NCBI GenBank assembly: GCA_008632985.1
Contig: QPGO01000012.1
Location: forward strand, 124,001 to 188,000
Length of the DNA stretch: 64,000 nucleotides
DNA from: Psammoneis japonica
Taxonomy: Eukaryota
Direction of reading: 5' to 3'
Notes under the pieces: generated by a model
What the model was told of the DNA's origin: nothing
Databases searched by the model: none
The model's input: the letters and a program-made list of their open reading frames with translations, nothing else
Program-made: the position numbers and the translations under genes
In this document: positions 1-64,000 of the stretch, piece after piece
Layout: each line of letters opens with the position of its first letter
How positions within the stretch are numbered: position 1 is the stretch's first letter

Positions 1-1113
1 GTAAGTGCCAGTTTCAGCGGCTCGTGCCGCTGTTGCAAAGCCGCGTTTCAGACTAGTAGCTGTGCTCGCGCTGTTATAAGTACCGCCTGACGCAACAGAA
101 GCCCCATCGTCCGATTTCGTTTTTGATGTTTTTGTCGTGATTGGAACTGCTGCTTCACTGCTAGATGAAAAGCAAAGTGTGGATTTATGAATTCGTACAT
201 ATCTCAGAGACAAGTCGGCCACCGCCGGACGATCCGTTTCACTTGGATTTCTTCTTCGATATCCCAAGTGAAAGCGCACCGCGTTTCGGTATTCGTGTGG
301 CTGATCCTTGAAACGATCTTCCACGAGATGACGCAGTGTGTTTGTCATTTTCTTTCCAAGTCCTCTCAATGGAGCACTCTCAACACTATGTCTGCTTTTT
401 GCCGATCGCTTGGAGTCATTGTCTGTCATTGAAGAAAAAGAAGCTCTCTTAGATAGTTGTCCTCGCAATCCATTAACTGGATCAAGATTGGCATCAAACA
501 CTTGCTGTTTTGACCAAACCTCGGTGTTTCGGGTATCCGCGTCGGATGCTGACGTGGATGATATCGCCGATTCATTGACACTCGGATAACCACTCGTGGA
601 CATGGATACAGCTGTGACAGGATCAATGTCTCCTCCTCGTGAAGCGGGACACGTGAGATGCAATATTTGAAATCCCTCCGCCTCGGCATTACTTGTGGGT
701 GAAGTGACGGATGCATCTGGATTTGTTGTTGTTGTTGCGTCTGAATTGCTGGGAGAAGTCGTGGAGGAGTATCTATTGGAAGGAACTTCTATTGGAGGAG
801 GCACAGCTGATTTTTGCGGGTGAGGTACATGCTTTGAAGATGCAACCGATGCCTGATCGTCCGCGTTTGCTGATGTTTCTGGAGTCGATGCAAAAATGGC
901 AACGTCCACAATTTCACGATAAAATCGTTCCATAAGAGCGGCTTCGTCTTCGACAGCAACGTCTTCTTCATCTTCTTCATTTTCGTCCTTTTCTGGGCTA
1001 TCATTTGCCGGCTGACTCTCATCAACAAGAACATTCTGTTTCTGGGTGTGCTTCCAAATGAGCTCGTCGCCCACTCCCAAGATTGCGAAATAGTCAGCAA
1101 CACCGCCCGTCAT
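1..1113 (-). CDS. N-terminal part of a probable DENN-domain (DENND4-like, MABP-containing) protein, running off the window start
   Basis: Manual translation from ATG at 1113: MTGGVADYFAILGVG... and later RFHLGYRRRNPSESDRPAVADLSL, resembling DENND4-type N-terminal motifs. Absent from the ORF track, apparently because the frame has no stop inside the window. Confidence 0.55.
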   Translation of the reverse strand, partial: MTGGVADYFAILGVGDELIWKHTQKQNVLVDESQPANDSPEKDENEEDEEDVAVEDEAALMERFYREIVDVAIFASTPETSANADDQASVASSKHVPHPQKSAVPPPIEVPSNRYSSTTSPSNSDATTTTNPDASVTSPTSNAEAEGFQILHLTCPASRGGDIDPVTAVSMSTSGYPSVNESAISSTSASDADTRNTEVWSKQQVFDANLDPVNGLRGQLSKRASFSSMTDNDSKRSAKSRHSVESAPLRGLGKKMTNTLRHLVEDRFKDQPHEYRNAVRFHLGYRRRNPSETDRPAVADLSLRYVRIHKSTLCFSSSSEAAVPITTKTSKTKSDDGASVASGGTYNSASTATSLKRGFATAARAAETGTY

Positions 1114-1323
1114 TGTCTAAGTATTGTCGCTTTCAGAAGAAGTGTCGAAACTAAGAATAGCTAGTGATTGTTATTGTCTGCGGTGACGACAAGATGAGTT
1201 CACAATTCACAAACAACGCCATGGCCCAATCTGAATCTGAAATCGAAAATCGAAAAAAGAGGCTCTCCAACCTCCGGGTTCCTACGCATGGTATTTTGCG
1301 CAAGATATCAGATATCCAAGATG

Positions 1324-2008
1324 AACCCGGAGGTGGAGTTCGATCATATATATTTATTAGGCCCTTAAGGTAATCAAATATACAACTTTCCCTCCGACAA
1401 CATTCGTGCTAGGGCCCTAAACTGAAAACGGCACCATGACGCACTTGCTGATGCACGAGTGCCCGTTGCCGCTGACTCATTCGTTGAGAAACGAGAAGGC
1501 AATCATGCATTCTCAAAGAAGACATAAAAAGAGTTGGAAATATCAACACAGAGCAGAAACGATTTGAAATTTCCACGTGTCCCTGTCGTGAATCTCGCCG
1601 CGTGTCGTTTTTTTGGAAGACGAAGTCTTTCGAAGACACAATTTGATTCTCTGTACTACTACTGAAAGGTCACCAGACGGGCTCATAATTTTCTCAATAG
1701 AGAACATTGCATTAGAATTCGATCCAGAGAAAGCAAGCAGTAGCACGTAAAGAATGAAACTCAACCTTGCGGCAGCAGCAGCAGCAGCGACGGCAGCAAT
1801 TCTCCCGTCCACCACTCTTGGTTACACTCCGGGCGGTGTCTATAGCTTTCGTCGCCCACCTTCTTGCTCCCCTTCTTCGGTTCGTAAGCAACGACAAATG
1901 GTGGATCGTGCGTTCAACGAACTAGCGTCCGAATTTGGTGGTGGCTGTTCTCCTCCTCCAAGAATGTCTTCGGAACAAGTCCGTCGGCAGCAGCAAGAGT
2001 GGGTGTAG
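1324..2008 (+). pseudogene. Truncated duplicate of the sHSP20 gene (upstream region plus N-terminal ~84 codons)
   Basis: Aligns by eye with 9870-10535; stops at QQQEWV* before the alpha-crystallin domain. Confidence 0.85.
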
Positions 2009-2050
2009 CGTCATAGAAATTCCCAGTGAAGGACGTTTCAAACTTAGGGC

Positions 2051-2579
2051 CTAAACCCTCTTGATATGGGCGACTTTACGGGGATGACGTTGGAAGAAAT
2101 CCGCGAGCGCTTTCCAGACTGGTATGAACAACTCCGGCGTGAACCGGTCGTTCGATGCTAACTGTTTGCGGCTGTTGTTCGTTTCACAAGTTCCCCGGTG
2201 GAGAGAGCTACGGTGACCTCATCAATCGTTTGGAGTCTGTTGTGATTGGAGCAGCAGTGCGGCTTGGGCATTGTCGTATCGCATGTCAGTGCGTTGCAGG
2301 TACTTATTTCTTACTTTCGGTCTACCCCCGTTGAAAATTGTACCGGAATTGAAGTTCCAATGCACACGGTGCTCAAATTAGTTCCGCTTCGAGGGGCGGG
2401 TGGATGGAGTCACATCATCCGCTTTTGCCGGAAGAGGAAGTACTGTACGCGCTGATGGTGTTGAAGGTGCCCTTGAAACGCCGCCCTCCCTCAGAGAGCC
2501 GATTTGGGATGACAGTCATTCTTGCATGCTGCAGAAGCTAGCAATTCCTGACATGCCATCTAAGAGAAGTTCTGTTTGA
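2051..2579 (+). pseudogene. 3' fragment of a histidine-phosphatase gene (fructose-2,6-bisphosphatase/PGM-like)
   Basis: Translates LNPLDMGDFTGMTLEEIRERFPDWYEQLRREP...FPGGESYGDLINRLESVVI / EQQ...VVSHVSALQVLISYF; frameshifted and lacks a 5' part. Confidence 0.7.
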
Positions 2580-2850
2580 TGAACATTGCTCAACTAAAGC
2601 AAGTGCATCGCCAGTTACATGAGTAGGATAGATTAAATCTTAATCCATTCATTTAACCAAATAGAATTGTTGGTGAGTACATCACCAAGCGGATACCCCA
2701 ATGTCTCAGATTGTCTGGTAAGGAGCTTTCATTCCTGAGCCATGGTATCTTCCGTGTTCCAACCGCAGCCTCGGCGACGAGAAGCTGCAGATTCCTAAAC
2801 ATACGAGTAGAGACGAAAGTATTTGTAGTTTGTGTACTTATTACTTTCCA

Positions 2851-3303
2851 CTAGACCGTCTCCACCACTTTCTCCGTGGGAACAGCTTTATAGTCACCTT
2901 TTGTTACCACCATTTGTATGTCTTCTTCGTCTTCGTCTTGTCCATCAATCACAACGGCCGTGGCATGAACGGGTGGAACATCTGCCGCCTCACAGAGCAT
3001 CAGCCAGCGCATGCCCACCATCAAGGCGATGAAGGGATAAATATACAAATTGGTCATGTCGCCACAGGCGCAGTAGGGGGGGCACTGTGGAACAATGACA
3101 ATAATCGCCACGGCAATGATAACCTTGATAGTCCCTAGACATCCGTAGAATCGCTTGCAAAAGACTGGGTCTTGAAGGCGTTGCCGTAAACAAAGGCGGC
3201 GGGATAGACTTACCCCCACCGTCAAGGCAAGGGAAAGGGAGACGCTGGCACTGTAGACAGACATTGCGTCATCCATCTTGCTTTGGCAAGATGTGCTGAA
3301 CAT
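2851..3303 (-). CDS. Small hypothetical membrane protein (2-3 hydrophobic segments, acidic tail)
   Basis: 150 aa ORF with normal TA content and hydrophobic stretches. Confidence 0.45.
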   Translation of the reverse strand: MFSTSCQSKMDDAMSVYSASVSLSLALTVGVSLSRRLCLRQRLQDPVFCKRFYGCLGTIKVIIAVAIIVIVPQCPPYCACGDMTNLYIYPFIALMVGMRWLMLCEAADVPPVHATAVVIDGQDEDEEDIQMVVTKGDYKAVPTEKVVETV

Positions 3304-3611
3304 GATTTATTCAAACTGTTAAGCTGTGCTTGTTCCCACAATCACGCTCTGAAAAGAGGCAAATCAGCTGCAACTCCTGAGTGGCAGCTGGCAAGATTAA
3401 TGAGAAGAAAATCCAGCAAGCTCATAAAAAGGAGCTCGGAAGCTTTTTTTTCGCTGCTTGTTCACCGCGGGCGCGCGGCTTCATCGGAAAACGTCTATCG
3501 TACGTACAAATAATACGATAACCCATTTACTCTACAATCTTCAGTGTCTAAACACGACTCTCATGAATCGCGGATGCTTCCGCGAAACATGAACAATCTG
3601 GAGTGTCTAAA

Positions 3612-3812
3612 CACGATACTTAACGACCCCTGAATCACGGATGATTCTGCTAAACAGAGTTCGCGGAAGCGCATGTTGCAACTTTTGTGAGTGCACTTGC
3701 CGACATCCTACACACGACACTCAATGACCCCTGAATCACGGATGATTCTGCTGAACAGAGTTTGCGGAAGCACATGTTGTAACTTTTGTGAGTGCACTTG
3801 CCGACATCCCAC
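3612..3812. repeat. Two-copy ~100 bp tandem repeat
   Basis: acacgatacttaacgacccctgaatcacgg...gccgacatccta vs acacgacactcaatgacccctgaatcacgg...gccgacatccca. Confidence 0.9.
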
Positions 3813-3941
3813 ATCACAGTCGAGAGCACAGGGCAAGTTGCGGCTCACATTCTTTTGACAATCATGGCACTCATAATTCACAGCTCCAAAAATGACATTG
3901 CTCACGGCTGCTGCTTCTGCTCCATGACAGATGCGCTCTGT

Positions 3942-6900
3942 TGTTGAACAGATGAGTCAATGGTGGCAAAGGGGAATCTTGCAAAGCTTCCTCCGCTCTC
4001 GCTGCACTCGCCCTGGCTGCTTGTGCAGCTGTGGTTTGCCCACGAAGGTTGTTTGACACAAACTCCAGTTGCTTTAACAGACAGTTGTTGCAGATGCTTC
4101 TCAGTGCCATTGCCAACAGTTGATGCACCAGATGATTCACTCCAAAGAGTGAGAGCGTTGTTGCGAGAACGGAGAGATCGACAACAAGACAGGTGCAGTC
4201 ATCGAATCTTCCACGTCAGGAGCAAAACATCTTTCTTCTTCAAATCATTCATTTTGGGTCCTTTGGTCCCCGTGTTTCACTTGTTCCAACACACTCCTGC
4301 CGCTCTCACCAATTTTGCATGATTGATCTTCAGCCACGACGCATGTGAGAGCAGGTCCTCATGGAATGACATTCGCGTCAGTTCCATTGGGGACACTTGT
4401 GCTCTCCACACTTGCATCAAACATGTTTGCGCACCACCAACTCATTTGGTCTTCACTCATGAAGTCAAGCATGCCATTGGATGTGTTGGCAATGCCTTGA
4501 ACACACTCCACAAATTTCTCAACATGTCCGCGTCCAATTCTCTCGAGAGTGGGATCTCGCTGATTTCCTGACCTTGTTCACTGTAATTTGTCAATCTCTT
4601 CCTGATCTAACTGTGGACATCAGGTGGTTCCAGCACATGAAAACACATCCTGTGTGCTGGCCATGCTTGGCCTCATCGATCACTTCCCAGTTCATTTCTT
4701 GTCTGAAGAATTGTGCCAACTTGAGTGTGTCAAACATGATTCCGTTTCTGTCCATGACCAGGGAGCATGGATCACAGTTGTCTTCACTGTGGTCACCACT
4801 GGGGTGCATGAAGGGTCCACATGCCAGATTCATGCTCAGACCATGCAAAGGCAGGCCTTTCGATGATGATCTGTCCAGCTGATCAAAGTCCTCTTGATCA
4901 AGTGCCAGCTCATTGTCGTTCTGCACTTTGGGTTTTCTCAACCAGTGAGCACGCATGCAATCAAATGTTTCAATTCTGCTGGCAACACAGTTCCAGCCAG
5001 CAAACTTGTGCAGTGTGCGCTGCACTGCTCTTCCACCGCATCTCTTGCAACTTTGTTTGCATGTCGTCATGTGTCGAGAACATTGGTGTTGCAGCAGACA
5101 CACAGTCTCGCGTGCTTGAGGACCATTGCTTGTGTGGTTCGCATGCTGATTCCATCAGCTCACATTGATGCTTCCATGATCTCATCCATGCCTCTCTGCA
5201 ATCCACGCTTCTCATTTCCTTGTGCAACTGCACATGATCCAACACATCCCAAGTCAACATCGGATCCATCGGAAGCACACCAGGTTCATGTTCCCTTCTG
5301 GTCCATGCACACCACAGTCCAGGTTTCTTGCCTTGCTAAATGCATGGTCAGCGTGACAGTGTGGCGTTGCATCTCATTGCCCTCCCCACAGTTCTGGCTC
5401 AAGTCACCATCCCTGATGAAATTGTCCTTTTCTTCATCAGTGATCTTGCAGACCCGCACCACCTCAAGGAAGCACCTTGATGGCCACTGGCTCACCATGA
5501 CTGAGTTCAAATTAATCTGATTGCACTTGGTTGGGTTCGACTCATCAAAAAGGTGTTCAACACCGGCGGCTCCGTCACCATCCATTGCTGTTTGTTGTGT
5601 GCTTGATGCACTTGCATCGCTTTCGGTGAAGATCACACAATCGTCATTCTCTAGGTTGCAGGGTTCTCTCACCCACATGCATCAGAATTCTCATCTGATG
5701 TCACAAATGCAGGAGGTCTGTCCTGCTGTCATTGGGACTTGGCAACCCATGATGGCTTGTTTAAATTTTTGACACTTCTCACCTTGCAAAGGCTCAGTCA
5801 TAAAATCCCCAATCACAGCATTGGCAGGGCAGCACTCTGCAGTTATGTTGCCCTTCTTGGCTTGGTCACATGCAAAGAAGCATCATGTGTTGAGTGCTCT
5901 TGAATGTTTGCCCGTGCTCCGATGACCATTTGTCTCCAACAAGATTGCACTCTTGTTGTCCTGACACAGGATGTTCTTGTCGATGGGGCATCCTTGGTGC
6001 TCCAAATGCAGCTTGGTCCAAAGGATCATGGTTGTTGCATTGTTGACGCCGACCAGTTCAGCTTCCATGTTGCTTCTGGTGTTGAGCTTCTGTCTCTTTG
6101 ACATGGCTTGAACAGCTCCTTTGCCCATTGTCATTGCTGCTCCGGCGTGGCTCTTGAAATCTGGGTGTGCCACCACAAACGATGCACCCATGCACCACTT
6201 TATAACTTGAAGATCTTTGGCAGTCAGTGTTGCCACTTCATCTCTTGTCTGATTCAGATGCTTGAGACAACAGACTGGCTTCAGCCAATCTTTGTCAGTT
6301 GGTTCTCTGGGTCTTGTGCACAGTGCAGACATTGCAGGGTGCACATCCATGCGGCCTCTCTTGGATGCAAATGGTCCTTTGGCCACCCATGTGTGGAACA
6401 TCTGAGCTTTCTCCTTTGGCAGTCTTGTTCCACCCACTTTGAACAGATTCTCTCCTGCTGGAGTCATTGCAAAATCTGCACTCTCAATCTTTTCTGGGAA
6501 ATTGTCAATCATCAATCCAATGCATTTCCTCATGTCAATCTTCAGCTTTCCTTTGTTGCTGAAGTCCAGGATCATTCCAAGGCAATCATGCTTTAAACCT
6601 CTTGTTGCCATGACCTTGCCATGACTCCTGTGCTTTTTGTTCAACCACTTGAGAAACTTGTTGTTGACCTCAGGGTTGATGTGGCTTTACAAAAGGTCAT
6701 CCACATGAAATTGCACTGTGTGCTGCTTTCCGTCAATGGTTTGGTTTGCAATGCATGGGTCATGTGGGTTGAACTCGAACCCAACCCTCTCCAAGTCCTT
6801 GCGGAACTTCTTGTGCCACAGCAGAGCTGCAACTGACATGCTGCAAATGGCTCTGATGACTTGGACATGAAGGACTCTCTTTCCTTTTTCTAGGACCACA

Positions 6901-8852
6901 TGTGGTCCATGCAGGTTTGGATCAATGTTCACTGACATGTCACAAGCAACCCTGCAATCTTCATCATTGTCCGGTCTTTGCCTTCCTTCGGCTCCGGAAC
7001 TTTGGTCTGCATGAATGCATTTGGGATGTCCGTGCTCATCACATCACATGCTTCATCTGCATCTGTTGCCACAGTCATCAGGATTCCCTCCAATGATGCT
7101 GTGGGACTGGCTGACTCATCCTTGTCCAGCAAACTCTCTTGGTGGTTTTTGGTTGCACACCATTCTTCCTTTGATTCGACCATCTCTCTTCTCCGTTGGG
7201 AACATCAAGGTTGTCATTGCCTTTGCCCTTTCATTCTGAGTCATGTCTTTGACTGAAACTGGTGCAAAACACACTCTGTCGTGCAGCTGCTTCATTTCTT
7301 TCTCTGAGGCATCATGCCCTCTCTGGCCAAGTGCCTTGAGGCCCTCATGCAGCAGGTGCTGTTGAGCCAATGAGATTTCTTTTCCTGCTCATGGTTGGTC
7401 ATTGCATTTGCACATGAAAAATGCTGTCACCAACCCTGCTTTGCAGTTGTGTTCCACATCGTCCCCTGGATTGGGGCTTGCATTTGTTCGTAAATGGTGG
7501 CAGTGCCTGAGCTTCTTCAGCTCTTTCTTTTCTTGTTCCATTGCTGCCACTCCAGCAAAGTGAACTTTCTCAGTTCTCATGTCTTCATTCTTGGATTCTT
7601 TGTCCTGTGATGTTGTGTTGTAACTTCACCCTGATCTGGTCATTTGACCTTCTATTTCCATCGCTTCTTTCATTTCTTCTGCAATTTCTTTCATTTCTTG
7701 TCCAACATTGCATCTCCCAGGCCTTCTCTGGTTGTGTCACATTGATTCTTGAACCTCGCCAGACAGTCATCAAGTGACTCATGTTCTTGCTGTCTGACTT
7801 CAAGTGTGTTCTTCATTGCTCTTGTCAACATGTGAAATGGGTGACGACCTCTCCTTGAGTTGCATGTCAGGGATTGAATCAGCTTCAGCAGCTCAATCGG
7901 ATTGTCCCTCATGCCCTCAAAACTTGGGTCAGCCTTGACCCTCTGTCTCATCTGCCTTGTGCAGCAATCATCAAGAATCAATGCAAATGCCTTGCTCTTG
8001 TTCTCATTTAACTCTTCAATCTTTGAGCAGTGATCTGACAATTCCACCCTGCATGCACATTCAAATTCTTTGTCTTCTCATTCCTTCTTGGCATTGTTTC
8101 CCATTGAGACTTGTGGTTTTGGTGTCTCAGCTGCAAAGTCCTTGCATTTCATGTCTTCCAGTGATCGTGCTGGGTGCACTCCTTGATTGCATTCCTTCTG
8201 AATGTGATGCACAACCCTCACCTTGACTTCTTCAAATGCAGCATTGTGAGAGTTGCCACTCATTGATGAAGGATGGAACTTCATCTCATGTTTGTGGTTC
8301 CTGTTGCTGTGCACCTTCTTTCTTGAATTGGAAGACTTGCAACTCTTGTTGCCGTTGTCTCAACCATCACATCGGTTTTCATCCTTCTTGTTTGGATTGT
8401 CATTGGATCCTCTGCCACTCATTGTGCAGGCTGCCAAATGTCTTGTTGACTGTGGACTTGCAATGAGCTTTCATAAATTCGCTTGTGACTCTTTAGAGTG
8501 AATGTTGAACCAACGAGTTAATGGCAGCAAACGGGAATCTTGTGAAGCTTCCTCCGCTCTCATTGTGCTTGCCCTGGCTGCTTGTGTGGCCATGGTTTGC
8601 CTGTGAAGGTTGTTTGACACAAACTTCGATTGCGTTGACAGACAGTTGTTGTGGATGCTTCTCAGCACCATTGCCAATGGTTGACACACCAGATGATTCA
8701 CTCTAAAGAGTGAGAACATTGTTGCAAGAACGGAGAGATTGATGACGAGATGGGTGCAGTCATTGAATCTTCCACATCAGGAGCAAAACATCTTTCTTCT
8801 TCAAATCATTCATTCTGGGTCCTTTAATCCCCATGTTTCACTTGTTCCAACA
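3942..8852 (-). mobile_element. Ty1/Copia (CoDi-like) LTR retrotransposon 1, decayed; gag and RT-RNaseH remnants, protease/integrase apparently deleted
   Basis: 350 bp LTRs TGTTGAAC...TTCCAACA at 3942-4291 and 8503-8852; 5 bp TSD TCTGT; RT/RNH motifs (TDIPNAFMQT, FHVDDL, SKRQKLNTRSNMEAELVG, QDNKSAILLE). Confidence 0.93.
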
Positions 8853-10305
8853 TCTGTTGCAAAAAACAGGGGGCCAATCATGAAGGTTGCCAAGGCCACA
8901 AGGCTTCTTGTTGCCACCTGTCCATCCACATTGCAAGGTGCATGGATGGACACAGGAGATTGAAGGGCATTTTCCTCAAAGGACTCAGAACAAACATTTC
9001 TTGAGCAACATGCATGCATCAGCTGCAGAGGCTGCCCAGACATTGTTGGGAGCAGAGAGGCCACTCATGCAAGGAGAACAATGGCAGTGCTGCATGGTTT
9101 GGAAGCACATCAAAGTCATCCAGAATCCAAGGCTGGCAATGATGGCAGATCCACAGCATCAGGTAAAAGTCAATTGAGATGTCAATTTGTTGATTGACCT
9201 CACAAATGAGCTCCAGCAGCATGCCCTTGCGCAACTGGCATGAGTTTTTTGTGCAGTCGCATGCTCAAAAAAAGTGAGAAAGAGTTGGTGATGCAGTGTT
9301 GGCCCGAGTCCACACTGGCAAAAGATGGCATTGAGTGCCTGGAGGGTGGACATGAGACTGCAGGATGTCTGGCTTGGTGACTGCAGAGGACATGTCAGCA
9401 TCCAGTCAAATGCCACTCATTGGATGTTCCCAGAAAGCCACGGCTTGTCTGCTGCAAGAAGGCCAACTTCACATCAAAAGTCGGTGGCCATTTTAACCCA
9501 ACAACAGGGCACAGGCTGAAAAGTGGCATTTGAAGCATTGCATGCTCAGCTCTTGAAACAGCACAACAGCCCTGATGAGGGGCTGATGGATGCGCAAGTG
9601 TTTGTGAGGGGTGCTCCGATGCACACGTCAAAGCGATGCATCAAAGCACGTCACACAGGGGAGGCACGAGGAGCTGCCCTGCCAAGTTGGAGCTCCCTGC
9701 CATCAGAGCAATTGGAGATTGGAGGGTTTTGGCACCCATGGACACATGACAGAGACAAATGCTGCATTGTTGCTGAGGATGAGGACATTGTAACATGGGA
9801 GGACTGTTGTTTGCTCGCGAGTCACGGATGCACACTGTTGCGTTCGTGCTGGCCCTGCAAAATTCATGTTAACCCGGAGGTAAACTTTGATTATTAATCT
9901 TTATTCGACACTGTAGGTAATCAAATATACAACATTCCCTCCGACAACCCTGCAATAAAAACTGGCAACAGCACCATGCACCATGACGCATTTACTTACT
10001 GGTTTTACGAGTGCCCGTCGCCGCTGACTCATTCGTTGAGAAACGAGAATGCAATCATGCATTCTCGTAGAAGACATCAAAAGAGTTGGAAAGATCAACA
10101 ACGAGCAGAAACGATTTGAAATTTCCACGTGTCCCAGTCGTGAATCTCGCCGCGTGTCGTTTTTTGGAAAACGAAGTCTTTCGAAGATACAATTTGATTC
10201 TCTGTACTATACACTGAAAGGTCACCAGATGGTCTCATAATTTTCTCAACAGAGAAAACTGCATCAGAATTCGAGCAAGAGAAAACACGTAGAAGCACGT
10301 AAAGA

Positions 10306-11124
10306 ATGAAACTCAACCTTGCGGCAGCAGCAGCGACGGCAGCGATTCTCCCGTCCACCACTCTTGGTTACACCCCGGGCGGTTTCTATAGCTTTCGTCG
10401 CCCGTCCTCGGCACGTAGACAACGACAAATGGTGGATCGTGCGTTCAACGAACTGGCGTCTGAATTTGGTGGTGGCTGTTCTCCTCCTCCAAGAATGTCT
10501 CCGGAACAAGCCCGTCGGCAGCAACAAGAGTGGGTGAATCGGGCGTTTGGCCTTGCGTCTGAAGTGGCATCGGAACTATCGTCGCCTCGACAGGTCAAAG
10601 AGAACAACGAAGCACTTCGACAGCAGCAGGAATGGACCAATCGTGCTCTTGACATTGTGAATGACGTTGCTTCTGGCTTTTCGTCTCCGCGGTACAACAT
10701 CAAAGATGATAAGGACAAGTTTCAGGTAGAGCTCGATGTCCCGGGTGTCAAGGCTTCTGCCATTGATATTCGTGTTGAAGATGATGGACGTGTCCTTACG
10801 ATTAAGGGAGAACGTGAGGTTGGACTGGACGATAGTATCTCGCGCACCGCAAAGTTCTCCAAGACCTTTTCGCTAGACCCAACCACGGATACCGACCAAA
10901 TCACTGCCAAGCTCACCAATGGTGTTCTTTGTGTTTCGGCTCCAAAGAATCAGGTCGAAGAAAAGTTCAAAAAGATTCCTGTGATGCAGACGGATGAGCA
11001 AGACATTGACGTCGGAGGTGACAAGGAGAAAACAGATGAGGTTGTGATGAAGAGCGACGAACCAGCAGACACTGCTCCCGACAACCGTGATGGTAGTTCC
11101 CCAGACGAAGAGGATTCCGATTAG
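10306..11124 (+). CDS. Small heat-shock protein (HSP20/alpha-crystallin domain) with N-terminal signal-like peptide
   Basis: PRYNIKDDKDKFQVELDVPGVK...VLTIKGER...FSKTFSL...ITAKLTNGVLCVSAPK. Confidence 0.92.
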   Translation: MKLNLAAAAATAAILPSTTLGYTPGGFYSFRRPSSARRQRQMVDRAFNELASEFGGGCSPPPRMSPEQARRQQQEWVNRAFGLASEVASELSSPRQVKENNEALRQQQEWTNRALDIVNDVASGFSSPRYNIKDDKDKFQVELDVPGVKASAIDIRVEDDGRVLTIKGEREVGLDDSISRTAKFSKTFSLDPTTDTDQITAKLTNGVLCVSAPKNQVEEKFKKIPVMQTDEQDIDVGGDKEKTDEVVMKSDEPADTAPDNRDGSSPDEEDSD

Positions 11125-11246
11125 ATAATTGACATAAGCTCGAAAATCTGCTTTAGTACCTATGAGTGTCTCGTTTTGGAGTGTGCTCAAAAGCCTTCAA
11201 AGAAAACACGGTTGTTGTTTCAAAATCGAAACCTATTGGGAATCTT

Positions 11247-13405
11247 CTAATCTATAGTATATACATACGCAGCTCCCGTCTGGTTGCCCTTTGCATGTGA
11301 CCCACTTTCGCCGACCCCAACTACGCGGCCGTCTGCAGACAAGGACACGGACCATCCAAATAAACCGTCTGGAGTATTACCAACCATATGTTCACCAACC
11401 TGACTCCATTCTGCGATGTCATCATCAAATTGATAGATCCCAACTCCACCAGCACCTGGTAAGTCATCAGTAACGTTAAACAAACGCTTTGCTACAGCCA
11501 TGACATTTCCGTCTGAGTTTAATGACACCGCATTCCCAAAGCGATCACCTGGCTGATCCGTGACAAGTGTTTGACCCCGTTGAGTCCATTTCGACGTCGC
11601 ACGGTCGTGCTCATAAACATACACTCTGCCTGTAATTATTTTGGTCCACCCTCCTCCAAGTTCACCCACCGCCATGACTAAGCCACTGTCATCAAGAGAA
11701 ACAGAGTATCCATACCGACCCTCCTTCAAATGCCCATTGATAGGATCACCCAAGAGTTCCCACAGTGACGATGCAGAGTTGTATTCGTACACAGAAACTT
11801 GGCCGGCATCCTGTTCATTGGAATCATGTTTTAGCGCCGAAATACCAACAATCGTACCCGAGCTGCTCAAGGAGACGGAATAACCAAGGCGATCTTTAGC
11901 AACTTGACCAATTATAGTCTGTCCAAGTTGTGTCCATGATGGTTTATCACGCTTGTATTGAAACAATCGTACAGAACCGGTGCCCTTGCCATTAATCGAT
12001 TTATCATATCGAGCTCCTACAGCAACAATGTCACCCACGTCCGAGAGAGAGACGGAGCAACCAAAATTCCCTAACGATTCTCTTTCAAGGTCGCTGCCAA
12101 GCTGAACCCACAGATCGGAGACAGTATTGTATTCATAAACTCGAACGTAACCCGATCGACTATTGTATGGTCCTCCCACAGCAAGTATCCTTCCGTCTCC
12201 GTTTAATGAGACAGCATGACCAAACTGGTCTTGACTGAATTCTCCCATTAAATCTTGACCTATCTGCGTCCAATTTTTCGTGGCCTCATTCCACCGAAAG
12301 ACGGAAACGTAGCCTGGTTCTTCGTGAGAAGCCACTTGGCTTCCTCCCACGGCCATGACACTCGCATCCCTTGACAACGAGATAGAGATACCAAATGAGT
12401 CAAACGGACCCGTTCCATTTAAAATTTGACCAAGCTGTTTCCATGCACCATTCTTTGGTAGAGGAACAAATGGAGCTGGTGGAGATGGCGTCGGAGAAGC
12501 CGTACTTGACGGATTCTGACTATTGCTGCCGTCATTGCTGGAAAATATTTCAACTGCAATCACAATGGTGCCAACCAACAACAGGACAATTCCCAATGCA
12601 ATTAAAGGTTTGCAGCGGCTTTTCGTTTTCCTAGCCTCATCATTTGCAACCTCTACATGAGCGTAAGGCATCTGTACTGACTGTCGAAGCCGAACGTTCT
12701 CCTCCTGTAGCTGAGCAACTAGCTCGTCGTCAGTTTGCTGCGCTGGTTGTGCTTCCAGAAGATCCGCGTCTCTATCAGGCCGGGTGGCGGGGGGTGATGA
12801 GGAATATGAATAAACAGTCAACAACTCATGAGAGAAAACGGAGATATCATCGTTTCCACGATGGCGTCGAACCGCTCCTTCACAGTTTACAGCGAAAGCA
12901 CCTGCAACGCGTGTACCATCCTGATCCTCGTCCTCCACTTCATTTTCGATGACCCTATGTTCCGTACGAACTTGACTTTCTTCTTCGTGTTTGACTGTAA
13001 ATGAAAGGTCTGGTGAGATTCGTCGACGATTAATCTCTTCCACTGTTCCTTCAGCCTCTACTTCTTCGACATGATGCGAGAGTGGATGCGTACGGCGTTG
13101 ACTTAGTGCACGAATCTTCCTCTTCGTCGTTGCCTTTGAACGGCTACGTCGATGCATGACATTAACTTCCCTCTTCTTCATTGTCTTCGCACGGTTGATA
13201 CGCTGAGGAAGTTCTTCAGTTGATTCTTCTTTCTGACAGACGATAACCCTGATTTCCTTTTTACTGCTTCAGCTTTTGCTGGTCGTTGCCGATAACGCCG
13301 TTTCTTCGTCACTTTAGACGTTGACACAGCTTCTTCGTCCGCGAATTCTTCTTCATTACTAAGACCACCCCAATCTAAACGGATATCTTTGTCATTGTAC
13401 GACAT
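11247..13405 (-). CDS. Single-pass membrane protein with C-terminal FG-GAP-like beta-propeller (paralogue A1)
   Basis: 644 aa ORF 11247-13181 with TM helix, Pro-rich stalk and about seven FGxSVSLSxDGxxxAVG repeats; upstream ORF 13178-13405 is probably joined via an indel or intron. Confidence 0.85.
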
Positions 13406-13612
13406 GGTGCGTACTTGTTGTCTTGAGAGGACACGAGAAGAACGGAGTGTGTCAGTGTGTGAAGATAGCTTTTTGAGGATTTTTGCGTGTCTTCCGTTCT
13501 GCAGGTTTTGAAATTTACGTGTTGTTTTTTGTCATGCACCGAATTACCTAGGAACCCTACTGTACTGTACCGTACGTAAAAAAGCGCGACCTCAAGACAT
13601 CATGAATACATT

Positions 13613-15529
13613 GTGTCCAAAATGTCAACCGAACCGAAAAGGCATTCGCGGCACTCGGCACTGGGTACTGGGTGCATTTTGCATTGTTGGATCTTTCACC
13701 TCTTTACGGCATGCACCGCTGTGCTACCTGATTCAGATTATCCAAGCAAATCATTGCGAAAGCTCTCATTTCAATGTGAATGTTGCGGTTGCAGTGGGGA
13801 GGATATGACGACTGAAGACATTCAGCGAAGGGTTTCAACAACCTTCGCAGGGGTTCTCCGTTCAGGTCAGGGGACGAGCGAAAACGGGAGTCTCATGTAC
13901 GAACATGAGGTTGGGACAGTTCGTTCCGATCCCTCACAACCGCCTCCTGGTTGTGTTGATGATGGCATGATCATTTTGGAAGCTCAACTAGCGGAATCCA
14001 CTGATGATGATTTAGTTACTCGTCTACAACAACAGAATACTTTTCTTCGGCAATCATTGTGTGTCACTCAAGCTGAAGTTTGTCGCGTCGCGGGACCGAT
14101 TCCCGATGTTCTAACGGCTGAAGAGGTGATGAACGATGATACGCATAAGGGGAAACACCGTCGCAAAAAACTAATCGTTGTGGGGCTTTCAATTTTAGTT
14201 GTTTCTGCAGTCGCGGTCATTGCTGTTGCATTGTCCTCGTCATCTAACAAGAACGGCCCAGCACCAACGACCAACTCTCCCTCGACAAAAAATCCAACAC
14301 CAAGGCCTCCGACGCTTCGTCCGACTCCGATCCCTATTCCTGTCATTCCTGGTAGCTGGGTATCAAATGGTCGAGTCTTACAAGGTAGAAGAATGAATGA
14401 TCTCTTTGGTACCGCCGTCTCTCTGTCACGCGACGCAAATGTCTTGGCGGTGGGGGCAACACAATTCAGCAATCCCGCTGGATATGTTTCAGTCTTTCAT
14501 CGATCGAATCAGAAAGTGCAGATGGGTCAAGATTTGATTGGTGAAGCTGCAGGTGACAATTTTGGCTGGTCGGTGTCGTTGAATGGCGATGGCATGATAC
14601 TAGCTGTTGGAACTAATCCGGAGGAGAGTGGTGGTAACAACAAACCTGGTTATGTTCGAGTGTTTGAATACAGTACCCTCACGGAGCGTTGGATACAGCT
14701 TGGTGGTGACATTGGTGGAGAAGATGTTGGTGATGGGTTCGGGCAGTCCGTTTCACTCTCTGAAGCTGGGGACATTCTCGCGGTAGGAGCCACTGGGGGG
14801 GACACGAACAATGGAAGCGATTCTGGATCGGTTCGGTTGTTTCAATACGGCAACGATACGTTGTCATGGAATCAGCTTGGGCAGGCACTGGTTGGCGAAG
14901 CGGCCGGTGATGCATTTGGTTGGTCAGTCTCCTTAAACAGAATGGGTACAATGGTGGGAATTGGGGCATACTCGAAACACTCGGTGCAAGGCATTGGTGG
15001 TCAAGTATCGGTGTATGAGTACAACGCTACTTCGTCCTTGTGGGAGCCGATAGGTGACCCGATTAACGGACCCGTTAGGTTTGGATATTCTGTTTCGCTG
15101 GATGACACTGGTTTGATCATGGCAGTAGGAGCAACTCGACAAAGAAATGAGAGGGTATTTGTTTATGAGCATGACCGTTCGACGTCAAAATGGACGCAAC
15201 GTGGTCAAACAATCGAAACTCATCATCAAGATGATCGCTTTGGCATTTCAGTATCATTGAGTGGAAATGGAAATGCGGTGGCGGTAGGATTAGATACACA
15301 TAGTGTCAACGGAGTAAAGTATGTGGGTCAAGTTGGAATATTCCAATACAACACAAGCACAAAGGTATGGAATCAGGTGGGAAATCGGATAAATGGCGAA
15401 TCTTATAATGGTCAATTTGGAATTTCTGTGGCTTTGTCAGCGAACGGAAGTGTCATCGGTGTTGGCGCACCAAAAACTGAAGGAACTGGAGTCAGGTCTG
15501 GATCTGCGTACGTTTTTGAGTTAAGTTAG
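13613..15529 (+). CDS. FG-GAP-like beta-propeller membrane protein (paralogue B1), divergent to A1
   Basis: 638 aa ORF with the same architecture; true start may be 13622 or 13805. Confidence 0.85.
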   Translation: MSKMSTEPKRHSRHSALGTGCILHCWIFHLFTACTAVLPDSDYPSKSLRKLSFQCECCGCSGEDMTTEDIQRRVSTTFAGVLRSGQGTSENGSLMYEHEVGTVRSDPSQPPPGCVDDGMIILEAQLAESTDDDLVTRLQQQNTFLRQSLCVTQAEVCRVAGPIPDVLTAEEVMNDDTHKGKHRRKKLIVVGLSILVVSAVAVIAVALSSSSNKNGPAPTTNSPSTKNPTPRPPTLRPTPIPIPVIPGSWVSNGRVLQGRRMNDLFGTAVSLSRDANVLAVGATQFSNPAGYVSVFHRSNQKVQMGQDLIGEAAGDNFGWSVSLNGDGMILAVGTNPEESGGNNKPGYVRVFEYSTLTERWIQLGGDIGGEDVGDGFGQSVSLSEAGDILAVGATGGDTNNGSDSGSVRLFQYGNDTLSWNQLGQALVGEAAGDAFGWSVSLNRMGTMVGIGAYSKHSVQGIGGQVSVYEYNATSSLWEPIGDPINGPVRFGYSVSLDDTGLIMAVGATRQRNERVFVYEHDRSTSKWTQRGQTIETHHQDDRFGISVSLSGNGNAVAVGLDTHSVNGVKYVGQVGIFQYNTSTKVWNQVGNRINGESYNGQFGISVALSANGSVIGVGAPKTEGTGVRSGSAYVFELS

Positions 15530-15548
15530 CTACAAGTTGTGAATCTTC

Positions 15549-17440
15549 TCTAGTCTATAGAATATACATACGCAGCTCCCGTCTTGTTGCCCTTTGCATG
15601 TGACCCACTTTCGCCGACCCCAACTACGCGTCCATTTGCGGACAAGGACACGGACCATCCAAATAAACCGTCTGGAGTATTACCAACCATATATTCACCA
15701 ACCTGACTCCATTCTGCGATGTCATCATCAAATTGATAGATCCCAACCCCCCAGCTCCTGGTATGTCAGTCACATTCAGCCAACGCCTTGCTAGAGCCAT
15801 TACATTTCCATCTGCATTCAATGACACCGCATTCCCAAAGCGATCTCCTGGCTGATCAGTCACGAGTGTTTGGCCTCGTTGCGTCCATTTCGACGTTGCG
15901 CGATCATGCTCATAAACATACACTCCGCCTTTTATTATTTTGGTGGTCCCTCCTCCTAATTCACCAACTGCCATGACTTAACCACTGTCGTCGAGAGAAA
16001 CAGAGTACCCATACCGACCATCCTTCACTCGTCCATTGATTGGTTCACCCAAGAGATCCCTGAGTGATGTTGCCGGATCGTATTCGTATACAGAGACTTG
16101 GCCTGACACCTGTTTACCAGCATTCAGAGCTGAAGCTCCAACAATCTTGCCTGAGCTACTCAAGGAGACCGAATATCCAAGGCGATCTTTTGCAACTTGA
16201 CCATTTATTGTCTGTCCAAGTTGTGTCCATATCGACTCATCACGGTTGTATTGAAACATTCGAACAGAACCTGTACCTTTGCCATTGCTTGTCTTTTCAA
16301 ATCGAGTTCCGACGGCAACAATGTCTCCGACATCCGAGAGAGACACGGAGTAACCAAAGCCACTTGAGGAATCTCTCTCAAGGTCGCTTCCCAACTGGAT
16401 CCACCGATCGGTGAAAGTATCATATTCATAAACTCGAACATGTCCCGAATCACTATTTTGCGGTGCCCCCACAGCGAGTATCATCCCGTTATAGCTTAAT
16501 GACACAGTGTGACCAAACTGATCTTGACTGGATTCTCCAACTAAATCTTGACCCATGGGCAACCACTCCCTTGTGGCTTCATTCCAACGAAACACGGAAA
16601 CGTAGCCTGGTGCTTCGTCAGAAGCCGCCTGGCTGCCTCCAACGGCTATGACACTCGCATCTCGTGACAGTGAGATAGAAGTGCCGAATAATCCAAACGG
16701 TCCCTTTCCGTTCACAACTGGTCCAAGCTGTTGCCATGGACGGTTCTTTGGTAGAGGAACATATGGAGCAGGTGGTGATGGCGTCGGAGAAACCGTACTA
16801 GCCGGATTCTGATTGTTGCCGCTGTCGCTATTGGACAACATGTCAACTGCAATAACAATTGCACCAACTATTAAGAGTACAATTCCGAATGCAATCCAAA
16901 GTCTGCAGCGGCTTTTCGTTTTTCTATCCTCATCATTTGCAACCTCCACATGAGCGTAAGGCATTCGTACAGACTGTCGAAGCCGGACATTCTCCTCCCG
17001 TAGATGAGCAACTAGCTCGTCATCCGATGGCTGTGCTGGTTGTGCTTCCAGAAGATCGACGTTTCTATCGGCACGGGAATGGAGTGGCGGCGTGGAATCC
17101 GAATGAACAGTTACCAACTCATGAGAGAAAACGGAGATGTCATCGTTTCCGCGCTGGAATCGAACCTCTCCTTCACGACTCACAGCGAAAGCACCAGCAA
17201 CCCGTGTATCACCCTGATCCTCTTCCTCCTCTTCATTTTCGATGACGATATGTTCAGTACGAACGTGGCTTTCTCCTTCTTCTTCTTGTTTGATTGTAAA
17301 CGAAAAGTCTGATGACATTTGTCGACGAAGAATCTCTTCCACTGTTTCTTCAACCTCTTCTTCTTTTTCTTCGACATGTTGCAACAGTGGATGTGTACGG
17401 CGTTTATTCATCGCACGAATCTTCCTCTTCGTAGTTGACT
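15549..17440 (-). pseudogene. FG-GAP propeller paralogue A2; premature stop at ~15978, frameshift at ~15750, 5' end deleted
   Basis: Colinear with 11247-13140; GGC TTA has become GGT TAA. Confidence 0.8.
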
Positions 17441-18149
17441 TCGAGAGACCTGGTTATGTTCGAGTATTTGAATACAGTACCCTCACGGAAGATTGGGTTC
17501 AACTTGGCACTGACATTGCCGGAGAAGATGATGGTGATGGCTTCGGGCAGTCCGTTTCTCTGTCAGATGCTGGTGACATTCTCGCGGTAGGAGCCACTGG
17601 GGTTGACACGAGCAATGGAAACGATTCTGGATCGGTTCGATTGTTTCAATACGACCGAGTCACATCATCATGGATCCAGCTTGGACAGACTCTGATTGGC
17701 AAATCTGATGAGGATGCGTTTGGCTGGTCTGTCTCCCTGAACAGAGCGGGTACGGTGGTCGGAATCGGGGCGTACTTGAGACGCGATAGCCAAGTATCTG
17801 TCTATGAATTCAATGCTGCATTGAAGGCGTGGGAACCAGTGGGTGACCCTCTTTCCGGAAGAGATGACTTTGGGATCTCTGTTTCTCTAGATGACACTGG
17901 TTTAATCATAGCAGTAGAAGCAAGTCGAAGGGATGAGAGGGTGTTGGTTTATGAATACGACCGTTCGACAATGAAGTGGACGCAGCGCGGTCAACCAATT
18001 GTGACGAATCAGCTTGACGATCAATTCGGTAAGTCGGTGTCATTGAGCGGAAGAGGAAATGTCGTGGCAATTGGAAGCGAGAGACACAATATTAACGGCT
18101 TTAAAAACGTGGGTCAAGTTGGAATCTTTCAATACGACACAAGCACACG

Positions 18150-21100
18150 TGTTTAAATACTCAAAAGCAGATCAGTAGCGGTAGCTAGTGATGACTAGTA
18201 AGTATTGGGGCGATCAAATAGGCGTTACAATAACAGCTGTAGTAAAATTGTGAGGATGTGAGAGGCTCCTCGTCTCTCATTTAAGACTGATGTTTATGAG
18301 TCATTTTTGGGACAGTGAGTCATAATGTAATGACGTATGAAGTATGATATCTTCACACTCCCTCTCATTTTGATCTCATGCATCTCGAAAATGAAGGTTT
18401 GACGCACTTTGCGCGCGAATCCACTTTTAAAGTATTCCAAACACCTACCAACCCATTACTTTCGGTCGTAACCAAAGCAGAACGTCCAGATTGACCGCTT
18501 TAGTTAGAAAATCGGCCAATTGTGCAGTAGTGTCGATAGAGTGGATTGAGATCTCCTTTCGACTGACACAGTCACGGAAATGGTGCAGCTTCACGTTGAG
18601 GTGCTTGGCACGCGGTCTGTACTTATGTACCTTCGCCATTTCCAGCGCGCCGCTGTTGTCCTCAAAAACTTTGCAGTGCATCTTCGCCGTCGTCGAGTTG
18701 ATTGGACACCCTCGCGACTTCAGTTCCTTCAACATTTCCATCATAGGGATGGCCTCTCGCAAGGCATGCGACAATCCGGTGTGTTCACTTTCGGCACTGG
18801 ACAACGCTGTTTCAGTCTGCAGCTGAGACTTCCAAAGGATCGGACAACCAGCGCAAGTGATGAGATGCCCGTGACGGGATCTTGCGGTGTCTCTGTCGCT
18901 CGCAGCTTCCTTTCGATCCCAATTGCCACTGAAGTCGGCGTCTACGTACACCTCCAAATCCTTTTTGGAATCTGGTTTCAGAATTGCACCTTTGTCTCTC
19001 GTGGCGTGCAGATGTCTGCCTGGCCACCGCATGGCCTCGCCATGTTCTACCTTCGGGTCCGCAGTGAATCTCGCGCACTGGTGCGCAATGCACGCGATGT
19101 CGCTTCGGGTGCATTTCTCCAAGCAATTCAGCTTGCCGATGATCGACCTGCAATTGAAGGAATTGTCAAATGGTCTTGAGTCTGAATGCCTGGATGGGAG
19201 CTTGGACGAAGCTGCAGGTGTGTCTTTTCCGATGACACTCGGTTTGTCAAGTCGCAAGTCTTTCAGAATCTGGTCGATCAGGTGGGGTTGTGTCAGGTGT
19301 GTCATTCCATCCAACTTTCTGGTGATGTTCATGCCAAGGAAATCTTGAATGTCGCCTTCCACCGTGACATCTAACTTTGCTTGCTTGATTTCCTCTATGA
19401 TCTTGTTGATCTCGGATTCATCAGGGCCTGCGAGCAAAGAATCATCCGCGCAGAGAAGGCAAATCGTTTTTCCATGATAAAACACACACTCGTCGACCTT
19501 GGATTGCTCGAAACCCAGCTTGTTGACCAACTTGTCCACGAGATGCTTGCTCCAGACTCGCCCTGCCTGCTTCTGCCCGTGTGCACTCCGATGCAAGCGC
19601 AGAACATGATCCTTGGTGTTGGTGCCTTCGAGCTCAAATCCGGGCGGAATCTCCATGTAGAGATCCTTTTCGACCAGTGCTTGAGGAAAAGCGAGGACAC
19701 AATCCAGCTGCTTTGAATGCCACCCATGCACTCCCACTGAGGCAAGCAGCAGCTGCATTGAATTTCGTGATGCAACCGGCGCATGTGTCTCATCGTAGTC
19801 TTTTCCTTTTCTCATCCTCGAGCCGTCAATGTCAAGTCGCGCTTTCCACTTCTTCACCTTTCGGGTGTGCATGTCTCGCTTTCGCTTCATTTGCCACACT
19901 GCAGGTGGTGCTTTTCTGTCTTGTTTCACCTGTGATCTTGGAATGATGGAGCAGCCTTCCATTTTCCATTTGATCCTTCACCTCTTTTTGCATCGCCTTG
20001 AGGAACTCCTTGCGGTCCGGTTCTTTCATGGCTTGGTGCATGCACATGGTGTCAGGATCTGCTGATGCTTTGCAGGCAAGGAGGGGATTTGCGACTTCTT
20101 CTTGGAGGGCTTGCGAGTCTCGAGGATGCAGTGCGGCCAAGCACAGCAGTTCTCCTTCGACGCCTCCTTCAGTGTCTTTCTTGATCTCAGTCTCCATGGA
20201 CTCAATCAATCTGCTGACCGGTTGGCTCTTGCGCCCTGATCGTGTCACTTTTGGTTCAGCATGACCGTCTCGTGCTTGATCAGACTCGCCCTCATGTGGA
20301 GGTGCTTCTAGAGATTCAGTCCTTTTGGACGCGTTGGCCTTGTTGTCATTGGGCTCTCGGCGCATCTCTCGTTTGGACACCGATTGGCTGTCGGTTGCTG
20401 CAGTGTCGCCATCTTGTGGCCGTGTTAGTTGGTCAGCCCAACGAATGGTTCTTCGTTTCTTGCCTTGCTCCACTCCCTCTGAAGCTCGTGCGCGCTTCTT
20501 CTTGGGACGATCCGGAGCACTTGTGGGAGCCGTTTTGGTCTCGCCACTCTTCTTGGTTCCTTTTGTCTCCCTCTGAGCAACGAACCCGGCTTTTATTTGC
20601 CACAGAGAATCGCAAGTGTCTTGCTTCAGCGCATGGAATGATGGATCAAATTTTGCGTGGAACTGTGGACTTGCCAGTGCCGACTCTCGGTCGAGTGCCA
20701 GGGCCACGTTCTTGCCATGTTGTGGGCTTCGGCCTGAGTGTGTTCCAACCCTTGATCTGTCTTTCCATTTGTGGTGCGGCAGACCTGATTGCAATGCGGA
20801 GTCCAATGCGCACACTGGGCAACCAAATGGTTTCCAGTGCTTTGGATTGGTGGCAACTTTCGTGTTGGAAAACAGCTGGAGTGGGCTTGATCGGTCTTTG
20901 TGTTGGAGGTTGGGTGCATGATTGATGGCATCACAGGCCATGCGAATCGCGCAGGGTCATAAATTTGCCGCAATGCACTTCTTCCAGCGGCTGTTGGCAT
21001 GGATCAACATTGTTCGGGCGAGCTCTTGGAGCTCTCGGATCCGTCGCTCCGCCGTGCCATTTTGGTGATGAGCGCCTACGGCAGCGAACGTCAGTTGTTG

Positions 21101-23769
21101 CCCTTGTCTCCTGCACGCATGCACCCAGTCGTTGGCCTTGAATGTTCCGTTGTCAGCATGGTGAGCCTGTCACACCACAACTCTTTGCATGCAACTCGAA
21201 AGCTTGTTTTCCCTCCAACGTTTCAGCTGCCGTTGCTGTCTTTTGCAGATGAACGCAACCCAATTTGGAGCACTGGTCAACATGGACTGTGGCGTGCTTG
21301 CACCGTTTTGTGGTCAAGAAGCCCGTCATTTGTGCGATCAGACCCGGTGTCGGAGACACCAATTGATCCACTGAGACAATTTGGCCTGGTTTTGTTGGAG
21401 CTTCTATCTCGGCATTCGTCGTTCCGTGCCTTGTCGCGCCATTTTCTCTTGGTCGCCTTTGTGCACAGGCATGCCGAGCAAGCAGGTGCGTTGCACTTTG
21501 CGAGCCGTCTTGGCAGAATGCCCATCTTTGCCATCCATTGCAACTTTGTGAAGCTGATGTGCCCAAATTGTTGGCGGCACTTGAGGAGCAGCGCCGCATC
21601 CGTGTCTGGCTGTCTGTCTTCTTCATCTTCCACCACTCGTGGCGGTGGAGCAGTCGGTGCTCCCTCTGAGTTTGGGACGCTGTTCGTCACTCCCTCTGAG
21701 CTGCCACTGCTTGTTGGCCCATTTGCATCAAACGTTGCTCCCAGTGGGTGGACGCGCTGATCGGCAGCCAACCCTGACTCTTGCGCCACCTCCTGGGGTT
21801 CAGGTTGCCATTCCTTGGCAATGCTTTTTGCATCGCATTGGACATCCGTCTCTTCCTCGTCCTCGTCATCACTGATGACTGCTGCATCTTGTGTGAGGAC
21901 AGGATCGTCTGCTTCTTTCGCTGGATCGATGTCCGCGTCGGCGCAAAATGCTTCGAACTTCTGATGACCCGGTGCCAAGCGGAAGGTGGCTACGTTCGTA
22001 GTCTCGCTCAACGGCACAGTCAGTCGATGCTTTCGTTGGTTCCAGAACAGTGTGACCTCTTTCGAGTTTGTCTCTGATCCAGTTCCTTCGATCGGCTTGT
22101 TGTCTCTCAGTGCCTTTGCCCAGTGTTGGGGACTCAGCAGGCGGACCTTGCCATCAGGTGTGTGGAATGAGTTGGGGATTACGAACTTGTGTGTCTTTCC
22201 CTCATCGTCGCTCCATCTCCATGGCAGGGTGCCAACTTTCACACCTGTGGTTCGAGAGCCACCGAATCCCTTGATGGTTCTTCTTGTGTCTCTCAGCTCG
22301 CCAATGAAGTCTTCTGTTTGGTCGGATGTGCAACCTGCACATCTGTCATCCACTCCGACTGGCCCAGAATCGGTGTCAAACGTGACGGTGTGCTCTTTTA
22401 TGTGTTTCCCTTTGGCTTGCATGGCCACCATGGCTGGCGCCATAATCGAGCCCCATGTTCGCCTCTTCTGTCTGGGTTTCACCTTTGTTGCGGCACGTTG
22501 GATCTTGATTGTGTTTCTTCAACCACGTGGGCTTCCCGTCTTTCTGAGCACCTTGAGACGCATCGTGGTCTTTTCCCTTGTTTCCCGTCTTCTTGTGGGA
22601 TTTCTTGCTGAGGGCCTCCACTTGAGCTTGGAGAGCCAAGATCTTTTCTTCAGATGCACTGGGGGCATTCCATGGCGATTTCTGAAGCAGGTTCTTGCAC
22701 TTGTTGCCCGCAAGGTTCACAAGTTGCGACGCCGACATGTCCTCGCCCTCTTCACACTGTTCTTGCTTACGCTCGATGCACTTGACAAAAACTTTGTCGG
22801 AAGCAGCCAGGTGCCCCTTGAAGAGGTTCGCAAGTGGGTCCTCAGTGGTTTCGCCTCGTGACTTAAGGGCGGCAAGCAACAATGCCACGCACTGGTTGAA
22901 CTTCAAGATGTCGTGACCGATCGTTGGGAGACAGAGGTCGAGTTGACTCAATTTCGTTCGGATCGCACTCGTCGTGGCATTCGCATCGAGGTGGGATTCC
23001 CTGACAATGATCTTGAGAAGGAGATTTCCGGACATGCGATCTCCGATCTTGCACTCTGATTCCCAGATCCTCACTTTGTCCTTTCCGGCTTTCGACATGG
23101 AGCTCATCAGGCAGCGACACGCTAGATGGGTGTCTTGCGCTGCGCGACTCTCATTGCCGATGTAGGATTCTTCAAAGCCCCGGATCCTCTCCAGGTCTGT
23201 CTGACCACAGTCGGTCAACAGATTGGACCTCTCGGATTCCAGGATGTCTTCGTGGTCTTCTGGGATCATGAATGTTCCGTTCTCATCATTCCACCCAAAC
23301 TCTCTGGCTCTGTCTTCCAAGTTCTTGAGGAACTGGCACAGGTCTCCTGGTTCACAATCGAATGATTCCTCATCCAGCGGCTTGGCAGCTTGCTCAAAAA
23401 GCTTGCAACCCGCACTCGAACGACAATCGATGACCGTGGTGAACGCTTGTGCCGGAGCCAATGCAAGTGGGACATCTTCGGGAACATCTCCTGGCTCCGG
23501 TCCAGAAACGGACAAAGCCTCTGAAGAGGCATCAGACATGTCACTTAGCGCAGAGGAAGCGTGTTTAAATGCTCAAAAGCAGATCAGCAGCGGTGGCCAG
23601 TGATGACCAGCAAGCATTGGGGCGATCAAACAGGCATTGCAACAACAGCTGTAGTGAAATTGTGAGGATGTGAGAGGCTCCTCGTCTCTCATTTAAGACT
23701 GATGTTTGTGAGTCATTTTTGGGACAGTGAGTCACAATGTGATGACGCACGAAGCATGACATCTTCACA
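18150..23769 (-). mobile_element. Ty1/Copia (CoDi-like) LTR retrotransposon 2, full gag-PR-IN-RT-RNH order, frameshifted and hypermutated
   Basis: 208 bp LTRs TG...CA at 18150-18357 and 23562-23769; TSD CACACG; PPT GAGAGGGAG at 18358-18366; gag ATG at 23539; integrase (VSVDQLVSPTPG) and RT/RNH (VYVDADFSG, FEDNSGALEMA, QLADFLTK) motifs. Confidence 0.96.
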
Positions 23770-23781
23770 CACACGGGAATG

Positions 23782-26700
23782 GGGTGTCCCAGCACGCGCG
23801 CTGGTTGGTTGGTTGGTTGGTTGGCTCGTGGAGGGAATCCTGAGGGAATCCTGAGGGAATTCTGCCAAATTTGTCTCGCTCGCGGGAGGATGCCTCGCAC
23901 AGTGTGGTTCGTAACTCGGACTTTTCAGTCTTACGGACCAGCCGCAGCCGCCACATGAAAACACACCAAAAAAACCAACCGCAGGGGCTACAGTAAAAAT
24001 CAGCACTCACATTCAGTCCCGGATTTCTCGTTTTTGTCGCTCCAGAAAATGATAAAAAAAAGAGCTGCGAGGTTTTGCCCAGCACCAACTGCAACATTTA
24101 TTGTGTGCACGCGTCCTGCTTCGACCTGCTTGACGAATGTAAATGTTCAAAACAAACATTTGTGTGAGAGAAAGCGAACTATGTCAGATTTGTCGTAGTG
24201 CCACCAACAAGCTGCCGGCACATGACGATCTGCCACCAAACTCACAAAATTTCTGGAAGGCGCAACGGTGGTGACTGAGGCCCGTTTTGATCAACCATGA
24301 GTCGTCAAGCCGCTGTCGGCGTCACTGCCAGGCGTCAAGCCACCGTTGCCCCGCCAGGTGGAGGAGACGAAGAACGATCCGCACGCCAACGTCTCGCAAG
24401 AAGCAACTCGTCTTCTTCTGTCAGCAGCATCGAGAGTTTGCTAAATGCGCCAAGAGTGTTCAACTCACCTCCACCATTCACTGACACACGTTGGTCCGAC
24501 GTTGACACGGATGATGAGTCTGAAGAAGGGCACAATCCTCCACCCGTTGGGGATCCGGGTGTTTGCAGCAGCGAAGACAGAGAGCGCGACAACGAGGCCC
24601 TCAAATGTCGTTGCCCAATCGCTGGGCGATTTGCCACCAGAAAGCCCGTCAAATGGCTGGGTCAAGTGTGCGAAGAGCAACAGCTTGAGCAGCATTTTCA
24701 GGATTGTCGCACGCGAAGGGGGTTGGGTGATTTTGTAATGAATCCGCTCACTGGTGGACAAGTGCTTTCTTCGATCCATCCCATTCGCCATGACGACACG
24801 GATCTGTGGAAAAACCAAGCCAAGATTGCCAAAAAAGGTCACATGTTGCGCAAGTGTCGTCGTGAAAAATGGCAACGCGAACAAACCGAGGGAGCACGTT
24901 TGCAAGCGGCGGATGCGGCTTCAACTGCAACGCTGACAGACGGCGCATCTGACACCACTGCTGCCGATGCCGCTGCTGCCGGCACTCCTCATCGCAACGG
25001 CACTCGAGGCATGCCCCGACTCGGTGATTTTCTTTCAAATGATGCAGGAAAGCGGGCTTTGACTGCCACACTTAGAGAAGCTAAGATGACCGGCTGGGAC
25101 CAATCGCTGGGGTACGGTCGACGCACTGCTTGGCTCACCGTCCGTCATCCTGTTTGGATCAACCGAGCACAACGTGGCATTTTGTCTCAGTGAGCAATGT
25201 GTTGAATGCATTGTCATTTCCGTTGCACCATTGCCGTGTACAATGTCTAATGTGTTGTTTGTTTTTATTTTTGCATGATGCAGATTTCACCCATTCAGCA
25301 TTGCTCTCTTGCGTCGCAAGCTGAGTGCTGCTGAAGCTTGAATCAAGGCGGATTTCCACCAACAGGGAGCGCACAGCACCGATGAAAGTGGCGCCATGGG
25401 GGAAAGTGAGTTTCCCCAATGTGCAACACTTTTTTGTGAGCATTTCTCCTGGGTGGAGAATCGTCCTGACGGGCCAGCAGCAACAAGAGCGCGTCAGGAT
25501 GCCAGGCGCCGTGTTGAAAGGAGTGCCATTGGTGCCATGGCGCCTCTTGGTGGGAGTTATCAGACTCTCCGCACCGAGCACTCTCGTTCCAATCTTGGTC
25601 CAAACCAAGATGTTGCAAGCAGGAGCACATCATCGGATCAAACCGAGGGGACGGAAAATGTTGTTGCTGCCACCACTCCTGTGGATGCTGGTGCTGGTGC
25701 TGCGAGAGCGAGTGGTCAGCGACGTGTCATTCGTCGTGAGAGTGTGCCATTGCCCATGGGCGTTGAGAATGCCATGATGGCATCTACACAAAATCTTCAG
25801 ATGGGATTTGTGGAACTAGCAAGAGCGATTTCAAGCCCCCGTCAGCCACCTCCTCGCTCCATTTCTGACATCCGCACCGAATTTGTTCGGACGCGTCGTG
25901 CTCTGAGGGAGGCAGAGGACGACAATGATGAAAGGTCTGTTGGCTTTCTCAACAGGATGTTGGACTCCCTTGACAGGGAAATGACGCAGTCTTTTTCTGG
26001 ATCTGTCGGCAGTGAGCGCGGTGAAAATGCCGATGCCGAAAATGTGGAGCAGTTTCGTTCGAGTCGCATGTGGTCGATTTGTCACTGTTGTGTGCACTGG
26101 TTCTGGAGGATTGAATCCTCCAGTGTTCATCATGCCTTTGTAAGCCGAGTCCATTCACAGCAATTGGTCTCAGATAAAGAATCGATTGTCCGGTTTCTCA
26201 CTGGTGTTCTTTCAGGAGGCGGTCGGTTGCGTGTTGAGGTCGTCACGCATTCACGCCATCCCGCAAGGTGGCTTGTGGTTGGTCCGAAATGGAGCTGAAG
26301 CACCGCAAACATAAAGAAAAGAACTTGGTCAATGACATCATTACTTGAAAGGATGTCATCGCTACCCCAGAAAACCAAAGCAATAACAGCTGCAATTCGG
26401 GCAATCAATTCCTGCGTCGTCGTAAAGTTAAAATAAAAGAGACGTCTCAACAGCAGAACGGTGAGGACATCACGTTGAGACAGGGCATCATGCCGATGCC
26501 TCCAGTTCGTACGCCGACGTATATTGCGATGAATGATGTGATCGTCAGCATCTTCTCGGTGTCGACGCCGATAGCGCCTTTGCCGAGGCATACGGTACGT
26601 AAGAGGTAACGAAAACAACGCCGTTACGAATGTTTGATATGTGATTCTTTTTTTTGTGACTATCGAGGTACTGCATTAAAATTATTCATATATATTATAC

Positions 26701-27010
26701 CTTGAATCATGTAATGAGAAAAGGTTGTTATGATACTTCTTAAAATGTCGATGTTATATATTGTAATATATATGCCTTTGTGACCTTGACATATTCTGTG
26801 TACAAGACCGGATCGTATACCACGGGACTTAACGGGACTGAGATGTTTTGACAAATCGGAAGCTCGAAACCACCGAGGGAAGATCTTACTTTGCACGGGC
26901 ATCGATCAGATGGTCACACAGCTTCACAAACTCACGAACAGAAACGGAATCTTCGCGCGCGCCGCGCCCAACCAACCAACCAACCAACCAGCGCGCGTGC
27001 TAGGACACCC
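23782..27010. mobile_element. TIR DNA transposon, PIF/Harbinger-ISL2EU-like, internally deleted; accessory ORF on + (24297-~26050, probable intron ~25190-25320) and truncated transposase-like ORF on - (26591-~26050)
   Basis: ~42 bp TIRs GGGTGTCC[C/T]AGCACGCGCGC followed by (TGGT)n; 2 bp TSD TG; two convergent ORFs; NRTIDSLSE..C.EWTRLTK resembles a Harbinger-type transposase N-terminus. Confidence 0.75.
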
Positions 27011-27371
27011 TGGAATCAGGTGGGCAATCGCATAAATGGCGAGGCTTATAATGATCGATTTGGATCTGCTGTGTCCTTGTCGGCGAACGGAACTGTCGTA
27101 GGAGTTGGTGCACCTCGAAGCAACAGAAACGGCTGGTCGTCAGGATCTGCCTATGTTTTCACTTTAAGCTAGCTACGGCGGATCGCTTTTGGTCGTAATT
27201 CCTCTTCCTCATAGCCTTATCAAATGCGGGTTTCCCTTTTACTCTCTTCCCAGTTTTTCGGGTCATATCGAGGCTATCGTAGACATACACAGTATTTTTT
27301 GAATTGCTATTACCTTTTTCGACTCGGGGTCTACTTATTTTTCTCCGTTGCTTCAATCACGCCCACCAAAC

Positions 27372-27670
27372 AGAACGTGAGGTTGGGCAGGACGATAGGT
27401 AGTATCTCACGCACCGCCGAGTTCTCCAAGAACTTTTCGCTAGACCCAACCACGGATACCAAACCAAATCACTGCCAAGCTCACCAATGGTGTTCCATCT
27501 TGTGTTCGCTCCAAAGAATCAGGTCAAAGACAAGTTTAAAAAGAATCCTGTAATGAAGATGGATGGGCAAGACATTGACGTGGGAGGTGACACGGAGAAG
27601 TCGGATGACGTGGAGATGAACAGTGACGGACCCGCAGATCAAGACACTACTCCCGAGGACCGCGGTGCGG
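27372..27670 (+). pseudogene. 3' fragment of a third sHSP20 copy
   Basis: Matches 10810-11090 (SISRTAEFSKNFSLDPTTDT...APKNQV...DIDVGGD) with frameshifts. Confidence 0.85.
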
Positions 27671-27874
27671 TCGACGCATACTCACGATGGAGAGTGGAAC
27701 TGGCGGATATGTCAGAGGAACGTCGCACAGAGTTGAACCACGCAGGTTTGGAGTGGGACGGGGTTATACCTGCGGATTTTCTACAACAACAACTCGTAGA
27801 GCAAGCTTGGCGTGTCTACATCTGAAAATAAACTGCCTTTATGCATCTGATAGTATGGTTGAGCTAGCTCTTTC

Positions 27875-29400
27875 TCATGGGTAGTCAAAAACGAGGTAGT
27901 ACTGGTTGTCGGCATTGAAGTCGCGCTCATGCCTGTTACGGACAGTCCCGTCTTTGTTGATCACAGCTTGAGGTGATTTAAAGCAAGTCTGGATATCATC
28001 CGGGACAACAAACACAACCGCGCAAGATGTATCTCCATCAAGATCCGCTCTGATCTTCTCCGTTATCGCTTTTACGCTATTGTACTTCGTGGGGTGACTT
28101 ATCCCAACCGTCATTTGAAAATGCAGCACCTGATGCTGCCGGTGCTGGCGTCGGTTAAATGGCCGTCCGTCTGTTAAGACAGGGGATGAACTTATCCGAA
28201 AAGCATCGGCATATTCAAAGTTTCTTGCATCAGGAACCACGATCCGACCGTATGCATCCTCTACTTTGAGGCTATCAAGGTGTTTTAAAGGGAATATCTC
28301 GTGCGTATTGCTCAAGTTGAACTGTATTGCACGCTGATCGATGCTTGAGCACTGGCGAAGCGTAAAAGAACATCCACGCACAATCTGTCAATTGCATCCG
28401 CTTCGAATATCACGCCGCGGTAAGCTGATGCAGCACCGTCGCCCTTCAACTCAGAGATGAGACTCTTTCGTTTTTCAATAGATAAGAGTGCCGCCCTTTT
28501 GGACAACTCTTTGGCGACAAAGTTGGTAAGCAACGAATAATGAATTTTGTTCACCGAATTGATCCTATACATCCATCGTCCGCTTTTCCTCCTTGGCGAT
28601 TGTCCACAACACCAAGTGATGTACGAGTTCTTTCTCGTCATTCTTCGTTGCGTGTTGTGTCGCCATCACTTGTTGTACAACGGTGAAATTGATACCTTGG
28701 ACGGCAGAGTCGACGTTGTCTTCAACTGATTCTGTGCGTGTTAAAGCCCATCGGGCAATCCACCCAACGAGCCTGTAGTTTTCACGTAATGTGCTTTCAT
28801 CAATCTCTTACCGATTAATCGAGTTTCTGCAAGCTTCCAACTGCTCGATAGACCATGGAGGCATGCAAATCTGAATCAGACTCTCCACAAGCCTAAATCC
28901 CTTCCAAGGAGTGCTAGGAGCTGCGGCACCCACTACAAAGTTAGTTTTCGGCTCCCAATCACAGCCGTCCACGATAGTCCAGTCGCAGTACTTCTCAATA
29001 GCCTTGGCTTGTTCACGAGATGCGATTTTAGTGGCTATTTTCCAACCCAACCAGTTCGTTGATAAATGAAGAAATGATCTATTCAAGCTGTTGTCTGAAT
29101 CCCCTAGGACAATGAGTATGTTTTTAACCTCGTTTCTGATGCGTGCCACCAACTACAGAAGGAATGCGGATTTTCCAACTCCGGAAGAGCCTCGAACCAA
29201 CGCCACAGTAAGACGTTTTGCATCCACTCTCTCCGCAAATCTCTCTCGGATAATATCTCCACGTACTCGTTCCGAATAATTGCATCCCTGGCAAATGGTA
29301 ACGACGGCTGCGTCAAGTCACCACGCACCATCAGAAGCGTCAAAGTCTGTCATCCACATTGCCTCAAAGCCGTTCAAGGTGGCGCAAGCTCCCCCGTCGA
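27875..29400 (-). pseudogene. Crinkler/RHS-type (CR) protein: P-loop NTPase plus restriction-endonuclease-like C-terminal domain, disrupted
   Basis: IIRNEY, Walker A RGSSGVGKS, MPPWSIEQLEAC, VGGLPRW, GVIFEA, P..RNFEYADAF, FQMTVGISHP; in-frame stop at ~29154 and frameshifts. Confidence 0.75.
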
Positions 29401-29557
29401 AATTTGTTCGTTGCTTGACTCGACGGGGATACACATACTCCAGCAAACGCTTTCTGTGCACCATATTGTTGTCGACTGTGAGATACAAAAAAGGATAAGT
29501 TCGTAAAGCGGCCAGCAAGGAATAATCATCGCGACTTGCGACACTTAGGCCCTACCG

Positions 29558-31997
29558 TAGGGCCCTGCTATGGGAGGGGTTTTGCATTCGATCTTACGTG
29601 CCACGACAGACGCTTCATTTATCCCACATGTGTGCCATGGACGCGGACTGCATTGGTTCAACATCTTCCTTTTGTGCCTTGTGCTGCTGACAGCAACTGT
29701 GACAATCAAACAAGAACGTGTTCGTTGACGCTGTGCACCGGCCCGAGTTCGACCTTGTTGATGACAAGCCGATGAAAAGTGTTGCAATCGACACATCTGT
29801 GTCCCACTCCCCACTCTCTCCATCTCTCACAAGATTCTCTCGCTGATCCTCCTGCAGCAAGGCAAAAGTCCATTCATTGCCAAAGGTGACTGTGGCCCAA
29901 GCTGCTAAACTGTTGGTGCAGCAATGTGAGAGACCATGCCAACACAATGGCATTGAAGCTCTGCACACATGTGATGGTGGTGCGTGCAATCCTCCACTCT
30001 CAAATGGCTGGTGAGTGGATGCCAGAAAAGCGAAAGGCTGGGGGGGGGGGGGGGGGCAGGCCATTGAGGACAGAGTGTCATTCCATTCTCAGAATCAGCC
30101 AGAGAACAAGATCAACTTGAGATGCCAACAAACAGAAGAGTGTCATTTGTCATTGAGGTGACACCATGCTTTTGTCAAGAAGGTGCTTCGCCAAGAAGGG
30201 GTGCCTTGTGCTCAAGCTGCTGTTTTGAAGCTGAAGCACATTGTGTGTGTGGAGATGCAAAATTTTGGGATGGTTGGCTGCATTGAATCTCAGGATGGTG
30301 ATGTGCATGGCTGCAATTGCAAGAAATGGATCACAAACTTGAATTTTTTGAACAGCAACTGCTGCTTCTTGGTGGCTTCTCCAATTGATGCTCTCATGAG
30401 TGTGCTGGCGGGGGTCACTAGAAGGGTTGCGAGCATGTTGTTTCTGCTTTTTGGGGCTGCAACCACAGTGCAAAGCCACACAGTGGATGGACAGCCACTG
30501 CAGAAGAGAAAAAGCACCTTGAGGACATTGGGGCACCAATTGCAAGTGGCTGCAAAAAGCTCACGAAGCTGAGATGATGGAGCAGGGCAGCTTGCAAAAG
30601 GCTCACGTTGAAGCTTTTGGACTGGGGGGTGCAGCTCTTACCACCAACATGAGCCAAACAGTTGCTGGAGCTGCAGCATGCTTGATTTGATTTTGACATG
30701 GGTTTTCATGCCACAGTGGAGTGTTGTGTTTTGCCACCCCAAAACCACTTGCTTTGGCTGGAACAAGAAGAAGGGGAGGCAGCCTCACTCTGGTGCGGCA
30801 GCACCAGCTCCCCATCAGAGCCCTGCAGTGCAAAGGAGGTGTGCATTGTCAACCACTTTTGGCTGTCAGTGCAGCCACTTTGTCAAAACCCAGTGCAAAA
30901 GAAAATGACAGAGTTTTCTCCATCAATGACACAGACTCAAAAACAGCCCAAACACAACGCATCACTCCAGTGCTGTGCACACCACCAGGGGGCATCTCAG
31001 GGCAGTGGCAACATGTTGTCACATCAGTGGCAGTGGTGCTTTGTTCATTGCAGTGTGATTTTCATGCAATTGTTTGCTTTGTGACATGTGGCAGGTTTGC
31101 TGAAATCGCGTGTGTCCCTGACAGAGTGAAAGCTCTCTGGCCAAACGTGTGTTTGCTTTCATGCTGTGTGCAAGCACCAGTGCCAGGTTCCACAGTCCAA
31201 ACAGTTTAACTCATGCTTTTTTAAAAAAAAAGTGAAGAGTTGTTCCTCGTGAACATTGTTTTTGCATCGGTTGCCAGAGGAATGAAGCAAAGCAGATCTT
31301 TGAGCGATTCGCAAGCGAATCGCGCGATTTCTCATTTCTACCTACGCACAGACAGACCGTCCAGTTTTTGGAGTGGCGTACTTTCAAAAATTCGGTGCGC
31401 ATACCTGATCTACACAAAATATACGTACGTAAAAATGTACTACAAAATTCGTAGAGATGTTTATTTGAATTCACTTCACACACAAACATCACGGCAACGA
31501 CGCCGCGACATCGGCAATGGACGCACACAACAACGACAGCGGACTGGGAGGTTATGATGCACCGAGACAACAACTGATATGATAAGAAATGGATATCAAT
31601 GTCAAATGACAATGATCGAGTTGTTTTGGGAGCTGGTTGAGCCATTGGTGACGAAGGGTTTTTGGCACGTACAACTTGGTACTGAAATCACGTAGAGGTT
31701 TTGGCCGCGGTGGGACTGTTGTTTTTCACTTTTTTTGGGGTGTATTTTGTGTTTTCTCGGTCGATCGCATTGATGAAGCACTGAAATGAGCACGCGACAA
31801 CAGATTTTGACGAAAAGTTGGATTTTCATTCATTATGGAGGATTAGCACGGGGTTTTTAACACGGTGAAGCACGGGGGGACGATTTTTTCACCAGATTTG
31901 CAAGATCCTGTATCCCATCCAATTCGCATGCGTAATATTAGTGGATTGATGTATTTTTTATACGCAAGAAGCGCAATAACGTCGATATAGGGCCCTA
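29558..31997 (+). mobile_element. Decayed DNA transposon, possibly hAT-like
   Basis: Ends TAGGGCCCT...AGGGCCCTA; TA-depleted core ~29620-31200; STSSPSEPCS weakly resembles the hAT dimerisation motif; no clean TSD. Confidence 0.4.
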
Positions 31998-32246
31998 CCC
32001 GACATGATAGACTTCCCGTGCTGTTGTCGTAATGAAGTGAAATCTTGTTGTGTTCGGTGCGTAGAGTCTAGTACTATTTGTCCGTATGTAGACGAGTACT
32101 GCGCACCGCACTTTTGGAAAGTACGCCACTCCATTCAGAACTTTTTCGCGTCCCAACATGACCGGCCATGAAGCATGCTGGCCGTCAGACATTGTAAAGT
32201 CGAACAATAGTTACGTGTTTTGTGTTGCCCATCATCCACCTACGTC

Positions 32247-33734
32247 ATGAACACTGCACTTCGTCGATTGCAGATAACGTTGCTGTCAAGGAGGACACCG
32301 TTGGTGCCTCCTTTTCGATCTCTTAGCACCAGCATCTTTGCTGTCAACGGATCACCGCCGACTGCCTTCAAGAATACCAGTAGCAGCACATCGCAGCAAA
32401 CAACAAGCAACAGTGACTCAGATGACCTTTTTGTTCATGGTGAAGTTTTAGATTTAGCGATGGACTTGAGATCGGCTCGTCCTGGGGAAAGACTCGACAT
32501 TCCATACGAAATTACCGTTACAGAATCCATGCACGATTTCTGGCAGTCGGCCTTTCATTCACAGGATCGTATCCACACCTCAAGGCCTTTTGCCCGGCAG
32601 ATTGGACTGCAAGATCGAGTGATACCCTTTTCACTGGCACTCTTTCTAACGTCATCCATGACACACGCGGATGCTGCCAAGGTCCAAGTGGGATTTGGCA
32701 ACGTGCAGTACCTCTGGCCTGCCTTTGCGGGTGACACCTTTACAAAGTCTTTTCAGGTAACGTTCGTGTTCCTTCTTCTCTAGACTATTCCTTCGGGCTC
32801 TATGTTCCCTTTTGGCTCACAGTCGTTTCTTTTTTCTCGGTCTTTCTCAAACCTTCAGGTGAACTCCATACGAAACACATCCGACGGAAATCATTCGGTA
32901 AGCGTCTGCTCGAATTCTGTTTTTGCTTCAACTGAGTATTGGCGTTGATCTTAACTTTGCCACTGTAATATTGTTTCTGCAGATTATTACTTTTACTTGT
33001 GAACTCATAAATCAACGTGGCCGCACCTGCATGCGTGCCGACAAGAGAATGCTGTTTGAATTCTCAGTCCCAGAGTCCCACGTCACGGCAGAGGTCGATT
33101 CGAATCACTCACACGAACAAGACTATTTGTTCCGAGATCATTTGATATCCAAATCCGATGTCTTGTCTCAGTTGGGGAGTCATTCTCTGACACCGCTCCG
33201 ACCCGGACAGCTCATCTTTCACACCATGAATCGATCTCTCTCGTTATCTCAATCCCAACAGTTGGCCTCGCTCGCGAGACTGACTCATGAACGTCATTTT
33301 GATGTTCGAAAGTATGATCCCTTTACAGAAATCATGGTTCCCGGTGGACTCGTGTTGGGAATTGCCATGTCGGCCTCGTCTCGGGACTTGCATGAAGTGT
33401 TGTTTGAAGAGATTCAAAGTGTCAGTTATGTCAACAGTCTTCATCCGGTAATCTCGTTGGCGCGATATCCTACGTCCAGAGTGTGGACGAGAATGTTCCT
33501 GGTGATTTGGAGAGCCTCGTGGTGCGGACGATTGGAATTAAGAACCTGGATGTCAAGCGTGATTTAAAAGACGTGGCATTGCCCTTGGAGCTCTTTGTTG
33601 GCGAAATGGGATCGACCAAAAACATTGAACGCATTTGCAAGAACAAGTGTCCCATTTTGAGCAACAAAATTGTGGTGCAAATGGATCGACGAATCTTGCG
33701 TCAGGCGAGTAAGAAAGAAATCTTTCTATTGTAG
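32247..33734 (+). CDS. Hotdog-fold (MaoC dehydratase-like) protein with transit-peptide-like N-terminus; introns ~32757-32858 and ~32898-32982
   Basis: DRIHTSRPFARQIGLQD, VGFGNVQYLWPAFAGDT, second repeat ERHFD...VPGGLV; GT-AG introns; 1 nt indel near 33447. Confidence 0.75.
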
Positions 33735-34145
33735 TGCACAAGGACGCGCTCAAAAAATACACTAAAATGAAATTACGGATGAAGTCAATTCTGTAATAGG
33801 CTTCCTCATAATTGCATTTTCCGATAGCGTTCATTGCATGGAGCGAGTGTTTTTCATCGTTGGCGGCTTTGCCAAATGCTCTTCCTTTCCGAAGAACTTT
33901 GTCAGTCGTTACATTCTATCCTTTACGAGGTTTTCTTACATTATCTTTGCGGTAACGAACGGGTACCGCATGCTATGCTGTACTAGTACTTTGGTGTGTT
34001 TTAATTGTGTACTAGAGACAAAAAGTAGTTTGAGCCTATCTCTACCAAAGACTTAAGAATAGGAAACATTCCTTCATTTTTCGGCAAATCTCAAAATTAC
34101 AGGGACTACAGTGTTGCGCCATTCTACAGGAGCCATTTCGTGCAA

Positions 34146-35243
34146 CTAATGGCGAAACATTTCGGAACGGATTTCATCTTGACTGAGATCCTTATCATAG
34201 ATGCGGACCGTGTCCATCTGCCCTCGAAAGAAGTCCCGATCGTCCGATCGAGTCTCTCCCACCAAGGAGCCAATGCTAAATGGTGCCTGATTGGAACAGT
34301 AGGGACCTTTGGTGCCAATATCAACCTCGCCGTCTAATTCTCCATTGATGTAGAGCTTCAAGGTACCACCATCATTAGTTGCAGCAATGTGGGTCCATGA
34401 CTCTGTAGGAATTACTTTGGTTCCCTTGACCGCTACCTTGTTTTTGCGAGCACAACCGCCGAAAAAGCCCCCGAACCTCGCTGCACGAGTATCCTTATTG
34501 ATGGTGAACCAAAGAACTCCCGTTTTCTGGGCAATCACATATGAATTCACAGCGTTTGTAGTTTCAGTATACCGAACCCACGCCATCATGGAGTACTTGT
34601 CCATTTTCAGGTCCTTCGCTTCGGAGATAATCATGTTGTTCCTCCTCCCATCAAGGCTGGCGCCGTACTTGGAGTGACCTAAATTGGTGTAGCCTATCCC
34701 ACTTCTACCTCCGACTCTGACACCGTCCCATCCATTAGATCCCGTGTCCTTGTAGATGGTGTTGTATGAATCAAAGCGGTATTCGAGAATCGGTCCATCG
34801 CATGGCTTGAAGCCTGGGACACTTAGGGATTTGGTAGCAAGCTCCACCCGATTCTTACCTACATACAAGGGGATGTCTTCGGGCGTCTTGATAGACAGAC
34901 ATCCACTCCCGTCGTCCTTGACGACGAAATTGAAGCCGTCCTTCTTTTTCCTCGGGACATTGATGGTGAAGTCCTTGTTCAACTCAACCCCGACGGCCTT
35001 GTTGCTGATCGCAATGTCGGATGTATCAGCCACCAAGTTGGCAGTGACATTAACAGGTTGTCTACCACCAGCGGCTTCAAGGTACCACTGGGAGGAAAAG
35101 CACTTTCGCCAGAGAAAAACGGCTCTGTCCTTCCGTTTGTTGTAAGGAGGTTCACCACAGGTTGGCTCTACGTTTGCAGTAGCGCTATGAGCTCCGATCC
35201 CAAGGAGGGCGGAGAGGACAAAGAGATTGTAGATGGTTCTCAT
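34146..35243 (-). CDS. Secreted LamG/concanavalin-A-like domain protein
   Basis: Signal peptide; YSMMAWV, WTHIAATNDGGTLKLYING, FRGQMDTVRIYDKDLSQDEI. Confidence 0.88.
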   Translation of the reverse strand: MRTIYNLFVLSALLGIGAHSATANVEPTCGEPPYNKRKDRAVFLWRKCFSSQWYLEAAGGRQPVNVTANLVADTSDIAISNKAVGVELNKDFTINVPRKKKDGFNFVVKDDGSGCLSIKTPEDIPLYVGKNRVELATKSLSVPGFKPCDGPILEYRFDSYNTIYKDTGSNGWDGVRVGGRSGIGYTNLGHSKYGASLDGRRNNMIISEAKDLKMDKYSMMAWVRYTETTNAVNSYVIAQKTGVLWFTINKDTRAARFGGFFGGCARKNKVAVKGTKVIPTESWTHIAATNDGGTLKLYINGELDGEVDIGTKGPYCSNQAPFSIGSLVGETRSDDRDFFRGQMDTVRIYDKDLSQDEIRSEMFRH

Positions 35244-35539
35244 CCTGTCGTCGTCGTTTGTTTCACGCTTTTGATTTTGTGAGCAGTTTCAAGCTCAAGC
35301 CGAGAACAATCTCTAAGAATAGAATGAAAGTTCTTGGATTTGGTTTCATTGTTTGTGCAATGTTCGCGTTTGCTGGGGACAAAATAACCATGCTTGGCCT
35401 TAATCGCAACTAGGTGCAAACATTTATGCATGTTCTTTTGACTGCAGTGCCGGGACAACATATCTCCTTTGATCAATCACTAGCACTTTGTGGTTCGCGG
35501 TTGTCGGTCCGTTCGCGGATGACCATGCTACCGGTAGTC

Positions 35540-37930
35540 TAAAATTTTGCTTGACAGCCAAGTTGAAGTTGAAGCCATGAGAATGACTGTCAACTTCTCG
35601 AGGATGACTAGATGGACTGCACCACACGACCTTCGTTCACGTCCCCAGCTCTTGGAGCAGAAGCCAACCAACACCACCAAGAGAGTGTTCAAAACACAAA
35701 ATCCAAACACTGTCAAAAGCCTCACACAACTCTCGCTGCATTGTTTGGAGGATGATGTGGTGCACAGCACTCCTCCACCCCTGTCCTTGGCTCGAGAGCC
35801 AAGATTTGAGCACTCCTCTCTGTGTCCCCCCCCCCTGCCTGTGGCCTGTCCGAACATTGGGGTGAGAGGCAGTTTTTGCAGGAAAGACAGGCAATGTTGC
35901 AGCATAAGATGCACCAACGATTGTGGACAATGTGGCAAATTTGCACTTGTGTCCTGGGTTGAGTGTTGAGGGCCTCCTTGCTGTGGTGTGTGCTCACAAT
36001 TTTCAGCTTCTGCACCCGGTTGAGACAGCAGCGGTGCTCACAATTTTCAGCTTCTGCACCCGGTTGACACAGCAATGGTGGTCAACAGCATTGGGGAATG
36101 TGTTTGTGATCCATGCAGTGAGTTTGGAGTGAGTGAGATCAAATTTGGGCCAGTCGACAAGGTGCAAAACTCCAACACAAAAGCAAGGAAGTCACGGCAC
36201 GACACTCAAGAGAGGGGAGAAGAGGTGTCGCTCAAAGGCGCAAAAGCCAAGAAGTCATCAGTGATCCAAGAATGCAGGCCAGAAAGTCATCAGGAATCCA
36301 AAGATGTGTCTTGTGTGTTGGCAGATTGTGGCAAACAAGCCAGCTGGATGAGGGCCAAAGAAACAATCTCTGGAAGGCATTGCTTTGAAAAGGTGCCAAG
36401 GAGGGTCTTCTGAAAGAGGGTGTGGCAAGGTTGTGTTGGGGTTGTAGAGACCAAGCATGTGACAGTCAACAAGCCATGAAAAAACTCCAACATTGGTCCA
36501 GGAAAATGCAGGCAAGAACACAGCTGAGTGCAGAAGCACAAAAAGGAGTTGTGAAGGAGGTCCACGGCACCATTTCTGAGTCGGGGTGACAGGCAGATGG
36601 CTGCACGGAAACCACAAGAAAGATTGGTGAGCATGTCAGAAGAGAATGTTCAAGCCAGAAATGCAGGTGCTGAATTCTCTGAGGCAGGAGAGCATGCCAA
36701 AAGAGCTGGAGCATCCATCAGGAGACACCGCATTGGAGAAGAACTGACAAGGCAGTCTGGGCAAGCAGTGTGACCACTGTGTAAAACAGAGCATGATCTG
36801 CAAGACTTGGAAGGCAAAGGGACACAACAAAATTGTGGGACAGTGCACAAAGGCCACATGTCACAAGATTGAAAGAGTGATGAAGTTCACAAGGGTCACA
36901 AGGGTCATGAAGGAGTGGGGGGCGTGGCAGCACCATTGGAAGTTCTCAAGTCGATCTTGTTCAACAATGCAAATGAGAAAACATGCTTGCATGTCCAGGT
37001 GGTCAAAGCTTGGAAGCAGTTGGCACTCACTTGTCAAGATGAACCAGGGAAGGTGCTGCAAGATCATTGCAATCAGCTTGTGAGCATTGTTGAGATGGTC
37101 AAAATGTCCTGCAGGCAGGAGCAGAGTTGTCCTGGAAGAAATCACCAGCCAAGAAAGAAGAAAGAAGATCAGGGGAACTGCCTGGTGCATGCCTGTGAGG
37201 AGCTCACATGCAACATCACCCAGTGGCATGGGGGGAGTGCAAGGAACAGATGTGGAGCTGACTGTGTCACGTGGGTCAGGAAAGGGATGGGGTTGGCGGA
37301 GTTGGGGGGCTGGGGTCTTGGCAAGCTGGGGCTGCAGTTTGGTGGAGCAATGGGTGAGTTGGTCAGCAAGTGACTTGGTTGTTGCAAAGCCAAGGCTTTG
37401 CAGGCCCAACTGTGATGGAGTTGAAGTGTGATGGGTCAAGCCGAAATGCGTGGCAGATGTGTTTTTCCAAAAGTGGCGGCAGTGATTGGGGGGCGGCAGA
37501 TGGGGGCTGTTGTGCACAGGTGCACAGGTGGTGCGGGCTTCAGGATGTTAGAAGGAGGACTTGGCAGTTTAAGGCAGGGCCAGCGGGGTGGGGACGGGGT
37601 GTTGCTGATCCGCTCCGAAGAGCAAGTGGTGCGTCAAACAGCCGGGGGCGCCGAAGCAGTGGAGGATGGTGAAGGGGGTGAGGCAGATTCGGGCATCGTT
37701 GAGGGTGGGTGTTACAATAGCTTCGTGTTGGGTTTCATGTGTTCCGTTGAACTTCTGTTTGGTGCTCACGTGGTGTGCCTTGGTAGAAGGGTTGAGAGTT
37801 TCCTCACGGCATCATTGCCTGTCTGGCCGCCCAACCCGGATGTTTGGAACATGAAAAGGAACGAGAACGAACCCGGATGTGTCACTGATGGCTGACAGAG
37901 CTCAAGCATCAACGTCACACTGTTGCCGTG
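35540..37930. mobile_element. Unclassified TA-depleted relic; contains a ~43 bp tandem duplication at 35990-36075
   Basis: Near absence of TA, stop-poor Cys/His-rich ORFs in many frames; no family motif recognised. Confidence 0.5.
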
Positions 37931-38041
37931 CAATTTCAATTTTTGAAGTCGGCACTTCTCGTCTTCTGCGACGCTGTCATTCTTTGCCAACCACTGATTG
38001 GAAACAAGCAACGGCTCTTTAGGAAATGGAAAGGTAATTCA

Positions 38042-40126
38042 ATGGAGATTATAGACGCAAACAAGAATGAGTCGTCCACAACCAGGAAGAGCGCGATAGA
38101 ATATGATCCGGGTAGTCCCTCGTCTCTGTCCTCATTTAATTTCCCAAACAATGTCAGTAAAAAGAAGCAACTCTCACAATTGCCCAATGAATTTCTCAGT
38201 GAAGACCCGACAAGACCACTAAAATACATCGATGACCATGGAGAACATTACAAATACGCCTTGAAGCCCATGTTTTATTCCGTCATTTTCATTCTCATGG
38301 TGGAGCTGCTGGAGCGATTCTCGTTTTACGGGATCAACTACACACAAGCATCGTACTTGACGGGGGCATACGACAAGCACTGGAACGCCGACATGGAAGC
38401 TGTGGAGGCTTCTAGTTATGTTTCTGTTTCGACTGCGATTGCATACACGGCTCCCTTCCTCGGGGCCTTTTTAGCGGACACAATACTTGGCGAATTCAGG
38501 GCGATTCTTTTGGGGTCGCTCGTCTTGTACCTGCCGGGCCTCCTTTGATCGCCATGACGACAGTTCCTGGATTGTTGGGAGATACATTTAATAAGACGGC
38601 ACTTCGAATTGGATTGCTGGTGCTCTGGCCGATTGGTACTGGCATTGTCAAGTCGGTTGTAAATGTGTTTGGTGCAAAACAACATCATCCGATTTTGCAG
38701 GCTTCGCTGATTGAATCTTATTATGTCAATTTCTACATGTGCATCAATATTGGGGCCTTGGCGGGAGGTATCATTGTCCCAATCATGGCTCAACATAACA
38801 TCACCCTTGCCTACTTTATTCCGGTGGTAATTTTGAGCTGCGGGGTGGCGTGTTTTGTAGCTGGGTCTTCTCGTTATGTGAGAGCCAGACCACATGGTGA
38901 TTTGTTCTCCAAGGACTCGGACCCATCGGATAACGGTCTTGGTCTCTCAGTCATTGCCCGTGTTTCCATGTTGATTGTTCCCTTTAATATTGCGTACAGC
39001 CAAATGGCAACCACCTTTATCGTGCAGGGAACTGTGATGAAACGAGCGTTTGGGTTCATTGATGCGGCCTCCATGAACAATGCAGATGCCGTCAGCGTTT
39101 TGCTTTTCGGGTATCTTGTTGGTAACAATTTTATCCTGCCTTGGCCAAGAGAGGAATCAAGCTTTCAACGACTCATAAGTTTTCTATTGGAAGTGTTTTG
39201 GGAACCATGGCGATTGGATGGGCGCTAATGGTGGAGTATAAAATTCATGCAGCATATGAAAGTCGCGGCGAAAAAGTGAACATTCTGTGGCAGTCGTTGG
39301 CTTACATTCTGATTGGCGCCGGAGAGATATTTGCCGTTTCAGCGGCATATGAAACAGCCTTTACCGTCGCTCCAGTGAAGAAAAAAGCATTGGCGAGCGC
39401 TGTGAACTTGTTTTCGTAGGTGGGATTCCAAACATTTTGTGTATTGGTCTTTACAATATATGTCACGTCTGGTTTAAAACAAAAGGGGAAACGCAAACAT
39501 AACGGATTTGCATGACTATGCTACTGCTCAAGTCGCCAAGTACTTTTGGGTTCTTTTGGCATTGCGCTCTTTGGAGTCATTATTAATCTGCTGCCTTTTG
39601 TACGAAACTGGGTCGCGTCTGTTGAAGAAATCGCTTCGGAAGCCATCAAGACTCCCATGTCGACTCCTCGCTCGACGCCGAAATTGCAGCAGCGACGGAA
39701 GAACGACAAATGGATAATGAAGACGACGAGGAAGAGCCATTGCTACAGGCGGCCAAAAAGCATCAAGATTACCTCAAGTATGGAAGCGGTCCGGTCCTGT
39801 ACAAGCACGGATCCATGAGGGCAGGTATGTTCAACAAAATGGTAAAACCAAAGCCTGTGTCCCTGACGAGGTATCAAAAGTATTTGAAGTATGGAAAAGG
39901 ACCGGTGCTTTACAAAGCAAGTTCAATGAGGGCGGGCGTCGAGCTTGCCCATCCTCACGAAGCGAGTAGGCCATCGAGAACTCCGCCACGAACGCCACCG
40001 AGATCTGCGGAACCACCGACCAAGCGAGAGAAAGGAAGAAGGCGGATCACTGCTGGTGTGAAATATCTACTCATAGAAACCGCCTGCTATTCTTTAGTTT
40101 CCCCAGACAAGATAATAGAATGTTAG
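38042..40126 (+). CDS. POT/PTR (NPF) proton-coupled peptide/nitrate transporter, split by several indels
   Basis: ELLERFSFYG (ExxER motif), GAFLAD.ILG, GTGIVKS, FYMCINIGAL, WQSLAYILIGAGEIF. Confidence 0.88.
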
Positions 40127-40729
40127 ATATTTTTATGGAGCTGTTTGCATAAAGCGGTACATCTACAGTGTAGCATGTCAACGAAGCCTACTAGAGACCA
40201 TCGGAATCCATCAATGACCTGCTAGTAGCAATGGCACAGTGACGGCGCATGTTGAACATTTCACCCACGAACGTCGTAAAATCTATCTAAAGTAGTTAAT
40301 GTAATTGTTCTACCGACACCACTAGTAGCAACGGTTTCGGTATCATCTAGTAGAGGTCAGCCCTATCAGAGGCGTTGAAGCGTTGTCCTCCAGCCTGAGT
40401 TAACATGCTCTCAGTGAGGCGAAGGCGGCTTCCTGATCGGACAATGTGGCCGTACTCTTCGTACTCGAAGAGTTCGTTCTCTTTCTCCATTTGACGGATT
40501 CTGGCGACATCCGCCTCCACGACCTTGCCATCCGCATGCATAAGTACCACACTACCAAGACCAGTGAATAAATCCACAGTGTAATCGACCTGTGATCCAA
40601 CCTTGACACCGGTTTTGAGGTAAACAATCGATGGGAGCTCCTTGATAACGTCGAACCCAGGGGTGCTCTTGACTTTTCCACGCGAAAATGAGACTAGGAT
40701 AACTTCTTGGGCCTGAAGCTTTGAAGGGA
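40073..40729 (-). repeat. Direct duplicate of the 3' end and downstream flank of the ATP-grasp gene (55168-55809)
   Basis: QEVILVSFSRGKVKSTPGFDVIKELP...SDRADLY* is nearly identical in both places. Confidence 0.93.
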
Positions 40730-41357
40730 TTCCAAGCCACAATGGAGTTGCTGTTGTCGCTCTTGAGGAACGCGAACACATGAACGTGGACAACGCATCC
40801 CACCATCCCGAAAGCATGCAAGAAGTCTAAGTCGCTCCCATGTGACAAATTGGTGGAAGCGATTGTCACGAATGATCGTTAACCACCATAATTTGTTTCT
40901 GTCTGGTGTCTGAACCAAGCCTTACTGTGGCTAAGCTGTAAACTAACTCTGCCATATGCTATTTGGACGTACGTGGAGCCATTTATTCATTTCGCAAGAG
41001 ACCATTCGGGGATGTCCAAATGCACCTGGGAGTCAATCGACAATAGCACTCCCCTGAATCGGTAATTTATGGATGGCAGAGGCAGTTCGTTAGTCCTTGC
41101 GTCAAGATTGTCGCTGGCGAGCCGAACGAATTGGGAAATGGATGGATTGTGTCACAGTTCGTTCATTTCTCGCATTCCAATACTAGCTAGGCTGTTGCAG
41201 TCATTGGCCGGGACACACCTTATCTACACTACAAAACCCAAAGTTACTTCAGGAAAATATGCATAGCGTCTAGGGTCGAATCGGTCTCTTGAAAGAATGA
41301 TACAGTTAGGGCTCGGGTCGCATCTTACCTTGACTAGATTGGATTGTCTATAAAAGA

Positions 41358-42293
41358 CTAGGAGTGCTTTGACTGTTTAGCATGAGCCTTGGTTGTCTTG
41401 GAGGACTTAGCTGTCTTGGAGGACTTAGCTGTCTTGGGGGACTTAGCTGCCTTGGAGGACTTAGCTGTCTTGGAGGACTTATTCTCACAATTCTCTCCGG
41501 TGAAGCCAGGGTGACAGTGGCAGGTGTAACCATTCACTCCATCTTCACACGCTCCTCCATTCAGGCATGGGTTCGACAAACACTCGTCAATGTCAATCTC
41601 ACAAAACGTTCCAGTGTAGCCAGGTTCACAGTTGCAGGTGTAGCCATTCACTCCATCTACACACTCTCCATTCTGGCATGGGCTCGACGCACACTCGTCA
41701 ATGTCAATCTCGCAAGACGTTCCAGTGTATCCAGGGTCACAGTTGCAGGTGTAGCTGTTCACTCCATTTACACACTCTCCATTCAGGCATGGGCTCGACG
41801 CACACTCGTCAATGTCAGTCTCGCAAGACGTTCCAGTGTAGCCAGGGTCACAGTTGCAGGTGTAGCTATTCACTCCATTTACACACAATCCATTCAGGCA
41901 TGGGCTCGATGCACACTCGTCAATGTCAGTCTCGCAAGACGTTCCAGCGTAGCCAGGGTCACAGTTGCAGGTGTAGCCATTCACTCCATTTACACACACT
42001 CCATTCAGGCATGGGCTCGACGCACACTCGTCAATGTCAATCTCACATAAAGTTCCAGTGTATCCAGGGTCACAGTTGCAGGTGAAGCTGTTCACTCCAT
42101 TTACACACTCTCCATTCAGGCATGGGCTTGACTCACACGCGTCCATTTCACTCGTCTTGGGAAACACGAGGAGCCTCGGTTTCGTGGAAGGGGGCTTCGC
42201 CAAATCCTTCATTCGCATGCCAAGATGGGCCGTCGCCGCCGAAGGAAGAAGAAGAGCCGCCGTGAAGAGGAGAAAGTGGCTTGGACGTGTCAT
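41358..42293 (-). CDS. Secreted protein: signal peptide, RxL motif, six tandem Notch/fibropellin-like EGF repeats, Lys/Ser-rich KxxK tail
   Basis: [36 protein letters not shown] repeats (111 bp unit); tail [31 protein letters not shown] from an 18 bp tandem repeat at ~41392-41480. Confidence 0.93.
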
Positions 42294-42529
42294 GGATTGG
42301 ATGTGAAAGAAAGTTAGTTGCAGATTGTTTCGATGTTTGTGTGATTTCAGAATTGCGTGATTCCAGATTGTTGCGCTGCGGCGCGCAAAAACCCGGTACC
42401 TGAGTGTAGCACGAGCACTCTCTTTAGCTGCTGCATGGTAGATTAGCAGGGCCTCTCAAGCTAGAGAGCAGCTAAGCTCTAGCTACAGTAGAGCTCGAGA
42501 GTAGAGAGTAACATGCTGTAGAGTGTTTC

Positions 42530-45500
42530 CCGAATGTGCATTTTGGTTGGACACAGGCACGTTCCCACCCTGATGATTTCGAATTTACGGTTTACGGGCG
42601 TCAGGCTGGGAATGAATTCGAGCAGCAAAAAAGATCAAAATCACATGTCGAGCTCGGCCAGCACAGCACCACATTGTTTGCAACACTCTCTGCTGAAGCT
42701 GGAGTGACACCACAACCTTGTCGGTGACAATTGTTGTCCATTTTGCAATTGCTCTGCGGCAACTCGAGCTCATGATGACACCAGCAAAGGTCAGAAGGAA
42801 AGCATCCAATGTCCAATCCACTGGCAAGGCACACAAAACAATGGTGCACAGCAAGACCACAGCATGCAAAGCTGCCAAATGAAATTTTCACACCATGCAA
42901 GGTGCCAAAAGGTGCCAGACTTAAACTCTTGTGGCTTGGCAATGGCCCAAATCCATTTCAAAGAGCAACAAACACAGAGCAAGTCACAGAGAAGGGCTGC
43001 ACACAACAGAGTGAGGCACTGCAAGGCACACCACTGACACTGTCATGCAAAAAATTGACCCCCACCACCGCCATTGTCCTGACTTGTCACAAGGTCAATG
43101 AAACAAGCACGCACAGCTTTCTTCATTGTCACAATTCTGTCACCACAGAGCACAAGCCTTGTTGTTGTTGATGTGACCAAAATTCTTGTGTTCTTGACTC
43201 TTGGTGCCATCAATCAAATAACAACCTGGAGCACACACCAAAGAATCACCTCAATGTGACATCAGATCACACAGTCCCGTGACCATTCCACATCAAGTCT
43301 GCAGACGCACGCATGGTTTGTGAAGAATCCCAATGCAAAATCTGAACAAGAGAAAGGAAAACATCAAAAATGCCATTGGTCAACATGGTTGTCACAAGCC
43401 ACAACAACAACAACAAATCAAAATTCTGACAACTTGGTCATGTCAAGAGCAGTCTTGTTGACCTGCGACTGCATTCTTGCCTTCGCAGATGGGACGGTCA
43501 TTCATGTGTAAACGGGTCAATTCATGGCAGCCATCATGGTTGTCATGTTGTGCAGATCAGAGAAAGATAAATGGGTGAGCTTGTGATGTGGCATGTTTGA
43601 GCTCCCAAAATGCCAAACTTGCCGTGAAAATCACAAAAAAAATTTACGATGACCAATCCTCATAATTTGCTGGCAATTTTGGCTGCAAATTGATGGACAG
43701 AAAACAGACTTGCATTTTTCTTGTGCAAGAGTTTCCACAGGAATTTTGTGCAGCAGAATGAAATTGTGTTCATTTTGCAGCCAAAGCCATCAGGGTGGGA
43801 ATGGGCCCAAAAGCAGTCTCCATGAGAAAGTGCACCAGAGCCACAGACTCCAGGTCAGCAGTCTTAGAAAATCAAACCAGGCCCATTTTATCTTCCAAAG
43901 CTGCTGCTTGCTGTGCAAATTTCTGTGTGCAGTTCAGCAGGGGGACAACCAGCTGGAGTGATTCGACCAAAACATCTTTTTTCTCTTTTGTCAGCCATCC
44001 GAATTTCTTTTGCTTTTTGTTTTGACAGAAATGCCTCGCGGGCCATCATGGTGAGTGCACCATTTTGACGTCATCAGCATTGATGTGGGAGATTGCATCA
44101 TTGCACAAACATCTCTGGTGTCCCTGTCAGAAGGAGTCTGTGGCATCACACAACTTCCCAGTTTTGGCTTGCTTGAGAGTGGGTCATCTTGGCACCTCTC
44201 ACTCTCTCTCTCTCTCTGCAAGCATCACTTTGCTGTTTGCTGCCACAAAGGTGCCCAAGACCTCACTGGCAGAGGCTCATGACAAGAATCATTCATTTGC
44301 TGAATGACTTGAGATCTGCAAAGGTGACTTTGATGGTGTTGTCCCCAGAAAAATTGCCTGGGAGTGGGTCACAACAGAGGGATCAAGCAGCTCCTCCTCT
44401 GCATCCCTGGCATGCTCCACTTCAGCAAATTCCCACAATTTGACTGCACATCATTTCTTGTTGCATGCAGGCAGCACTGCAGAGAGAAAACAGAAGAAGC
44501 TCACAGCATGCTGAAGACAAGTGTTGACATTTGCCATGCAACACCAGCAACAGCTGCTCATGAGAAGTGCACATGCCTTGGTGAAGGCCAGGTCCTTTGC
44601 AATGACAGAGAGCTTAGATGCTGCAAATGGAACAAAGCAGTTGAAGTGCAAAATTCAATGTCTTCATTTCCTGCACCTGAGAGAGCTGACTCTTTCACTT
44701 CCAAAGCACAAGCTGTGCTGCGGTCTCTCCCCACATGCACCAGAGTTAAGTCCAGCTACAAATGAGCTGCCACCAACCCTTGCTGCTTTGTGCAACAAGC
44801 AGACAAAGCTCTGTCCATCACAAGAGGCTCTTGATAAAACAGCAAAGCTGGTGGTGGAAGGCTGTGCACCAGCTGCCCATTTTCTTTGAGCCTTGCTGGC
44901 ACAGAAGTCCACCTCATCACTGCAGGAGACTGTGTTTGAGAGCACTCTGCCATCAGAGTTGGAGAAGAGACTGTTGCAGTTGACCTGCCAATGGTGCTTG
45001 CCCGCTCCCAAGTGCACACACTCTAGTGCAATGAAGAAGCCAGCCATTGACACACAACAAAGAGCAAGCTGCTGCACATCCTGCACCACACAACAAAGCA
45101 CACCAAAGGTGCAGACAGCACTGCAAAACACTGAAGACAGCCTGCAGTGCAGATGGCAGACTGTCATTGCTGCAAGATTGGTGCACCATCAACAACAAGA
45201 GGCAGAAAGGATGGATGAGCTTCAGGAGACTGGCTCTTCTAGAGAGTGCACAGTTGTTTCTAATGAGACAGTCATCAGAAAGTTGTGGTTGCCACTGTGC
45301 TTTTCCTTGTGATGGAGAGCAGCAGGGCCCCTGAGTCCTGGCAGAGCATGCTGATGGAAGATGAGCAACTCAGGGGTGAGACAAGGGCAGGCACCAGCCT
45401 TTTGGCTGGTTTGGCACCTGATCATGTGTGCCACAACAAACAATGCAACAAATGATGCGCCACAATCTGTGTGTGCAGTGTGTCAATTTGCTCAGCTCAG

Positions 45501-48500
45501 GTGCTGAGTCAAGCAAGCAACTGGCTGAGCATGTGTTGTTCATTTGAGTGCAAGAATGGTGGCTGGTGTGTTTCCCATGAAAGGGTGCAGTGTTTGGCAC
45601 AGTGTTTCTGTTGTGTGTTTTCAAAGTGGCTGGGCTTTGATTGCAACAGATGTCAACTGATCCCCACTCAGTGCTCCCTTTGACACTGCTCTTGTCTTTT
45701 GTTGGGTGTTGTGCTGCCTCCGACTTCACAAAAAAAAGAGAAAATGGGGCTCAAATTTCCTCTTGGTTGTGTGGCATTGCACTTGTGCTCATGAATGAAG
45801 GAAGTGCTCTCGTGGTCGAGCAAGTCAATCTTGTAAAACTGGGCTGGTTTAATTTTCCTGATCACTCCACAGCAGGTGCTGCAGTTTTCTGCAGCAGCAA
45901 AATCAACAGCTTTGCCCAATTGGACCATGGTGGTCAAGTGGTCATCAACATCATGACAAAAAAGTGTCATCAACACAACACATGCGACTCCTCACAATGC
46001 ACCAATGAAGTTGCTCTCTGCATTTTAACTGGCGAAACAGTGTGGATCAATGGCCCATTCAAGCCTGGCATTTGGAACAATCTTGTGATTTTTCAATCAG
46101 TGTTGAAGACTGAACTTGAAGAGGAGGAACATGTGGAAGCTGATGATGGATGCATGGGTGAGGCTCCGATGGATGCAAAGTGCCCAATGAGTGTTGCTCA
46201 TCCCAGAAAAAATGAGGCAATGCAGCAGCACATGCACATTCAACAGGAAACCATCATTGAAGGTGCAGCATGTGACTGTCATGTGCATGTCTGCAATTGT
46301 GTGTTGCTCACATGTCAATTGCACCACAGTCGTGGATGCGTGCAAAGGACAGAACCATCACACAGAGTTGATCAGGAGTCAAAAACTGCAACTGCGATTG
46401 ATGGACAAAGTTGACATCTCACACATCAATGCCAATGGCATTTGGACCATCTGTTGTCAGCCACAATTGTGTTCTCCAAAAGGCCTTTTGTCTGCAGAAG
46501 CAGCACAGAAGCTCTGGGCCACTGAGAACTCATTCGGAGAAACCAAAAATCACAGAGCAAAATTTGATCTCACAATTTTCACTTTTTGCATTTTGTTCTG
46601 CTTTTGTTCACACTTGTTCTTCAAGCACAGTGCAAAGGCTTTAAGAATTGGGAGATGCTGAACAAGAAGAAGTTCAGCTGCCATCCCCTCTCCAATCTCT
46701 AAGAAGAAGCACGCTGATGTTTTCAGGGCAGTTGTGCTCTCCTTTTTCAGAAGAACTGCTTCTGTTCCAAAACCATTGCTGGCAGCAACAAGAACAAATG
46801 CTGCAGCAGCAGTCATCATCATCCAGAAATGCTGTGAGTGTCACACTCTAGAGTTGTGAATGAAGGAAAAACTGACGGGCACCAAAATTTGCCAGATTTG
46901 GCTGCAACCAGCTGCATTGTTGATTGCAAAAACCAGGGTTGCACAAATCTGTTTGCAATTTGCATCTGATGCCCTGATCAAAATTTTTCAGTTTTGTTTT
47001 GCACCCAAAGAATGAAATTTTGAGCTCTGAGGGTGGGCCAGTTGATGAAAAGTTTGTGCATTGACAACCCAAATTACAAATGCCAGGGTGCACTGACAAA
47101 AGCTTCTAATTTTGCTGTTTTGTTGACACTTGGACCAAGATCACTGAAAAAGATCCACTCCACATCCTTCACTGTGTGTGCTCTGCACTTGAACAAACAC
47201 AGAATTCAGCCAAAATTCAGCTTCAGACAGTTGACTTTTTTGCCAAAACTGCCATTTCCCATGGAGCCACATTGCCATTTGCCAAAAAATGCCATGAGCA
47301 AACAAGATCAATCTTTCCTGGAGTTTTTGCTTTTCTCCATTCCAGGTGACCTCTCTGCAGCCATTTGGAAAGATGAGCAAAATGACAAGCACCACCAGAT
47401 CTTTCACAAGACACTGCAAAAAGAGCCAACCACCAGCGCCGGCCACATCACCCACCATGGCAAGCAACACGCAAGCAAAACACCTGAAGAGGCTGGTCAC
47501 AGGCCCACAACAAGCCCTTGTGATGATGTTGTGAGACAATGAGCTCACTTCATCTGACATGGGGAAAGAATTGTCCTCCAATGGATCAAAAAATCACACA
47601 AACCAAAGCCTGTGAAAGCAGCAGTTTGTCTTGACAAGTGCATCTGCCAGTGCATTCCTGCCAAGGAAGGGAGACAAAAGGAGCCTGCACCCAGAATCTC
47701 CAGCCGCAAAAACACCACATTCCACATTGGGCCCAAAACCATCATTCAATTTTGGGACAGCATTGACAGAAATGGTGGCCAAAGGGTGAGGGGTCTGTGA
47801 CAAGCTGTCGGTTGCTGGCTGGTGCTTTTCTTCTCAAGATGTGCCAGAAAATGCATTGCAGCAATGTGGGCAAACATGTGTTTTCTTCTGTTCATTTGTC
47901 GTGTGTTGTTCCAACCAATGAAGCTTGCTTCAACATGTCAAACAGCAGAGTGAGGGGGGGTCTGCCAGATGAAAAATTGCACCCCAGCTTGCTGAGCAAT
48001 GCTTTGAGGTCAGAAACAATGACGACAATGACCTGTTTTGGCACCTCTTGCTGACAGACTTCTGCCATGGCATGATTGGACTTGCTGCAATGAACAGCAA
48101 GCTCAAGAAGTGCTGCTGTGCATGTGCCAGTGTCTGGGCAACAAATGTCTGCAATTAGATTTTTCTGCATTGCAACATTTCATCCATGCCGGGCTGACAG
48201 TTGGAACACATGCTTGGCATCCCAGCACTGGCAACATCACAATGCCCATCCATGCCTGTGGCAGTTTGGGCTGGCTGTTGGAATGTGTGCTCAATGCTGT
48301 GGGGCACAAAATGTCTGCAATGAGATTTTGCGGCCACTGGCACCCACCACTGTGACATTGTAACTTTCGTCCATGCCCAGGATGCCACATTTTCAATCTT
48401 TGTGCATCTCATTGCAAAATGTTTCCTGGTTTGGGTGAAAAAGGATGAAGCAACAAAGCAACACTGCGTGCTTGTCAAACTTGTTTGTCTCTCACTCTTG

Positions 48501-48740
48501 CCATAGTTGAGTGGACCTTGAGAGAACATCCCAGCCACAGTTTGAGGACTCACCAAACAGGCAGAAGGATGGAACAAAGTTCCAGCTTCAATGCAGAGGT
48601 TGTGCATGCTGGACGCTCTTTTTTTTTTAGTTGCTCAATCAGGATCTTTGTGGCACCCAAAAGCTCTTCAATGTGTCCGATCTTTCCGGTCCATCGGAGG
48701 ATGAATCTTTGTCCGAATTAGACAACTGAGCACAAAAAAA
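42530..48740. mobile_element. Nest of decayed TA-depleted transposons, including a Harbinger/DDE_Tnp_4-like transposase remnant (+, ~45750-46260)
   Basis: EVALCILTGETVWINGPFKPGIWNNLVIF...VEADDGCMGE (ancestral ADDGY.GE); ~6.2 kb almost devoid of TA and CG. Confidence 0.75.
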
Positions 48741-49095
48741 TCACGTGTGGTGCTTCTAGTCAACACGCGACTAACCCCTTATGGGTGGCTGTGGTTGGGG
48801 GGCTCATGGTCGCTAGCTGTTGGCGGTGTTGCAAAAGATCTGGTACTTATTTTACGTTTGTTTCTACGTAGAGGTTCTAGAGAGGTCGAACAGATAATAG
48901 CAGCATTGAGAAAGCAGCAAAAAACTCCGTGTTGAAAGATAGATCTCGTTCGCACGTGACATTTTTTTGGCAAACATCAATAAACAAATAGCGAGGTACG
49001 AGGTAGGGACGGAGACGACTGGTGGAGGAGTCGTCGTCGTTCATGAGAGAGAGGCATAGCGAATCGCCTCCGTTTTGTGTAAACCCGTCGCCGAT

Positions 49096-51225
49096 ATGGC
49101 ACGCCACCGAGGGAGGCACAACAGTGATAATGCAAAGGAACGAGCTGGGCATGACAACTTTACGAATGTGGGGAAGACAGCCACGTCCTTGCCTATCTAT
49201 CGTCGAAGACATGGCGCTCCATCGTTGATGAAGCTGGCGGTTACTCTTATTACTGTATGCATGCTGGCTGCAACCACTTTCTGGGCTTCTTCCCTTTCTC
49301 ACTGGGACAAATGGGATCACGATAATCGCATGCATCTCATCTTTATTCTGAAAGGCATCGGGAAGGATAAGTTGAGGCGGAACCTTGATATTGCTGTCGG
49401 ATCCCTCCTGACGCACTTGGGACCACCCCCTTTGACAATCCATTTTCTTGCCGACGAGGAAAGCTGGATCTATGCTCGAGGACGATGCCTCAAGTTGCAT
49501 CAAGAGAGCAATGCTCTAGTGGACTTTGTGTATCATAATTTGGACAATGTCATCTCACAGCTTCGTAAAAACGGAACGTATTCAATCATTGAGAACCTGC
49601 GAAAACTCTTTTGCAAGGGATATACCAATGATGATGTTTTCCTCCTTTCTACCATGCTGCATCATGTGCTGCCTGTTCCAAAAGTGATCCAGCTGGACTT
49701 GGATATCATGTTTCATGAGAGCGTCCAGGGCTTGTGGAGTCTCTTTGACGACTTCAGTCAGGAGAGCATAATGGGCATTGCATCGGAAATGCAGCCCGTA
49801 TATCGCAATGTCATGTGGGAGTATCGCAAGAGTCACCCTAGTGTTGGTGCACCAGGAAAAGGGGCGGGATTCAATTCGGGCGTTCTGCTGCTTCATCTTG
49901 ACCGAATGAGAGAATCGAGTCTCTACAGTGCACATTTGGAAAACCCGACGTCACTCGTGAACAAGTACCGCATGCACAAGGCTCATTTAGGTGACCAGGA
50001 TTTCTATTCATTGTTGGGCTGGGAACATCCAGAGCTCTTTTATCGACTTGATTGTGGATGGAATGTTCAACTGTGTACGTGGTGGCGAGATCACGGAGGA
50101 TATGCCAAGCAACAGGAGTTGTTCAATCAGTATCATGATTGTGTTAGCAAGACAAAGCTATCGCATGGTAATTGTGCGACATACATCCCTAGCAGTGCCA
50201 TGTATCTTGAGCCGAAAGAGCAAAATCATCGGGCTCCTAAAAGTGATGGCAAAGATATCAACTCAGCGAACAATTTACGCACAGAGACAGTGTTTCAACT
50301 TCAGAAAGTGAATTATGCTCGACACAAGATGATCCCCAAAGATGGGATACACGTCGCAACAACTATATGTGGGGATCGTTTGTTCCTTGAGGAAGCATTG
50401 GTTATGTTCAGGTCAGCACTCATGTCAACAGAAAGTCATCTAATCTTTCATGTTTTTGCCGAGGACTCCCTTCATTCTCAGTTTCAAAAGCGCGTTGACG
50501 AGTTTATCCCAGATTCTTTCCACCCCGACTTTGATCTTATTCTGTATTCCGTTGAGTACCCGCCTGGGATACACGCATCTGCCTGGAAACGTCTTTTTAA
50601 ACCGTGCTCTAGCCTTCGAGTATTCTTACCATATCTCATCAACGAAAAGGTTGCCAAGAATATCATTTACGTCGACACTGACGTTCTCTTCATCCGACGT
50701 ATCGATGATCTCTGGGCATTGTTTGCTTCCTTCCGCCCTGCCGAGATTGCTGCCCTGACGCCGGAGCACGAGGTAGACTTCATGAGCTGGTACAAGCGTT
50801 TCGCGAGACACCCGTACGTCCCTCCGCGTGGTGTGAATTCTGGCGTAATGCTCATGATGTTAGATCGCATGAGGGCAGATGACTGGAAAGCAAAGATGGT
50901 AGACTACCTCTCCACATATCGGCTTAACATTACCTGGGGTGATCAGGATTTGATCAATATTTACTTCCACATGGAGCCAGACAAGTTGCGGATACTGCCT
51001 TGTCACTGGAACTACCGACCTGATCACTGCCAGTATGGGGAAAACAATTGTCCCTCGGCCGAGCATGATGGTGCTTTCATTTTGCACGGAAACCGCAAAT
51101 CCTTTCATAATGTGACTCGATACCCTCAGTTTGCTTCGATGTATAACGAAATATCATCACTTCAGTGTGAGAAAAGGCCATGCACCAATGTGACGTCTTA
51201 TGTGCTCGGGAGCAGGGCCTGTTAG
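49096..51225 (+). CDS. Type II membrane tandem GT8 glycosyltransferase: XXYLT1-like domain fused to a GXYLT1/2-like domain
   Basis: Domain 1: QLDLD, EMQPVY, GFNSGVLLLHL, HLGDQDFYSLLGWEHPELF, WNVQLCTWWRDHG. Domain 2: WKRLFKPCSSLRVFLP, YVDTDVLF, PEHE, WYKRFARHPY, GVNSGVMLM, ITWGDQDLINI, WNYRPDHC, HGNR. Intronless. Confidence 0.93.
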   Translation: MARHRGRHNSDNAKERAGHDNFTNVGKTATSLPIYRRRHGAPSLMKLAVTLITVCMLAATTFWASSLSHWDKWDHDNRMHLIFILKGIGKDKLRRNLDIAVGSLLTHLGPPPLTIHFLADEESWIYARGRCLKLHQESNALVDFVYHNLDNVISQLRKNGTYSIIENLRKLFCKGYTNDDVFLLSTMLHHVLPVPKVIQLDLDIMFHESVQGLWSLFDDFSQESIMGIASEMQPVYRNVMWEYRKSHPSVGAPGKGAGFNSGVLLLHLDRMRESSLYSAHLENPTSLVNKYRMHKAHLGDQDFYSLLGWEHPELFYRLDCGWNVQLCTWWRDHGGYAKQQELFNQYHDCVSKTKLSHGNCATYIPSSAMYLEPKEQNHRAPKSDGKDINSANNLRTETVFQLQKVNYARHKMIPKDGIHVATTICGDRLFLEEALVMFRSALMSTESHLIFHVFAEDSLHSQFQKRVDEFIPDSFHPDFDLILYSVEYPPGIHASAWKRLFKPCSSLRVFLPYLINEKVAKNIIYVDTDVLFIRRIDDLWALFASFRPAEIAALTPEHEVDFMSWYKRFARHPYVPPRGVNSGVMLMMLDRMRADDWKAKMVDYLSTYRLNITWGDQDLINIYFHMEPDKLRILPCHWNYRPDHCQYGENNCPSAEHDGAFILHGNRKSFHNVTRYPQFASMYNEISSLQCEKRPCTNVTSYVLGSRAC

Positions 51226-51622
51226 TGTTACAGTGACAAACATTTTGAAGCGAAAGTCTTTGGATGCTGATTCTTCATGAAATGCTGGAGCAAAGAAGCT
51301 CAAGTTCAAAATTCTCTGGAAGCGGTGACCCATGGATTAGAGCGGACTGTTCACCGCATGGCTGGAACCCTCGCACTCGCCGGCGGCACGTTCACGGCAT
51401 TCAATGGGCTTCTTCAATCCGACCAAACCGATTGTTCTCTAATTTCCTGAATCAATAAGTAGCTCCTGCTAGCTAGATATCCGAAGAGAAAGAGGCCGAA
51501 AGGAAACAGGCTGGTGAGAGTCGTCTACTCTCTAGAGTAGTAGTCTACCGGTACGACTCTCTCTACTAGAGCTAGAGCTCTCTACTCTAGCTCTACTCTA
51601 GCTAGAGAGAGTACAAGTAGTA

Positions 51623-52131
51623 CAAGTAAAAAACCGGTCTCTGTCCTCTTCAGACCGGTTTGTCCTCTTCCTATTTCCTCGTACTTTCGCCGTGTTGTTT
51701 TTCATAACGCTAATTTAACGCTTACACAGTTTTACACAGATTTACTATCAAAATTTAGTACCAATAAAAAACCGAATTGAGTCCTTATGACCGAATTGAG
51801 TCCTTATCGTAGAAATGTATGGACTTTCTACGAGTGAGATTTGGTAGCTTTCAACACATCATTCAACAATTCTCTACGTAAATGCCGTACAAATTCAACA
51901 GAGACCGAATTGAGTCCTTATCGGGCGAAGGATTGTTGAAATGTACACAAATTTCGATAGTGAATTGTTGAAAATAATAAGGACTCAATTCGGTTTTTTA
52001 CTGGTACATTTACACAGAAACCGGCTGTCCTCTTGGGCTGGCGAAATCTGTGTAACGTGTGTAGAAAATATACCAATCAATCGCGTAGAAACTGTGTAAA
52101 AAATGAAGAGGACGAACCGGTTTTTTACTTG
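51623..52131. mobile_element. Nested MITEs with TA TSDs (outer 51623-52131, inner 51761-52004), Tc1/mariner-like
   Basis: Outer TIR CAAGTAAAAAACCGGT..GTCCTCTTCA; inner TIR CCA[A/G]TAAAAAACCGAATTGAGTCCTTAT; each flanked by TA. Confidence 0.85.
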
Positions 52132-52424
52132 TAGTAGTAAGTACAGTACGTACCGTACGTGCCAACGGGTCGGCGGAGGGACGCCTCATTTGTGAAGACT
52201 TACTTACGTACTCGCGCGCACGCGAGGCACGCGTTGCGGTTGGGAGACTGATCTGTGATCTCGGTCAGAGTGCAGAGTGCAGATGAGACGATGACAGCGC
52301 GTTGCTATGTTGCTGTGATCGTTCTTCCTTGCTGTTGCTTGAACGTGGAATACAATCGATGACTTGGACGCGTTGAATGCCTTGCTGAGACGGAATCGAT
52401 TTTTGCCGTGCACTCGTCGATCGA

Positions 52425-53693
52425 ATGACGGCAGTCTCTAGCAGCAGAGGAATGGTGCTTGTACACTCGCTGGTGCTAGTCTGGTGCTGCATGATCTCTT
52501 GCCTTTCGCTGACGGCTGCAGTGGAGACGCTAGATGATGTTTCCTTCTCGGACACCACCATCAGCATGCTCATCGAGACGGCAAGGGAGGAATACAACGA
52601 GTCAGAATCCTCGCAAGATGAGCAACAAGTGAGCCGTGACGGCTTGACGTTTCCGTCCGAACTGATTCCGCCTTATCGGGATGTTATTCGAGCCGACCTT
52701 GCGCCTTGGTTAAAGCAAGGTATATCTAAGGAGCTTCTGGATGGTGCGAGCGGCCAAGGTGTCAAGTATCAGATTGTCGACGGACGACTCTACCGGCAAA
52801 AGGAATGTATGTTTCCAGCCCGCTGCAAGGGGATTGAACACTTTCTGTTCGAACTGATGGAGGACGGTCTCCAGGATCTGGAAGTGATTATCAATGTGTG
52901 GGACAATCCGCGCATATACAGGACGAGAGGGTCGCCAGCGCCGCCGCTCTTATCATTTAGCAAGACTGATCAGTTTCTCGATATCATGTATCCTGCATGG
53001 ACATTCTGGGCAGGAGGACCGGCTGTGCGGCCCATATATCCATCGGGCCTCGGTCGATGGGATCAGTATCGCCAGCTACTCATTGAGAAAGCACAAGAGT
53101 TCCCATGGGAAAAGAAAGACAAAGTTGCATACTTTAGAGGGTCGCGAACGTCGGCTGAACGTGATCCACTCATCTTACTCAGTCGCACAGAGCCGGATCT
53201 GGTCGATGCATCCTATACAAAGAATCAGGCTTGGAAGTCGGATGCCGACACTTTGGGCGAGCCCGCCGTGGAACCGGTCCCTCTTGTTGATCATTGTAGC
53301 TTTGCCTTTCTCTTCAACTTTCGTGGTGTGGCCGCATCCTTTCGGTTCAAGCACTTGTTCTTGTGCAACTCGCTGGTATTTCACGTCGGGGAGGAGTGGC
53401 AGGAGTTCTTTTACCGAGCACTCCGGCCGTGGGTGCACTATGTGCCAGTAACCTATGGCATGAAGGAAGTACCACAGTTGCTAGAGTACTTTAAACAAAA
53501 TGAAGATGAGGCCAAGAGGATTGCAAAGGCGGGGCGTGATTTTGTTTTAAATCATTTACGAATGGAAGACATTACACTATATTGGAAGGCTCTTCTTGAG
53601 AACTATGCCAGCTTGCTTCGTTTCGAGGTGAAGAGAGATTCTTCATTGTTGGAGATCTCCGAACCGGTGGCAAAGGACCGTTTCGAGTTATAA
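52425..53693 (+). CDS. POGLUT1: Protein O-glucosyltransferase POGLUT1/Rumi-like (CAP10/GT90)
   Basis: Signal peptide; CMFPARCKGIEHF, DIMYPAWTFWAGGPAV.PIYP.GLGRWD, FRGSRTSAERDPLILLSR, YTKNQAWKS..DTLG, LFNFRGVAASFRFKHLFLC; C-terminal KDEL-like RFEL. Intronless. Confidence 0.93.
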   Translation: MTAVSSSRGMVLVHSLVLVWCCMISCLSLTAAVETLDDVSFSDTTISMLIETAREEYNESESSQDEQQVSRDGLTFPSELIPPYRDVIRADLAPWLKQGISKELLDGASGQGVKYQIVDGRLYRQKECMFPARCKGIEHFLFELMEDGLQDLEVIINVWDNPRIYRTRGSPAPPLLSFSKTDQFLDIMYPAWTFWAGGPAVRPIYPSGLGRWDQYRQLLIEKAQEFPWEKKDKVAYFRGSRTSAERDPLILLSRTEPDLVDASYTKNQAWKSDADTLGEPAVEPVPLVDHCSFAFLFNFRGVAASFRFKHLFLCNSLVFHVGEEWQEFFYRALRPWVHYVPVTYGMKEVPQLLEYFKQNEDEAKRIAKAGRDFVLNHLRMEDITLYWKALLENYASLLRFEVKRDSSLLEISEPVAKDRFEL

Positions 53694-54029
53694 CGTGGCT
53701 ACGATGCGCGACGTTCCAAGCCACAATAGAGTATCTGTTATCACTGTTGAGGAAAATGAACACATGCATATGGATGATACAGTACTGTATCTCCCATCCC
53801 GATACTCAAGAAGTCGAATTCTCCGACACGATAAGCGAAGCTTTGTGGAAGCGATTGTCACGAATGCTCGTTCAATGATCACTTGTTTCTATACGATGTC
53901 TAAACCAAGCTTTAGTGAAGAATCGGGATTGTCCGCTCTTCATTCGTAGTTACAGTAGTAGTCTAGTCTACCTAGAACCGAAGCGACTACTGCATCTACG
54001 TTCTGGTACTGGAATTCACACACAGGTCA

Positions 54030-54930
54030 GCAATCTACACCACTGCCGACATCCACATGCTGTCATGAGGTGTTCTATCCAGCACCTGCACCCGTTCAGC
54101 ACCAAGCTCTGAATCAAGCTGACGAATCATCAAACCTGGCGTCTTCCTGTTAGAACACGCACCAAGACATGCACTGATGTTGTGAGAAGAGGGACAGATG
54201 GCATTGAACCTGGATCTGGCTGCCTGGACTGCCCGCCACCTCAGCAGAAGATAGAGCCCCTCTGGCTCTCACGAGAAGAGACAAGATCCACGGATCGTCT
54301 CATTCAGGTGAGGAAACCCAACAGCAAACAAGAGATTGCTCTGCAGCATGTTTCTCACTGTCTTTGTCACCCCAGCTGTCACAACAGCACAGTGGCCGGT
54401 GACAGTGCAGGAGCTGCAATGCAGCATGATGTTTCCTCTTGAGAAAGCATTTTTGTCTGTTCTTCATTGTCCGTGTCCAGGGACAGCAAGCATGGCACAA
54501 GAGCTGATTGAAAAATTGTGGCAGCTGTGCATCTTCAAAGAACAGCTCATCAGCCATGTCATCCAGCACAAAGCTCCAGGGCCAAGGGAAAAAACCAGAC
54601 CACAGACATGGCTGCTGTGGTGCCCCAGCAACCAGATGGCCAAGTCCGTTAGAGTCAACTGCAGATGACTGTCACACTGGCAATTGCACAGTCACTTGCA
54701 CTCATTGGCATGAGCCCACTGCCCAGCAGACTGCAAGTTTGCCTGGAAGACACAAGAGGCATCACGGCAAGGATTGCCACCAAGACTGTTCACTCAGCCA
54801 TTGATGCGCAATGGCAAGCTGACAACTGCCAAAATTTTGCTTGTGCCAATGCCACCATGACATGTTGTGTCAAACTGGTGGCTGGGCTCCAACCCGAAAA
54901 ATTACCTGACCAATTGGGCACAGCTGTGTC
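54030..54930. mobile_element. Short TA-depleted relic, unclassified
   Basis: Composition only. Confidence 0.4.
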
Positions 54931-55427
54931 AACGAGATACTTGTGGATCATAACACATCTCATTGGCTAAGCAATTCTTCGTGGTTGACAAATGAACGTC
55001 GGCGACGGGTTCACGTGTTGTTTTCTCGTGCTTTGGCGACATGAGCCAGGTTAGTCGAGTTAATCCCCGTACGAATCCTGCGGAGGTACTTCGAGCCACA
55101 AGCCTGTTCCTTGGTTTTCACCAGACAAATTAATAGCTCTGAGCTACAAGCGGAAACGGTAAGCTTGTAGAAACAACCGGCTTTTCCTTATTTTCACCAG
55201 ACAAGATAATCGAATCTTAGATATTTTATGGAACTGTTGGCAGAACGCGGTGCTTTCTACAGTGTAACTTGTCACCGAAAACTAGACCATCGGCGTCAAA
55301 CACTGTCCTGCTAACAACAATAGTGACGGCGCGTGTTGAACATTTCACCCACGAAAGTCATAAAATCTATCTAAAGTTCATGCAATTGTTCTACCGAGAC
55401 CACTAATAGCAACGGTTTCGGTGTCAT

Positions 55428-58419
55428 CTAGTAGAGGTCAGCCCTATCAGAGGCGTAGAAGCGTTGTCCTCCAGCCTGAGTTAACATGCTCTCAGTGAGG
55501 CGAAGGCGGCTTCCTGATCGGATAATGTGGCCGTACTCTTCGTACTCGAAGAGCTCGTTCTCTTTCTCCATTTGACGGATTTTGGCGACATCCGCCTCCA
55601 CGACCTTGCTATCCGCATGCATAAGTACCACACTACCAAGACCGGTGAATAAATCCACAGTGTAATCGACCTGTGATCCAACCTTGACACCGGTTTCGAG
55701 GTAAACAAACGATGGGAGCTCCTTGATGACGTCGAACCCAGGGGTGCTCTTGACTTTTCCACGCGAAAATGAGACTAGGATAACTTCTTGGCCTGAAGCT
55801 TTGAAGGGACTGGGTGGAATTTCAGGTAGAATCTGGAACTGCTGCTTGTCCAAATAGGCGTCAACAGTAGCCTCCACCTGGGTGTGGCCGCCTGTGAGAG
55901 CACGAGTGAGTGGTCTCCAACTGCCGTCGCCGCCGTGCGTACGGCATTTGACTTCAATCAGACATGGTCCGCTTGGTGTCATGATACACTCTCCATGAGT
56001 AGGACCATTCTTGATGCCCATCGCATCCAGCACTTTGCGCATGTAAGGGATGAGGATCTTTGCGTCAGGAGATTCGGGGTCCACGGGGACACTACCAAAG
56101 TATACAGACGCGGCACCATTTGCAGGGCGCTTCTGGTACTCCCAAATCATGAGGGTCTTGTGACACCATCTCTTGACACGTGGTCAAGAACATATTCTTT
56201 TCCTCGCAAGAACTCTTGGCACAAAATACTCTGTTTGGATTCCAGCAAGAGCGTGCAGTGCTCCTTTGCTTCTTCCGCATTGTGGCAGAGCTTCACCCCA
56301 TCCAACCCAGACGATTCGGTGGGCTTGACCACAATTGGATAAGACTCGCTGAGAAGGAATTCTTCAACCTCCTGGAGGCTACTGCCTCCGGCCTGGCGTA
56401 TTGTGCGGAGTCCAGCAGCCTTGGCGAGCTCTTGCTGAACCTTTTTGTCGCGACGGTTTGGAACCGAAGTACCGTTCGAACGAACTTCAAGACGCTCCGA
56501 GAGGGCATCCGTGAGTTCGACACCTATTTCTCCTCCGGTGATGCATGCGACAATGCGGAATTGTCCAGCGGCCTTGTACAATTGTTGCACCGTATCGGCA
56601 AGAGTGTCGCCCTCTTGGACTTGATGGAGCATTTTCATGTTGGCGCACTCGAGAGGAACATGATTCTTCATTTCCTTTGGGAAGTCCTTTGTCCAGAGGG
56701 TAATGACTTGGTAGGTGCGATTAAGAATCTCTTTCATAACCAAGTATCCGGTGGAATAGGGGTTTACCATCACCACAATCTCCTTGGAGGCATCCACAGT
56801 CGTCATGCGCTTTACAAGCGGCCCTCGCAACTCGGGGCGATCGTTGGAAGCGATGCGGACCAGCGATGGCCCATCCGAAGAAAAGACACGACGGTGGCTC
56901 TTTTTACCATCAAGAGTCTTCACTTCTGAAACCGACTCGAGGCATACAGAGTCACCTCTAGGCCTCTTGAGGGCCTCCACCTTGGTCTCGTACACAAAGA
57001 AACCATTGATTTTTTCCATGTAACGGCAGAATTCTACATCTTTTTTAAGGACTTCATCGTCTTCGTTGATAAGAATCACTCCTCCAGGGGTGGTACCAAG
57101 GTCAACCGTGTACTCTGCCCTTCCACCGACGTGGACGCAACACTGGAGACTCACAAACGATGGTAGTTGCTTAATCACTTCATATCCAGGCATCGATTTG
57201 ATGGTTCCCTCTGAGTTGGAAACAAAGATAACTTCTTGACCGGACGCAAGAAACGGGCTAGGCGGCTTGTCTGGCAATGCCAAGAAAACGTCTGGGTCAA
57301 GGTAGGCATCCACACTTGCATCGACTTGAGAGTATCCGCCAGTCAAAGCTCGAGCCAACGGCACCCAGTTTCCGTCGCCGCCATGGGCACGGCAATTCAT
57401 TTCCACGAGACATGGTCCGTCTGGTGTCATCATTACTGAAGCGAGAGAGAACAAAAGAGCGACAATGTGAGCATCAGAGTGATCAAAAGAGGATCCCGAA
57501 AAAAAGTAAAGGTTAACACTCCATTCAAAGACACATTTCTTCGTACCTTCTCCGTGAGATGGTCCATTTTTTAACCCCAACGCATCCAAGACGCCTCGCA
57601 CATAGGGAATTAGAATTTTGGCTTCTGGAGATTCAGAATCAACCGGAAGGCAACCAAAGTAGACAAAGGCCGAACCGTTGGCCGGGCGCTTATCGTAGAC
57701 CCACACCATGGTAGTCTTGTGGACGCCATCACGAGAAACGTGATCAACGACATATTCCTTGCCCTTGAGGAATTCTTGACAGAGCACCGATGGACATTCA
57801 CCTCCGTTCACCATTTCGTAGTTTTCCATCAACAAATTAAAGTGTTCCGTCGCTTCCTCGTACGTATGGCAGAGCTTGACACCATCCGAACCGGCAGACT
57901 CGACGGGTTTCACGACAACGGGATATTCCTCCTTTTTGAGAAAATCAACAACGTCATCCAGCACTCACCACCGGCCTGGCGTACCGATCGAAGTCCATAT
58001 TCCTTGACAAGTTCTTGTTGGATTTTCTTGTCACGACGGTTCGGAATGTCCGTGCCATTGGTAAGAACACCCATTTTTTCCGACAGCGCATCGGCAAAGT
58101 CGACACCCGCCTCTCCACCCGCCATGCAAGCCACAATGGGCATTTCTCCAGCGATTTTGCGAATGTTTTCAATGACATCTTCGACCGACTCGTCGTCACC
58201 TTGTGTAAGCTCGGCAAAGTATTCGAGATCCTTGCATTTCTCGGGAACGTGCAATTTCATTTCTTCGGCAAAGCCCTTGTTCCATATCGCAACGACCTTG
58301 TATCCACGACGAGAGATTTCTTGTGAAATCAAAGCCGCGGTTCCATAAGGAGTCACAATGACAACAATTCCATGATTGGCGTATGGAGACGATCCTTCGG
58401 ATGATGAGAAGGGTGCCAT
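55428..58419 (-). CDS. Tandem double ATP-grasp domain enzyme (amino-acid ligase-like); intron ~57439-57547, indels near 57965 and 56150
   Basis: Two copies of NRRDKK.QQEL, YP.VVKP.ES.G.DGVKLC, CQEFL.GKEYV.DHVSRDG, GP.HGE, CL.E..CR.HGGDG. Confidence 0.88.
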
Positions 58420-59086
58420 GGTGGTGTTTTTTGTAGCAGCAGTGGGAGGAGAAGTACTAAGCCTTGCTTCGGCGGTAGCAGCGTCTCGATGTTGTTTCTT
58501 TTTGACCCAACGCACAGCGAATGGTTCAGACGACATGTGAGAACAAATATCGTCGCCGAGGAAGCGTTTGAAAATTCAGAAATCGATTGGTGGGTGTTGT
58601 TTGGTGAGATGGCCACGTAAGAGACGTGAATGAAAAAAAGAGACGGAGTTGTTTGAACTTTCAATTTTTCTGCGAATCAAGATGTGGCGAGCAAATCGAA
58701 AAAAGATTTGCAATTTGAAATTTATACGAGATCGAATATAAACAATTCTCGAATTGACTGGCTGTCATCCATCTCCCAACGGTTGCATTCCCGAACTCCC
58801 ATAATCACGTGTTCTTCTCCATAAGTAAAATCGAATTATTTAGCCGCCTATTGCCTGCCTTTTCTGTCCTGCGCCTCACCCTCACATTTTGCGCGCAAAA
58901 TCGAAATCGCGTGGCAAGCGACCGAAGCTCGAAATTGCAACACTTGCACGTCGTCGTTTGAGATCCACACAGCATTCCCAACCATCAGTCTCTGGGACAG
59001 AGACTTGCTGCACTTGCACGAAAAGTGGTCGCTATTGTCACGTGTCTCGAATTTTTTCGGCTCATTTACTCCAAAAGACCGAAACC

Positions 59087-60550
59087 ATGGGAGGCGAATC
59101 AGGAATGGTCCACAGATGTGGATTGACGGAGATTATCATTTTCATCTTGGCACTTGTTTCTGGTACAGCATGCTCCATTTGTTCCAAGACAATGATGGAA
59201 CTGCACGGCATTGGGATTACCGGACAAGAAGAAGTGTTTGAAAAACCGATTTTTCAAACCTTTGGCATGTTTGTGGGGATGCTTTTTGGTTTGGTCATGC
59301 ATGCTGCCGTTGTAATCTTTCAAATTCCCTTTCCCGGATATGACTTTCCATCATCAAACGATACAGACATTGAACAGGAACTGCCTAAAAACAAGTATGC
59401 TACCGAATCCGATGCGCTGATTCCACCCAAGAATGGAGCCAAGCAGCAACTTGCTACTACGGTTGCTTCTCCTGCTCCCATTGCTCCCGACACGAAGGAA
59501 CCAATTCCGGTGTGGATGTACTTTTTTCTGGCAATTCCGTCCATTTTTGATTTGGGCGCCACTGCACTCTGCATGATGGGTCTACGGTATATTGATGTTA
59601 GTATCTACCAGTTGTTGCGTGGTTCGGGTATCATTTTTGTGGCCCTCATGAAACAACACATATTGAGAGACAAGCTGTTTGGTTTTCAATGGGTTGGCGT
59701 TTTTTGGAATGTTGTCAGTGTCTGTTTGGTGGGGTCTACCGCCATTCTTGCCTTTGACGCTGGATCGTCGGACGAAACCAAGCTATCGGGTTCACACGAG
59801 GGTGAAGCACTCTTGGGTGTTGTGTTGGTCTTATGCGGAGCGTTTGTGCAGGCATGTCAATTTGTATTTGAAGAAAAGGTCATGACCATGGATATTCCGT
59901 CGCCTCCCTTGCTCCTTATCGGTATGGAGGGATTATGGGGGACTGTGCTTTGCTTGCTTGTGGTGTATCCCTGGTTATTATCTGCCAGGTACCGATCATG
60001 GATCCTACGAAGACCCGTGGAATACTTGGGAAATGTTCCGAACCTCAACCACCATTCAATTCTCGTTCGTGGTGTATTTCCTGGCGATCTTTTGTTACAA
60101 CTTGTTTGCGATTCTTGTCACGTACATGCTAAACAGCGTGTGGCACGCCATTCTTGACAACTTTCGTCCCATTACTGTTTGGGGTACGGACTTGTTTACA
60201 TACTATGTCATTTACAAAGCATCTTCGACGCAGTTTGGTGAAGCTTGGACTCAGTGGAGCTATCTGCAGCTGGCAGGAATGGTGGTGTTGCTGTACGGGA
60301 CAGCCGTGTACAATGCACCGAATGCAGGATCGATCCTGCTCCAAGGCAAGTGGTGGGATTTCTTTCTTGACTTTCGAAGAGAATACCGTGAAATTGAGCA
60401 AATGGAGGAAGAAGCAAGCTGGATGCTCATTGGGAAGAAATGCAAAAGCAGTTCCTTGCTAAAAAGGGTACAAACTCTTTTTACGGGGAACGATCGCCCT
60501 TCCAATCCGTCCACACACAGGCCCTTCGTGGTCTAGCATCACCGAAAATT
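59087..60550 (+). CDS. SLC35F6-like DMT/nucleotide-sugar-transporter family membrane protein (indel near 59970)
   Basis: PIFQTFGMFVGM, IPSIFDLGATAL..GL.YIDVSIYQLLRGSGIIFVAL, QFVFEEK, LIGMEGLWG. Confidence 0.85.
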
Positions 60551-60829
60551 TAAAAACTGTTACTTTGGAAAAATGGCTGCGCTCTAGTAGAGAGACATAG
60601 TTCGTGTGCTGCGACATGCATCCTGCTCGTTTTTGAATCCGTGTCGAAGCTTTTTCACTGACATGAATGCTGCCGGTACTTTACGGTGTTCTCTGTAGCT
60701 ACCATCAGCCGAAACTGCTACGGCATTCAATCTACTTCTAGGTAGAAGTAGACATAGAGTCAACCAATGTGAGGAAAAGGTCCGTTTAGCACAATGATCA
60801 ACTCTTCCTGCCAGAAACACCACAGATTG

Positions 60830-61990
60830 CAATGTTCAGGACAAGCGAATAGAGCACCCAATCTGTCGTGGCCAATCTTGTTGCACTTTCTTTTTTTTCT
60901 CAAGCACAAATTTGTCCTCCCGATTCTTCTGTGCAGTGTCGCTTTGAAACCCATCTTGCTGCAATTCTTTTACCTTCCCTGTTTTTGCTGAATGGCTCAA
61001 TGTTTTCAAAATCAATGTAGAAAGGGGGACAACTAACTCTGTCAAAAGGCTCTGGAATGTGGTGCTCTGTGAGAGTCCAATCATGGGGAGTGATGCAGAA
61101 GAACACATCATTGTGCCAGGGTCTTGCCAATCAAACCCCAAACAACACCATTCACAAAAATCCTTCACCGCACTTGAAGTCATCTGTCCACGTTCTTGAG
61201 AGATCATGGTTGCAAGCTTGCAGTCAAATCCAAGGATCATCGGTTCAGATGTTAGGTGGCAATGCTGTGTGCACCAACATGCAAACACAACAGAAAAACT
61301 CCTGCTGGCAGTGAGGCCTCTGTCACATCAACAGAGCAGCAGCTCACCTCTGCTTGCAAAGTTTGTGCTCGTGATCTGCACATCCCACTGGCAACCCAGA
61401 CTTGTCATGAGGCCAGAAAAAAAGATGCATGCCTCCGTTGTTGGAGCAGCAGCTCCTTCTGACAAAGAGGGGTGGGGTGCCAACATTGGGGAGTTTGGAA
61501 ACTGCCCCCCACTGTCCAGCACAGAGTGCGCAATCCCAGCGCAGCAAAAAGAGAATGACTTCACTCTGCAAAGAATGAAGGCAAGCAACTGAAAGATTTG
61601 GGACATGTGTGGGCAAGTTGATCCTGCTGAGAAAGAGTGCAGCAAAAGAGTTTGAGAAAAAATGGCGATGTGCACATCAACAACCACCACGCCACCGCCT
61701 CGTTTCCTGCACCTGGCGCGCTCGCTGTGCAAAAATGTGTTCAATGAAGGCATGGGTTTGCTTGATCAGGGCATCTGGATTGGCCAGCACATTGCAAGGA
61801 GAGATGACAATGAAAAGATGCTCAGCACACAAAGAAGAGTCTCCTCGATGCTGCCCACACTCGCAGTGCCTGCCTGGCACTTTTGTTGTCGTCTGTCACA
61901 CACTTTTGCACGTGAGTGAGAGAAGCAGAAGGGGTGAGCAACTTTTTGACTTGTCACCACTGCCATCCTTTGCCTCGGGGTGATGAGCAC
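60830..61990. mobile_element. TA-depleted relic, unclassified
   Basis: Composition; stop-poor overlapping ORFs. Confidence 0.45.
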
Positions 61991-62169
61991 TAGCTTTTTG
62001 CTTTTCGCAGTTGTTCCCTGCCCCTTTCGACGTTTTTCTTTGCTTGTCCAGGTTCCAGGTGCGAGGAGTCGACCGAGATAGATGTTGTGCCCCGATGTCC
62101 CCCGGTCGCTTGACGGACGTTTTGTCGCGCATCAAAGATCGCTCATCGCTCGAAAGATCCAAGACGAGT

Positions 62170-62392
62170 TGGGGGAAGTCTCCAGCCAGCTGCTGGCTGA
62201 AGAATCTTGTGTAGAATTTGTACTGAAACAGTCTGTCAATCTGTGCGTTAGGGGGTTTTGGCGAGCGCTGGACAGACTCGACGTCTTTTGCGTAGCCCTA
62301 CATAAAAATTGTACCGGTAGTACTGGCAGAACCACCAAACGCACTGACGAGCAGACTTTTTTCAGCCAGCAGCTGGCTGGAGTCCTCCCCCA
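62170..62392. mobile_element. MITE with ~35 bp TIRs and 4 bp TSD GAGT
   Basis: TGGGGGAAGTCTCCAGCCAGCTGCTGGCTGAA ... TTCAGCCAGCAGCTGGCTGGAGTCCTCCCCCA, flanked by GAGT on both sides. Confidence 0.8.
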
Positions 62393-62435
62393 GAGTGACA
62401 AACGACAACCGACAAGAGACAGAGAGAGATCAACA

Positions 62436-63693
62436 ATGGTTGGAATTGCATTGTTTGCTGTCGGGGTGTTGTTGTTCAATGTGGCCACAGTTGAGAGTTT
62501 TTCGAAAAGTTTGTTTCAACAAAGAAGAGCAGAGAAAGAAATTGTAGTTGTAAGACTGGGACGAAATAATGACGGCGGCGTTGACAAGGGCTTCAACTTG
62601 TTGGAGACTGCATCAAAAGTTGTTCCGCAGGGGAAAATAGTACAAACCGTCAAAGAAACATGGAAATTCGGTTGGAAGGTGTGTTTTATTTGTATTACTC
62701 GGAGCACAAGAACGACTTCATGTTTTTCAACGTTTTTCTGATGTCCCTGCCGTAATCTCTTGTGTGTTTCAGAGAATGATGGCGGAGCTCGCACCACAAG
62801 ACAAAACCGGAAGCTACAAACGTCCGTCTTATGCCTTTGCGGGAAAAATTGGTAGTTCTGATTTTCCTGATGAGCCTGGGCGATATCACTTGTACGTGGG
62901 TAATCCATGTCCGTGGTGTCACAGAGCGCGATTGGCACTGGCCTTACGGGGTATTGACACTGATGAAGTGGGTGTAACTCAACTTGTTGACGATCCTGTC
63001 AAGGCTAGTCGCGGAGGATGGGTGTTCTCGTCGTCCGACAGAGATCCTCTTGCCAATTGTCGGGACTTGAGAGAGTTATATGACAAACTGTCACCAGGTT
63101 TCACAGGTCGATGTACAGCTCCACTCTTGGTTGATCTCAAATCGAAAAAGATTGTCTCGAATGAAAGCTCTGATATTGTTAGAATGATAAATACCGCGAC
63201 ATTCGGTAAGACAGGTGAAATGCTGAATCTATATCCCGAGGCTCTGGCTTCGAAAATCGATGAAGTGAACGAGTGGGTCTATCGGTTGTTAAACAATGGC
63301 GTTTATCGTTGTGGCTTTAGTACGACGCAGGTTGCGTACGATAGGGCATCCGCAGATGTCAGGCAAGGTCTCGAACGCTGTGAAGAATTGCTTTCAAAAC
63401 AGGACTTTCTCTGTGGATCCCAGCTTACCGAAGCCGATTTGAGACTTATTCCAACCATTCTCCGGTTTGATGGTGTATATGCCCCCCTTTTTAAAGCGGG
63501 TGGAGCACACCTGCGAATAAGAGACTACCCTGCTTTGCATGCTTGGGCAAAACGGTGTTGGTCCATCAAGGGAGTTAAGGAAACAATTGATTTGGCAGAT
63601 GCCAATGCTTCCTACTACAAGCAGCTATTTCCGCTCAATCCTGGCGGAATTGTTCCAACCGAGGTAACGGCGGCCGCTCTGGGTCTCGAGTAA
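62436..63693 (+). CDS. Glutathione S-transferase, omega/ECM4-YqjG (glutathionyl-hydroquinone reductase) type, with probable bipartite plastid-targeting peptide; intron ~62679-62772
   Basis: GRYHLYVGNPCPWCHR, IVSNESSDI, LNNGVYRCGF, TEADLRL.PT..RFD.VY, NPGGIVP; signal peptide ending VES-F. Confidence 0.9.
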
Positions 63694-64000
63694 AGAAGCC
63701 CGTCATCTGTTGTGTGAGATACCACCATCCAGTAGCTATGCCTGTGAAGGACTAAGTAGTGCTTTGTCCAACAGCAGCCTTTCTGGTTGACAAGATTTCT
63801 TTTCTAGACAGAGTGTTGTGCTGCCAAAGAAACAGATTTGGAGTTCGCTTGTGCCCTCCTGCCGACCTCTAGAGTAGAGTAAGCTACTACTCTACACTCT
63901 AGCTCTAGCTAGAGAGTAGTAGATAGTAGAGACTACGAACTCAGCGAGGATGGGATGATTCTCTGAGGGATTCATTCTTCATGATGATGATCGTGTCTCG

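Follow-up and report, generated by a model that had tools for sequence, protein, structure and literature searches.

A composite transposable element (TE) island of 8.9 kb, which interrupts a host FG-GAP gene in the 64-kb window (the whole stretch of DNA analysed), has very probably been through a real hypermutation that is specific for TA, occurred after integration and was limited to one domain. The explanation that accounts best for the data as a whole, and which we consider probable, is a domain-targeted TA hypermutation tied to silencing and brought about most likely by adenine deamination; that the agent itself was a nucleic-acid deaminase acting on adenine is a more tentative proposal, for which the chances are somewhat below even. 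The island consists of a dead Ty1/copia LTR retrotransposon on the minus strand (18148-23770) and a DNA transposon with terminal inverted repeats (TIRs) located 6 bp away, and the alignment of the host gene with its paralogue shows that the whole of 18148-27010 is inserted material (Table 1).

Table 1. Coordinates of the features discussed in the text (o/e, observed/expected ratio; TSD, target-site duplication)
Feature	Coordinates	Strand	Evidence or remarks
Older TA/CG-depleted block	3800..9800		TA o/e 0.06, CG o/e 0.28
Degenerate LTR retrotransposon	3942-8852		LTRs 3942-4291 and 8503-8852, TSD TCTGT
Host FG-GAP_2 repeat gene, 5' part	17242..18147	+	Pfam FG-GAP_2, paralogue alignment, X2 depth
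TSD ACACG, left copy, 5 bp	18143..18147		read directly; same pentamer at 23771-23775
Left LTR (3' LTR in element orientation), not hypermutated	18148..18358	-	20 TA in 211 nt
RT-RNase H open frame, copia element	18445..19962	-	Pfam RVT_2, E=9.4e-38; catalytic box LLCADD
Hypermutated core of the composite TE island	~18650..26300		TA o/e 0.10-0.16, CG o/e 0.78-0.90 (100-bp profile, composition)
Broken integrase/linker/pre-integrase region, several frames	19835..22518	-	homologue tblastn and Tyr counts
Presumed gag open frame, 387 aa, 2 Tyr	22376..23539	-	named gag from position only
Right LTR (5' LTR in element orientation), hypermutated	23560..23770	-	3 TA left, 17 now CA/TG
TSD ACACG, right copy	23771..23775		read directly
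TIR DNA transposon, 3.2 kb	23782..27010		43-nt TIRs 23782-23824 and 26968-27010, 98% complementary
Host FG-GAP gene, 3' part (WNQVGNRINGE...FTLS, stop)	27011..27172	+	in frame with paralogue 13613-15529
TA/CG-depleted block, single-copy by k-mer depth	29600..31200		TA o/e 0.03, CG o/e 0.22
TA/CG-depleted block, multi-copy by depth	35600..37900		TA o/e 0.06, CG o/e 0.29
TA/CG-depleted block	42600..48600		TA o/e 0.06, CG o/e 0.14
TA/CG-depleted block	54000..55000		TA o/e 0.08, CG o/e 0.25
TA/CG-depleted block	60800..62200		TA o/e 0.08, CG o/e 0.46

The two LTRs of the copia element were recovered as a single direct repeat pair (18148-18358 and 23560-23770) with 91% identity over 211 nt, slightly longer than the 208 bp of the original prediction, whose count of differences was reproduced exactly by an ungapped comparison. 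The LTRs differ at 19 of 211 positions, by transitions without exception; 17 of these pair a TA of the left LTR with CA (11) or TG (6) in the right one, and the remaining two are located at CpG (CG versus CA at 18224, TG versus CG at 18338). With 20 TA in the left LTR and three in the right one, 17 of 20 TA sites have been lost, and CG occurs six times in either LTR. Differences affect 17 of the 40 nucleotides that are part of a TA, as opposed to 2 of 171 outside (Fisher p=2.5e-12), where only one of 89 A/T nucleotides differs.

The direction of this change, judged from the encoded proteins, is from TA to CA/TG, as had been proposed, because tyrosines conserved among homologues became histidine or cysteine at 14 of 17 columns. 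Compared with 60 homologues of at most 69% identity (which, together with the LTR and TIR asymmetry, provide the polarity in place of a direct ancestor of the interior), the reverse transcriptase copy reads Tyr at three of these columns, His at seven and Cys at seven; it deviates at 38 of 284 conserved columns, including these 14 and, in addition, three Leu to Pro (codon CCA) and two Ile to Thr (codon ACA) replacements. The Tyr content of TE frames is 0-1.0% versus 2.3-4.2% in five host genes, and the two long frames of the broken integrase region contain no Tyr at all. This region was located by the N-terminal parts of homologues (tblastn, 21169-19844) and includes a gag_pre-integrs match below the family cut-off (E=0.0013); a Pfam search of the presumed gag frame found no family. 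Five of the six peptides originally quoted in support of lost tyrosines (LDCVLAF, HGQKQAG, LLCADD, FNCRSIIGKLNCLEK, ESEHTGLSHAL) are present in the minus-strand translation, whereas KRCKHATVHVDQCS is a reading by eye of the minus strand around 21240-21290. In public protein data, the copia protein P0086 retains one of 19 conserved Tyr, and 24 of the 26 Tyr of its relative L002 are Cys (13) or His (11) in P0086; the unmutated relatives L002-L004 show a TA o/e of 0.65-0.80. Four further proteins among 148 cluster representatives (P0265, P0282, P0261, P0249) carry the same signature, although the Tyr-depleted proteins from other data sets have neither DNA nor an organism attached to them and may stem from the same species.

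One LTR is mutated and the other spared, and changes to His and Cys are equally frequent, which indicates that duplex DNA was mutated after integration, in agreement with the original prediction. The depleted zone starts about 500 bp inside the copia element, runs across parts of both elements and stops about 700 bp before the right end of the DNA transposon, so that the left ~2.5 kb of this transposon, which has no RNA stage, are likewise TA-depleted and the right ~700 bp are not; the single mismatch between its TIRs reads CCAG inside the depleted domain and CTAG outside. No transposase family was found for this transposon, and contigs of read set X1 that join 24244 to 26376 represent internally deleted copies elsewhere. 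The spared margins (~500-700 bp), the left of which includes the whole left LTR, adjoin transcribed gene fragments: read set X2, which we take from its behaviour to be an RNA run, has a depth of 0 over 18334-27004 yet covers both fragments of the host gene, the 5' part of which has a normal TA content. A core that extends across both elements and spares the island edges indicates a process that worked on a domain of duplex DNA already integrated. Thus, the predicted hypermutation of transposons stands, but what it targets is the composite island's core, as a chromatin-like domain, rather than the element itself; sparing of one of two identical LTRs likewise makes the mutated unit look like a chromatin domain rather than a repeat, although gene conversion by an unmutated copy could also have spared the left LTR. 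Both elements were in the chromosome before the island core lost most of its TA.

Six further silent blocks of the window carry this signature, with a TA o/e of 0.03-0.08. TA occurs 4.8 times per kb in the blocks versus 40.1 times elsewhere (ratio 0.12), with ratios of 1.43 for CA/TG and 0.49 for CG. The older block at 3800-9800 contains the degenerate retrotransposon at 3942-8852 (weak reverse transcriptase similarity at 5745-6866, minus strand), whose LTRs differ at 50 of 350 positions, including 12 adjacent CA/TG doubles, 12 CG versus CA/TG and four TA versus CA/TG. In the older blocks the TA signature is joined by ordinary CpG to TpG/CpA decay. Decay of 5-methylcytosine (5mC) affects the same blocks and yields the same products (CG o/e 0.14-0.46 in older blocks), but it cannot remove TA, of which about 85-90% are gone from the young island core, where only ~10-22% of CpG have been lost. 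Conversely, two copia relatives, L008 and L009, combine a CG o/e of 0.2-0.39 with a TA o/e of 0.95-0.97, and CpG decay therefore does not entail TA loss. This supports the earlier view that 5mC deamination alone is not sufficient.

The sensitivity of TA depends on its flanks: it is highest for RTAY, intermediate for mixed sites, which have one favourable half, and lowest for YTAR. Relative to host DNA and relatives, which are proxies and not ancestors, TA survival was 0.000, 0.093 and 0.235, respectively, in old blocks compared with unmutated relatives (chi-square p=1e-11) and 0.033, 0.20 and 0.18 in the young island (p=0.003). This preference amounts to only two- to four-fold and is weak among the P0086 Tyr codons (preceding Y: Cys 7, His 5). 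TA-site events comprise 17 + 14 + 24 = 55 transitions, no single transversion and one double TA to CG change; either strand is changed about equally often at individual sites, and strand-coordinated runs are absent. The sequence alone is compatible with damage to the A or to the paired T.

In the most likely chemistry, an enzyme would hydrolytically deaminate the adenine of 5'-TAY-3' in silent DNA, whichever strand it lies on, and so produce hypoxanthine. Hypoxanthine would be read as G and replication would then fix the change, each TA becoming CA or TG through one transition. TadA/ADAT2 enzymes convert A to I at an adenine after U/T and before C (anticodon loop U33-A34-C35) and have given rise to adenine base editors; this context resembles the TAY preference observed here, although the natural substrate of TadA is tRNA. 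Natural enzymes that deaminate the adenine of chromosomal DNA are not known to us. Stramenopile-restricted deaminase-SAM-Tudor proteins, described in one study as of unknown function (PMC3239186), are only a lead to a candidate agent.

A less probable explanation is that no dedicated mutator exists. The palindrome TpA would then carry, in TEs specifically, a modified base as an epigenetic mark, and TA would be lost through damage incidental to this mark, in parallel with the decay of 5mC at CpG. The mark could be, for example, oxidised thymine, with a dioxygenase of the TET/JBP type producing 5hmU/5fU, or a symmetric N6-methyladenine that is deaminated. 5fU mispairs with G, the palindromic YR dinucleotides TA and CG give the same decay products in the same silent blocks, both strands are changed symmetrically, and since R-T-A on one strand is T-A-Y on the other, a thymine-centred lesion fits the flank data equally well. 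However, TA loss near saturation next to the modest CpG loss of the young island is far faster than ordinary decay of a mark, and L008 and L009 show CpG decay in the absence of TA loss. Oxidised thymine lesions and their repair also yield transversions, of which none was seen in 55 events. A literature search on 5-hydroxymethyluracil in connection with diatoms and TEs listed no paper that describes this base in TEs of diatoms.

It is unlikely, and in our view distinctly so, that the signature is a sequencing or assembly artefact in which modified TpA/CpG of TEs is miscalled as CA/TG by a long-read basecaller and the real DNA reads TA. The signature is limited to silent, probably methylated DNA, and X1, whose platform is not on record, may be the sample from which the window was assembled. 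Yet X1 contigs (k-mer depth ~60) match single-copy sequence without substitutions, among them one of depth 56 that matches the depleted block at 30314-31398. Between the window and X1 contigs there are 430 differences in all; among the 40 listed, 39 are located in the TE island and the 40th (31845) outside the blocks; nine pair TA in the other copy with CA/TG in the window, four (31845 included) show the converse, and eight form four CA/TG doubles. The mutations arose independently in each copy, and the same family site reads TA, CA or TG in the same context, a pattern that a context-driven miscall would not create. The 12 CA versus TG sites of the older LTRs, frameshifts in copies, indels between copies at 19956, 21168 and 21416, and Tyr-to-His/Cys copia frames in several other public assemblies also argue against an artefact.

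Two mechanisms had originally been offered, of which deamination-type chemistry fits the data. The other, resynthesis of error-prone patches at WA motifs by a pol-eta-like polymerase, set off when deaminated 5mC of methylated TEs is repaired, is most improbable. It would tie the TA loss of the blocks to their CpG methylation, and pol eta prefers TA over AA and A to G changes; but transversions make up a large part of the errors of this polymerase at A, and the mechanism is disfavoured because there were none against 55 transitions and because not one of the LTR's 31 AA/TT dinucleotides is altered, versus 17 of 20 TA. In the blocks, AA frequency is 0.99 of normal. A partly similar case is E. 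coli, where very-short-patch repair acting on T:G mismatches depletes CTAG: a system that counters 5mC deamination incidentally drives a TA-containing word to CA/TG. There, however, the effect is weak, genome-wide and bound to Dcm sites, whereas here TA loss is confined to silent islands and CTAG belongs to the contexts that resist it most (0.19).

That RNA was edited (A-to-I, ADAR-like), or cDNA while it was being made by reverse transcription, and that retrotransposition carried the changes into the genome has a negligible probability. APOBEC3 (G to A, cDNA) and ADAR (A to G, RNA) likewise leave clustered transitions with a neighbour preference and kill retroelements, ADAR acts on A with a 5' U, and reverse transcription could in principle create LTR asymmetry. 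Their footprints, however, are strand-specific and precede integration. Here, T to C and A to G occur on one strand (11 + 6 in the LTR; seven Tyr to His and seven to Cys), a DNA transposon whose TIRs differ by TA versus CA is equally depleted, the depleted zone ignores element boundaries and other copies show independent outcomes; editing is thus contradicted by the two-strand changes and the depleted DNA transposon. A reverse polarity, with a RIP-like CpA to TpA mutation of the left LTR and an ancestral TA-poor state, has just as little to recommend it: the LTR comparison alone gives no direction, but the Tyr columns of the 60 homologues contradict it, a functional reverse transcriptase cannot lack the Y of YxDD, and unmutated relatives have a TA o/e of 0.6-0.8, rising to ~1.0-1.1 in some 500-bp windows, similar to the left LTR.

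The system that domain-targeted TA hypermutation resembles most in its effect is RIP of ascomycete fungi, and a literature search for TA to CA/TG hypermutation of transposons found no published report. Both processes act on integrated duplex transposon DNA, produce only transitions at one dinucleotide on both strands, come near saturation in sharp compositional blocks and inactivate coding sequence. Fungal RIP changes CpA to TpA (C:G to T:A) and lowers GC, in contrast to the TpA to CpA/TpG (A:T to G:C) change here, which raises it; moreover, one of two identical LTRs is spared, and the host is probably a diatom. Diatoms have RID-related DNMT4 genes of unknown function (PMC9998398); a cytosine enzyme of this type does not explain an A:T change. 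Whereas RIP creates stop codons, the loss of TA removes TAA/TAG stops and makes none, and its damage is done through lost Tyr, Ile and Leu codons, including the catalytic Y of YxDD, and through destruction of TA-rich promoter sequence. Hypermutation aimed at a chromatin domain may work as transposon silencing, or arise as its by-product, and would represent a functional mirror image of fungal RIP.

The genes flanking the transposon island encode FG-GAP_2 repeat proteins (Pfam), and because the nearest Atlas cluster of these proteins is mainly from Bacillariophyta (score 0.91), the host is probably a diatom. The paralogous gene at 13613-15529 matches two separate segments, 17448-18147 and 27011-27176, and its reading frame is restored once the inserts are taken out; 18148-27010 is therefore a single composite 8.9-kb transposon island within a host gene. 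Both halves of the split gene are still covered by X2, a run listed as 'DNA?' which yet shows GT..AG skips and thus behaves like RNA. The split gene is a member of a cluster of at least four FG-GAP_2/Kelch-like paralogues with 65-82% DNA identity (11247-18147 and 27011-27172). Elsewhere in the window, a gene around 32152-33725 contains two short GT..AG introns, 32751-32854 (102 nt) and 32896-32982 (85 nt), supported by X2 contigs. An intronless Glyco_transf_90 gene (52425-53693, forward strand, 422 aa) has animal protein O-glucosyltransferase 1 (POGLUT1/Rumi) as its best named relatives (53-61% identity), with no closer named diatom protein among the 120 matches listed; it may represent a lateral acquisition or a database gap.

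Transposons of the island and members of the surrounding gene cluster
Feature	Position	Strand	Remarks
FG-GAP_2/Kelch-like paralogue	11247-13181	-	cluster member
FG-GAP_2/Kelch-like paralogue	13613-15529	+	cluster member
FG-GAP_2/Kelch-like paralogue	15978-17411	-	cluster member
FG-GAP_2/Kelch-like paralogue	17242-18147	+	cluster member, split by island (rest 27011-27172)
copia LTR retrotransposon	18148-23770	-	211-nt LTRs; 5-bp target-site duplication ACACG on either side
TIR DNA transposon	23782-27010		43-nt terminal inverted repeats, 98% complementary; starts 6 bases right of copia

The retrotransposon can be assigned to Ty1/copia by its LTRs, its target-site duplication and an RVT_2 reverse transcriptase (PF07727, E=9.4e-38, 130.6 bits, cut-off 31.6). 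Similarity to the integrase side is located upstream of the reverse transcriptase, which would be the Ty1/copia order. This upstream region (21169-19844) aligns with N-terminal parts of homologues in a broken frame; its Pfam match to gag_pre-integrs (E=0.0013) is under the cut-off of that family, and rve gave no Pfam match there. The coding region is broken across at least four frames, the first ATG is located just 20 nt from the 5' LTR, and the closest relatives share at most 69% protein identity, those with a name belonging to the diatoms Fragilaria crotonensis and Attheya. Scanning the 64-kb window for tRNAs and Rfam families gave 0 hits. For the adjacent DNA transposon, a 2-bp TG duplication restores the reading frame of the paralogue and gives weak support for a target-site duplication, while its open frames look low-complexity and matched no Pfam family. 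Contigs of X1, a read set whose platform is not on record, join 24244 to 26376 (also 24248 to 26389 with 12 other letters), and these joins across 24245-26375 show that the genome contains, at other places, MITE-like derivatives of the transposon with internal deletions. The two insertions lie 6-8 bp apart and hit the host gene around the same codon (18143-23781), which suggests that the edge of the earlier element attracted the later one. At its right end, which is spared (26500-26900), the DNA transposon is very rich in TA, with 13 and 12 TA per 100 bp and ATATATATTATA-like runs; this end immediately precedes the 3' gene fragment, which is still expressed, and may serve as its promoter.

A repeat search placed the copia LTRs at 18148-18358 and 23560-23770, with 91% identity. 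In an ungapped comparison they differ at 19 positions, without exception by transitions; at 17 of these the left LTR has TA and the right LTR CA (11) or TG (6), and at the remaining two CpG is involved. Differing nucleotides amount to 17/40 inside TA versus 2/171 elsewhere in the LTR (Fisher p=2.5e-12); a single one of 89 non-TA A/T nucleotides differs, and all 31 AA/TT dinucleotides are intact. Divergence between the LTRs is 9% overall and 1.2% with TA excluded. The original prediction had described precisely these 19 differences and the disappearance of 17 of 20 TA sites from the right LTR, and was accurate on recomputation (20 TA on the left, 3 on the right). It had also claimed that deamination of 5mC alone is insufficient, which holds with 17 of 19 differences at TA and not at CG.

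The direction of the change can be read from the encoded protein. We aligned the first 60 of 120 listed homologues to the reverse transcriptase-RNase H frame and took columns with at least 80% conservation as conserved. Of these 284 columns the copy matches 246 and departs at 38, among them Tyr to His (7), Tyr to Cys (7), Leu to Pro (3, codon CCA) and Ile to Thr (2, codon ACA). Only 3 of 17 conserved Tyr columns thus retain Tyr, and Tyr content is 0-1.0% in the copia frames versus 2.3-4.2% in five host genes. Because Tyr is the sole amino acid whose codons always contain TA, and because the catalytic box of the reverse transcriptase now reads LLCADD, the TA-poor state is derived and the change is TA to CA or TG, in agreement with the predicted direction (His or Cys at 14 of 17 conserved Tyr columns). 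An ancestrally TA-free element is ruled out by the Tyr loss, and GC-biased gene conversion by the change of CG to CA or TG, which runs the wrong way.

LTRs are identical when an element integrates, and the asymmetry between them therefore arose after integration. The depleted zone ignores element boundaries: it begins about 500 bp inside the copia element, sparing the whole left LTR, continues through the right LTR into the DNA transposon, and ends about 700 bp before the right end of the latter. The terminal inverted repeats have a sole mismatch, where the depleted arm reads CCAG and the spared arm CTAG. X2 depth is 0 over 18334-27004 and inside other blocks, and we infer a silent domain with protected margins beside transcribed DNA. 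Gene conversion could in principle account for the spared left LTR. Assembly chimerism is rejected by the matching target-site duplications and by the same spared margin at the far end of the transposon. A DNA transposon passes through no RNA or cDNA stage, and since it is also depleted, editing of RNA or cDNA is excluded; ADAR-type RNA editing fixed by retrotransposition fails likewise, with outcomes symmetric between strands. The LTR asymmetry, the presence of both T to C and A to G, and the inclusion of the DNA transposon support the claim that the process acts on both strands after integration.

Depletion extends over seven sharp-edged blocks, which comprise 24.8 of 64 kb and show TA observed/expected (o/e) ratios of 0.03-0.16 and CA/TG ratios of about 1.4-1.9. 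They contain 4.8 TA per kb versus 40.1 outside, and block/normal ratios are 0.49 for CG, 1.43 for CA/TG and 0.99 for AA. The CG o/e ratio is 0.78-0.90 in the young island, where TA is already depleted, and 0.14-0.46 in the six older blocks; TA loss is therefore far ahead of CpG decay. When 60 open frames from the other blocks and from the DNA transposon were compared with Pfam, no family scored above its curated cut-off, and a search for structural termini in the older blocks gave none that was convincing. Dispersed duplications of normal composition and 84-91% identity border depleted blocks, namely 1324-2005 versus 9871-10536, and 40074-40927 versus 53714-53917 and 55168-55809, the two parts of the latter flanking the 54000-55000 block with their order exchanged. 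A tandem array of about six copies of a 111-bp unit (41483-42153, 85-90% identity, within an open frame at 41358-42293) is located directly left of the depleted block starting near 42600.

Survival of TA depends on the flanking bases. For the figures given here we took as baseline six unmutated relatives from metagenome loci, without L003, which nearly duplicates L002, and without the distant L008 and L009; a separate comparison used host DNA as baseline. RTAY sites survive in the old blocks at 0.000, mixed sites at 0.093 and YTAR sites at 0.235 (p=1e-11), and in the young island at 0.033, 0.20 and 0.18, respectively (p=0.003), which fits two independent half-sites, 5'-TAY-3' on each strand. 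Events at TA comprise 55 transitions (LTR, 17; Tyr columns of the reverse transcriptase, 14; Tyr of the public protein P0086, 24), one double change and no single transversion. No strand-coordinated runs, as expected of a processive single-strand deaminase, were seen among the 24 Tyr fates (13 runs, P=0.58).

The process is thus TA-specific, restricted to transitions, acts per strand, after integration and in limited domains, and is near saturation. Pure A:T to G:C transitions that obey a strict neighbour preference suggest that bases were converted enzymatically and speak against polymerase error. Deamination of adenine to hypoxanthine produces exactly A to G, and tRNA adenosine deaminases act at a U-A-C site, which resembles the T-A-Y context found here. 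We tentatively propose that diatoms, or a lineage thereof, may naturally possess an enzyme system which, at R-T-A-Y palindromes of chromosomal duplex DNA, turns A:T into G:C and which is targeted to silent chromatin as a genome defence. The main alternative, a lesion of paired thymines or a symmetric base mark at TpA, fits the sequence data equally well; we consider it unlikely. Mutagenesis by pol eta at WA motifs, close to the repair at TA that had been suggested originally, fails with AA untouched (0/31 AA/TT altered, AA ratio 0.99) and transversions absent (0/55). As regards candidate agents for the proposed enzyme system, parts of PMC3239186 describe lineage-specific deaminase-fold proteins of unknown function in stramenopiles, including deaminase-SAM-Tudor fusions, and parts of PMC9998398 describe RID-related DNMT4 genes of unknown function in diatoms; both are leads only.

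That the signature is an artefact is highly improbable. With a k-mer depth of about 60 on single-copy DNA, X1 contigs show 0 differences over the host flank and its junction with the left LTR, and 0 substitutions against the depleted block 30314-31398; X1 may be the source sample, its platform being off record, and this agreement is support, not independent proof. Overall, X1 contigs differ from the window at 430 positions, with 81-96 differences per transition type versus 7-12 per transversion type. The set X3 gave no match to the window, from which absence does not follow. Among the 40 listed, 39 fall in the island and one (31845) outside the blocks; nine have TA in the other copy and CA or TG in the window, four show the converse (including 31845), eight form four CA/TG doubles and ten are of CpG type. 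In an older element (LTRs 3942-4291 and 8503-8852, target-site duplication TCTGT), the LTRs differ at 50 of 350 positions: 12 adjacent CA/TG doubles (24 positions), 12 of CG versus CA/TG, 4 of TA versus CA/TG, 7 other transitions and 3 transversions. The hits are independent in each copy.

Public databases contain similar cases. In the list of 120 homologues, 1 of 19 conserved Tyr is left in P0086, 12 are left in P0021 and 13 in P0037, the losses in P0086 and P0021 being mainly to His or Cys. Seven metagenome loci encode relatives of P0086 (73-86% identity) with normal composition and TA o/e of 0.59-0.80; the contig of P0086 itself did not figure among the nine loci obtained. In a comparison taking in three of nine loci, the 26 Tyr of L002 correspond in P0086 to Cys (13), His (11), Arg (1) and Tyr (1), and 55 of 136 amino-acid differences between the two are explicable by one change of TA to CA or TG. 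Among 148 evaluable cluster representatives, Tyr is replaced by His or Cys at 9/13 positions in P0265, 13/19 in P0282, 8/19 in P0261 and 7/19 in P0249. These proteins have no DNA or organism attached and could stem from one species; at the protein level, they hint independently at real mutation.

Fungal RIP, which depends on RID/DIM-2 and operates before meiosis, changes C:G to T:A, mainly CpA to TpA, so that TpA rises; here, as predicted, the reverse of this defining property is found, both in the low TA ratios of the blocks (0.03-0.16) and in the replacement of Tyr by His or Cys (14/17). In its outcome the process resembles RIP, and both cause only transitions on both strands of integrated DNA (here 55, with 0 single transversions). 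RIP targets duplicated sequence as such and all repeat copies. Here the left LTR, itself a repeat, is spared, and depletion extends to a block with single-copy depth; further copies of the family carry mutations as well. The signature does not seem to follow the repeat unit. Decay of methylated CpG is also seen in the silent repeats (CG 0.49 and CA 1.43 in blocks; the 12 CG differences between the older LTRs). In the distant copia relatives L008 (1-1709) and L009 (1-1257), on other metagenome contigs, CG o/e is 0.20 and 0.39 and TA o/e 0.95 and 0.97, which is the ordinary methylation signature without the TA effect; TA loss is thus separable from the CpG decay with which it co-occurs.

To our knowledge, all known hypermutation of mobile DNA (RIP, APOBEC) is cytosine deamination, pushing sequence towards A+T; removal of TA by A:T to G:C conversion would, if true, reach that end by a second chemical route, independent of the first. 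The proposed enzyme system would have an evolutionary origin separate from that of RIP and an opposite chemistry. A full-text search of main articles, few of them from subscription journals, found no report of transposon hypermutation from TA to CA or TG, and the passages reached by term look-ups in four diatom papers (PMC2806351, PMC4504042, bioRxiv 10.1101/2025.10.24.684338, PMC7466962) give no account of it. In such genomes, ages dated by LTR divergence would be greatly overestimated (divergence here 9% overall versus 1.2% outside TA), and dead elements, being TA-free and stop-poor, are annotated as long ORFs; Tyr-less 'proteins' such as P0086 and P0282 are already in public databases. The TA o/e ratio offers a simple annotation track for silent chromatin. 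If our proposal is true, it would imply that an enzyme or base mark of natural origin works on adenine or thymine of duplex DNA, and would bear directly on base editing. The agent would be either a DNA adenine editor that occurs in nature or a symmetric mark on TpA whose deamination follows a pathway of its own. For diatoms, an ecologically major group about whose silencing machinery little is known, the proposal would represent a new layer of genome defence.

Follow-up and report, generated by a model that had tools for sequence, protein, structure and literature searches.

Results

Two mobile elements in one FG-GAP gene share a TpA-depleted block

The window analysed here is a stretch of 64 kb on contig QPGO01000012.1 (C12) of the Psammoneis japonica assembly (91.4 Mb, 597 contigs). 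Among named relatives, the best matches to one of its genes (62644-63690) come from diatoms such as Attheya, Ditylum and Seminavis, at 72-74%. In the window, a plus-strand FG-GAP gene (FG-GAP_2, E = 1.1e-15) is interrupted by two insertions that lie 14 bp apart. The 5' part of the gene (17218-18150) forms a flank of normal TA content, the remainder is found at 23768-23781 and from 27011 to about 27170, and the paralogue at 14644-15471 can be aligned across the insertion site. The left insertion (18151-23767, minus strand) is a Ty1/Copia-type LTR retrotransposon and has the features of this group, namely a reverse transcriptase of the RVT_2 type (E = 9.6e-38) after the integrase region, TG...CA LTRs and a target duplication; a match to gag_pre-integrase upstream of RVT_2 on the minus strand is weak and stays below the cut-off (E = 0.0013). 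A genome search yielded three full-length and two partial siblings at 92-96%. The target duplication measures 6 bp in all four full copies, and the window copy lacks about 690 bp that the siblings have. Its outer, 3' LTR (18151-18357, minus strand), next to which there is a purine tract on the minus strand, is unmutated and has 20 TA; the inner, 5' LTR (23563-23767, minus strand) is mutated and has three.

The right insertion (23782-27010) is a DNA transposon with terminal inverted repeats (TIRs) of 43 bp and a 2-bp target duplication, the length found in all three copies having both ends; relative to the C25 copy it lacks about 1.4 kb. Its TIRs differ, the inner one reading CCCAGC and the outer one CCTAGC, just as the sequence-only reading of this DNA had said. 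A resemblance to the PIF/Harbinger superfamily (DDE_Tnp_4 transposase, Myb-like ORF and 3-bp target duplication) is tentative; none of the ORFs scanned, three in the window and five in the C25 copy, matched a Pfam family at the cut-off.

TA-poor blocks were called with a two-state hidden Markov model over 484 kb of C12. The 39 blocks make up 56.6% of this sequence, the smallest measuring 826 bp, and contain 4.7 TA/kb compared with 38.9 outside; even in gene-rich flanks the observed/expected ratio of TA is only 0.55. Seven TA-poor blocks appear in the window in a 500-bp scan. All window genes that were annotated lie outside blocks, with annotation covering part of the blocks, and all blocks whose content could be identified are transposon-derived.

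One block, 18629-26312, extends over both insertions. TA loss had been described earlier as unbroken across the two unrelated elements (about 18600-26250), and this is borne out by 50 TA (6.5 TA/kb) in the block as against 414.5 ± 15.2 expected from 200 base shuffles (minimum 377); the observed/expected ratios are 0.12 for TA, 1.51 for CA and 1.34 for TG. The outer LTR and the outer 700 bp or so of the DNA transposon do retain their TAs, as had also been stated: there are 32 in 18151-18630, of which 18358-18630 is the part of the LTR element's interior that is spared, followed by 24 in 18631-23540, 13 in 23541-24200, 13 in 24201-26311 and 44 in 26312-27010, where the TIR element is spared along its right margin. 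At the element junction a slight residual bump is seen (13 of the 50 TA in 8.6% of the block, p = 2e-4, uncorrected for the high native TA content of the LTR).

TA was lost after insertion and independently in each copy

The two LTRs of the retrotransposon differ at 19 bases, all of them in TA/CA/TG/CG slots. Seventeen TA are private to the outer LTR, none to the inner one, and three are common. Among the element copies, 430 of 493 variable columns fall into such slots. The tyrosine of the reverse transcriptase catalytic motif has become cysteine in two copies and histidine in two, and 76 slots are discordant between copies solely as CA versus TG; TA was therefore lost, independently in each copy and after insertion. 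The direction of change is thus TA to TG or CA. The same insertion, present in two contigs, has 37 differences in 1977 bases of the element versus three mismatches in 3 kb of flank.

In a strand-specific fit to heavily hit copies of a miniature element (MITE; 341 site observations), the hazards were 1.02 for TAC, 1.14 for TAT and 0.41 for both TAA and TAG, and the context model surpassed a flat rate by 22.5 log-likelihood units. The mutator prefers TAY. As far as the sequence goes, the altered base may be the A or the opposite T, since both fit. One Logan contig matches the TA-poor stretch 30314-31398 with no difference over 1087 bases, and 413 of 564 listed changes between Logan contigs and the window are transitions; these contigs possibly stem from the source sample and thus do not count as independent.

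The front of TA loss is narrow and CpG decay follows it

The edge of the block takes the form of a front, no wider than about 300 bp, and not of a long fade. The mutator had been said to be fading at the edges of its domains, and this wording does not hold: a logistic fit puts the midpoint of the left edge 460-500 bp into the element, with the front at about 18610-18650 and a scale of some 60 bp; a sharp step does nearly as well (1.2 log-likelihood units worse), and a broad fade is rejected, scales of at least 250 bp being worse by 6 units or more. Of the informative slots, 30/32 in the first 480 bp of the left margin have TA, versus 12/61 in the following 2 kb. On the right, the front falls within 26290-26312. 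The TA/CG profile against boundaries, suggested earlier as a check, thus gives fronts that lie within the elements, some 480 and 700 bp from the outer ends; at 31200-32000, on the other hand, the step coincides with an element end. Fronts are not fixed in place, as illustrated by the older block 3652-9870, which reaches 290 bp beyond its own LTR, and by the C68 and C79 copies described below.

CpG decays in the same blocks in which TA is lost, more slowly and beginning slightly further in. The CpG step, a proxy for 5mC at CG, lies a median of 110 bp inward of the TA step and is inward at 34 of 41 edges of CpG-poor blocks (p = 5e-5), with double hits that create new CG as a possible cause of displacement; at 33 of the 41 edges the two steps are at most 500 bp apart. 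For the tandem repeat at the edge of block 3652-9870 (two units of 101 bp, 3607-3808) a gradient had been claimed at 3612-3812; a polarity is there, but it is weaker than stated, with 3 vs 1 private TA and 3 vs 0 private CG.

Identical sequences are hit or spared according to their neighbourhood

Copies of the same LTR and of the same transposon end elsewhere in the genome were compared. All five LTR copies adjoining TA-normal DNA retain 15-20 TA and all five adjoining TA-poor DNA retain 3-6 (n = 10, genome search; p = 0.005). The association persists (p = 0.009) without C471, an allelic copy that has its insertion site in common with C211. For the LTR of C79, the TA-normal flank is a 300-bp island only. 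A rule by which the promoter-bearing 5' LTR is spared is ruled out because sparing falls on the 3' LTR in the window copy and on the 5' LTR in the siblings.

At the right margin of the TIR element, siblings retain 3/17 (C25), 4/26 (C91) and 9/32 (C68) of the aligned window TAs. Several cases run counter to a simple flank rule. The C68 end is mostly stripped although it faces TA-rich DNA. C79 contains an internal TA island behind a mutated 3' LTR, with 22 of 30 slots kept at 600-1200 bp; we read it as the gap between the element's own core and the front of its neighbour, and exchange between copies is a possible alternative source. C211 and C56 have retained tracts in common that may likewise derive from exchange between copies, and in two older repeat pairs a stripped LTR lies less than 300 bp from the block edge.

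A MITE of 766 bp at 31369-32134 is young and unmutated and adjoins the old block 29621-31339; it has more than 30 relatives at 74-99%. Joining 29548-32000 into a single TIR element was rejected, since its GGGCCC motifs resemble small insertion footprints and the right part is a separate MITE. The gradient reported for 31200-32000 is accordingly a step at the end of this MITE, that is, TA content does step exactly at an element boundary here, the case named earlier as contrary to the proposal, because the MITE is young. Of 44 matches to this MITE, 34 loci were taken, those in the window or to the older block being set aside along with small fragments, and gave 35 alignments; the young set comprises 23 near-full-length copies with less than 3% other substitutions. 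With poor flanks defined as having <20 TA/kb, 1/209 TA were lost in copies with no poor flank (five copies), 231/532 with one (13 copies) and 162/188 with two (five copies); a cut-off of 15 TA/kb gives 32/290, 235/492 and 127/147. CG was lost more slowly, at 2/334, 29/569 and 49/179. A second MITE family was found via the TIR of 51758-52007, an isolated short MITE with 18 TA. It comprises 17 loci, one of them the reference; the nine copies past the filters lost 0/29, 32/193 and 22/27 TA with zero, one and two poor flanks.

TA loss in the MITE copies is correlated with other substitutions (rho = 0.75), and age is therefore confounded in the flank-class totals; besides position, the age of a copy also matters for TA loss. 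Polarity within copies counts for more than these totals because each copy is its own age control. In 14 of 15 partly mutated copies the losses are skewed to the poorer flank, whichever end that is (p = 5e-4; at least three TA lost, at most 80% lost, flanks apart by at least 10 TA/kb, L140 dropped because it occupies the same site as L138). In left halves, 92/131 TA were lost with the left flank poor versus 20/95 with the right flank poor; in right halves the figures are 60/156 and 63/110. Mutation thus enters a fresh insertion on the side that adjoins an existing block. The window MITE 31369-32134 and L134 are counter-cases, as they touch a poor flank and have lost no TA. Short MITEs had been called spared, which holds for isolated or recent copies and fails otherwise. 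The contention that position rather than the individual element decides is supported as regards the placement of mutations: an identical LTR, transposon end or MITE is hit or spared by its neighbourhood.

Gene duplicates are spared

Homology was assessed on host duplicates. The duplicate at 40074-40729 (40073-40729 in the sequence-only reading) and its partner at 55168-55809 are 90.6% identical, have 29 TA in common and 5 vs 2 private, and 24 of their 46 changes are transversions. An EGF tandem array (41496-42150, minus strand) about 450 bp from block 42594-48719 has 2-4 TA in each of five inner units. Comparison of the FG-GAP and HSP20 paralogues in the window gave no one-sided TA loss; the FG-GAP paralogues, being 75-85% alike, were discarded as a strong homology control. 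That this duplicate, the FG-GAP paralogues and the EGF array are spared, as proposed before, agrees with these counts.

A stronger control is provided by tandem copies of a kinase-like gene at C12:331-367 kb (2.3-2.9 kb, 95-97% identity; Pkinase E = 2.8e-7, just below the cut-off). Their gene bodies have 57 TA in common and 3 vs 4 private (2256 columns, 57 changes). In one copy, which has received a 430-bp MITE near its stop codon, the adjacent block covers the 3' end of the gene; there, 20 TA have been lost that the sister retains, versus one in reverse. Pairing alone as the means of targeting is rejected, since these long linked duplicates are spared. The earlier denial of a role for homology is supported as to the sites of mutation, but elements or homology may still seed the blocks. 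The control is weakened by the fact that coding duplicates are rarely RIPed in Neurospora too (PMC7296669).

Discussion

Three properties of the process follow directly from the comparison of copies: TA is converted to TG or CA, each copy is altered by separate events, and position determines the outcome. Entry is from the existing block and the front is a few hundred bases wide. Taken together, we consider it probable that, once an element has inserted, TpA steps are converted to TpG/CpA in regional blocks with borders unrelated to the ends of elements, and that these blocks are silenced, CpG-methylated chromatin recruiting a TpA-specific editor, likely an adenine deaminase. The DNA-editing activity likely tracks silenced chromatin and not sequence identity. 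Methylated heterochromatin is the likely nature of the TA-poor domain because CpG decay is co-located with TA loss and because transposons are marked in Phaeodactylum, where CG methylation on transposons overlaps H3K9me2/3 and H3K27me3 (PMC9998398). A new insertion would arrive unmarked. An element larger than about 1-1.5 kb would found a silent core of its own and retain unmutated margins of about 0.5-0.7 kb where it borders host DNA; isolated short elements would seed nothing, and fronts might creep outward with time or upon breakage of a neighbouring gene.

Homology could act as the seed and chromatin as the means of spreading, with long repeats being recognised by pairing or small RNAs and mutation leaking a few hundred bases as in RIP. 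This differs from the reading just given in seeding only, the edge rule being the same. It would fit the transposon origin of the identified blocks and the weakness of the gene-duplicate control noted above (coding duplicates being rarely RIPed). RIP itself leaks into the DNA that flanks duplicates and supposedly works through the heterochromatin pathway (PMC7296669), and an RID-related DNMT4 is described from diatoms (PMC9998398), to which can be added the 27 DNA-methylase matches (PF00145) in this genome, their types unsorted. We nevertheless hold homology seeding to be unlikely, for the LTRs form a direct repeat 5.4 kb apart that was hit 17:0, on one side only, neither the linked 2.3-2.9 kb duplicates (95-97%) nor MITE copies at 98% have been hit, and the NCLDV target in Bigelowiella is reported as single-copy (bioRxiv 10.64898/2026.01.13.699255). 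Protection instead of targeting would mean that the TpA lesion is widespread but that transcribed or open chromatin and its vicinity are kept free of it by repair or exclusion, the spared margins marking the reach of active genes. The margins do face host DNA, disruption of the kinase-like gene shifted the front over its 3' end, and TA is reduced to an observed/expected ratio of 0.55 even in gene-rich flanks. What makes protection quite unlikely is that the right margin faces a promoterless gene remnant, that TA changes in host duplicates are symmetric and background-like, and that the Bigelowiella process is reported to be limited to two regions and on or off among lines (bioRxiv 10.64898/2026.01.13.699255).

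Could age and order of insertion suffice, whole elements being mutated uniformly and spared pieces being later insertions or converted tracts? This accounts fully for 31369-32134, and the correlation of TA loss with other divergence (rho 0.75) as well as the tracts common to copies, which suggest exchange, are in its favour. Yet the two LTRs of one element are of equal age and differ 17:0, both fronts lie inside elements, and polarity within MITE copies follows the flank in 14/15, which largely refutes a history of age alone; we rate it as very improbable. A sequencing or assembly artefact caused by modified bases or collapsed repeats is scarcely credible: the same TA has been resolved as CA or TG independently at 76 discordant slots, and a Logan contig, possibly from the source sample, is identical over 1087 bases at 30314-31398. 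Collapse may blur single copies, as no Logan contig crosses the whole element and summed depth is several-fold above that of the flanks.

Returning to a chromatin-recruited editor, nine matches to the deaminase family PF00383 were found, of which seven, on six loci, were retrieved. Six deaminase ORFs were scanned for a chromatin-reader domain and none was detected in them. Two of the candidates are, by their motifs, presumably tRNA-adenosine-deaminase-like. TadA has a sequence preference that favours the adenine deaminase reading. What argues for an adenine deaminase is thus the TpA/TAY spectrum, the preference of TadA and the proposal made for Bigelowiella; a modified thymine may instead be the lesion. 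A more far-reaching version is conceivable and is put forward tentatively: in diatoms, a heterochromatin reader might bring a TAY-preferring deaminase to silent domains without homology search, the activity invading insertions from neighbouring blocks and being held a few nucleosomes off active genes, as part of the same ancient system as in Bigelowiella.

The TpA mutator itself is already published. In Bigelowiella natans, integrated NCLDV and virophage DNA undergoes TpA hypermutation; an ADAT2-like enzyme is proposed, the choice of target is left open, and the largest target is single-copy (Mettrop et al., bioRxiv 10.64898/2026.01.13.699255). This is the only published case of TpA hypermutation that we found. 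Rates were measured in vegetative lines at about 1000-fold and are reported to be on or off between lines. TpA is converted to TpG/CpA on both strands in both organisms, foreign or mobile DNA regions are affected, and TpA-poor clusters rich in CpA and TpG result. The spectrum (A>G / T>C at TpA) is recovered here in 17/19 LTR differences and 430/493 columns, and the confinement to foreign or mobile DNA in the 39 blocks with 4.7 vs 38.9 TA/kb, part of them annotated. In contrast to Bigelowiella, the host studied here is a stramenopile, transposons of several classes are hit, 57% of 484 kb is affected near saturation, and the record is a fossil one only. The words 'diatom', 'edge' and 'boundar' do not occur in the main text of the preprint (bioRxiv 10.64898/2026.01.13.699255).

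The process has in common with RIP in Neurospora that repeats undergo regional, dinucleotide-biased transition hypermutation which reaches a few hundred bases into neighbours and largely spares genes (PMC7296669); such leakage is evident here from the MITE polarity (14/15) and from the host-like gene end hit next to a block. It is unlike RIP in that T:A is changed to C:G, opposite to the C>T of RIP, in that a linked repeat can have one partner left unmutated (LTR 17:0) and in that long linked duplicates are spared. DNMT5-dependent CG methylation in Phaeodactylum likewise forms transposon-centred silent domains in a diatom, and CpG decay and TA loss share blocks here; methylation predicts CpG to TpG/CpA only, however, and TpA loss is not mentioned in the portion considered (PMC9998398). 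A search for TpA loss or hypermutation of transposons in diatoms, with subscription papers mostly outside its reach, returned no report; the part of PMC12344493 used here mentions neither TpA nor Bigelowiella, and no paper on diatom small RNAs was among the best ten matches listed.

The present analysis contributes a polarity test at the level of families, a control by linked duplicates and the width of the front. Sibling copies provide a testable rule, position over sequence with entry from the neighbouring block and a narrow front. The defence is set apart from RIP, and exact coordinates are named at which chromatin borders should lie. If a chromatin-guided editor were indeed at work, TpA loss would record heterochromatin borders and their shifts at base level, as a kind of fossil map. 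Dating by LTR divergence is invalid in this genome because all 19 differences between the LTRs reside in TA/CG slots.

Target sites and sequence changes of the inserted elements

At least four FG-GAP beta-propeller genes form a cluster (window 11247-18156 and 27011-27170), the last gene of which is split by both the Copia-type LTR retrotransposon (18151-23767, minus strand) and the TIR element, a DNA transposon (23782-27010). The target duplication generated by LTR retrotransposons usually comprises 4-5 bp; that of the Copia-type element comprises 6 bp in all four full-length copies, namely the one in the window (18145-18150 and 23768-23773) and its siblings on contigs C211, C79 and C56. The TIR element is bordered by a 2-bp duplication (23780-23781 and 27011-27012), which reads TG in the window copy and in the copy on C91 and TA in that on C68. 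Since the TG in the window is part of a tryptophan codon of the host gene, it was not made by the TpA-changing mutator. In the window copy, some 1.4 kb of the likely transposase region is absent.

Comparison of the Copia-type element in the window with its siblings revealed rare TA-to-CG double conversions as well as some CA/TG-to-CG changes. Taken together, these substitutions suggest that A>G changes also arise outside TpA, through a slower activity.

Surroundings of the TA-poor blocks

MITE copies of two families (loci L129-L162 and L111-L127) are frequently positioned at block borders. Among the 23 young copies of one family, 12-13 are TA-poor on exactly one side, as are 7 of 9 copies of the other, which may reflect either insertion bias or seeding of blocks by the MITEs. 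In a tandem array on contig C12 (G000:C12:331053-366546, L084-L087), copies of an ~830-aa kinase-like gene alternate with a duplicated TA-poor block, and one of the gene copies is broken by a 430-bp MITE that has an 8-bp duplication.

Short GGGCCC-centred inserts between TA recur in the window (29548-29570 and 31988-31996) and in the flank of the MITE locus L118; they resemble the footprints that a TA-targeting transposon leaves on excision. Two mutually related low-complexity stretches (51540-51760 and 42400-42520) are rich in CTAG/TAGAG; one of the two stretches is TA-rich and lies at the edge of the block at 42594-48719. On contig C79, a 491-aa frame (L163:519-1991) combines a zinc deaminase domain with a DIOX_N/2OG-Fe(II) oxygenase and probably encodes a purine-salvage enzyme.

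Follow-up and report, generated by a model that had tools for sequence, protein, structure and literature searches.

In animals, Xyl-a1,3-Xyl-a1,3-Glc-O-Ser is built on the C1-x-S-x-P-C2 consensus by POGLUT1, then GXYLT1/2 and then XXYLT1, and the three or four genes concerned are separate, intron-containing and unlinked. Work on EGF O-glucosylation and its extension by xylose has dealt almost entirely with the regulation of Notch, Crumbs and fibrillin in animals. In what is available of a 2021 cross-taxon review, the EGF O-glucose/xylose glycans are listed as animal glycans. How does the locus described here, which lies in a 64-kb stretch of DNA (‘the window’, meaning the whole stretch that was analysed), compare? 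Judged from its sequence, it is probably a functional module for the O-glucosylation of EGF repeats in a unicellular eukaryote, likely a diatom, with two genes for enzymes and one for a dedicated substrate. With the animal Notch-type pathway it shares three enzyme families at orthologue grade with the same catalytic residues, the acceptor C1-x-S-x-P-C2 on calcium-binding EGF repeats and a predicted secretory-pathway location. It differs in having XXYLT and GXYLT on one polypeptide, POGLUT1 1.2 kb downstream and a substrate gene nearby, and in that the host is a unicellular alga and the window holds no Notch receptor context.

An earlier note on this DNA had claimed three intronless neighbouring genes, and open reading frames without introns were found exactly so. 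The gene for P0001, a secreted six-EGF protein of 311 aa, occupies 41358..42293 on the minus strand; that for P0002, a tandem GT8 enzyme of 709 aa, 49096..51225 on the plus strand; and that for P0003, a POGLUT1/Rumi orthologue of 422 aa, 52425..53693, also plus, starting 1.2 kb downstream of the P0002 gene. The P0001 gene is on the opposite strand to that of P0002 and 6.8 kb from it, the intervening spacer (42294..49095) having no recognisable gene, with no Pfam family in the 10 ORFs scanned, and some repeated DNA. The cluster is bracketed by duplicated segments, one on the left (40074..40924, plus strand) and their partners on the right (within 53714..55809, plus strand): 40074-40729, inside which is a truncated 3′ copy of an ATP-grasp gene, matches 55168-55809 at 91% identity, and the partner of 40730-40924 is 53714-53914 (74%). 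Their presence on both sides points to past rearrangement. The absence of POFUT1 from the window was also borne out, none being present in 65 of the 94 stop-to-stop frames of at least 130 aa, and the other 29 overlapping scanned genes in other frames. A Pfam scan of the 64-kb window found no UDP-xylose synthase and no clear UDP-sugar transporter; there is a weak SLC35-like ORF at 58844-60154.

P0003 opens with a hydrophobic signal and closes with the C-terminus RFEL, the GT90/CAP10 domain between them being matched by PF05686 over residues 82-412 (E 2.2e-94; 317 bits, the cut-off being 24). Its proposed POGLUT1/Rumi-like identity is upheld by E values of 7.3e-129 with human POGLUT1 and 2.3e-121 with fly Rumi versus 7.6e-33 with POGLUT2, and its identity to animal proteins is 57–61% versus 43–46% to the main bacterial fusion proteins considered below. 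In the available text of PMC5543122, Asp133 of POGLUT1 is the catalytic base, Arg218 and Arg279 bind phosphate, Phe278 is also named, and Phe104, Arg107, Ala172 and Gln240 contact the acceptor. All eight (F104, R107, D133, A172, R218, Q240, F278 and R279 in human numbering) are identical in P0003. RFEL ends in -EL but misses the PROSITE ER retrieval pattern [KRHQSA]-[DENQ]-E-L, as quoted in the part of PMC7803782 that is available; the KTEL of human POGLUT1 is outside that pattern too, and in P0004 and P0006, which are closest to P0003, the corresponding termini are RNEL and KDEL.

P0002 starts with an Arg-rich tail and a single hydrophobic anchor (residues ~45-67), followed by two GT-A domains that Pfam marks as two GT8 stretches. 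The earlier note was right that GXYLT-like and XXYLT1-like domains are joined in one GT8 protein, though their order is the reverse of that in which it named them, the XXYLT1-like domain being N-terminal (residues ~70-372, 49303..50211, plus strand) and the GXYLT-like domain C-terminal (residues ~400-709, 50293..51222, plus strand). Among solved GT8 structures the best match of the N-domain is mouse XXYLT1 (PDB 4wlg_A, E 1.6e-58, query 109-366 against 46-305 of the 306 residues of the chain), the runner-up being LARGE1 at E 1.7e-15. LARGE1, a bifunctional xylosyl- and glucuronyltransferase, is a precedent for two sequential transferases on a single chain and like P0002 has two domains, of which its GT8 is the one that aligns to the N-domain; however, it pairs that GT8 with a GT49 domain where P0002 has a second GT8, synthesises a polymer on dystroglycan and resembles the N-domain much less than XXYLT1 does. 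The C-domain is 42–51% identical to named GXYLT1/2 over 82–100% coverage, and every named match among the 120 matches listed is a GXYLT; with generic bacterial GT8 loci its identity is mostly 22–33%, reaching 35–40% in short segments only. According to the portion of PMC9746966 that is available, the DXD motif and a His of GT8 enzymes serve Mn2+ and a Gln is catalytic. In the alignments these metal and catalytic motifs are kept in both domains: D-x-D at 201-203 (D201/D203), the Gln of DQD (Q301) and the His of HGN (H357) in the N-domain, aligned with the motifs of XXYLT1 and LARGE1, and D-T-D at 527-529, DQD at 615-619 (Gln 617) and the HGN His 664 in the C-domain, where DXD, DQD and HG are invariant across the 15 sequences of the GXYLT alignment. 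Taken with the conserved residues, the orthologue-grade matches argue for the domains being POGLUT1, GXYLT and XXYLT1, as originally proposed, and not generic GT8/GT90. Three proteins that had been candidates for the same tandem GT8 architecture, P0244, P0245 (Dimorphilus) and P0246, were rejected, their domains being GXYLT-GXYLT and not XXYLT-GXYLT.

The candidate substrate, P0001, begins with a signal-like hydrophobic segment. An RXL site, RLL at residue 40, precedes its six EGF repeats, and a Lys-rich tail ends it. The repeats (residues 53-269; 41487..42137, minus strand, with a 111-nt period) contain 36 Cys in six C-x4-C...C-x-C...C units, are matched by Pfam EGF in six stretches (E 1.9e-41) and also by hEGF and EGF_CA, and in five of the six have the calcium-binding prefix D-I-D-E. 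Two further claims about them held: C1-x-S-x-[PA]-C2, the O-glucose consensus, is present in 6/6, with the acceptor serines in CESSPC, four CASSPC and CLSNPC, and C2-x4-[ST]-C3, the O-fucose site, in 0/6. The motif map of P0001 also covered the EOGT and beta-hydroxylation consensus patterns. Repeats 1-5 are 87–96% identical in DNA, so the six sites amount to about two independent observations, not six; the sixth repeat, which has diverged independently, still has its site as CLSNPC. In six-frame translation of the 64-kb window C-x-S-x-P-C occurs seven times, six in the P0001 gene and once at 9109, while shuffled window sequence had 0.84 on average and never more than 3 (50 shuffles), i.e., outside the P0001 gene it is at chance level. 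The C-terminal tail (residues 271-311; 41361..41483, minus strand) has Lys at every third position, and windows with at least five Lys number 7 at a length of 13 aa and 16 at 14 aa; the pentalysine cluster for diatom silica targeting is, in the available text of PMC9650480, five Lys in 12–14 aa. With its predicted ER signal, RXL site and pentalysine cluster, P0001 has features of the biosilica-associated silaffins and cingulins of diatoms, and from its RXL site and lysine clusters it may be destined for the cell wall or silica. We know of no diatom silaffin or cingulin with EGF repeats.

What would the three proteins do together? From orthology with the animal enzymes we infer which sugars are transferred and in what sequence, as well as the ER location and the role of P0001 as main substrate. 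P0003, soluble in the ER lumen, would transfer Glc from UDP-Glc to the Ser of C1-x-S-x-P-C2 in each folded EGF repeat of P0001. Membrane-anchored, bifunctional P0002 would then elongate the glucose, its C-terminal GXYLT domain adding the first alpha-1,3-xylose and its N-terminal XXYLT domain the second to give Xyl-Xyl-Glc-O-Ser, after which glycosylated P0001 would be secreted, perhaps, given the RXL site and the Lys clusters in its tail, to the cell wall or silica.

That enzymes and substrate are functionally linked is supported independently by bacterial sequences, through both the fusion of the domains and the adjacency of EGF genes in 10/10 loci. GXYLT and POGLUT domains are fused, with or without XXYLT, in 40 proteins of the collected set. 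Bacterial fusions of this kind, from Acidobacteriota/Thermoanaerobaculia/Holophagales MAGs among others, have the three domains at 39–51% identity to those of the window. A Gammaproteobacteria MAG protein, MGK0304876.1, is an XXYLT-GXYLT-POGLUT fusion whose domain order is that of the window genes. In Acidobacteriota all 10 loci encode a fused GXYLT-POGLUT(-XXYLT) beside an EGF protein with C-x-S-x-P-C, the EGF and fusion genes sharing a strand in each and lying next to each other in nine, ~2.4 kb apart in the remaining one (L002); among control GT8 loci, with 1.08 Mb covered, 0/70 had such a gene. The bacterial fusions, which are uncharacterised and annotated as ‘glycosyl transferase family 90’ or ‘lipopolysaccharide biosynthesis glycosyltransferase’, differ in being a single protein of up to ~1050 aa in an operon-like setting that includes genes for an MFS transporter and an M14 carboxypeptidase, and their POGLUT domain, 43–46% identical to that of the window (30–36% in a divergent subgroup), forms a separate clade. 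Among 80 metagenome loci with POGLUT1 relatives, most on contigs of 1–3 kb, partner genes were seen nearby in one only, the 6075-nt contig L144, and no GT8 in the other 79. Within 6 kb L144 has an EGF fragment (CSSSPC, CISSPC), a GT90 ending SEEL, a 681-aa tandem GT8 colinear with P0002 and a gene for an NAD-dependent epimerase/dehydratase, and as in the window its genes are intronless; it differs in its far greater divergence (25% identity for GT8, ~40% for GT90), in that epimerase/dehydratase and in an O-FucT-like fragment, and its source could be a eukaryote or a virus. A scan of genome contigs for the P0002 locus, and one of viral contigs for that of P0003, gave no match. The novelty of the cluster that had been claimed stands in that a literature search of publication listings and text passages found no earlier description of one, and a term search of what is available of Gazave et al. 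2009 found no mention of Rumi; it does not extend to the type, which recurs in Acidobacteriota and in L144.

The trees place the domains differently, POGLUT1 falling in a eukaryotic clade, XXYLT grouping with bacteria and GXYLT being without a supported placement. In trees built without a POGLUT2/3 outgroup, P0003 is in a clade with animal and choanoflagellate POGLUT1. With two environmental sequences it forms a clade of its own (100/100) and, on the addition of 46 environmental sequences, this lay outside the animal plus choanoflagellate group, which speaks against a recent transfer from an animal at a support of only 86 (FastTree). The XXYLT domain groups at 99/99 with vertebrate and amphioxus XXYLT1, in a tree having no other GT8 subfamily as outgroup, and inside that group it and the bacterial fusion domains form a 98/98 clade in which its branch is 1.52 long; the GXYLT domain, on a branch of 1.62, lies among animal-type GXYLT without a supported sister. 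A clade of window plus bacteria was not rejected by AU tests for GXYLT (p 0.69) or POGLUT1 (p 0.79), but as the groups were chosen after the trees had been inspected these tests decide nothing. Movement of a bacterial operon into the alga is without support for POGLUT1, in view of the identities given above, and for GXYLT in the free tree, and is supported only for XXYLT. A giant-virus source was dropped on account of the low identity of viral GT8 loci, of which the GXYLT alignment found nine in viral contigs, at 22–29% in long matches and at most 36% in short ones. An atlas search with the GST turned up bacterial clusters alone and was no help for taxonomy. More speculatively, and with the balance tilting against it, EGF protein, POGLUT, GXYLT and XXYLT might be an ancient transferable cassette moved between bacteria and microbial eukaryotes as a linked block, Xyl-Xyl-Glc on EGF repeats then being a general stabiliser of extracellular EGF repeats rather than a Notch or animal invention, and in the diatom decorating a silica cell-wall protein.

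Pathway genes in an alga and in bacteria, in the alga with a single fused enzyme for elongation and a nearby substrate having a site in every repeat, separate the pathway from Notch signalling and suggest that it had an older function, in EGF folding or stability, and the bacterial triple fusions are Rosetta-stone evidence for the three activities working as a unit. The window, having two genes for enzymes and one for a substrate, may serve as a natural test system of minimal size; the lysine-cluster tail hints at a class of diatom cell-wall glycoproteins that had not been recognised before; and the compact fused enzymes could serve for making defined O-glucose trisaccharides.

Are the enzymes instead general ER quality-control glycosyltransferases for many EGF proteins encoded elsewhere, P0001 not being privileged, its proximity due to local rearrangement and its sites inherited with a recently amplified repeat? 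Near-identity of repeats 1-5 would fit a consensus that was copied rather than selected six times, as would the duplicated segments around the block fit such rearrangement, and the position of the EGF gene, on the opposite strand across 6.8 kb of repeat-rich DNA, and the lack of a visible GT8 partner in 79/80 metagenome loci, mostly on short contigs, are also in its favour. Nevertheless, it is unlikely given that adjacency of an EGF substrate recurs in 10/10 bacterial fusion loci and L144, that the independently diverged sixth repeat retains its site and that elsewhere in the window the motif is at chance level. There is also a rather small chance that the module glycosylates EGF repeats with a different glycan, either through a changed donor or acceptor of the GT8 domains (glucose, galactose or another pentose) or through direct xylosylation of di-serine sites by POGLUT1. 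Both GT8 domains are on long branches (1.5–1.6 changes per site), so their donor or acceptor specificity may have drifted; five of the six sites have the di-serine form C-x-S-S-P-C, which is discussed for O-xylosylation by POGLUT1 in the text of PMC5543122 that is available; and the scan of the window showed no UDP-xylose synthase. Orthologue-grade identity to xylosyltransferases, with DXD, Gln and His kept, and conservation of the same domain pairs as bacterial fusions weigh on the side of the Xyl-Xyl-Glc trisaccharide.

That animal or bacterial DNA was joined artefactually to algal sequence, a chimeric contaminant having been envisaged in the earlier note, is very improbable, even though POGLUT1 is so similar to animal proteins (57–61%), the window proteins are absent from the protein collections searched and the DNA runs found are from one sample, possibly the source of the assembly itself. 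In one of those runs (X1) 30/30 bins were covered, with a depth of 44–70 across the gene trio and on either flank; there are bridging contigs at 40681-41426, 47924-51986 and 51988-55453, so spanning both edges, and GC is 0.45–0.50 throughout. Even depth and bridging contigs, be they from that one sample, argue against a chimera. Unlike animal genes those of the window are intronless, and unlike the bacterial versions they have eukaryotic targeting features; the POGLUT1 clade shared with two environmental sequences and the diatom-style tail of P0001 are further points in favour of a genuine algal locus. Within the spacer of that locus, depth peaked at 305 in 42255-42905 and at 8470 in 46161-46811, and was ~55 elsewhere.

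Three uninterrupted ORFs, each complete from ATG to stop, make up the gene block: the gene for the six-EGF secreted protein P0001 at 41358-42293 on the minus strand (311 aa), that for the tandem GT8 protein P0002 at 49096-51225 on the plus strand (709 aa) and, also on the plus strand, that for the POGLUT1/Rumi-like protein P0003 at 52425-53693 (422 aa). The location claimed for them in the earlier note is confirmed. The EGF and GT8 genes are 6.8 kb apart, and as none of the ten ORFs scanned within that spacer matched a Pfam family, the three are consecutive recognisable genes, not tightly packed. Two stretches of the spacer are, from read depth, high-copy DNA. GC is 0.45-0.50 over the block and its flanks.

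Could the block be a chimera? All 30 bins of 39000-58500 are covered by Logan contigs of sequencing run X1, depth is an even 44-70 in the bins of the three genes and both flanking gene regions, and contigs span 40681-41426 (joining the left flank to the EGF gene), 47924-51986 (across the GT8 gene) and 51988-55453 (joining the POGLUT1 gene to the right flank). This speaks for continuity, though as the runs are from a single sample, perhaps the assembly's own source, it is a consistency check and not independent proof. In the 1.2 kb that separate the GT8 gene from the POGLUT1 gene, depth is raised at 51369-52019 (186 vs ~55), and a 31-nt inverted repeat is present (51758-51788 and 51977-52007), which together suggest a small repeated element. 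Direct repeats bracket the block, 40074-40729 being 91% identical to 55168-55809, and there is a second pair around it, 40730-40924 being 74% identical to 53714-53914; these duplicated segments show local rearrangement of some kind. The two repeat pieces are ordered differently on the left and on the right, and the left copy (40074-40924) includes a truncated 3′ end of an ATP-grasp (L-amino-acid-ligase-like) gene, a full copy of which is at 55431-57964 on the minus strand.

That P0003 is a POGLUT1/Rumi-like enzyme, as had been proposed, is well sustained: its matches to human POGLUT1 (E 7.3e-129) and fly Rumi (2.3e-121) are far above that to POGLUT2 (7.6e-33), Pfam GT90 scores 317 bits, and all eight residues of human POGLUT1 named in the available text of PMC5543122, i.e., the key residues Asp133 (the catalytic base), Arg218, Phe278 and Arg279 and the acceptor contacts Phe104, Arg107, Ala172 and Gln240, are identical in it. 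Among the best 120 of its 1212 database relatives, with 48-61% identity, most that have a name are annotated POGLUT1 or Rumi, the others being hypothetical proteins with the same GT90 domain. The N-terminus of P0003 is hydrophobic and its C-terminus, RFEL, is KDEL-like in the last two residues only, the protein's closest relatives ending in RNEL and KDEL; P0002 begins with an Arg-rich tail and then a single hydrophobic anchor, and the predicted targeting of both enzymes fits the secretory pathway.

Pfam finds two GT8 stretches in P0002. For the N-terminal domain the match is to mouse XXYLT1, along the entire catalytic domain (E 1.6e-58, vs 1.7e-15 for LARGE1), and the DLD, DQD and HGNC motifs of this domain, with roles taken from the accessible part of PMC9746966, align with those of XXYLT1. 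Proteins named GXYLT1 or GXYLT2 share 42-51% identity with the C-terminal domain (residues 395-709), which keeps DTD, DQD and HG, motifs invariant across a 15-sequence alignment. The pairing of GXYLT-like and XXYLT1-like domains described earlier was correct; in the chain, however, XXYLT precedes GXYLT.

In P0001 a hydrophobic N-terminus is followed, at residue 40, by an RLL (RXL) site and then, over residues 53-269, by the EGF repeats (Pfam EGF E 1.9e-41, six stretches). The earlier claims about its sites stand: the O-glucose site C1-x-S-x-[PA]-C2 is in all six repeats (CESSPC, four CASSPC, CLSNPC), and the O-fucose site C2-x4-[ST]-C3 is in none of them. Since repeats 1-5 share 87-96% identity at the DNA level, the full score for the consensus reflects recent amplification plus one older repeat. 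Outside the EGF gene, six-frame translation of the whole window yields one C-x-S-x-P-C site, the mean for shuffles being 0.84. Five repeats carry a D-I-D-E calcium-binding prefix, and five match the EOGT O-GlcNAc consensus, C5-x-x-G-x-[ST]-G-x-x-C6. Over the final 41 residues every third position is Lys, with at least five Lys in seven 13-aa windows. This tail fits the definition, in the available text of PMC9650480, of the pentalysine cluster that directs silaffins to diatom silica. Together with the RXL site and the Atlas cluster nearest to the neighbouring FG-GAP_2 protein, described below, it makes a diatom a plausible source of the DNA.

Is the association of such enzymes with such a substrate peculiar to this alga? 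In 1.84 billion representatives, searched in full with HMMER, 2258 relatives of P0002 turned up, and among the best 150 only one, the 1050-aa Gammaproteobacteria MAG protein P0364 (MGK0304876.1), aligns in one stretch over both domains (query 49-676, 43% identity). Its architecture, XXYLT-GXYLT-POGLUT, has the order of the window's genes. Among the related proteins gathered here that order is found in ten (nine in one 90% cluster, and P0281), GXYLT-POGLUT-XXYLT in eight, GXYLT-XXYLT-POGLUT in one, GXYLT-POGLUT in 21, GXYLT-GXYLT in three, an annelid model among them, and XXYLT-GXYLT alone only in the window. The proteins with two tandem GXYLT domains, P0245 (Dimorphilus gyrociliatus), P0244 and P0246, are either true fused duplications or merged gene models.

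When a GXYLT alignment was scanned against one genome per prokaryote species, ten loci with 45-51% identity came from MAGs labelled Acidobacteriota, Thermoanaerobaculia or Holophagales, whose contigs reach 8.4 Mb, and the other 70 were generic GT8. Every one of the ten fusion loci has a same-strand ORF with 1-4 C-x-S-x-P-C sites in the full EGF cysteine pattern, adjoining the fusion gene in nine and ~2.4 kb off in locus L002, vs none of the 70 control GT8 loci (1.08 Mb); Pfam confirmed EGF domains in all eight of these ORFs submitted. Genes for an MFS transporter and an M14 carboxypeptidase are frequent neighbours of the fusion and EGF genes. The ten loci share an operon-like set of MFS transporter, EGF protein, one or two GT8/GT90 fusion genes and zinc carboxypeptidase M14 (e.g., L007:1057-9900, L003:9332-16423 and L009:5726-14925), and their fusion proteins have N-terminal signal- or anchor-like segments.

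One of 80 metagenome loci with POGLUT1 relatives, L144 (6075 nt, GC 0.44), has a similar gene set: an EGF fragment bearing CSSSPC and CISSPC sites, a GT90 gene whose product ends in SEEL, an NAD-dependent epimerase/dehydratase, an O-FucT-like fragment (E 3.3e-5, below cut-off) and a 681-aa tandem GT8 protein colinear with P0002 at 25% identity. Its genes are densely packed over 1-6075, and it may represent an ‘EGF glycosylation island’ of wider scope, from a eukaryote or virus. Scans of viral contigs found no close match. Six other metagenome loci (L119, L120, L122, L126, L137, L153) encode a well-conserved POGLUT1, 50% identical to P0003, on contigs as long as 46 kb, of GC 0.34-0.36 and with homopolymer-rich neighbouring proteins, and so POGLUT1 is present in other protists.

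How the enzymes came to be shared is approached through the trees. P0003 clusters with its closest environmental relatives, P0004 and P0006 (100/100), inside a star-like radiation that includes animal and choanoflagellate sequences, the bacterial domains forming a long-stemmed clade of their own. In a tree enlarged by 46 environmental sequences the P0003 clade falls outside the animal and choanoflagellate group (support 86, FastTree), beside other environmental lineages with GC from 22% to 65%, and this argues against a recent transfer of POGLUT1 from animals. The XXYLT domain of the window groups with bacterial fusion domains in a 98/98 clade (branch 1.52), pairing weakly (88/66) with P0364. 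The GXYLT domain (branch 1.62) has no supported sister, the bacteria being their own 97/99 clade. AU tests did not reject joining window and bacteria (GXYLT p 0.69, POGLUT1 p 0.79), for groups picked after the trees had been inspected and involving long branches. Our reading is that the window enzymes belong to a lineage common to protists, animals and some bacteria; exchange of some kind between bacteria and protists is likely, in one direction or the other and possibly block-wise.

From orthology, P0003 would act in the ER and glucosylate the consensus serine on each folded EGF repeat; of the two domains of P0002, GXYLT would add the first xylose and XXYLT the second, and the product would be secreted and possibly incorporated into the wall. 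That enzymes and substrate work together is a predicted function for which the bacterial domain fusions and repeated substrate adjacency are independent genomic evidence. Orthology, consensus and bacterial recurrence thus support, with amendments, the earlier interpretation as an EGF O-glucosylation cluster; the linkage of enzymes and substrate holds, but it is not confined to this genome. The chemistry and enzyme families are already known from animals, and a 2021 review, in its available text, describes these EGF glycans as animal. Probably new here are a non-animal host for the pathway genes, the XXYLT-GXYLT fusion, the linkage of enzyme genes to a substrate gene and its recurrence in bacteria. 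The literature searched, openly available main texts seen in part, yielded no report of the pathway in diatoms or bacteria, and Rumi is absent from the accessible part of Gazave et al. 2009.

Some other genes of the window merit mention. A plus-strand ORF at 58844-60154, 5 kb downstream of the POGLUT1 gene, is weakly similar to the SLC35F, nucleotide-sugar transporter and EamA families (E 7e-5 to 7e-4), and its product could supply UDP-sugar to the ER lumen. A Copia-type reverse transcriptase (18445-19962, minus strand; RVT_2, E 9e-38) adjoins a region at 20-26 kb that is richer in GC (0.53-0.55) and in which the ORFs lack Pfam matches. FG-GAP_2 repeat genes form a tandem family at 11236-18156, with 11236-13136 being 82.5% identical to 15537-17441, and the nearest Atlas cluster to the FG-GAP_2 protein (score 0.92) is 95% Eukaryota, most commonly Bacillariophyta.

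Follow-up and report, generated by a model that had tools for sequence, protein, structure and literature searches.

A single reading frame with two GT8 domains

The window, that is, the whole 64-kb stretch of DNA that was analysed, contains a single frame of 709 codons that runs from ATG to TAG with no internal stop and encodes a protein designated here as P0001. With stop codons as frequent as in the window overall (0.033), the probability that 709 consecutive codons stay open by chance would be ~5e-11. Pfam assigned GT8 (PF01501, E 8e-27) to two stretches of P0001 and detected no other family; we refer to the N-terminal, XXYLT1-type domain as X and to the C-terminal, GXYLT-type domain as G, and list their coordinates, together with those of two neighbouring genes, in Table 1. 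A hydropathy scan of the whole protein in 19-residue windows gave Kyte-Doolittle values above 1.6 at the anchor segment alone. Translation may alternatively begin at Met45, right ahead of this anchor, in which case the basic tail would be optional; Arg3 and Arg5 of the tail may act in ER retention. The linker between the two domains is polar and without homology, and its codon-position GC (0.52/0.33/0.41) was similar to that of both flanking domains.

The landmarks of GT8 enzymes, given in excerpts of PMC10709319 as a DxD motif, a G-loop and a C-terminal His, were located in each domain. The X domain carries DLD at residues 201-203 (D201/D203), the G-loop N260-S-G262, GDQD at residues 299-302 and the C-terminal His357, and the G domain carries DTD at residues 527-529 (D527/D529), the G-loop N581-S-G583, GDQD at residues 615-618 and the C-terminal His664. 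A preliminary description of this DNA had proposed an uninterrupted frame of ~709 aa, a single transmembrane anchor, a linker of ~40 aa, and a DxD (DLD, DTD) together with a GDQD in each domain, and all of these were recovered in our analysis, with the linker measuring 46 residues. The ORF is most likely a real single gene, and its product is predicted to be a type II membrane protein.

Table 1. Coordinates of the fusion gene, its parts and two neighbouring genes in the window
Feature	Position	Strand	Description
Fusion gene (P0001), 709 aa	49096..51225	+	Complete gene with the five parts in the rows below
Basic N-terminal tail, residues 1-43 (MARHRGRH...)	49096..49224	+	Presumed cytosolic
Single hydrophobic anchor, residues ~44-66, ending FWASS	49225..49293	+	From hydropathy scan; aligns with the N-terminal anchor of P0124
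XXYLT1-type GT8 domain (X), residues 76-366	49321..50193	+	DxD, G-loop, GDQD, C-terminal His
Polar linker, 46 aa, residues 367-412	50194..50331	+	
GXYLT-type GT8 domain (G), residues 413-709	50332..51222	+	Ends at the conserved Cys709
POGLUT1 orthologue (P0002), 422 aa	52425..53693	+	GT90; own signal peptide; C-terminal end -RFEL
Candidate substrate (P0123), 311 aa	41358..42293	-	Signal peptide; six calcium-binding-type EGF repeats; Ser/Lys-rich tail

Relationship of the two domains to animal xylosyltransferases

The best match of the X domain in the PDB was mouse XXYLT1 (4wlg, E 1.6e-58, residues 109-366), and the positions aligned to the DxD, HLGDQD and C-terminal His of the mouse enzyme were kept, including the residue aligned to the Leu of HLGDQD, which we take to have a role in xylose selectivity. 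All 18 invariant columns (18/18) were kept in a 39-row XXYLT-type alignment that had the X domain itself among its rows, and a FastTree analysis of 183 GT8 domain rows placed the domain inside the XXYLT-type clade with a support of 100. By these sequence comparisons, XXYLT1 is the GT8 subfamily nearest to the N-terminal domain of P0001; both the PDB match and the clade agree with the XXYLT1-like character that had been ascribed to it. Mouse and human XXYLT1 resemble P0001 in their GT8 domain of the GT-A type, in having a membrane anchor at the N-terminus and in the positions of DxD, HLGDQD and the C-terminal His. P0001 adds a second GT8 domain in the same chain, whereas the animal XXYLT-type matches examined were single-domain proteins.

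LARGE1 and LARGE2 are bifunctional xylosyl- and glucuronyltransferases, in which the second domain belongs to GT49 and the product is a repeating polymer. P0001 resembles them in combining two glycosyltransferase domains of putatively consecutive steps in a type II membrane protein, the first being a xylose-transferring type of GT8 domain; LARGE1 and LARGE2, however, pair GT8 with GT49, whereas both domains of P0001 are GT8. No GT49 domain was found in P0001 by Pfam, and the match of the X domain to LARGE1 (E 1.7e-15) was limited to residues 184-340, corresponding to the GT8 part, which upholds the earlier statement that the protein is not LARGE.

The G domain matched named animal GXYLT1/2 proteins at E values of about 1e-76 to 1e-82. 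With 11 of them it shared 42-46% identity and all columns that are invariant in their alignment, and it fell within the GXYLT-type clade (support 100) in the FastTree analysis of 183 GT8 domain rows. The identity and the clade together confirm the earlier designation of the C-terminal domain as GXYLT-like. FastTree paired the G domain with the second domain of Dimorphilus; the mixture model did not, and this grouping was dropped. Compared with GXYLT1/GXYLT2 (Drosophila Shams), with which it shares this identity, the invariant columns and the clade, the G domain differs in two respects: it lacks a separate anchor, as it follows the XXYLT1-type domain, and it stops at the conserved Cys709, without the 25-35 poorly conserved residues seen beyond this Cys in the aligned animal GXYLTs. 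The sequence 3' of the stop codon contained no convincing continuation or intron that would restore this tail. There was no GXYLT structure in the PDB copy searched. AlphaFold modelling, which covered the G domain on the basis of a 52-row alignment, yielded a pLDDT of 92.1, and the nearest solved folds of the model were the xylose-transferring GT8 domains of LARGE1 (top) and XXYLT1.

A POGLUT1 orthologue and an EGF-repeat protein lie near the fusion gene

A gene for a POGLUT1 orthologue, P0002, starts 1.2 kb downstream of the fusion gene on the same strand. Its product matched human POGLUT1 at E 7e-129 and the GT90/CAP10 family (Pfam PF05686) at E 2e-94; its identity to named POGLUT1 proteins of animals ranging from sponges up to vertebrates was 48-61%. 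Residues F130, R133, D160, A200 and Q268 of P0002 align to POGLUT1 Phe104, Arg107, Asp133, Ala172 and Gln240, respectively, of which Asp133 is described as the catalytic base and the other four as acceptor-binding in excerpts of PMC5543122. The C-terminal sequence of P0002 is not of the canonical KDEL type, and its two closest unnamed relatives end in -RNEL and -KDEL.

The second gene, encoding P0123, lies 7 kb upstream of the fusion gene on the opposite strand, with another ORF in between. The O-glucose consensus is given as C1-x-S-x-(P/A)-C2 in the abstracts of PMC5543122 and PMC3675014, and the form C-x-S-x-P-C was present in all EGF repeats of P0123 (6/6); the Asx-hydroxylation pattern was likewise found in 6/6 repeats, and the O-fucose pattern in 0/6. 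According to excerpts of PMC7291291, the pathway proceeds in the order POGLUT1, GXYLT1/2, XXYLT1, so that the window, with the fusion gene, P0002 and P0123 present, would contain all three pathway steps and a candidate substrate within 12.3 kb. No UDP-xylose synthesis genes were seen in the 64-kb window. GST and an FG-GAP protein were also observed in the window, which looks eukaryotic by its low coding density, a copia-type RT and secretory-pathway proteins. Cluster look-ups with the GST and the copia-type RT pointed to mixed taxa, Bacillariophyta being named only for the third RT cluster, and the FG-GAP protein matched repeat proteins among which the named ones belonged mainly to Bacteroidota (Flavobacteriia and Saprospiria). 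None of five window proteins had an exact counterpart in the protein collection searched, and Rfam and tRNA scans returned no match.

These neighbours bear on the question of specificity, since one or both domains of P0001 could have shifted to another donor or acceptor, and the resulting glycan would then differ from the Notch-type trisaccharide. Such a shift would be compatible with the identity to characterised enzymes of ~42-50%, with the long window branches in the G and X trees (1.06 and 1.26, respectively) and with the missing animal C-terminal tail of the G domain, but we consider it unlikely, as the family-invariant columns are all kept in both domains, the Leu position of HLGDQD is retained, and a POGLUT1 orthologue with its acceptor-binding residues as well as EGF repeats of exact consensus occur beside the gene.

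Related fusions in protein collections and metagenomes

We sorted 386 proteins obtained from searches by BLAST against the three window domains, namely X, G and GT90 (T90). The architectures were G only (176/386), T90 only (119/386), X only (53/386), G-T90 (20/386), G-T90-X (7/386), G-G (4/386), X-G-T90 (2/386), T90-T90 (2/386), G-X-T90 (1/386), G-X (1/386) and X-G (1/386), the last being P0001 of the window. Fusions of pathway domains amounted to 34 of the 386 proteins, a tally that includes the two T90-T90 tandems and to which the 4 G-G tandems are extra. An exhaustive profile search found both GT8 types within one protein only in P0011 and P0124 among the best 150 representatives.

P0124 (1050 aa, an unnamed cluster representative) and P0014 (841 aa, with an incomplete N-terminus) both have the architecture X-G-T90, in which the order is as in P0001. 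Aligned with residues 47-684 of P0001, P0124 was colinear through anchor, linker and G domain, with 40% identity over 668 columns (E 3e-138), and it shares with P0001 an anchor that ends in FWASS in addition to the domain order. P0124 and P0014 differ from P0001 in carrying GT90 in the same chain; the window encodes its GT90 apart from the fusion, in P0002, which bears a signal peptide and groups in the animal-type clade. When genome and metagenome contigs were scanned by pattern, no relative of P0124 emerged. P0015 (EukProt CFRG8433T1, 719 aa), whose EukProt prefix we take to denote Creolimax fragrantissima, is eukaryotic as well and joins both GT8 types, but in the reverse order G-X; because its X domain is far from that of the window in trees, this protein probably represents an independent fusion. 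A metagenome scan with an X-G alignment gave 61 loci, of which the top one (L033) reached 50% identity, while values of up to 61% came from short fragments with X alone; every fused locus among those inspected had the architecture G-T90-X, and no close relative of the P0001 gene was present among the 61 loci.

Related fusions are thus present elsewhere, including some soil bacteria (X-G-T90 in P0124 and P0014, G-X in P0015 and the GT90 fusions of Acidobacteriota), and the uniqueness of P0001 could not be maintained. No name displayed for the related proteins identified them as fusions of this kind, and full-text literature searches, viewed as titles and abstract openings, yielded no account of natural fusions or bacterial homologues.

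The recurrence of these fusions also bears on whether P0001 functions as one chain. The chain could be cleaved within the polar linker, or translation of the G part could start internally, to give two separate enzymes as in animals, and the fusion would then merely co-ordinate their expression. The lack of homology in the 46 polar linker residues and the presence of Met411 just ahead of the G domain would allow this; a G domain translated from Met411, however, would have neither signal nor anchor and would end up in the cytosol, and the repeated occurrence of fused forms, in several orders and with differing linkers, suggests that the covalent link itself was selected. We therefore regard a separation of the two domains as quite improbable and treat P0001 as a single two-domain protein.

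Acidobacteriota loci combine the same enzyme types with EGF repeats

G-T90(-X) fusions were detected in 10 species-level Acidobacteriota MAGs (5 Thermoanaerobaculia, 2 Holophagales and 3 titled Acidobacteriota), with architectures that include G-T90, G-T90-X and G-X-T90; 22 further loci from the same scan were weak, ordinary GT8 matches. Two of the fusion loci are located on contigs of 7.7 and 8.4 Mb, and GC was 0.66-0.71. We then scanned six-frame translations of 13 bacterial loci (L001-L010, L033, L034 and L048) for EGF-like repeats, which occurred on the enzymes' strand and within a few kb in 13/13 loci, with C-x-S-x-[PA]-C in 33 of the 37 repeats. In L001, a secreted protein with three consensus EGF repeats is encoded 3 kb upstream of the enzymes, and a GT61 gene and an MFS transporter adjoin the EGF-repeat gene; GT61 is the family of EOGT. 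In L010, the EGF gene lies between the G-T90 gene and a separate X gene.

The Acidobacteriota loci L001-L010 share with the window the presence of the same three enzyme types and of consensus EGF-repeat genes in one locus, but they differ in the domain order G-T90(-X), in signal peptides in place of a type II anchor, in a GC content of 66-71% and in their bacterial hosts. The recurrence of the enzyme set with EGF repeats across domains of life is the strongest indirect support for the function proposed below.

Phylogenetic placement of the fusion gene

In a mixture-model tree of 45 rows hand-picked out of the 183, the X domain fell into a 7-row clade with P0124, one bacterial X-only protein and four Acidobacteriota X domains (SH-aLRT 99, a mark to be read with caution, as the X-domain, G-domain and GT90 trees were 'quick' IQ-TREE searches). 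The placement of the G domain was loose in a 46-row mixture-model tree, and constraining it with the clade of P0124, P0014 and Acidobacteriota gave a likelihood 8.9 units above that of the free search (p-AU 0.70). In the 39-row GT90 tree, P0002 grouped with two unnamed proteins (support 100) inside the animal-type clade, and a long branch (1.48, support 100), with the same caution as to support, divided this clade from the fused GT90 type of bacteria and P0124. On the basis of the X, G and GT90 trees, the X-G gene appears related to the fused module, and its neighbour P0002 is a canonical POGLUT1.

A further explanation is that the X-G gene was acquired recently from bacteria, or that it is what is left of an X-G-T90 triple fusion in decay, and that it stands outside the secretory glycosylation of the host. 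While the clade that unites its X domain with P0124 and bacterial X domains, the gain in likelihood when the G domain is held with the fused clade and the colinearity of P0124 from anchor to G domain would all fit such an origin, all 709 codons of the frame are open and every landmark is present, its GC and codon-position pattern match those of neighbouring genes, and the adjacent GT90 is of the animal type and not of the bacterial fused type. With this evidence, we judge a recent transfer or a remnant to be very unlikely, and retain a functional gene of the host as the preferred reading.

Proposed function

We propose, with a probability of roughly 0.65, that P0001 acts in the lumen as a bifunctional xylosyltransferase and brings the Xyl-Xyl-Glc of EGF repeats to completion. 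The POGLUT1 orthologue P0002 would supply the O-glucose of the EGF repeats; onto this, the distal GXYLT-type domain at the C-terminus would transfer the first alpha-1,3-xylose, and the membrane-proximal XXYLT1-type domain at the N-terminus would transfer the second xylose, with the secreted six-EGF protein P0123 as a likely substrate. Because the G domain would add the first and the X domain the second xylose, one anchored polypeptide could complete Xyl-Xyl-Glc-O-Ser, and folded EGF repeats would be xylosylated successively in the secretory pathway (ER or Golgi). Through the fusion, the two activities would be co-localised in a 1:1 stoichiometry, the mono-xylosyl intermediate would seldom be released and the glycan would be carried through to the trisaccharide; substrate channelling between the X and G domains may contribute. 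We infer the specificities and topology of P0001, its ER or Golgi location, the use of P0123 and the kinetic advantage of the fusion from the comparisons described above.

More tentatively, and at somewhat less than even odds, the three enzymes and their consensus EGF substrates may constitute a transferable module, common to Acidobacteriota and an as yet unsampled, probably non-animal eukaryotic lineage, that has been fused in nearly every order, in which case the window would combine a module-type X-G gene with a canonical POGLUT1. If this is true, the O-glucose trisaccharide would be neither animal-specific nor tied to Notch, and bacteria would glycosylate their own EGF repeats likewise.

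Significance

GXYLT and XXYLT1 have been studied as separate animal enzymes, which tune Notch and aid the folding of EGF proteins. Natural fusions of GXYLT with XXYLT1, also together with POGLUT1, provide strong 'Rosetta stone' evidence that these steps are functionally coupled. The fusion gains value from what is new here, namely the adjoining POGLUT1 orthologue, the upstream EGF protein with consensus repeats and the parallel bacterial operons. P0001 would also be a compact protein on which to study the structural basis of the GXYLT step, and a single chain that completes the trisaccharide could potentially aid the enzymatic synthesis of glycosylated EGF domains. Collectively, the finding that these enzymes repeatedly lie beside EGF repeats of the consensus type, both in bacteria and in a eukaryote, points to a role of the glycan in EGF folding or stability that is older and wider.

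EGF repeats and glycosyltransferase genes in Acidobacteriota loci

Fusions of the GXYLT-POGLUT(-XXYLT) type adjoin genes for secreted EGF-repeat proteins in Acidobacteriota loci (L001-L010, L033, L034 and L048), and the O-glucose consensus C-x-S-x-[PA]-C was present in 33 of the 37 EGF repeats of these loci. The GT61 gene neighbouring the triple fusion in L001 belongs to the family that includes the EGF O-GlcNAc transferase EOGT. In four loci (L002, L004, L006 and L048), a second, divergent pair of GXYLT-type (G) and POGLUT-type GT90 (T90) domains, sharing 28-37% identity with the window domains, lies upstream of the main genes, which have the order G-T90-XXYLT1-type (X), at a distance of approximately 4 kb from the main match.

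Features of the window and of two Acidobacteriota loci
Position	Strand	Feature	Remark
11247-18156		Four adjacent genes, FG-GAP_2/Kelch-like repeat proteins	
18445-19962	-	Copia-type reverse transcriptase ORF	RVT_2, E 9e-38
37889-39419	+	POT/PTR2 transporter	Three overlapping frames
51618-52136		Nested MITE-like inverted repeats	Spacer, fusion gene to GT90 gene
55428-58536	-	Large gene, repeated ATP-grasp domains	
58889-60157	+	Multi-pass membrane protein	Weak SLC35/nucleotide-sugar-transporter similarity, E 7e-5
L001:723-6004		RVT_1 reverse transcriptase, EGF protein, GT61 gene, MFS transporter	Upstream of triple fusion
L010:6112-9674 (example span)		EGF gene flanked by G-T90 gene and X gene	

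Related proteins outside the window

In P0124, an unnamed 1050-aa X-G-T90 protein and the nearest relative with the X-G order of the window protein, the X domain carries GVQD (residues ~255-260) in place of the GDQD of the family and, judged from this substitution, may therefore be impaired. Tandem GXYLT-GXYLT proteins were also observed (P0003, P0004 and P0005), with the annelid Dimorphilus gyrociliatus as the named source of one of them.

Inverted repeats and genes with transporter or bacterial matches in the window

One pair of the spacer inverted repeats has 31-nt arms at 51758/51977 that are 97% complementary, the other has 21-nt arms at 51618/52116, and no further copy of their terminal motif was found within the 64-kb window. 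GC content was raised to 0.53-0.55 at 20-26 kb, adjoining the copia-type ORF, and the overlapping long ORFs in this stretch were without a family match. The weakly SLC35-like gene lies downstream of the GT90 gene, 5 kb away, and has an apparent frame break close to its end; the division of the POT/PTR2 transporter among its frames suggests short introns or frameshifts. For the FG-GAP_2/Kelch-like proteins, all named proteins among the 120 matches listed were bacterial, mainly T9SS proteins from the Bacteroidota groups Flavobacteriia and Saprospiria. The ATP-grasp gene best matched PRK07206 in NCBIfam (E 1e-88), followed by dapdiamide synthase-like entries, and therefore looks bacterial-like in character.
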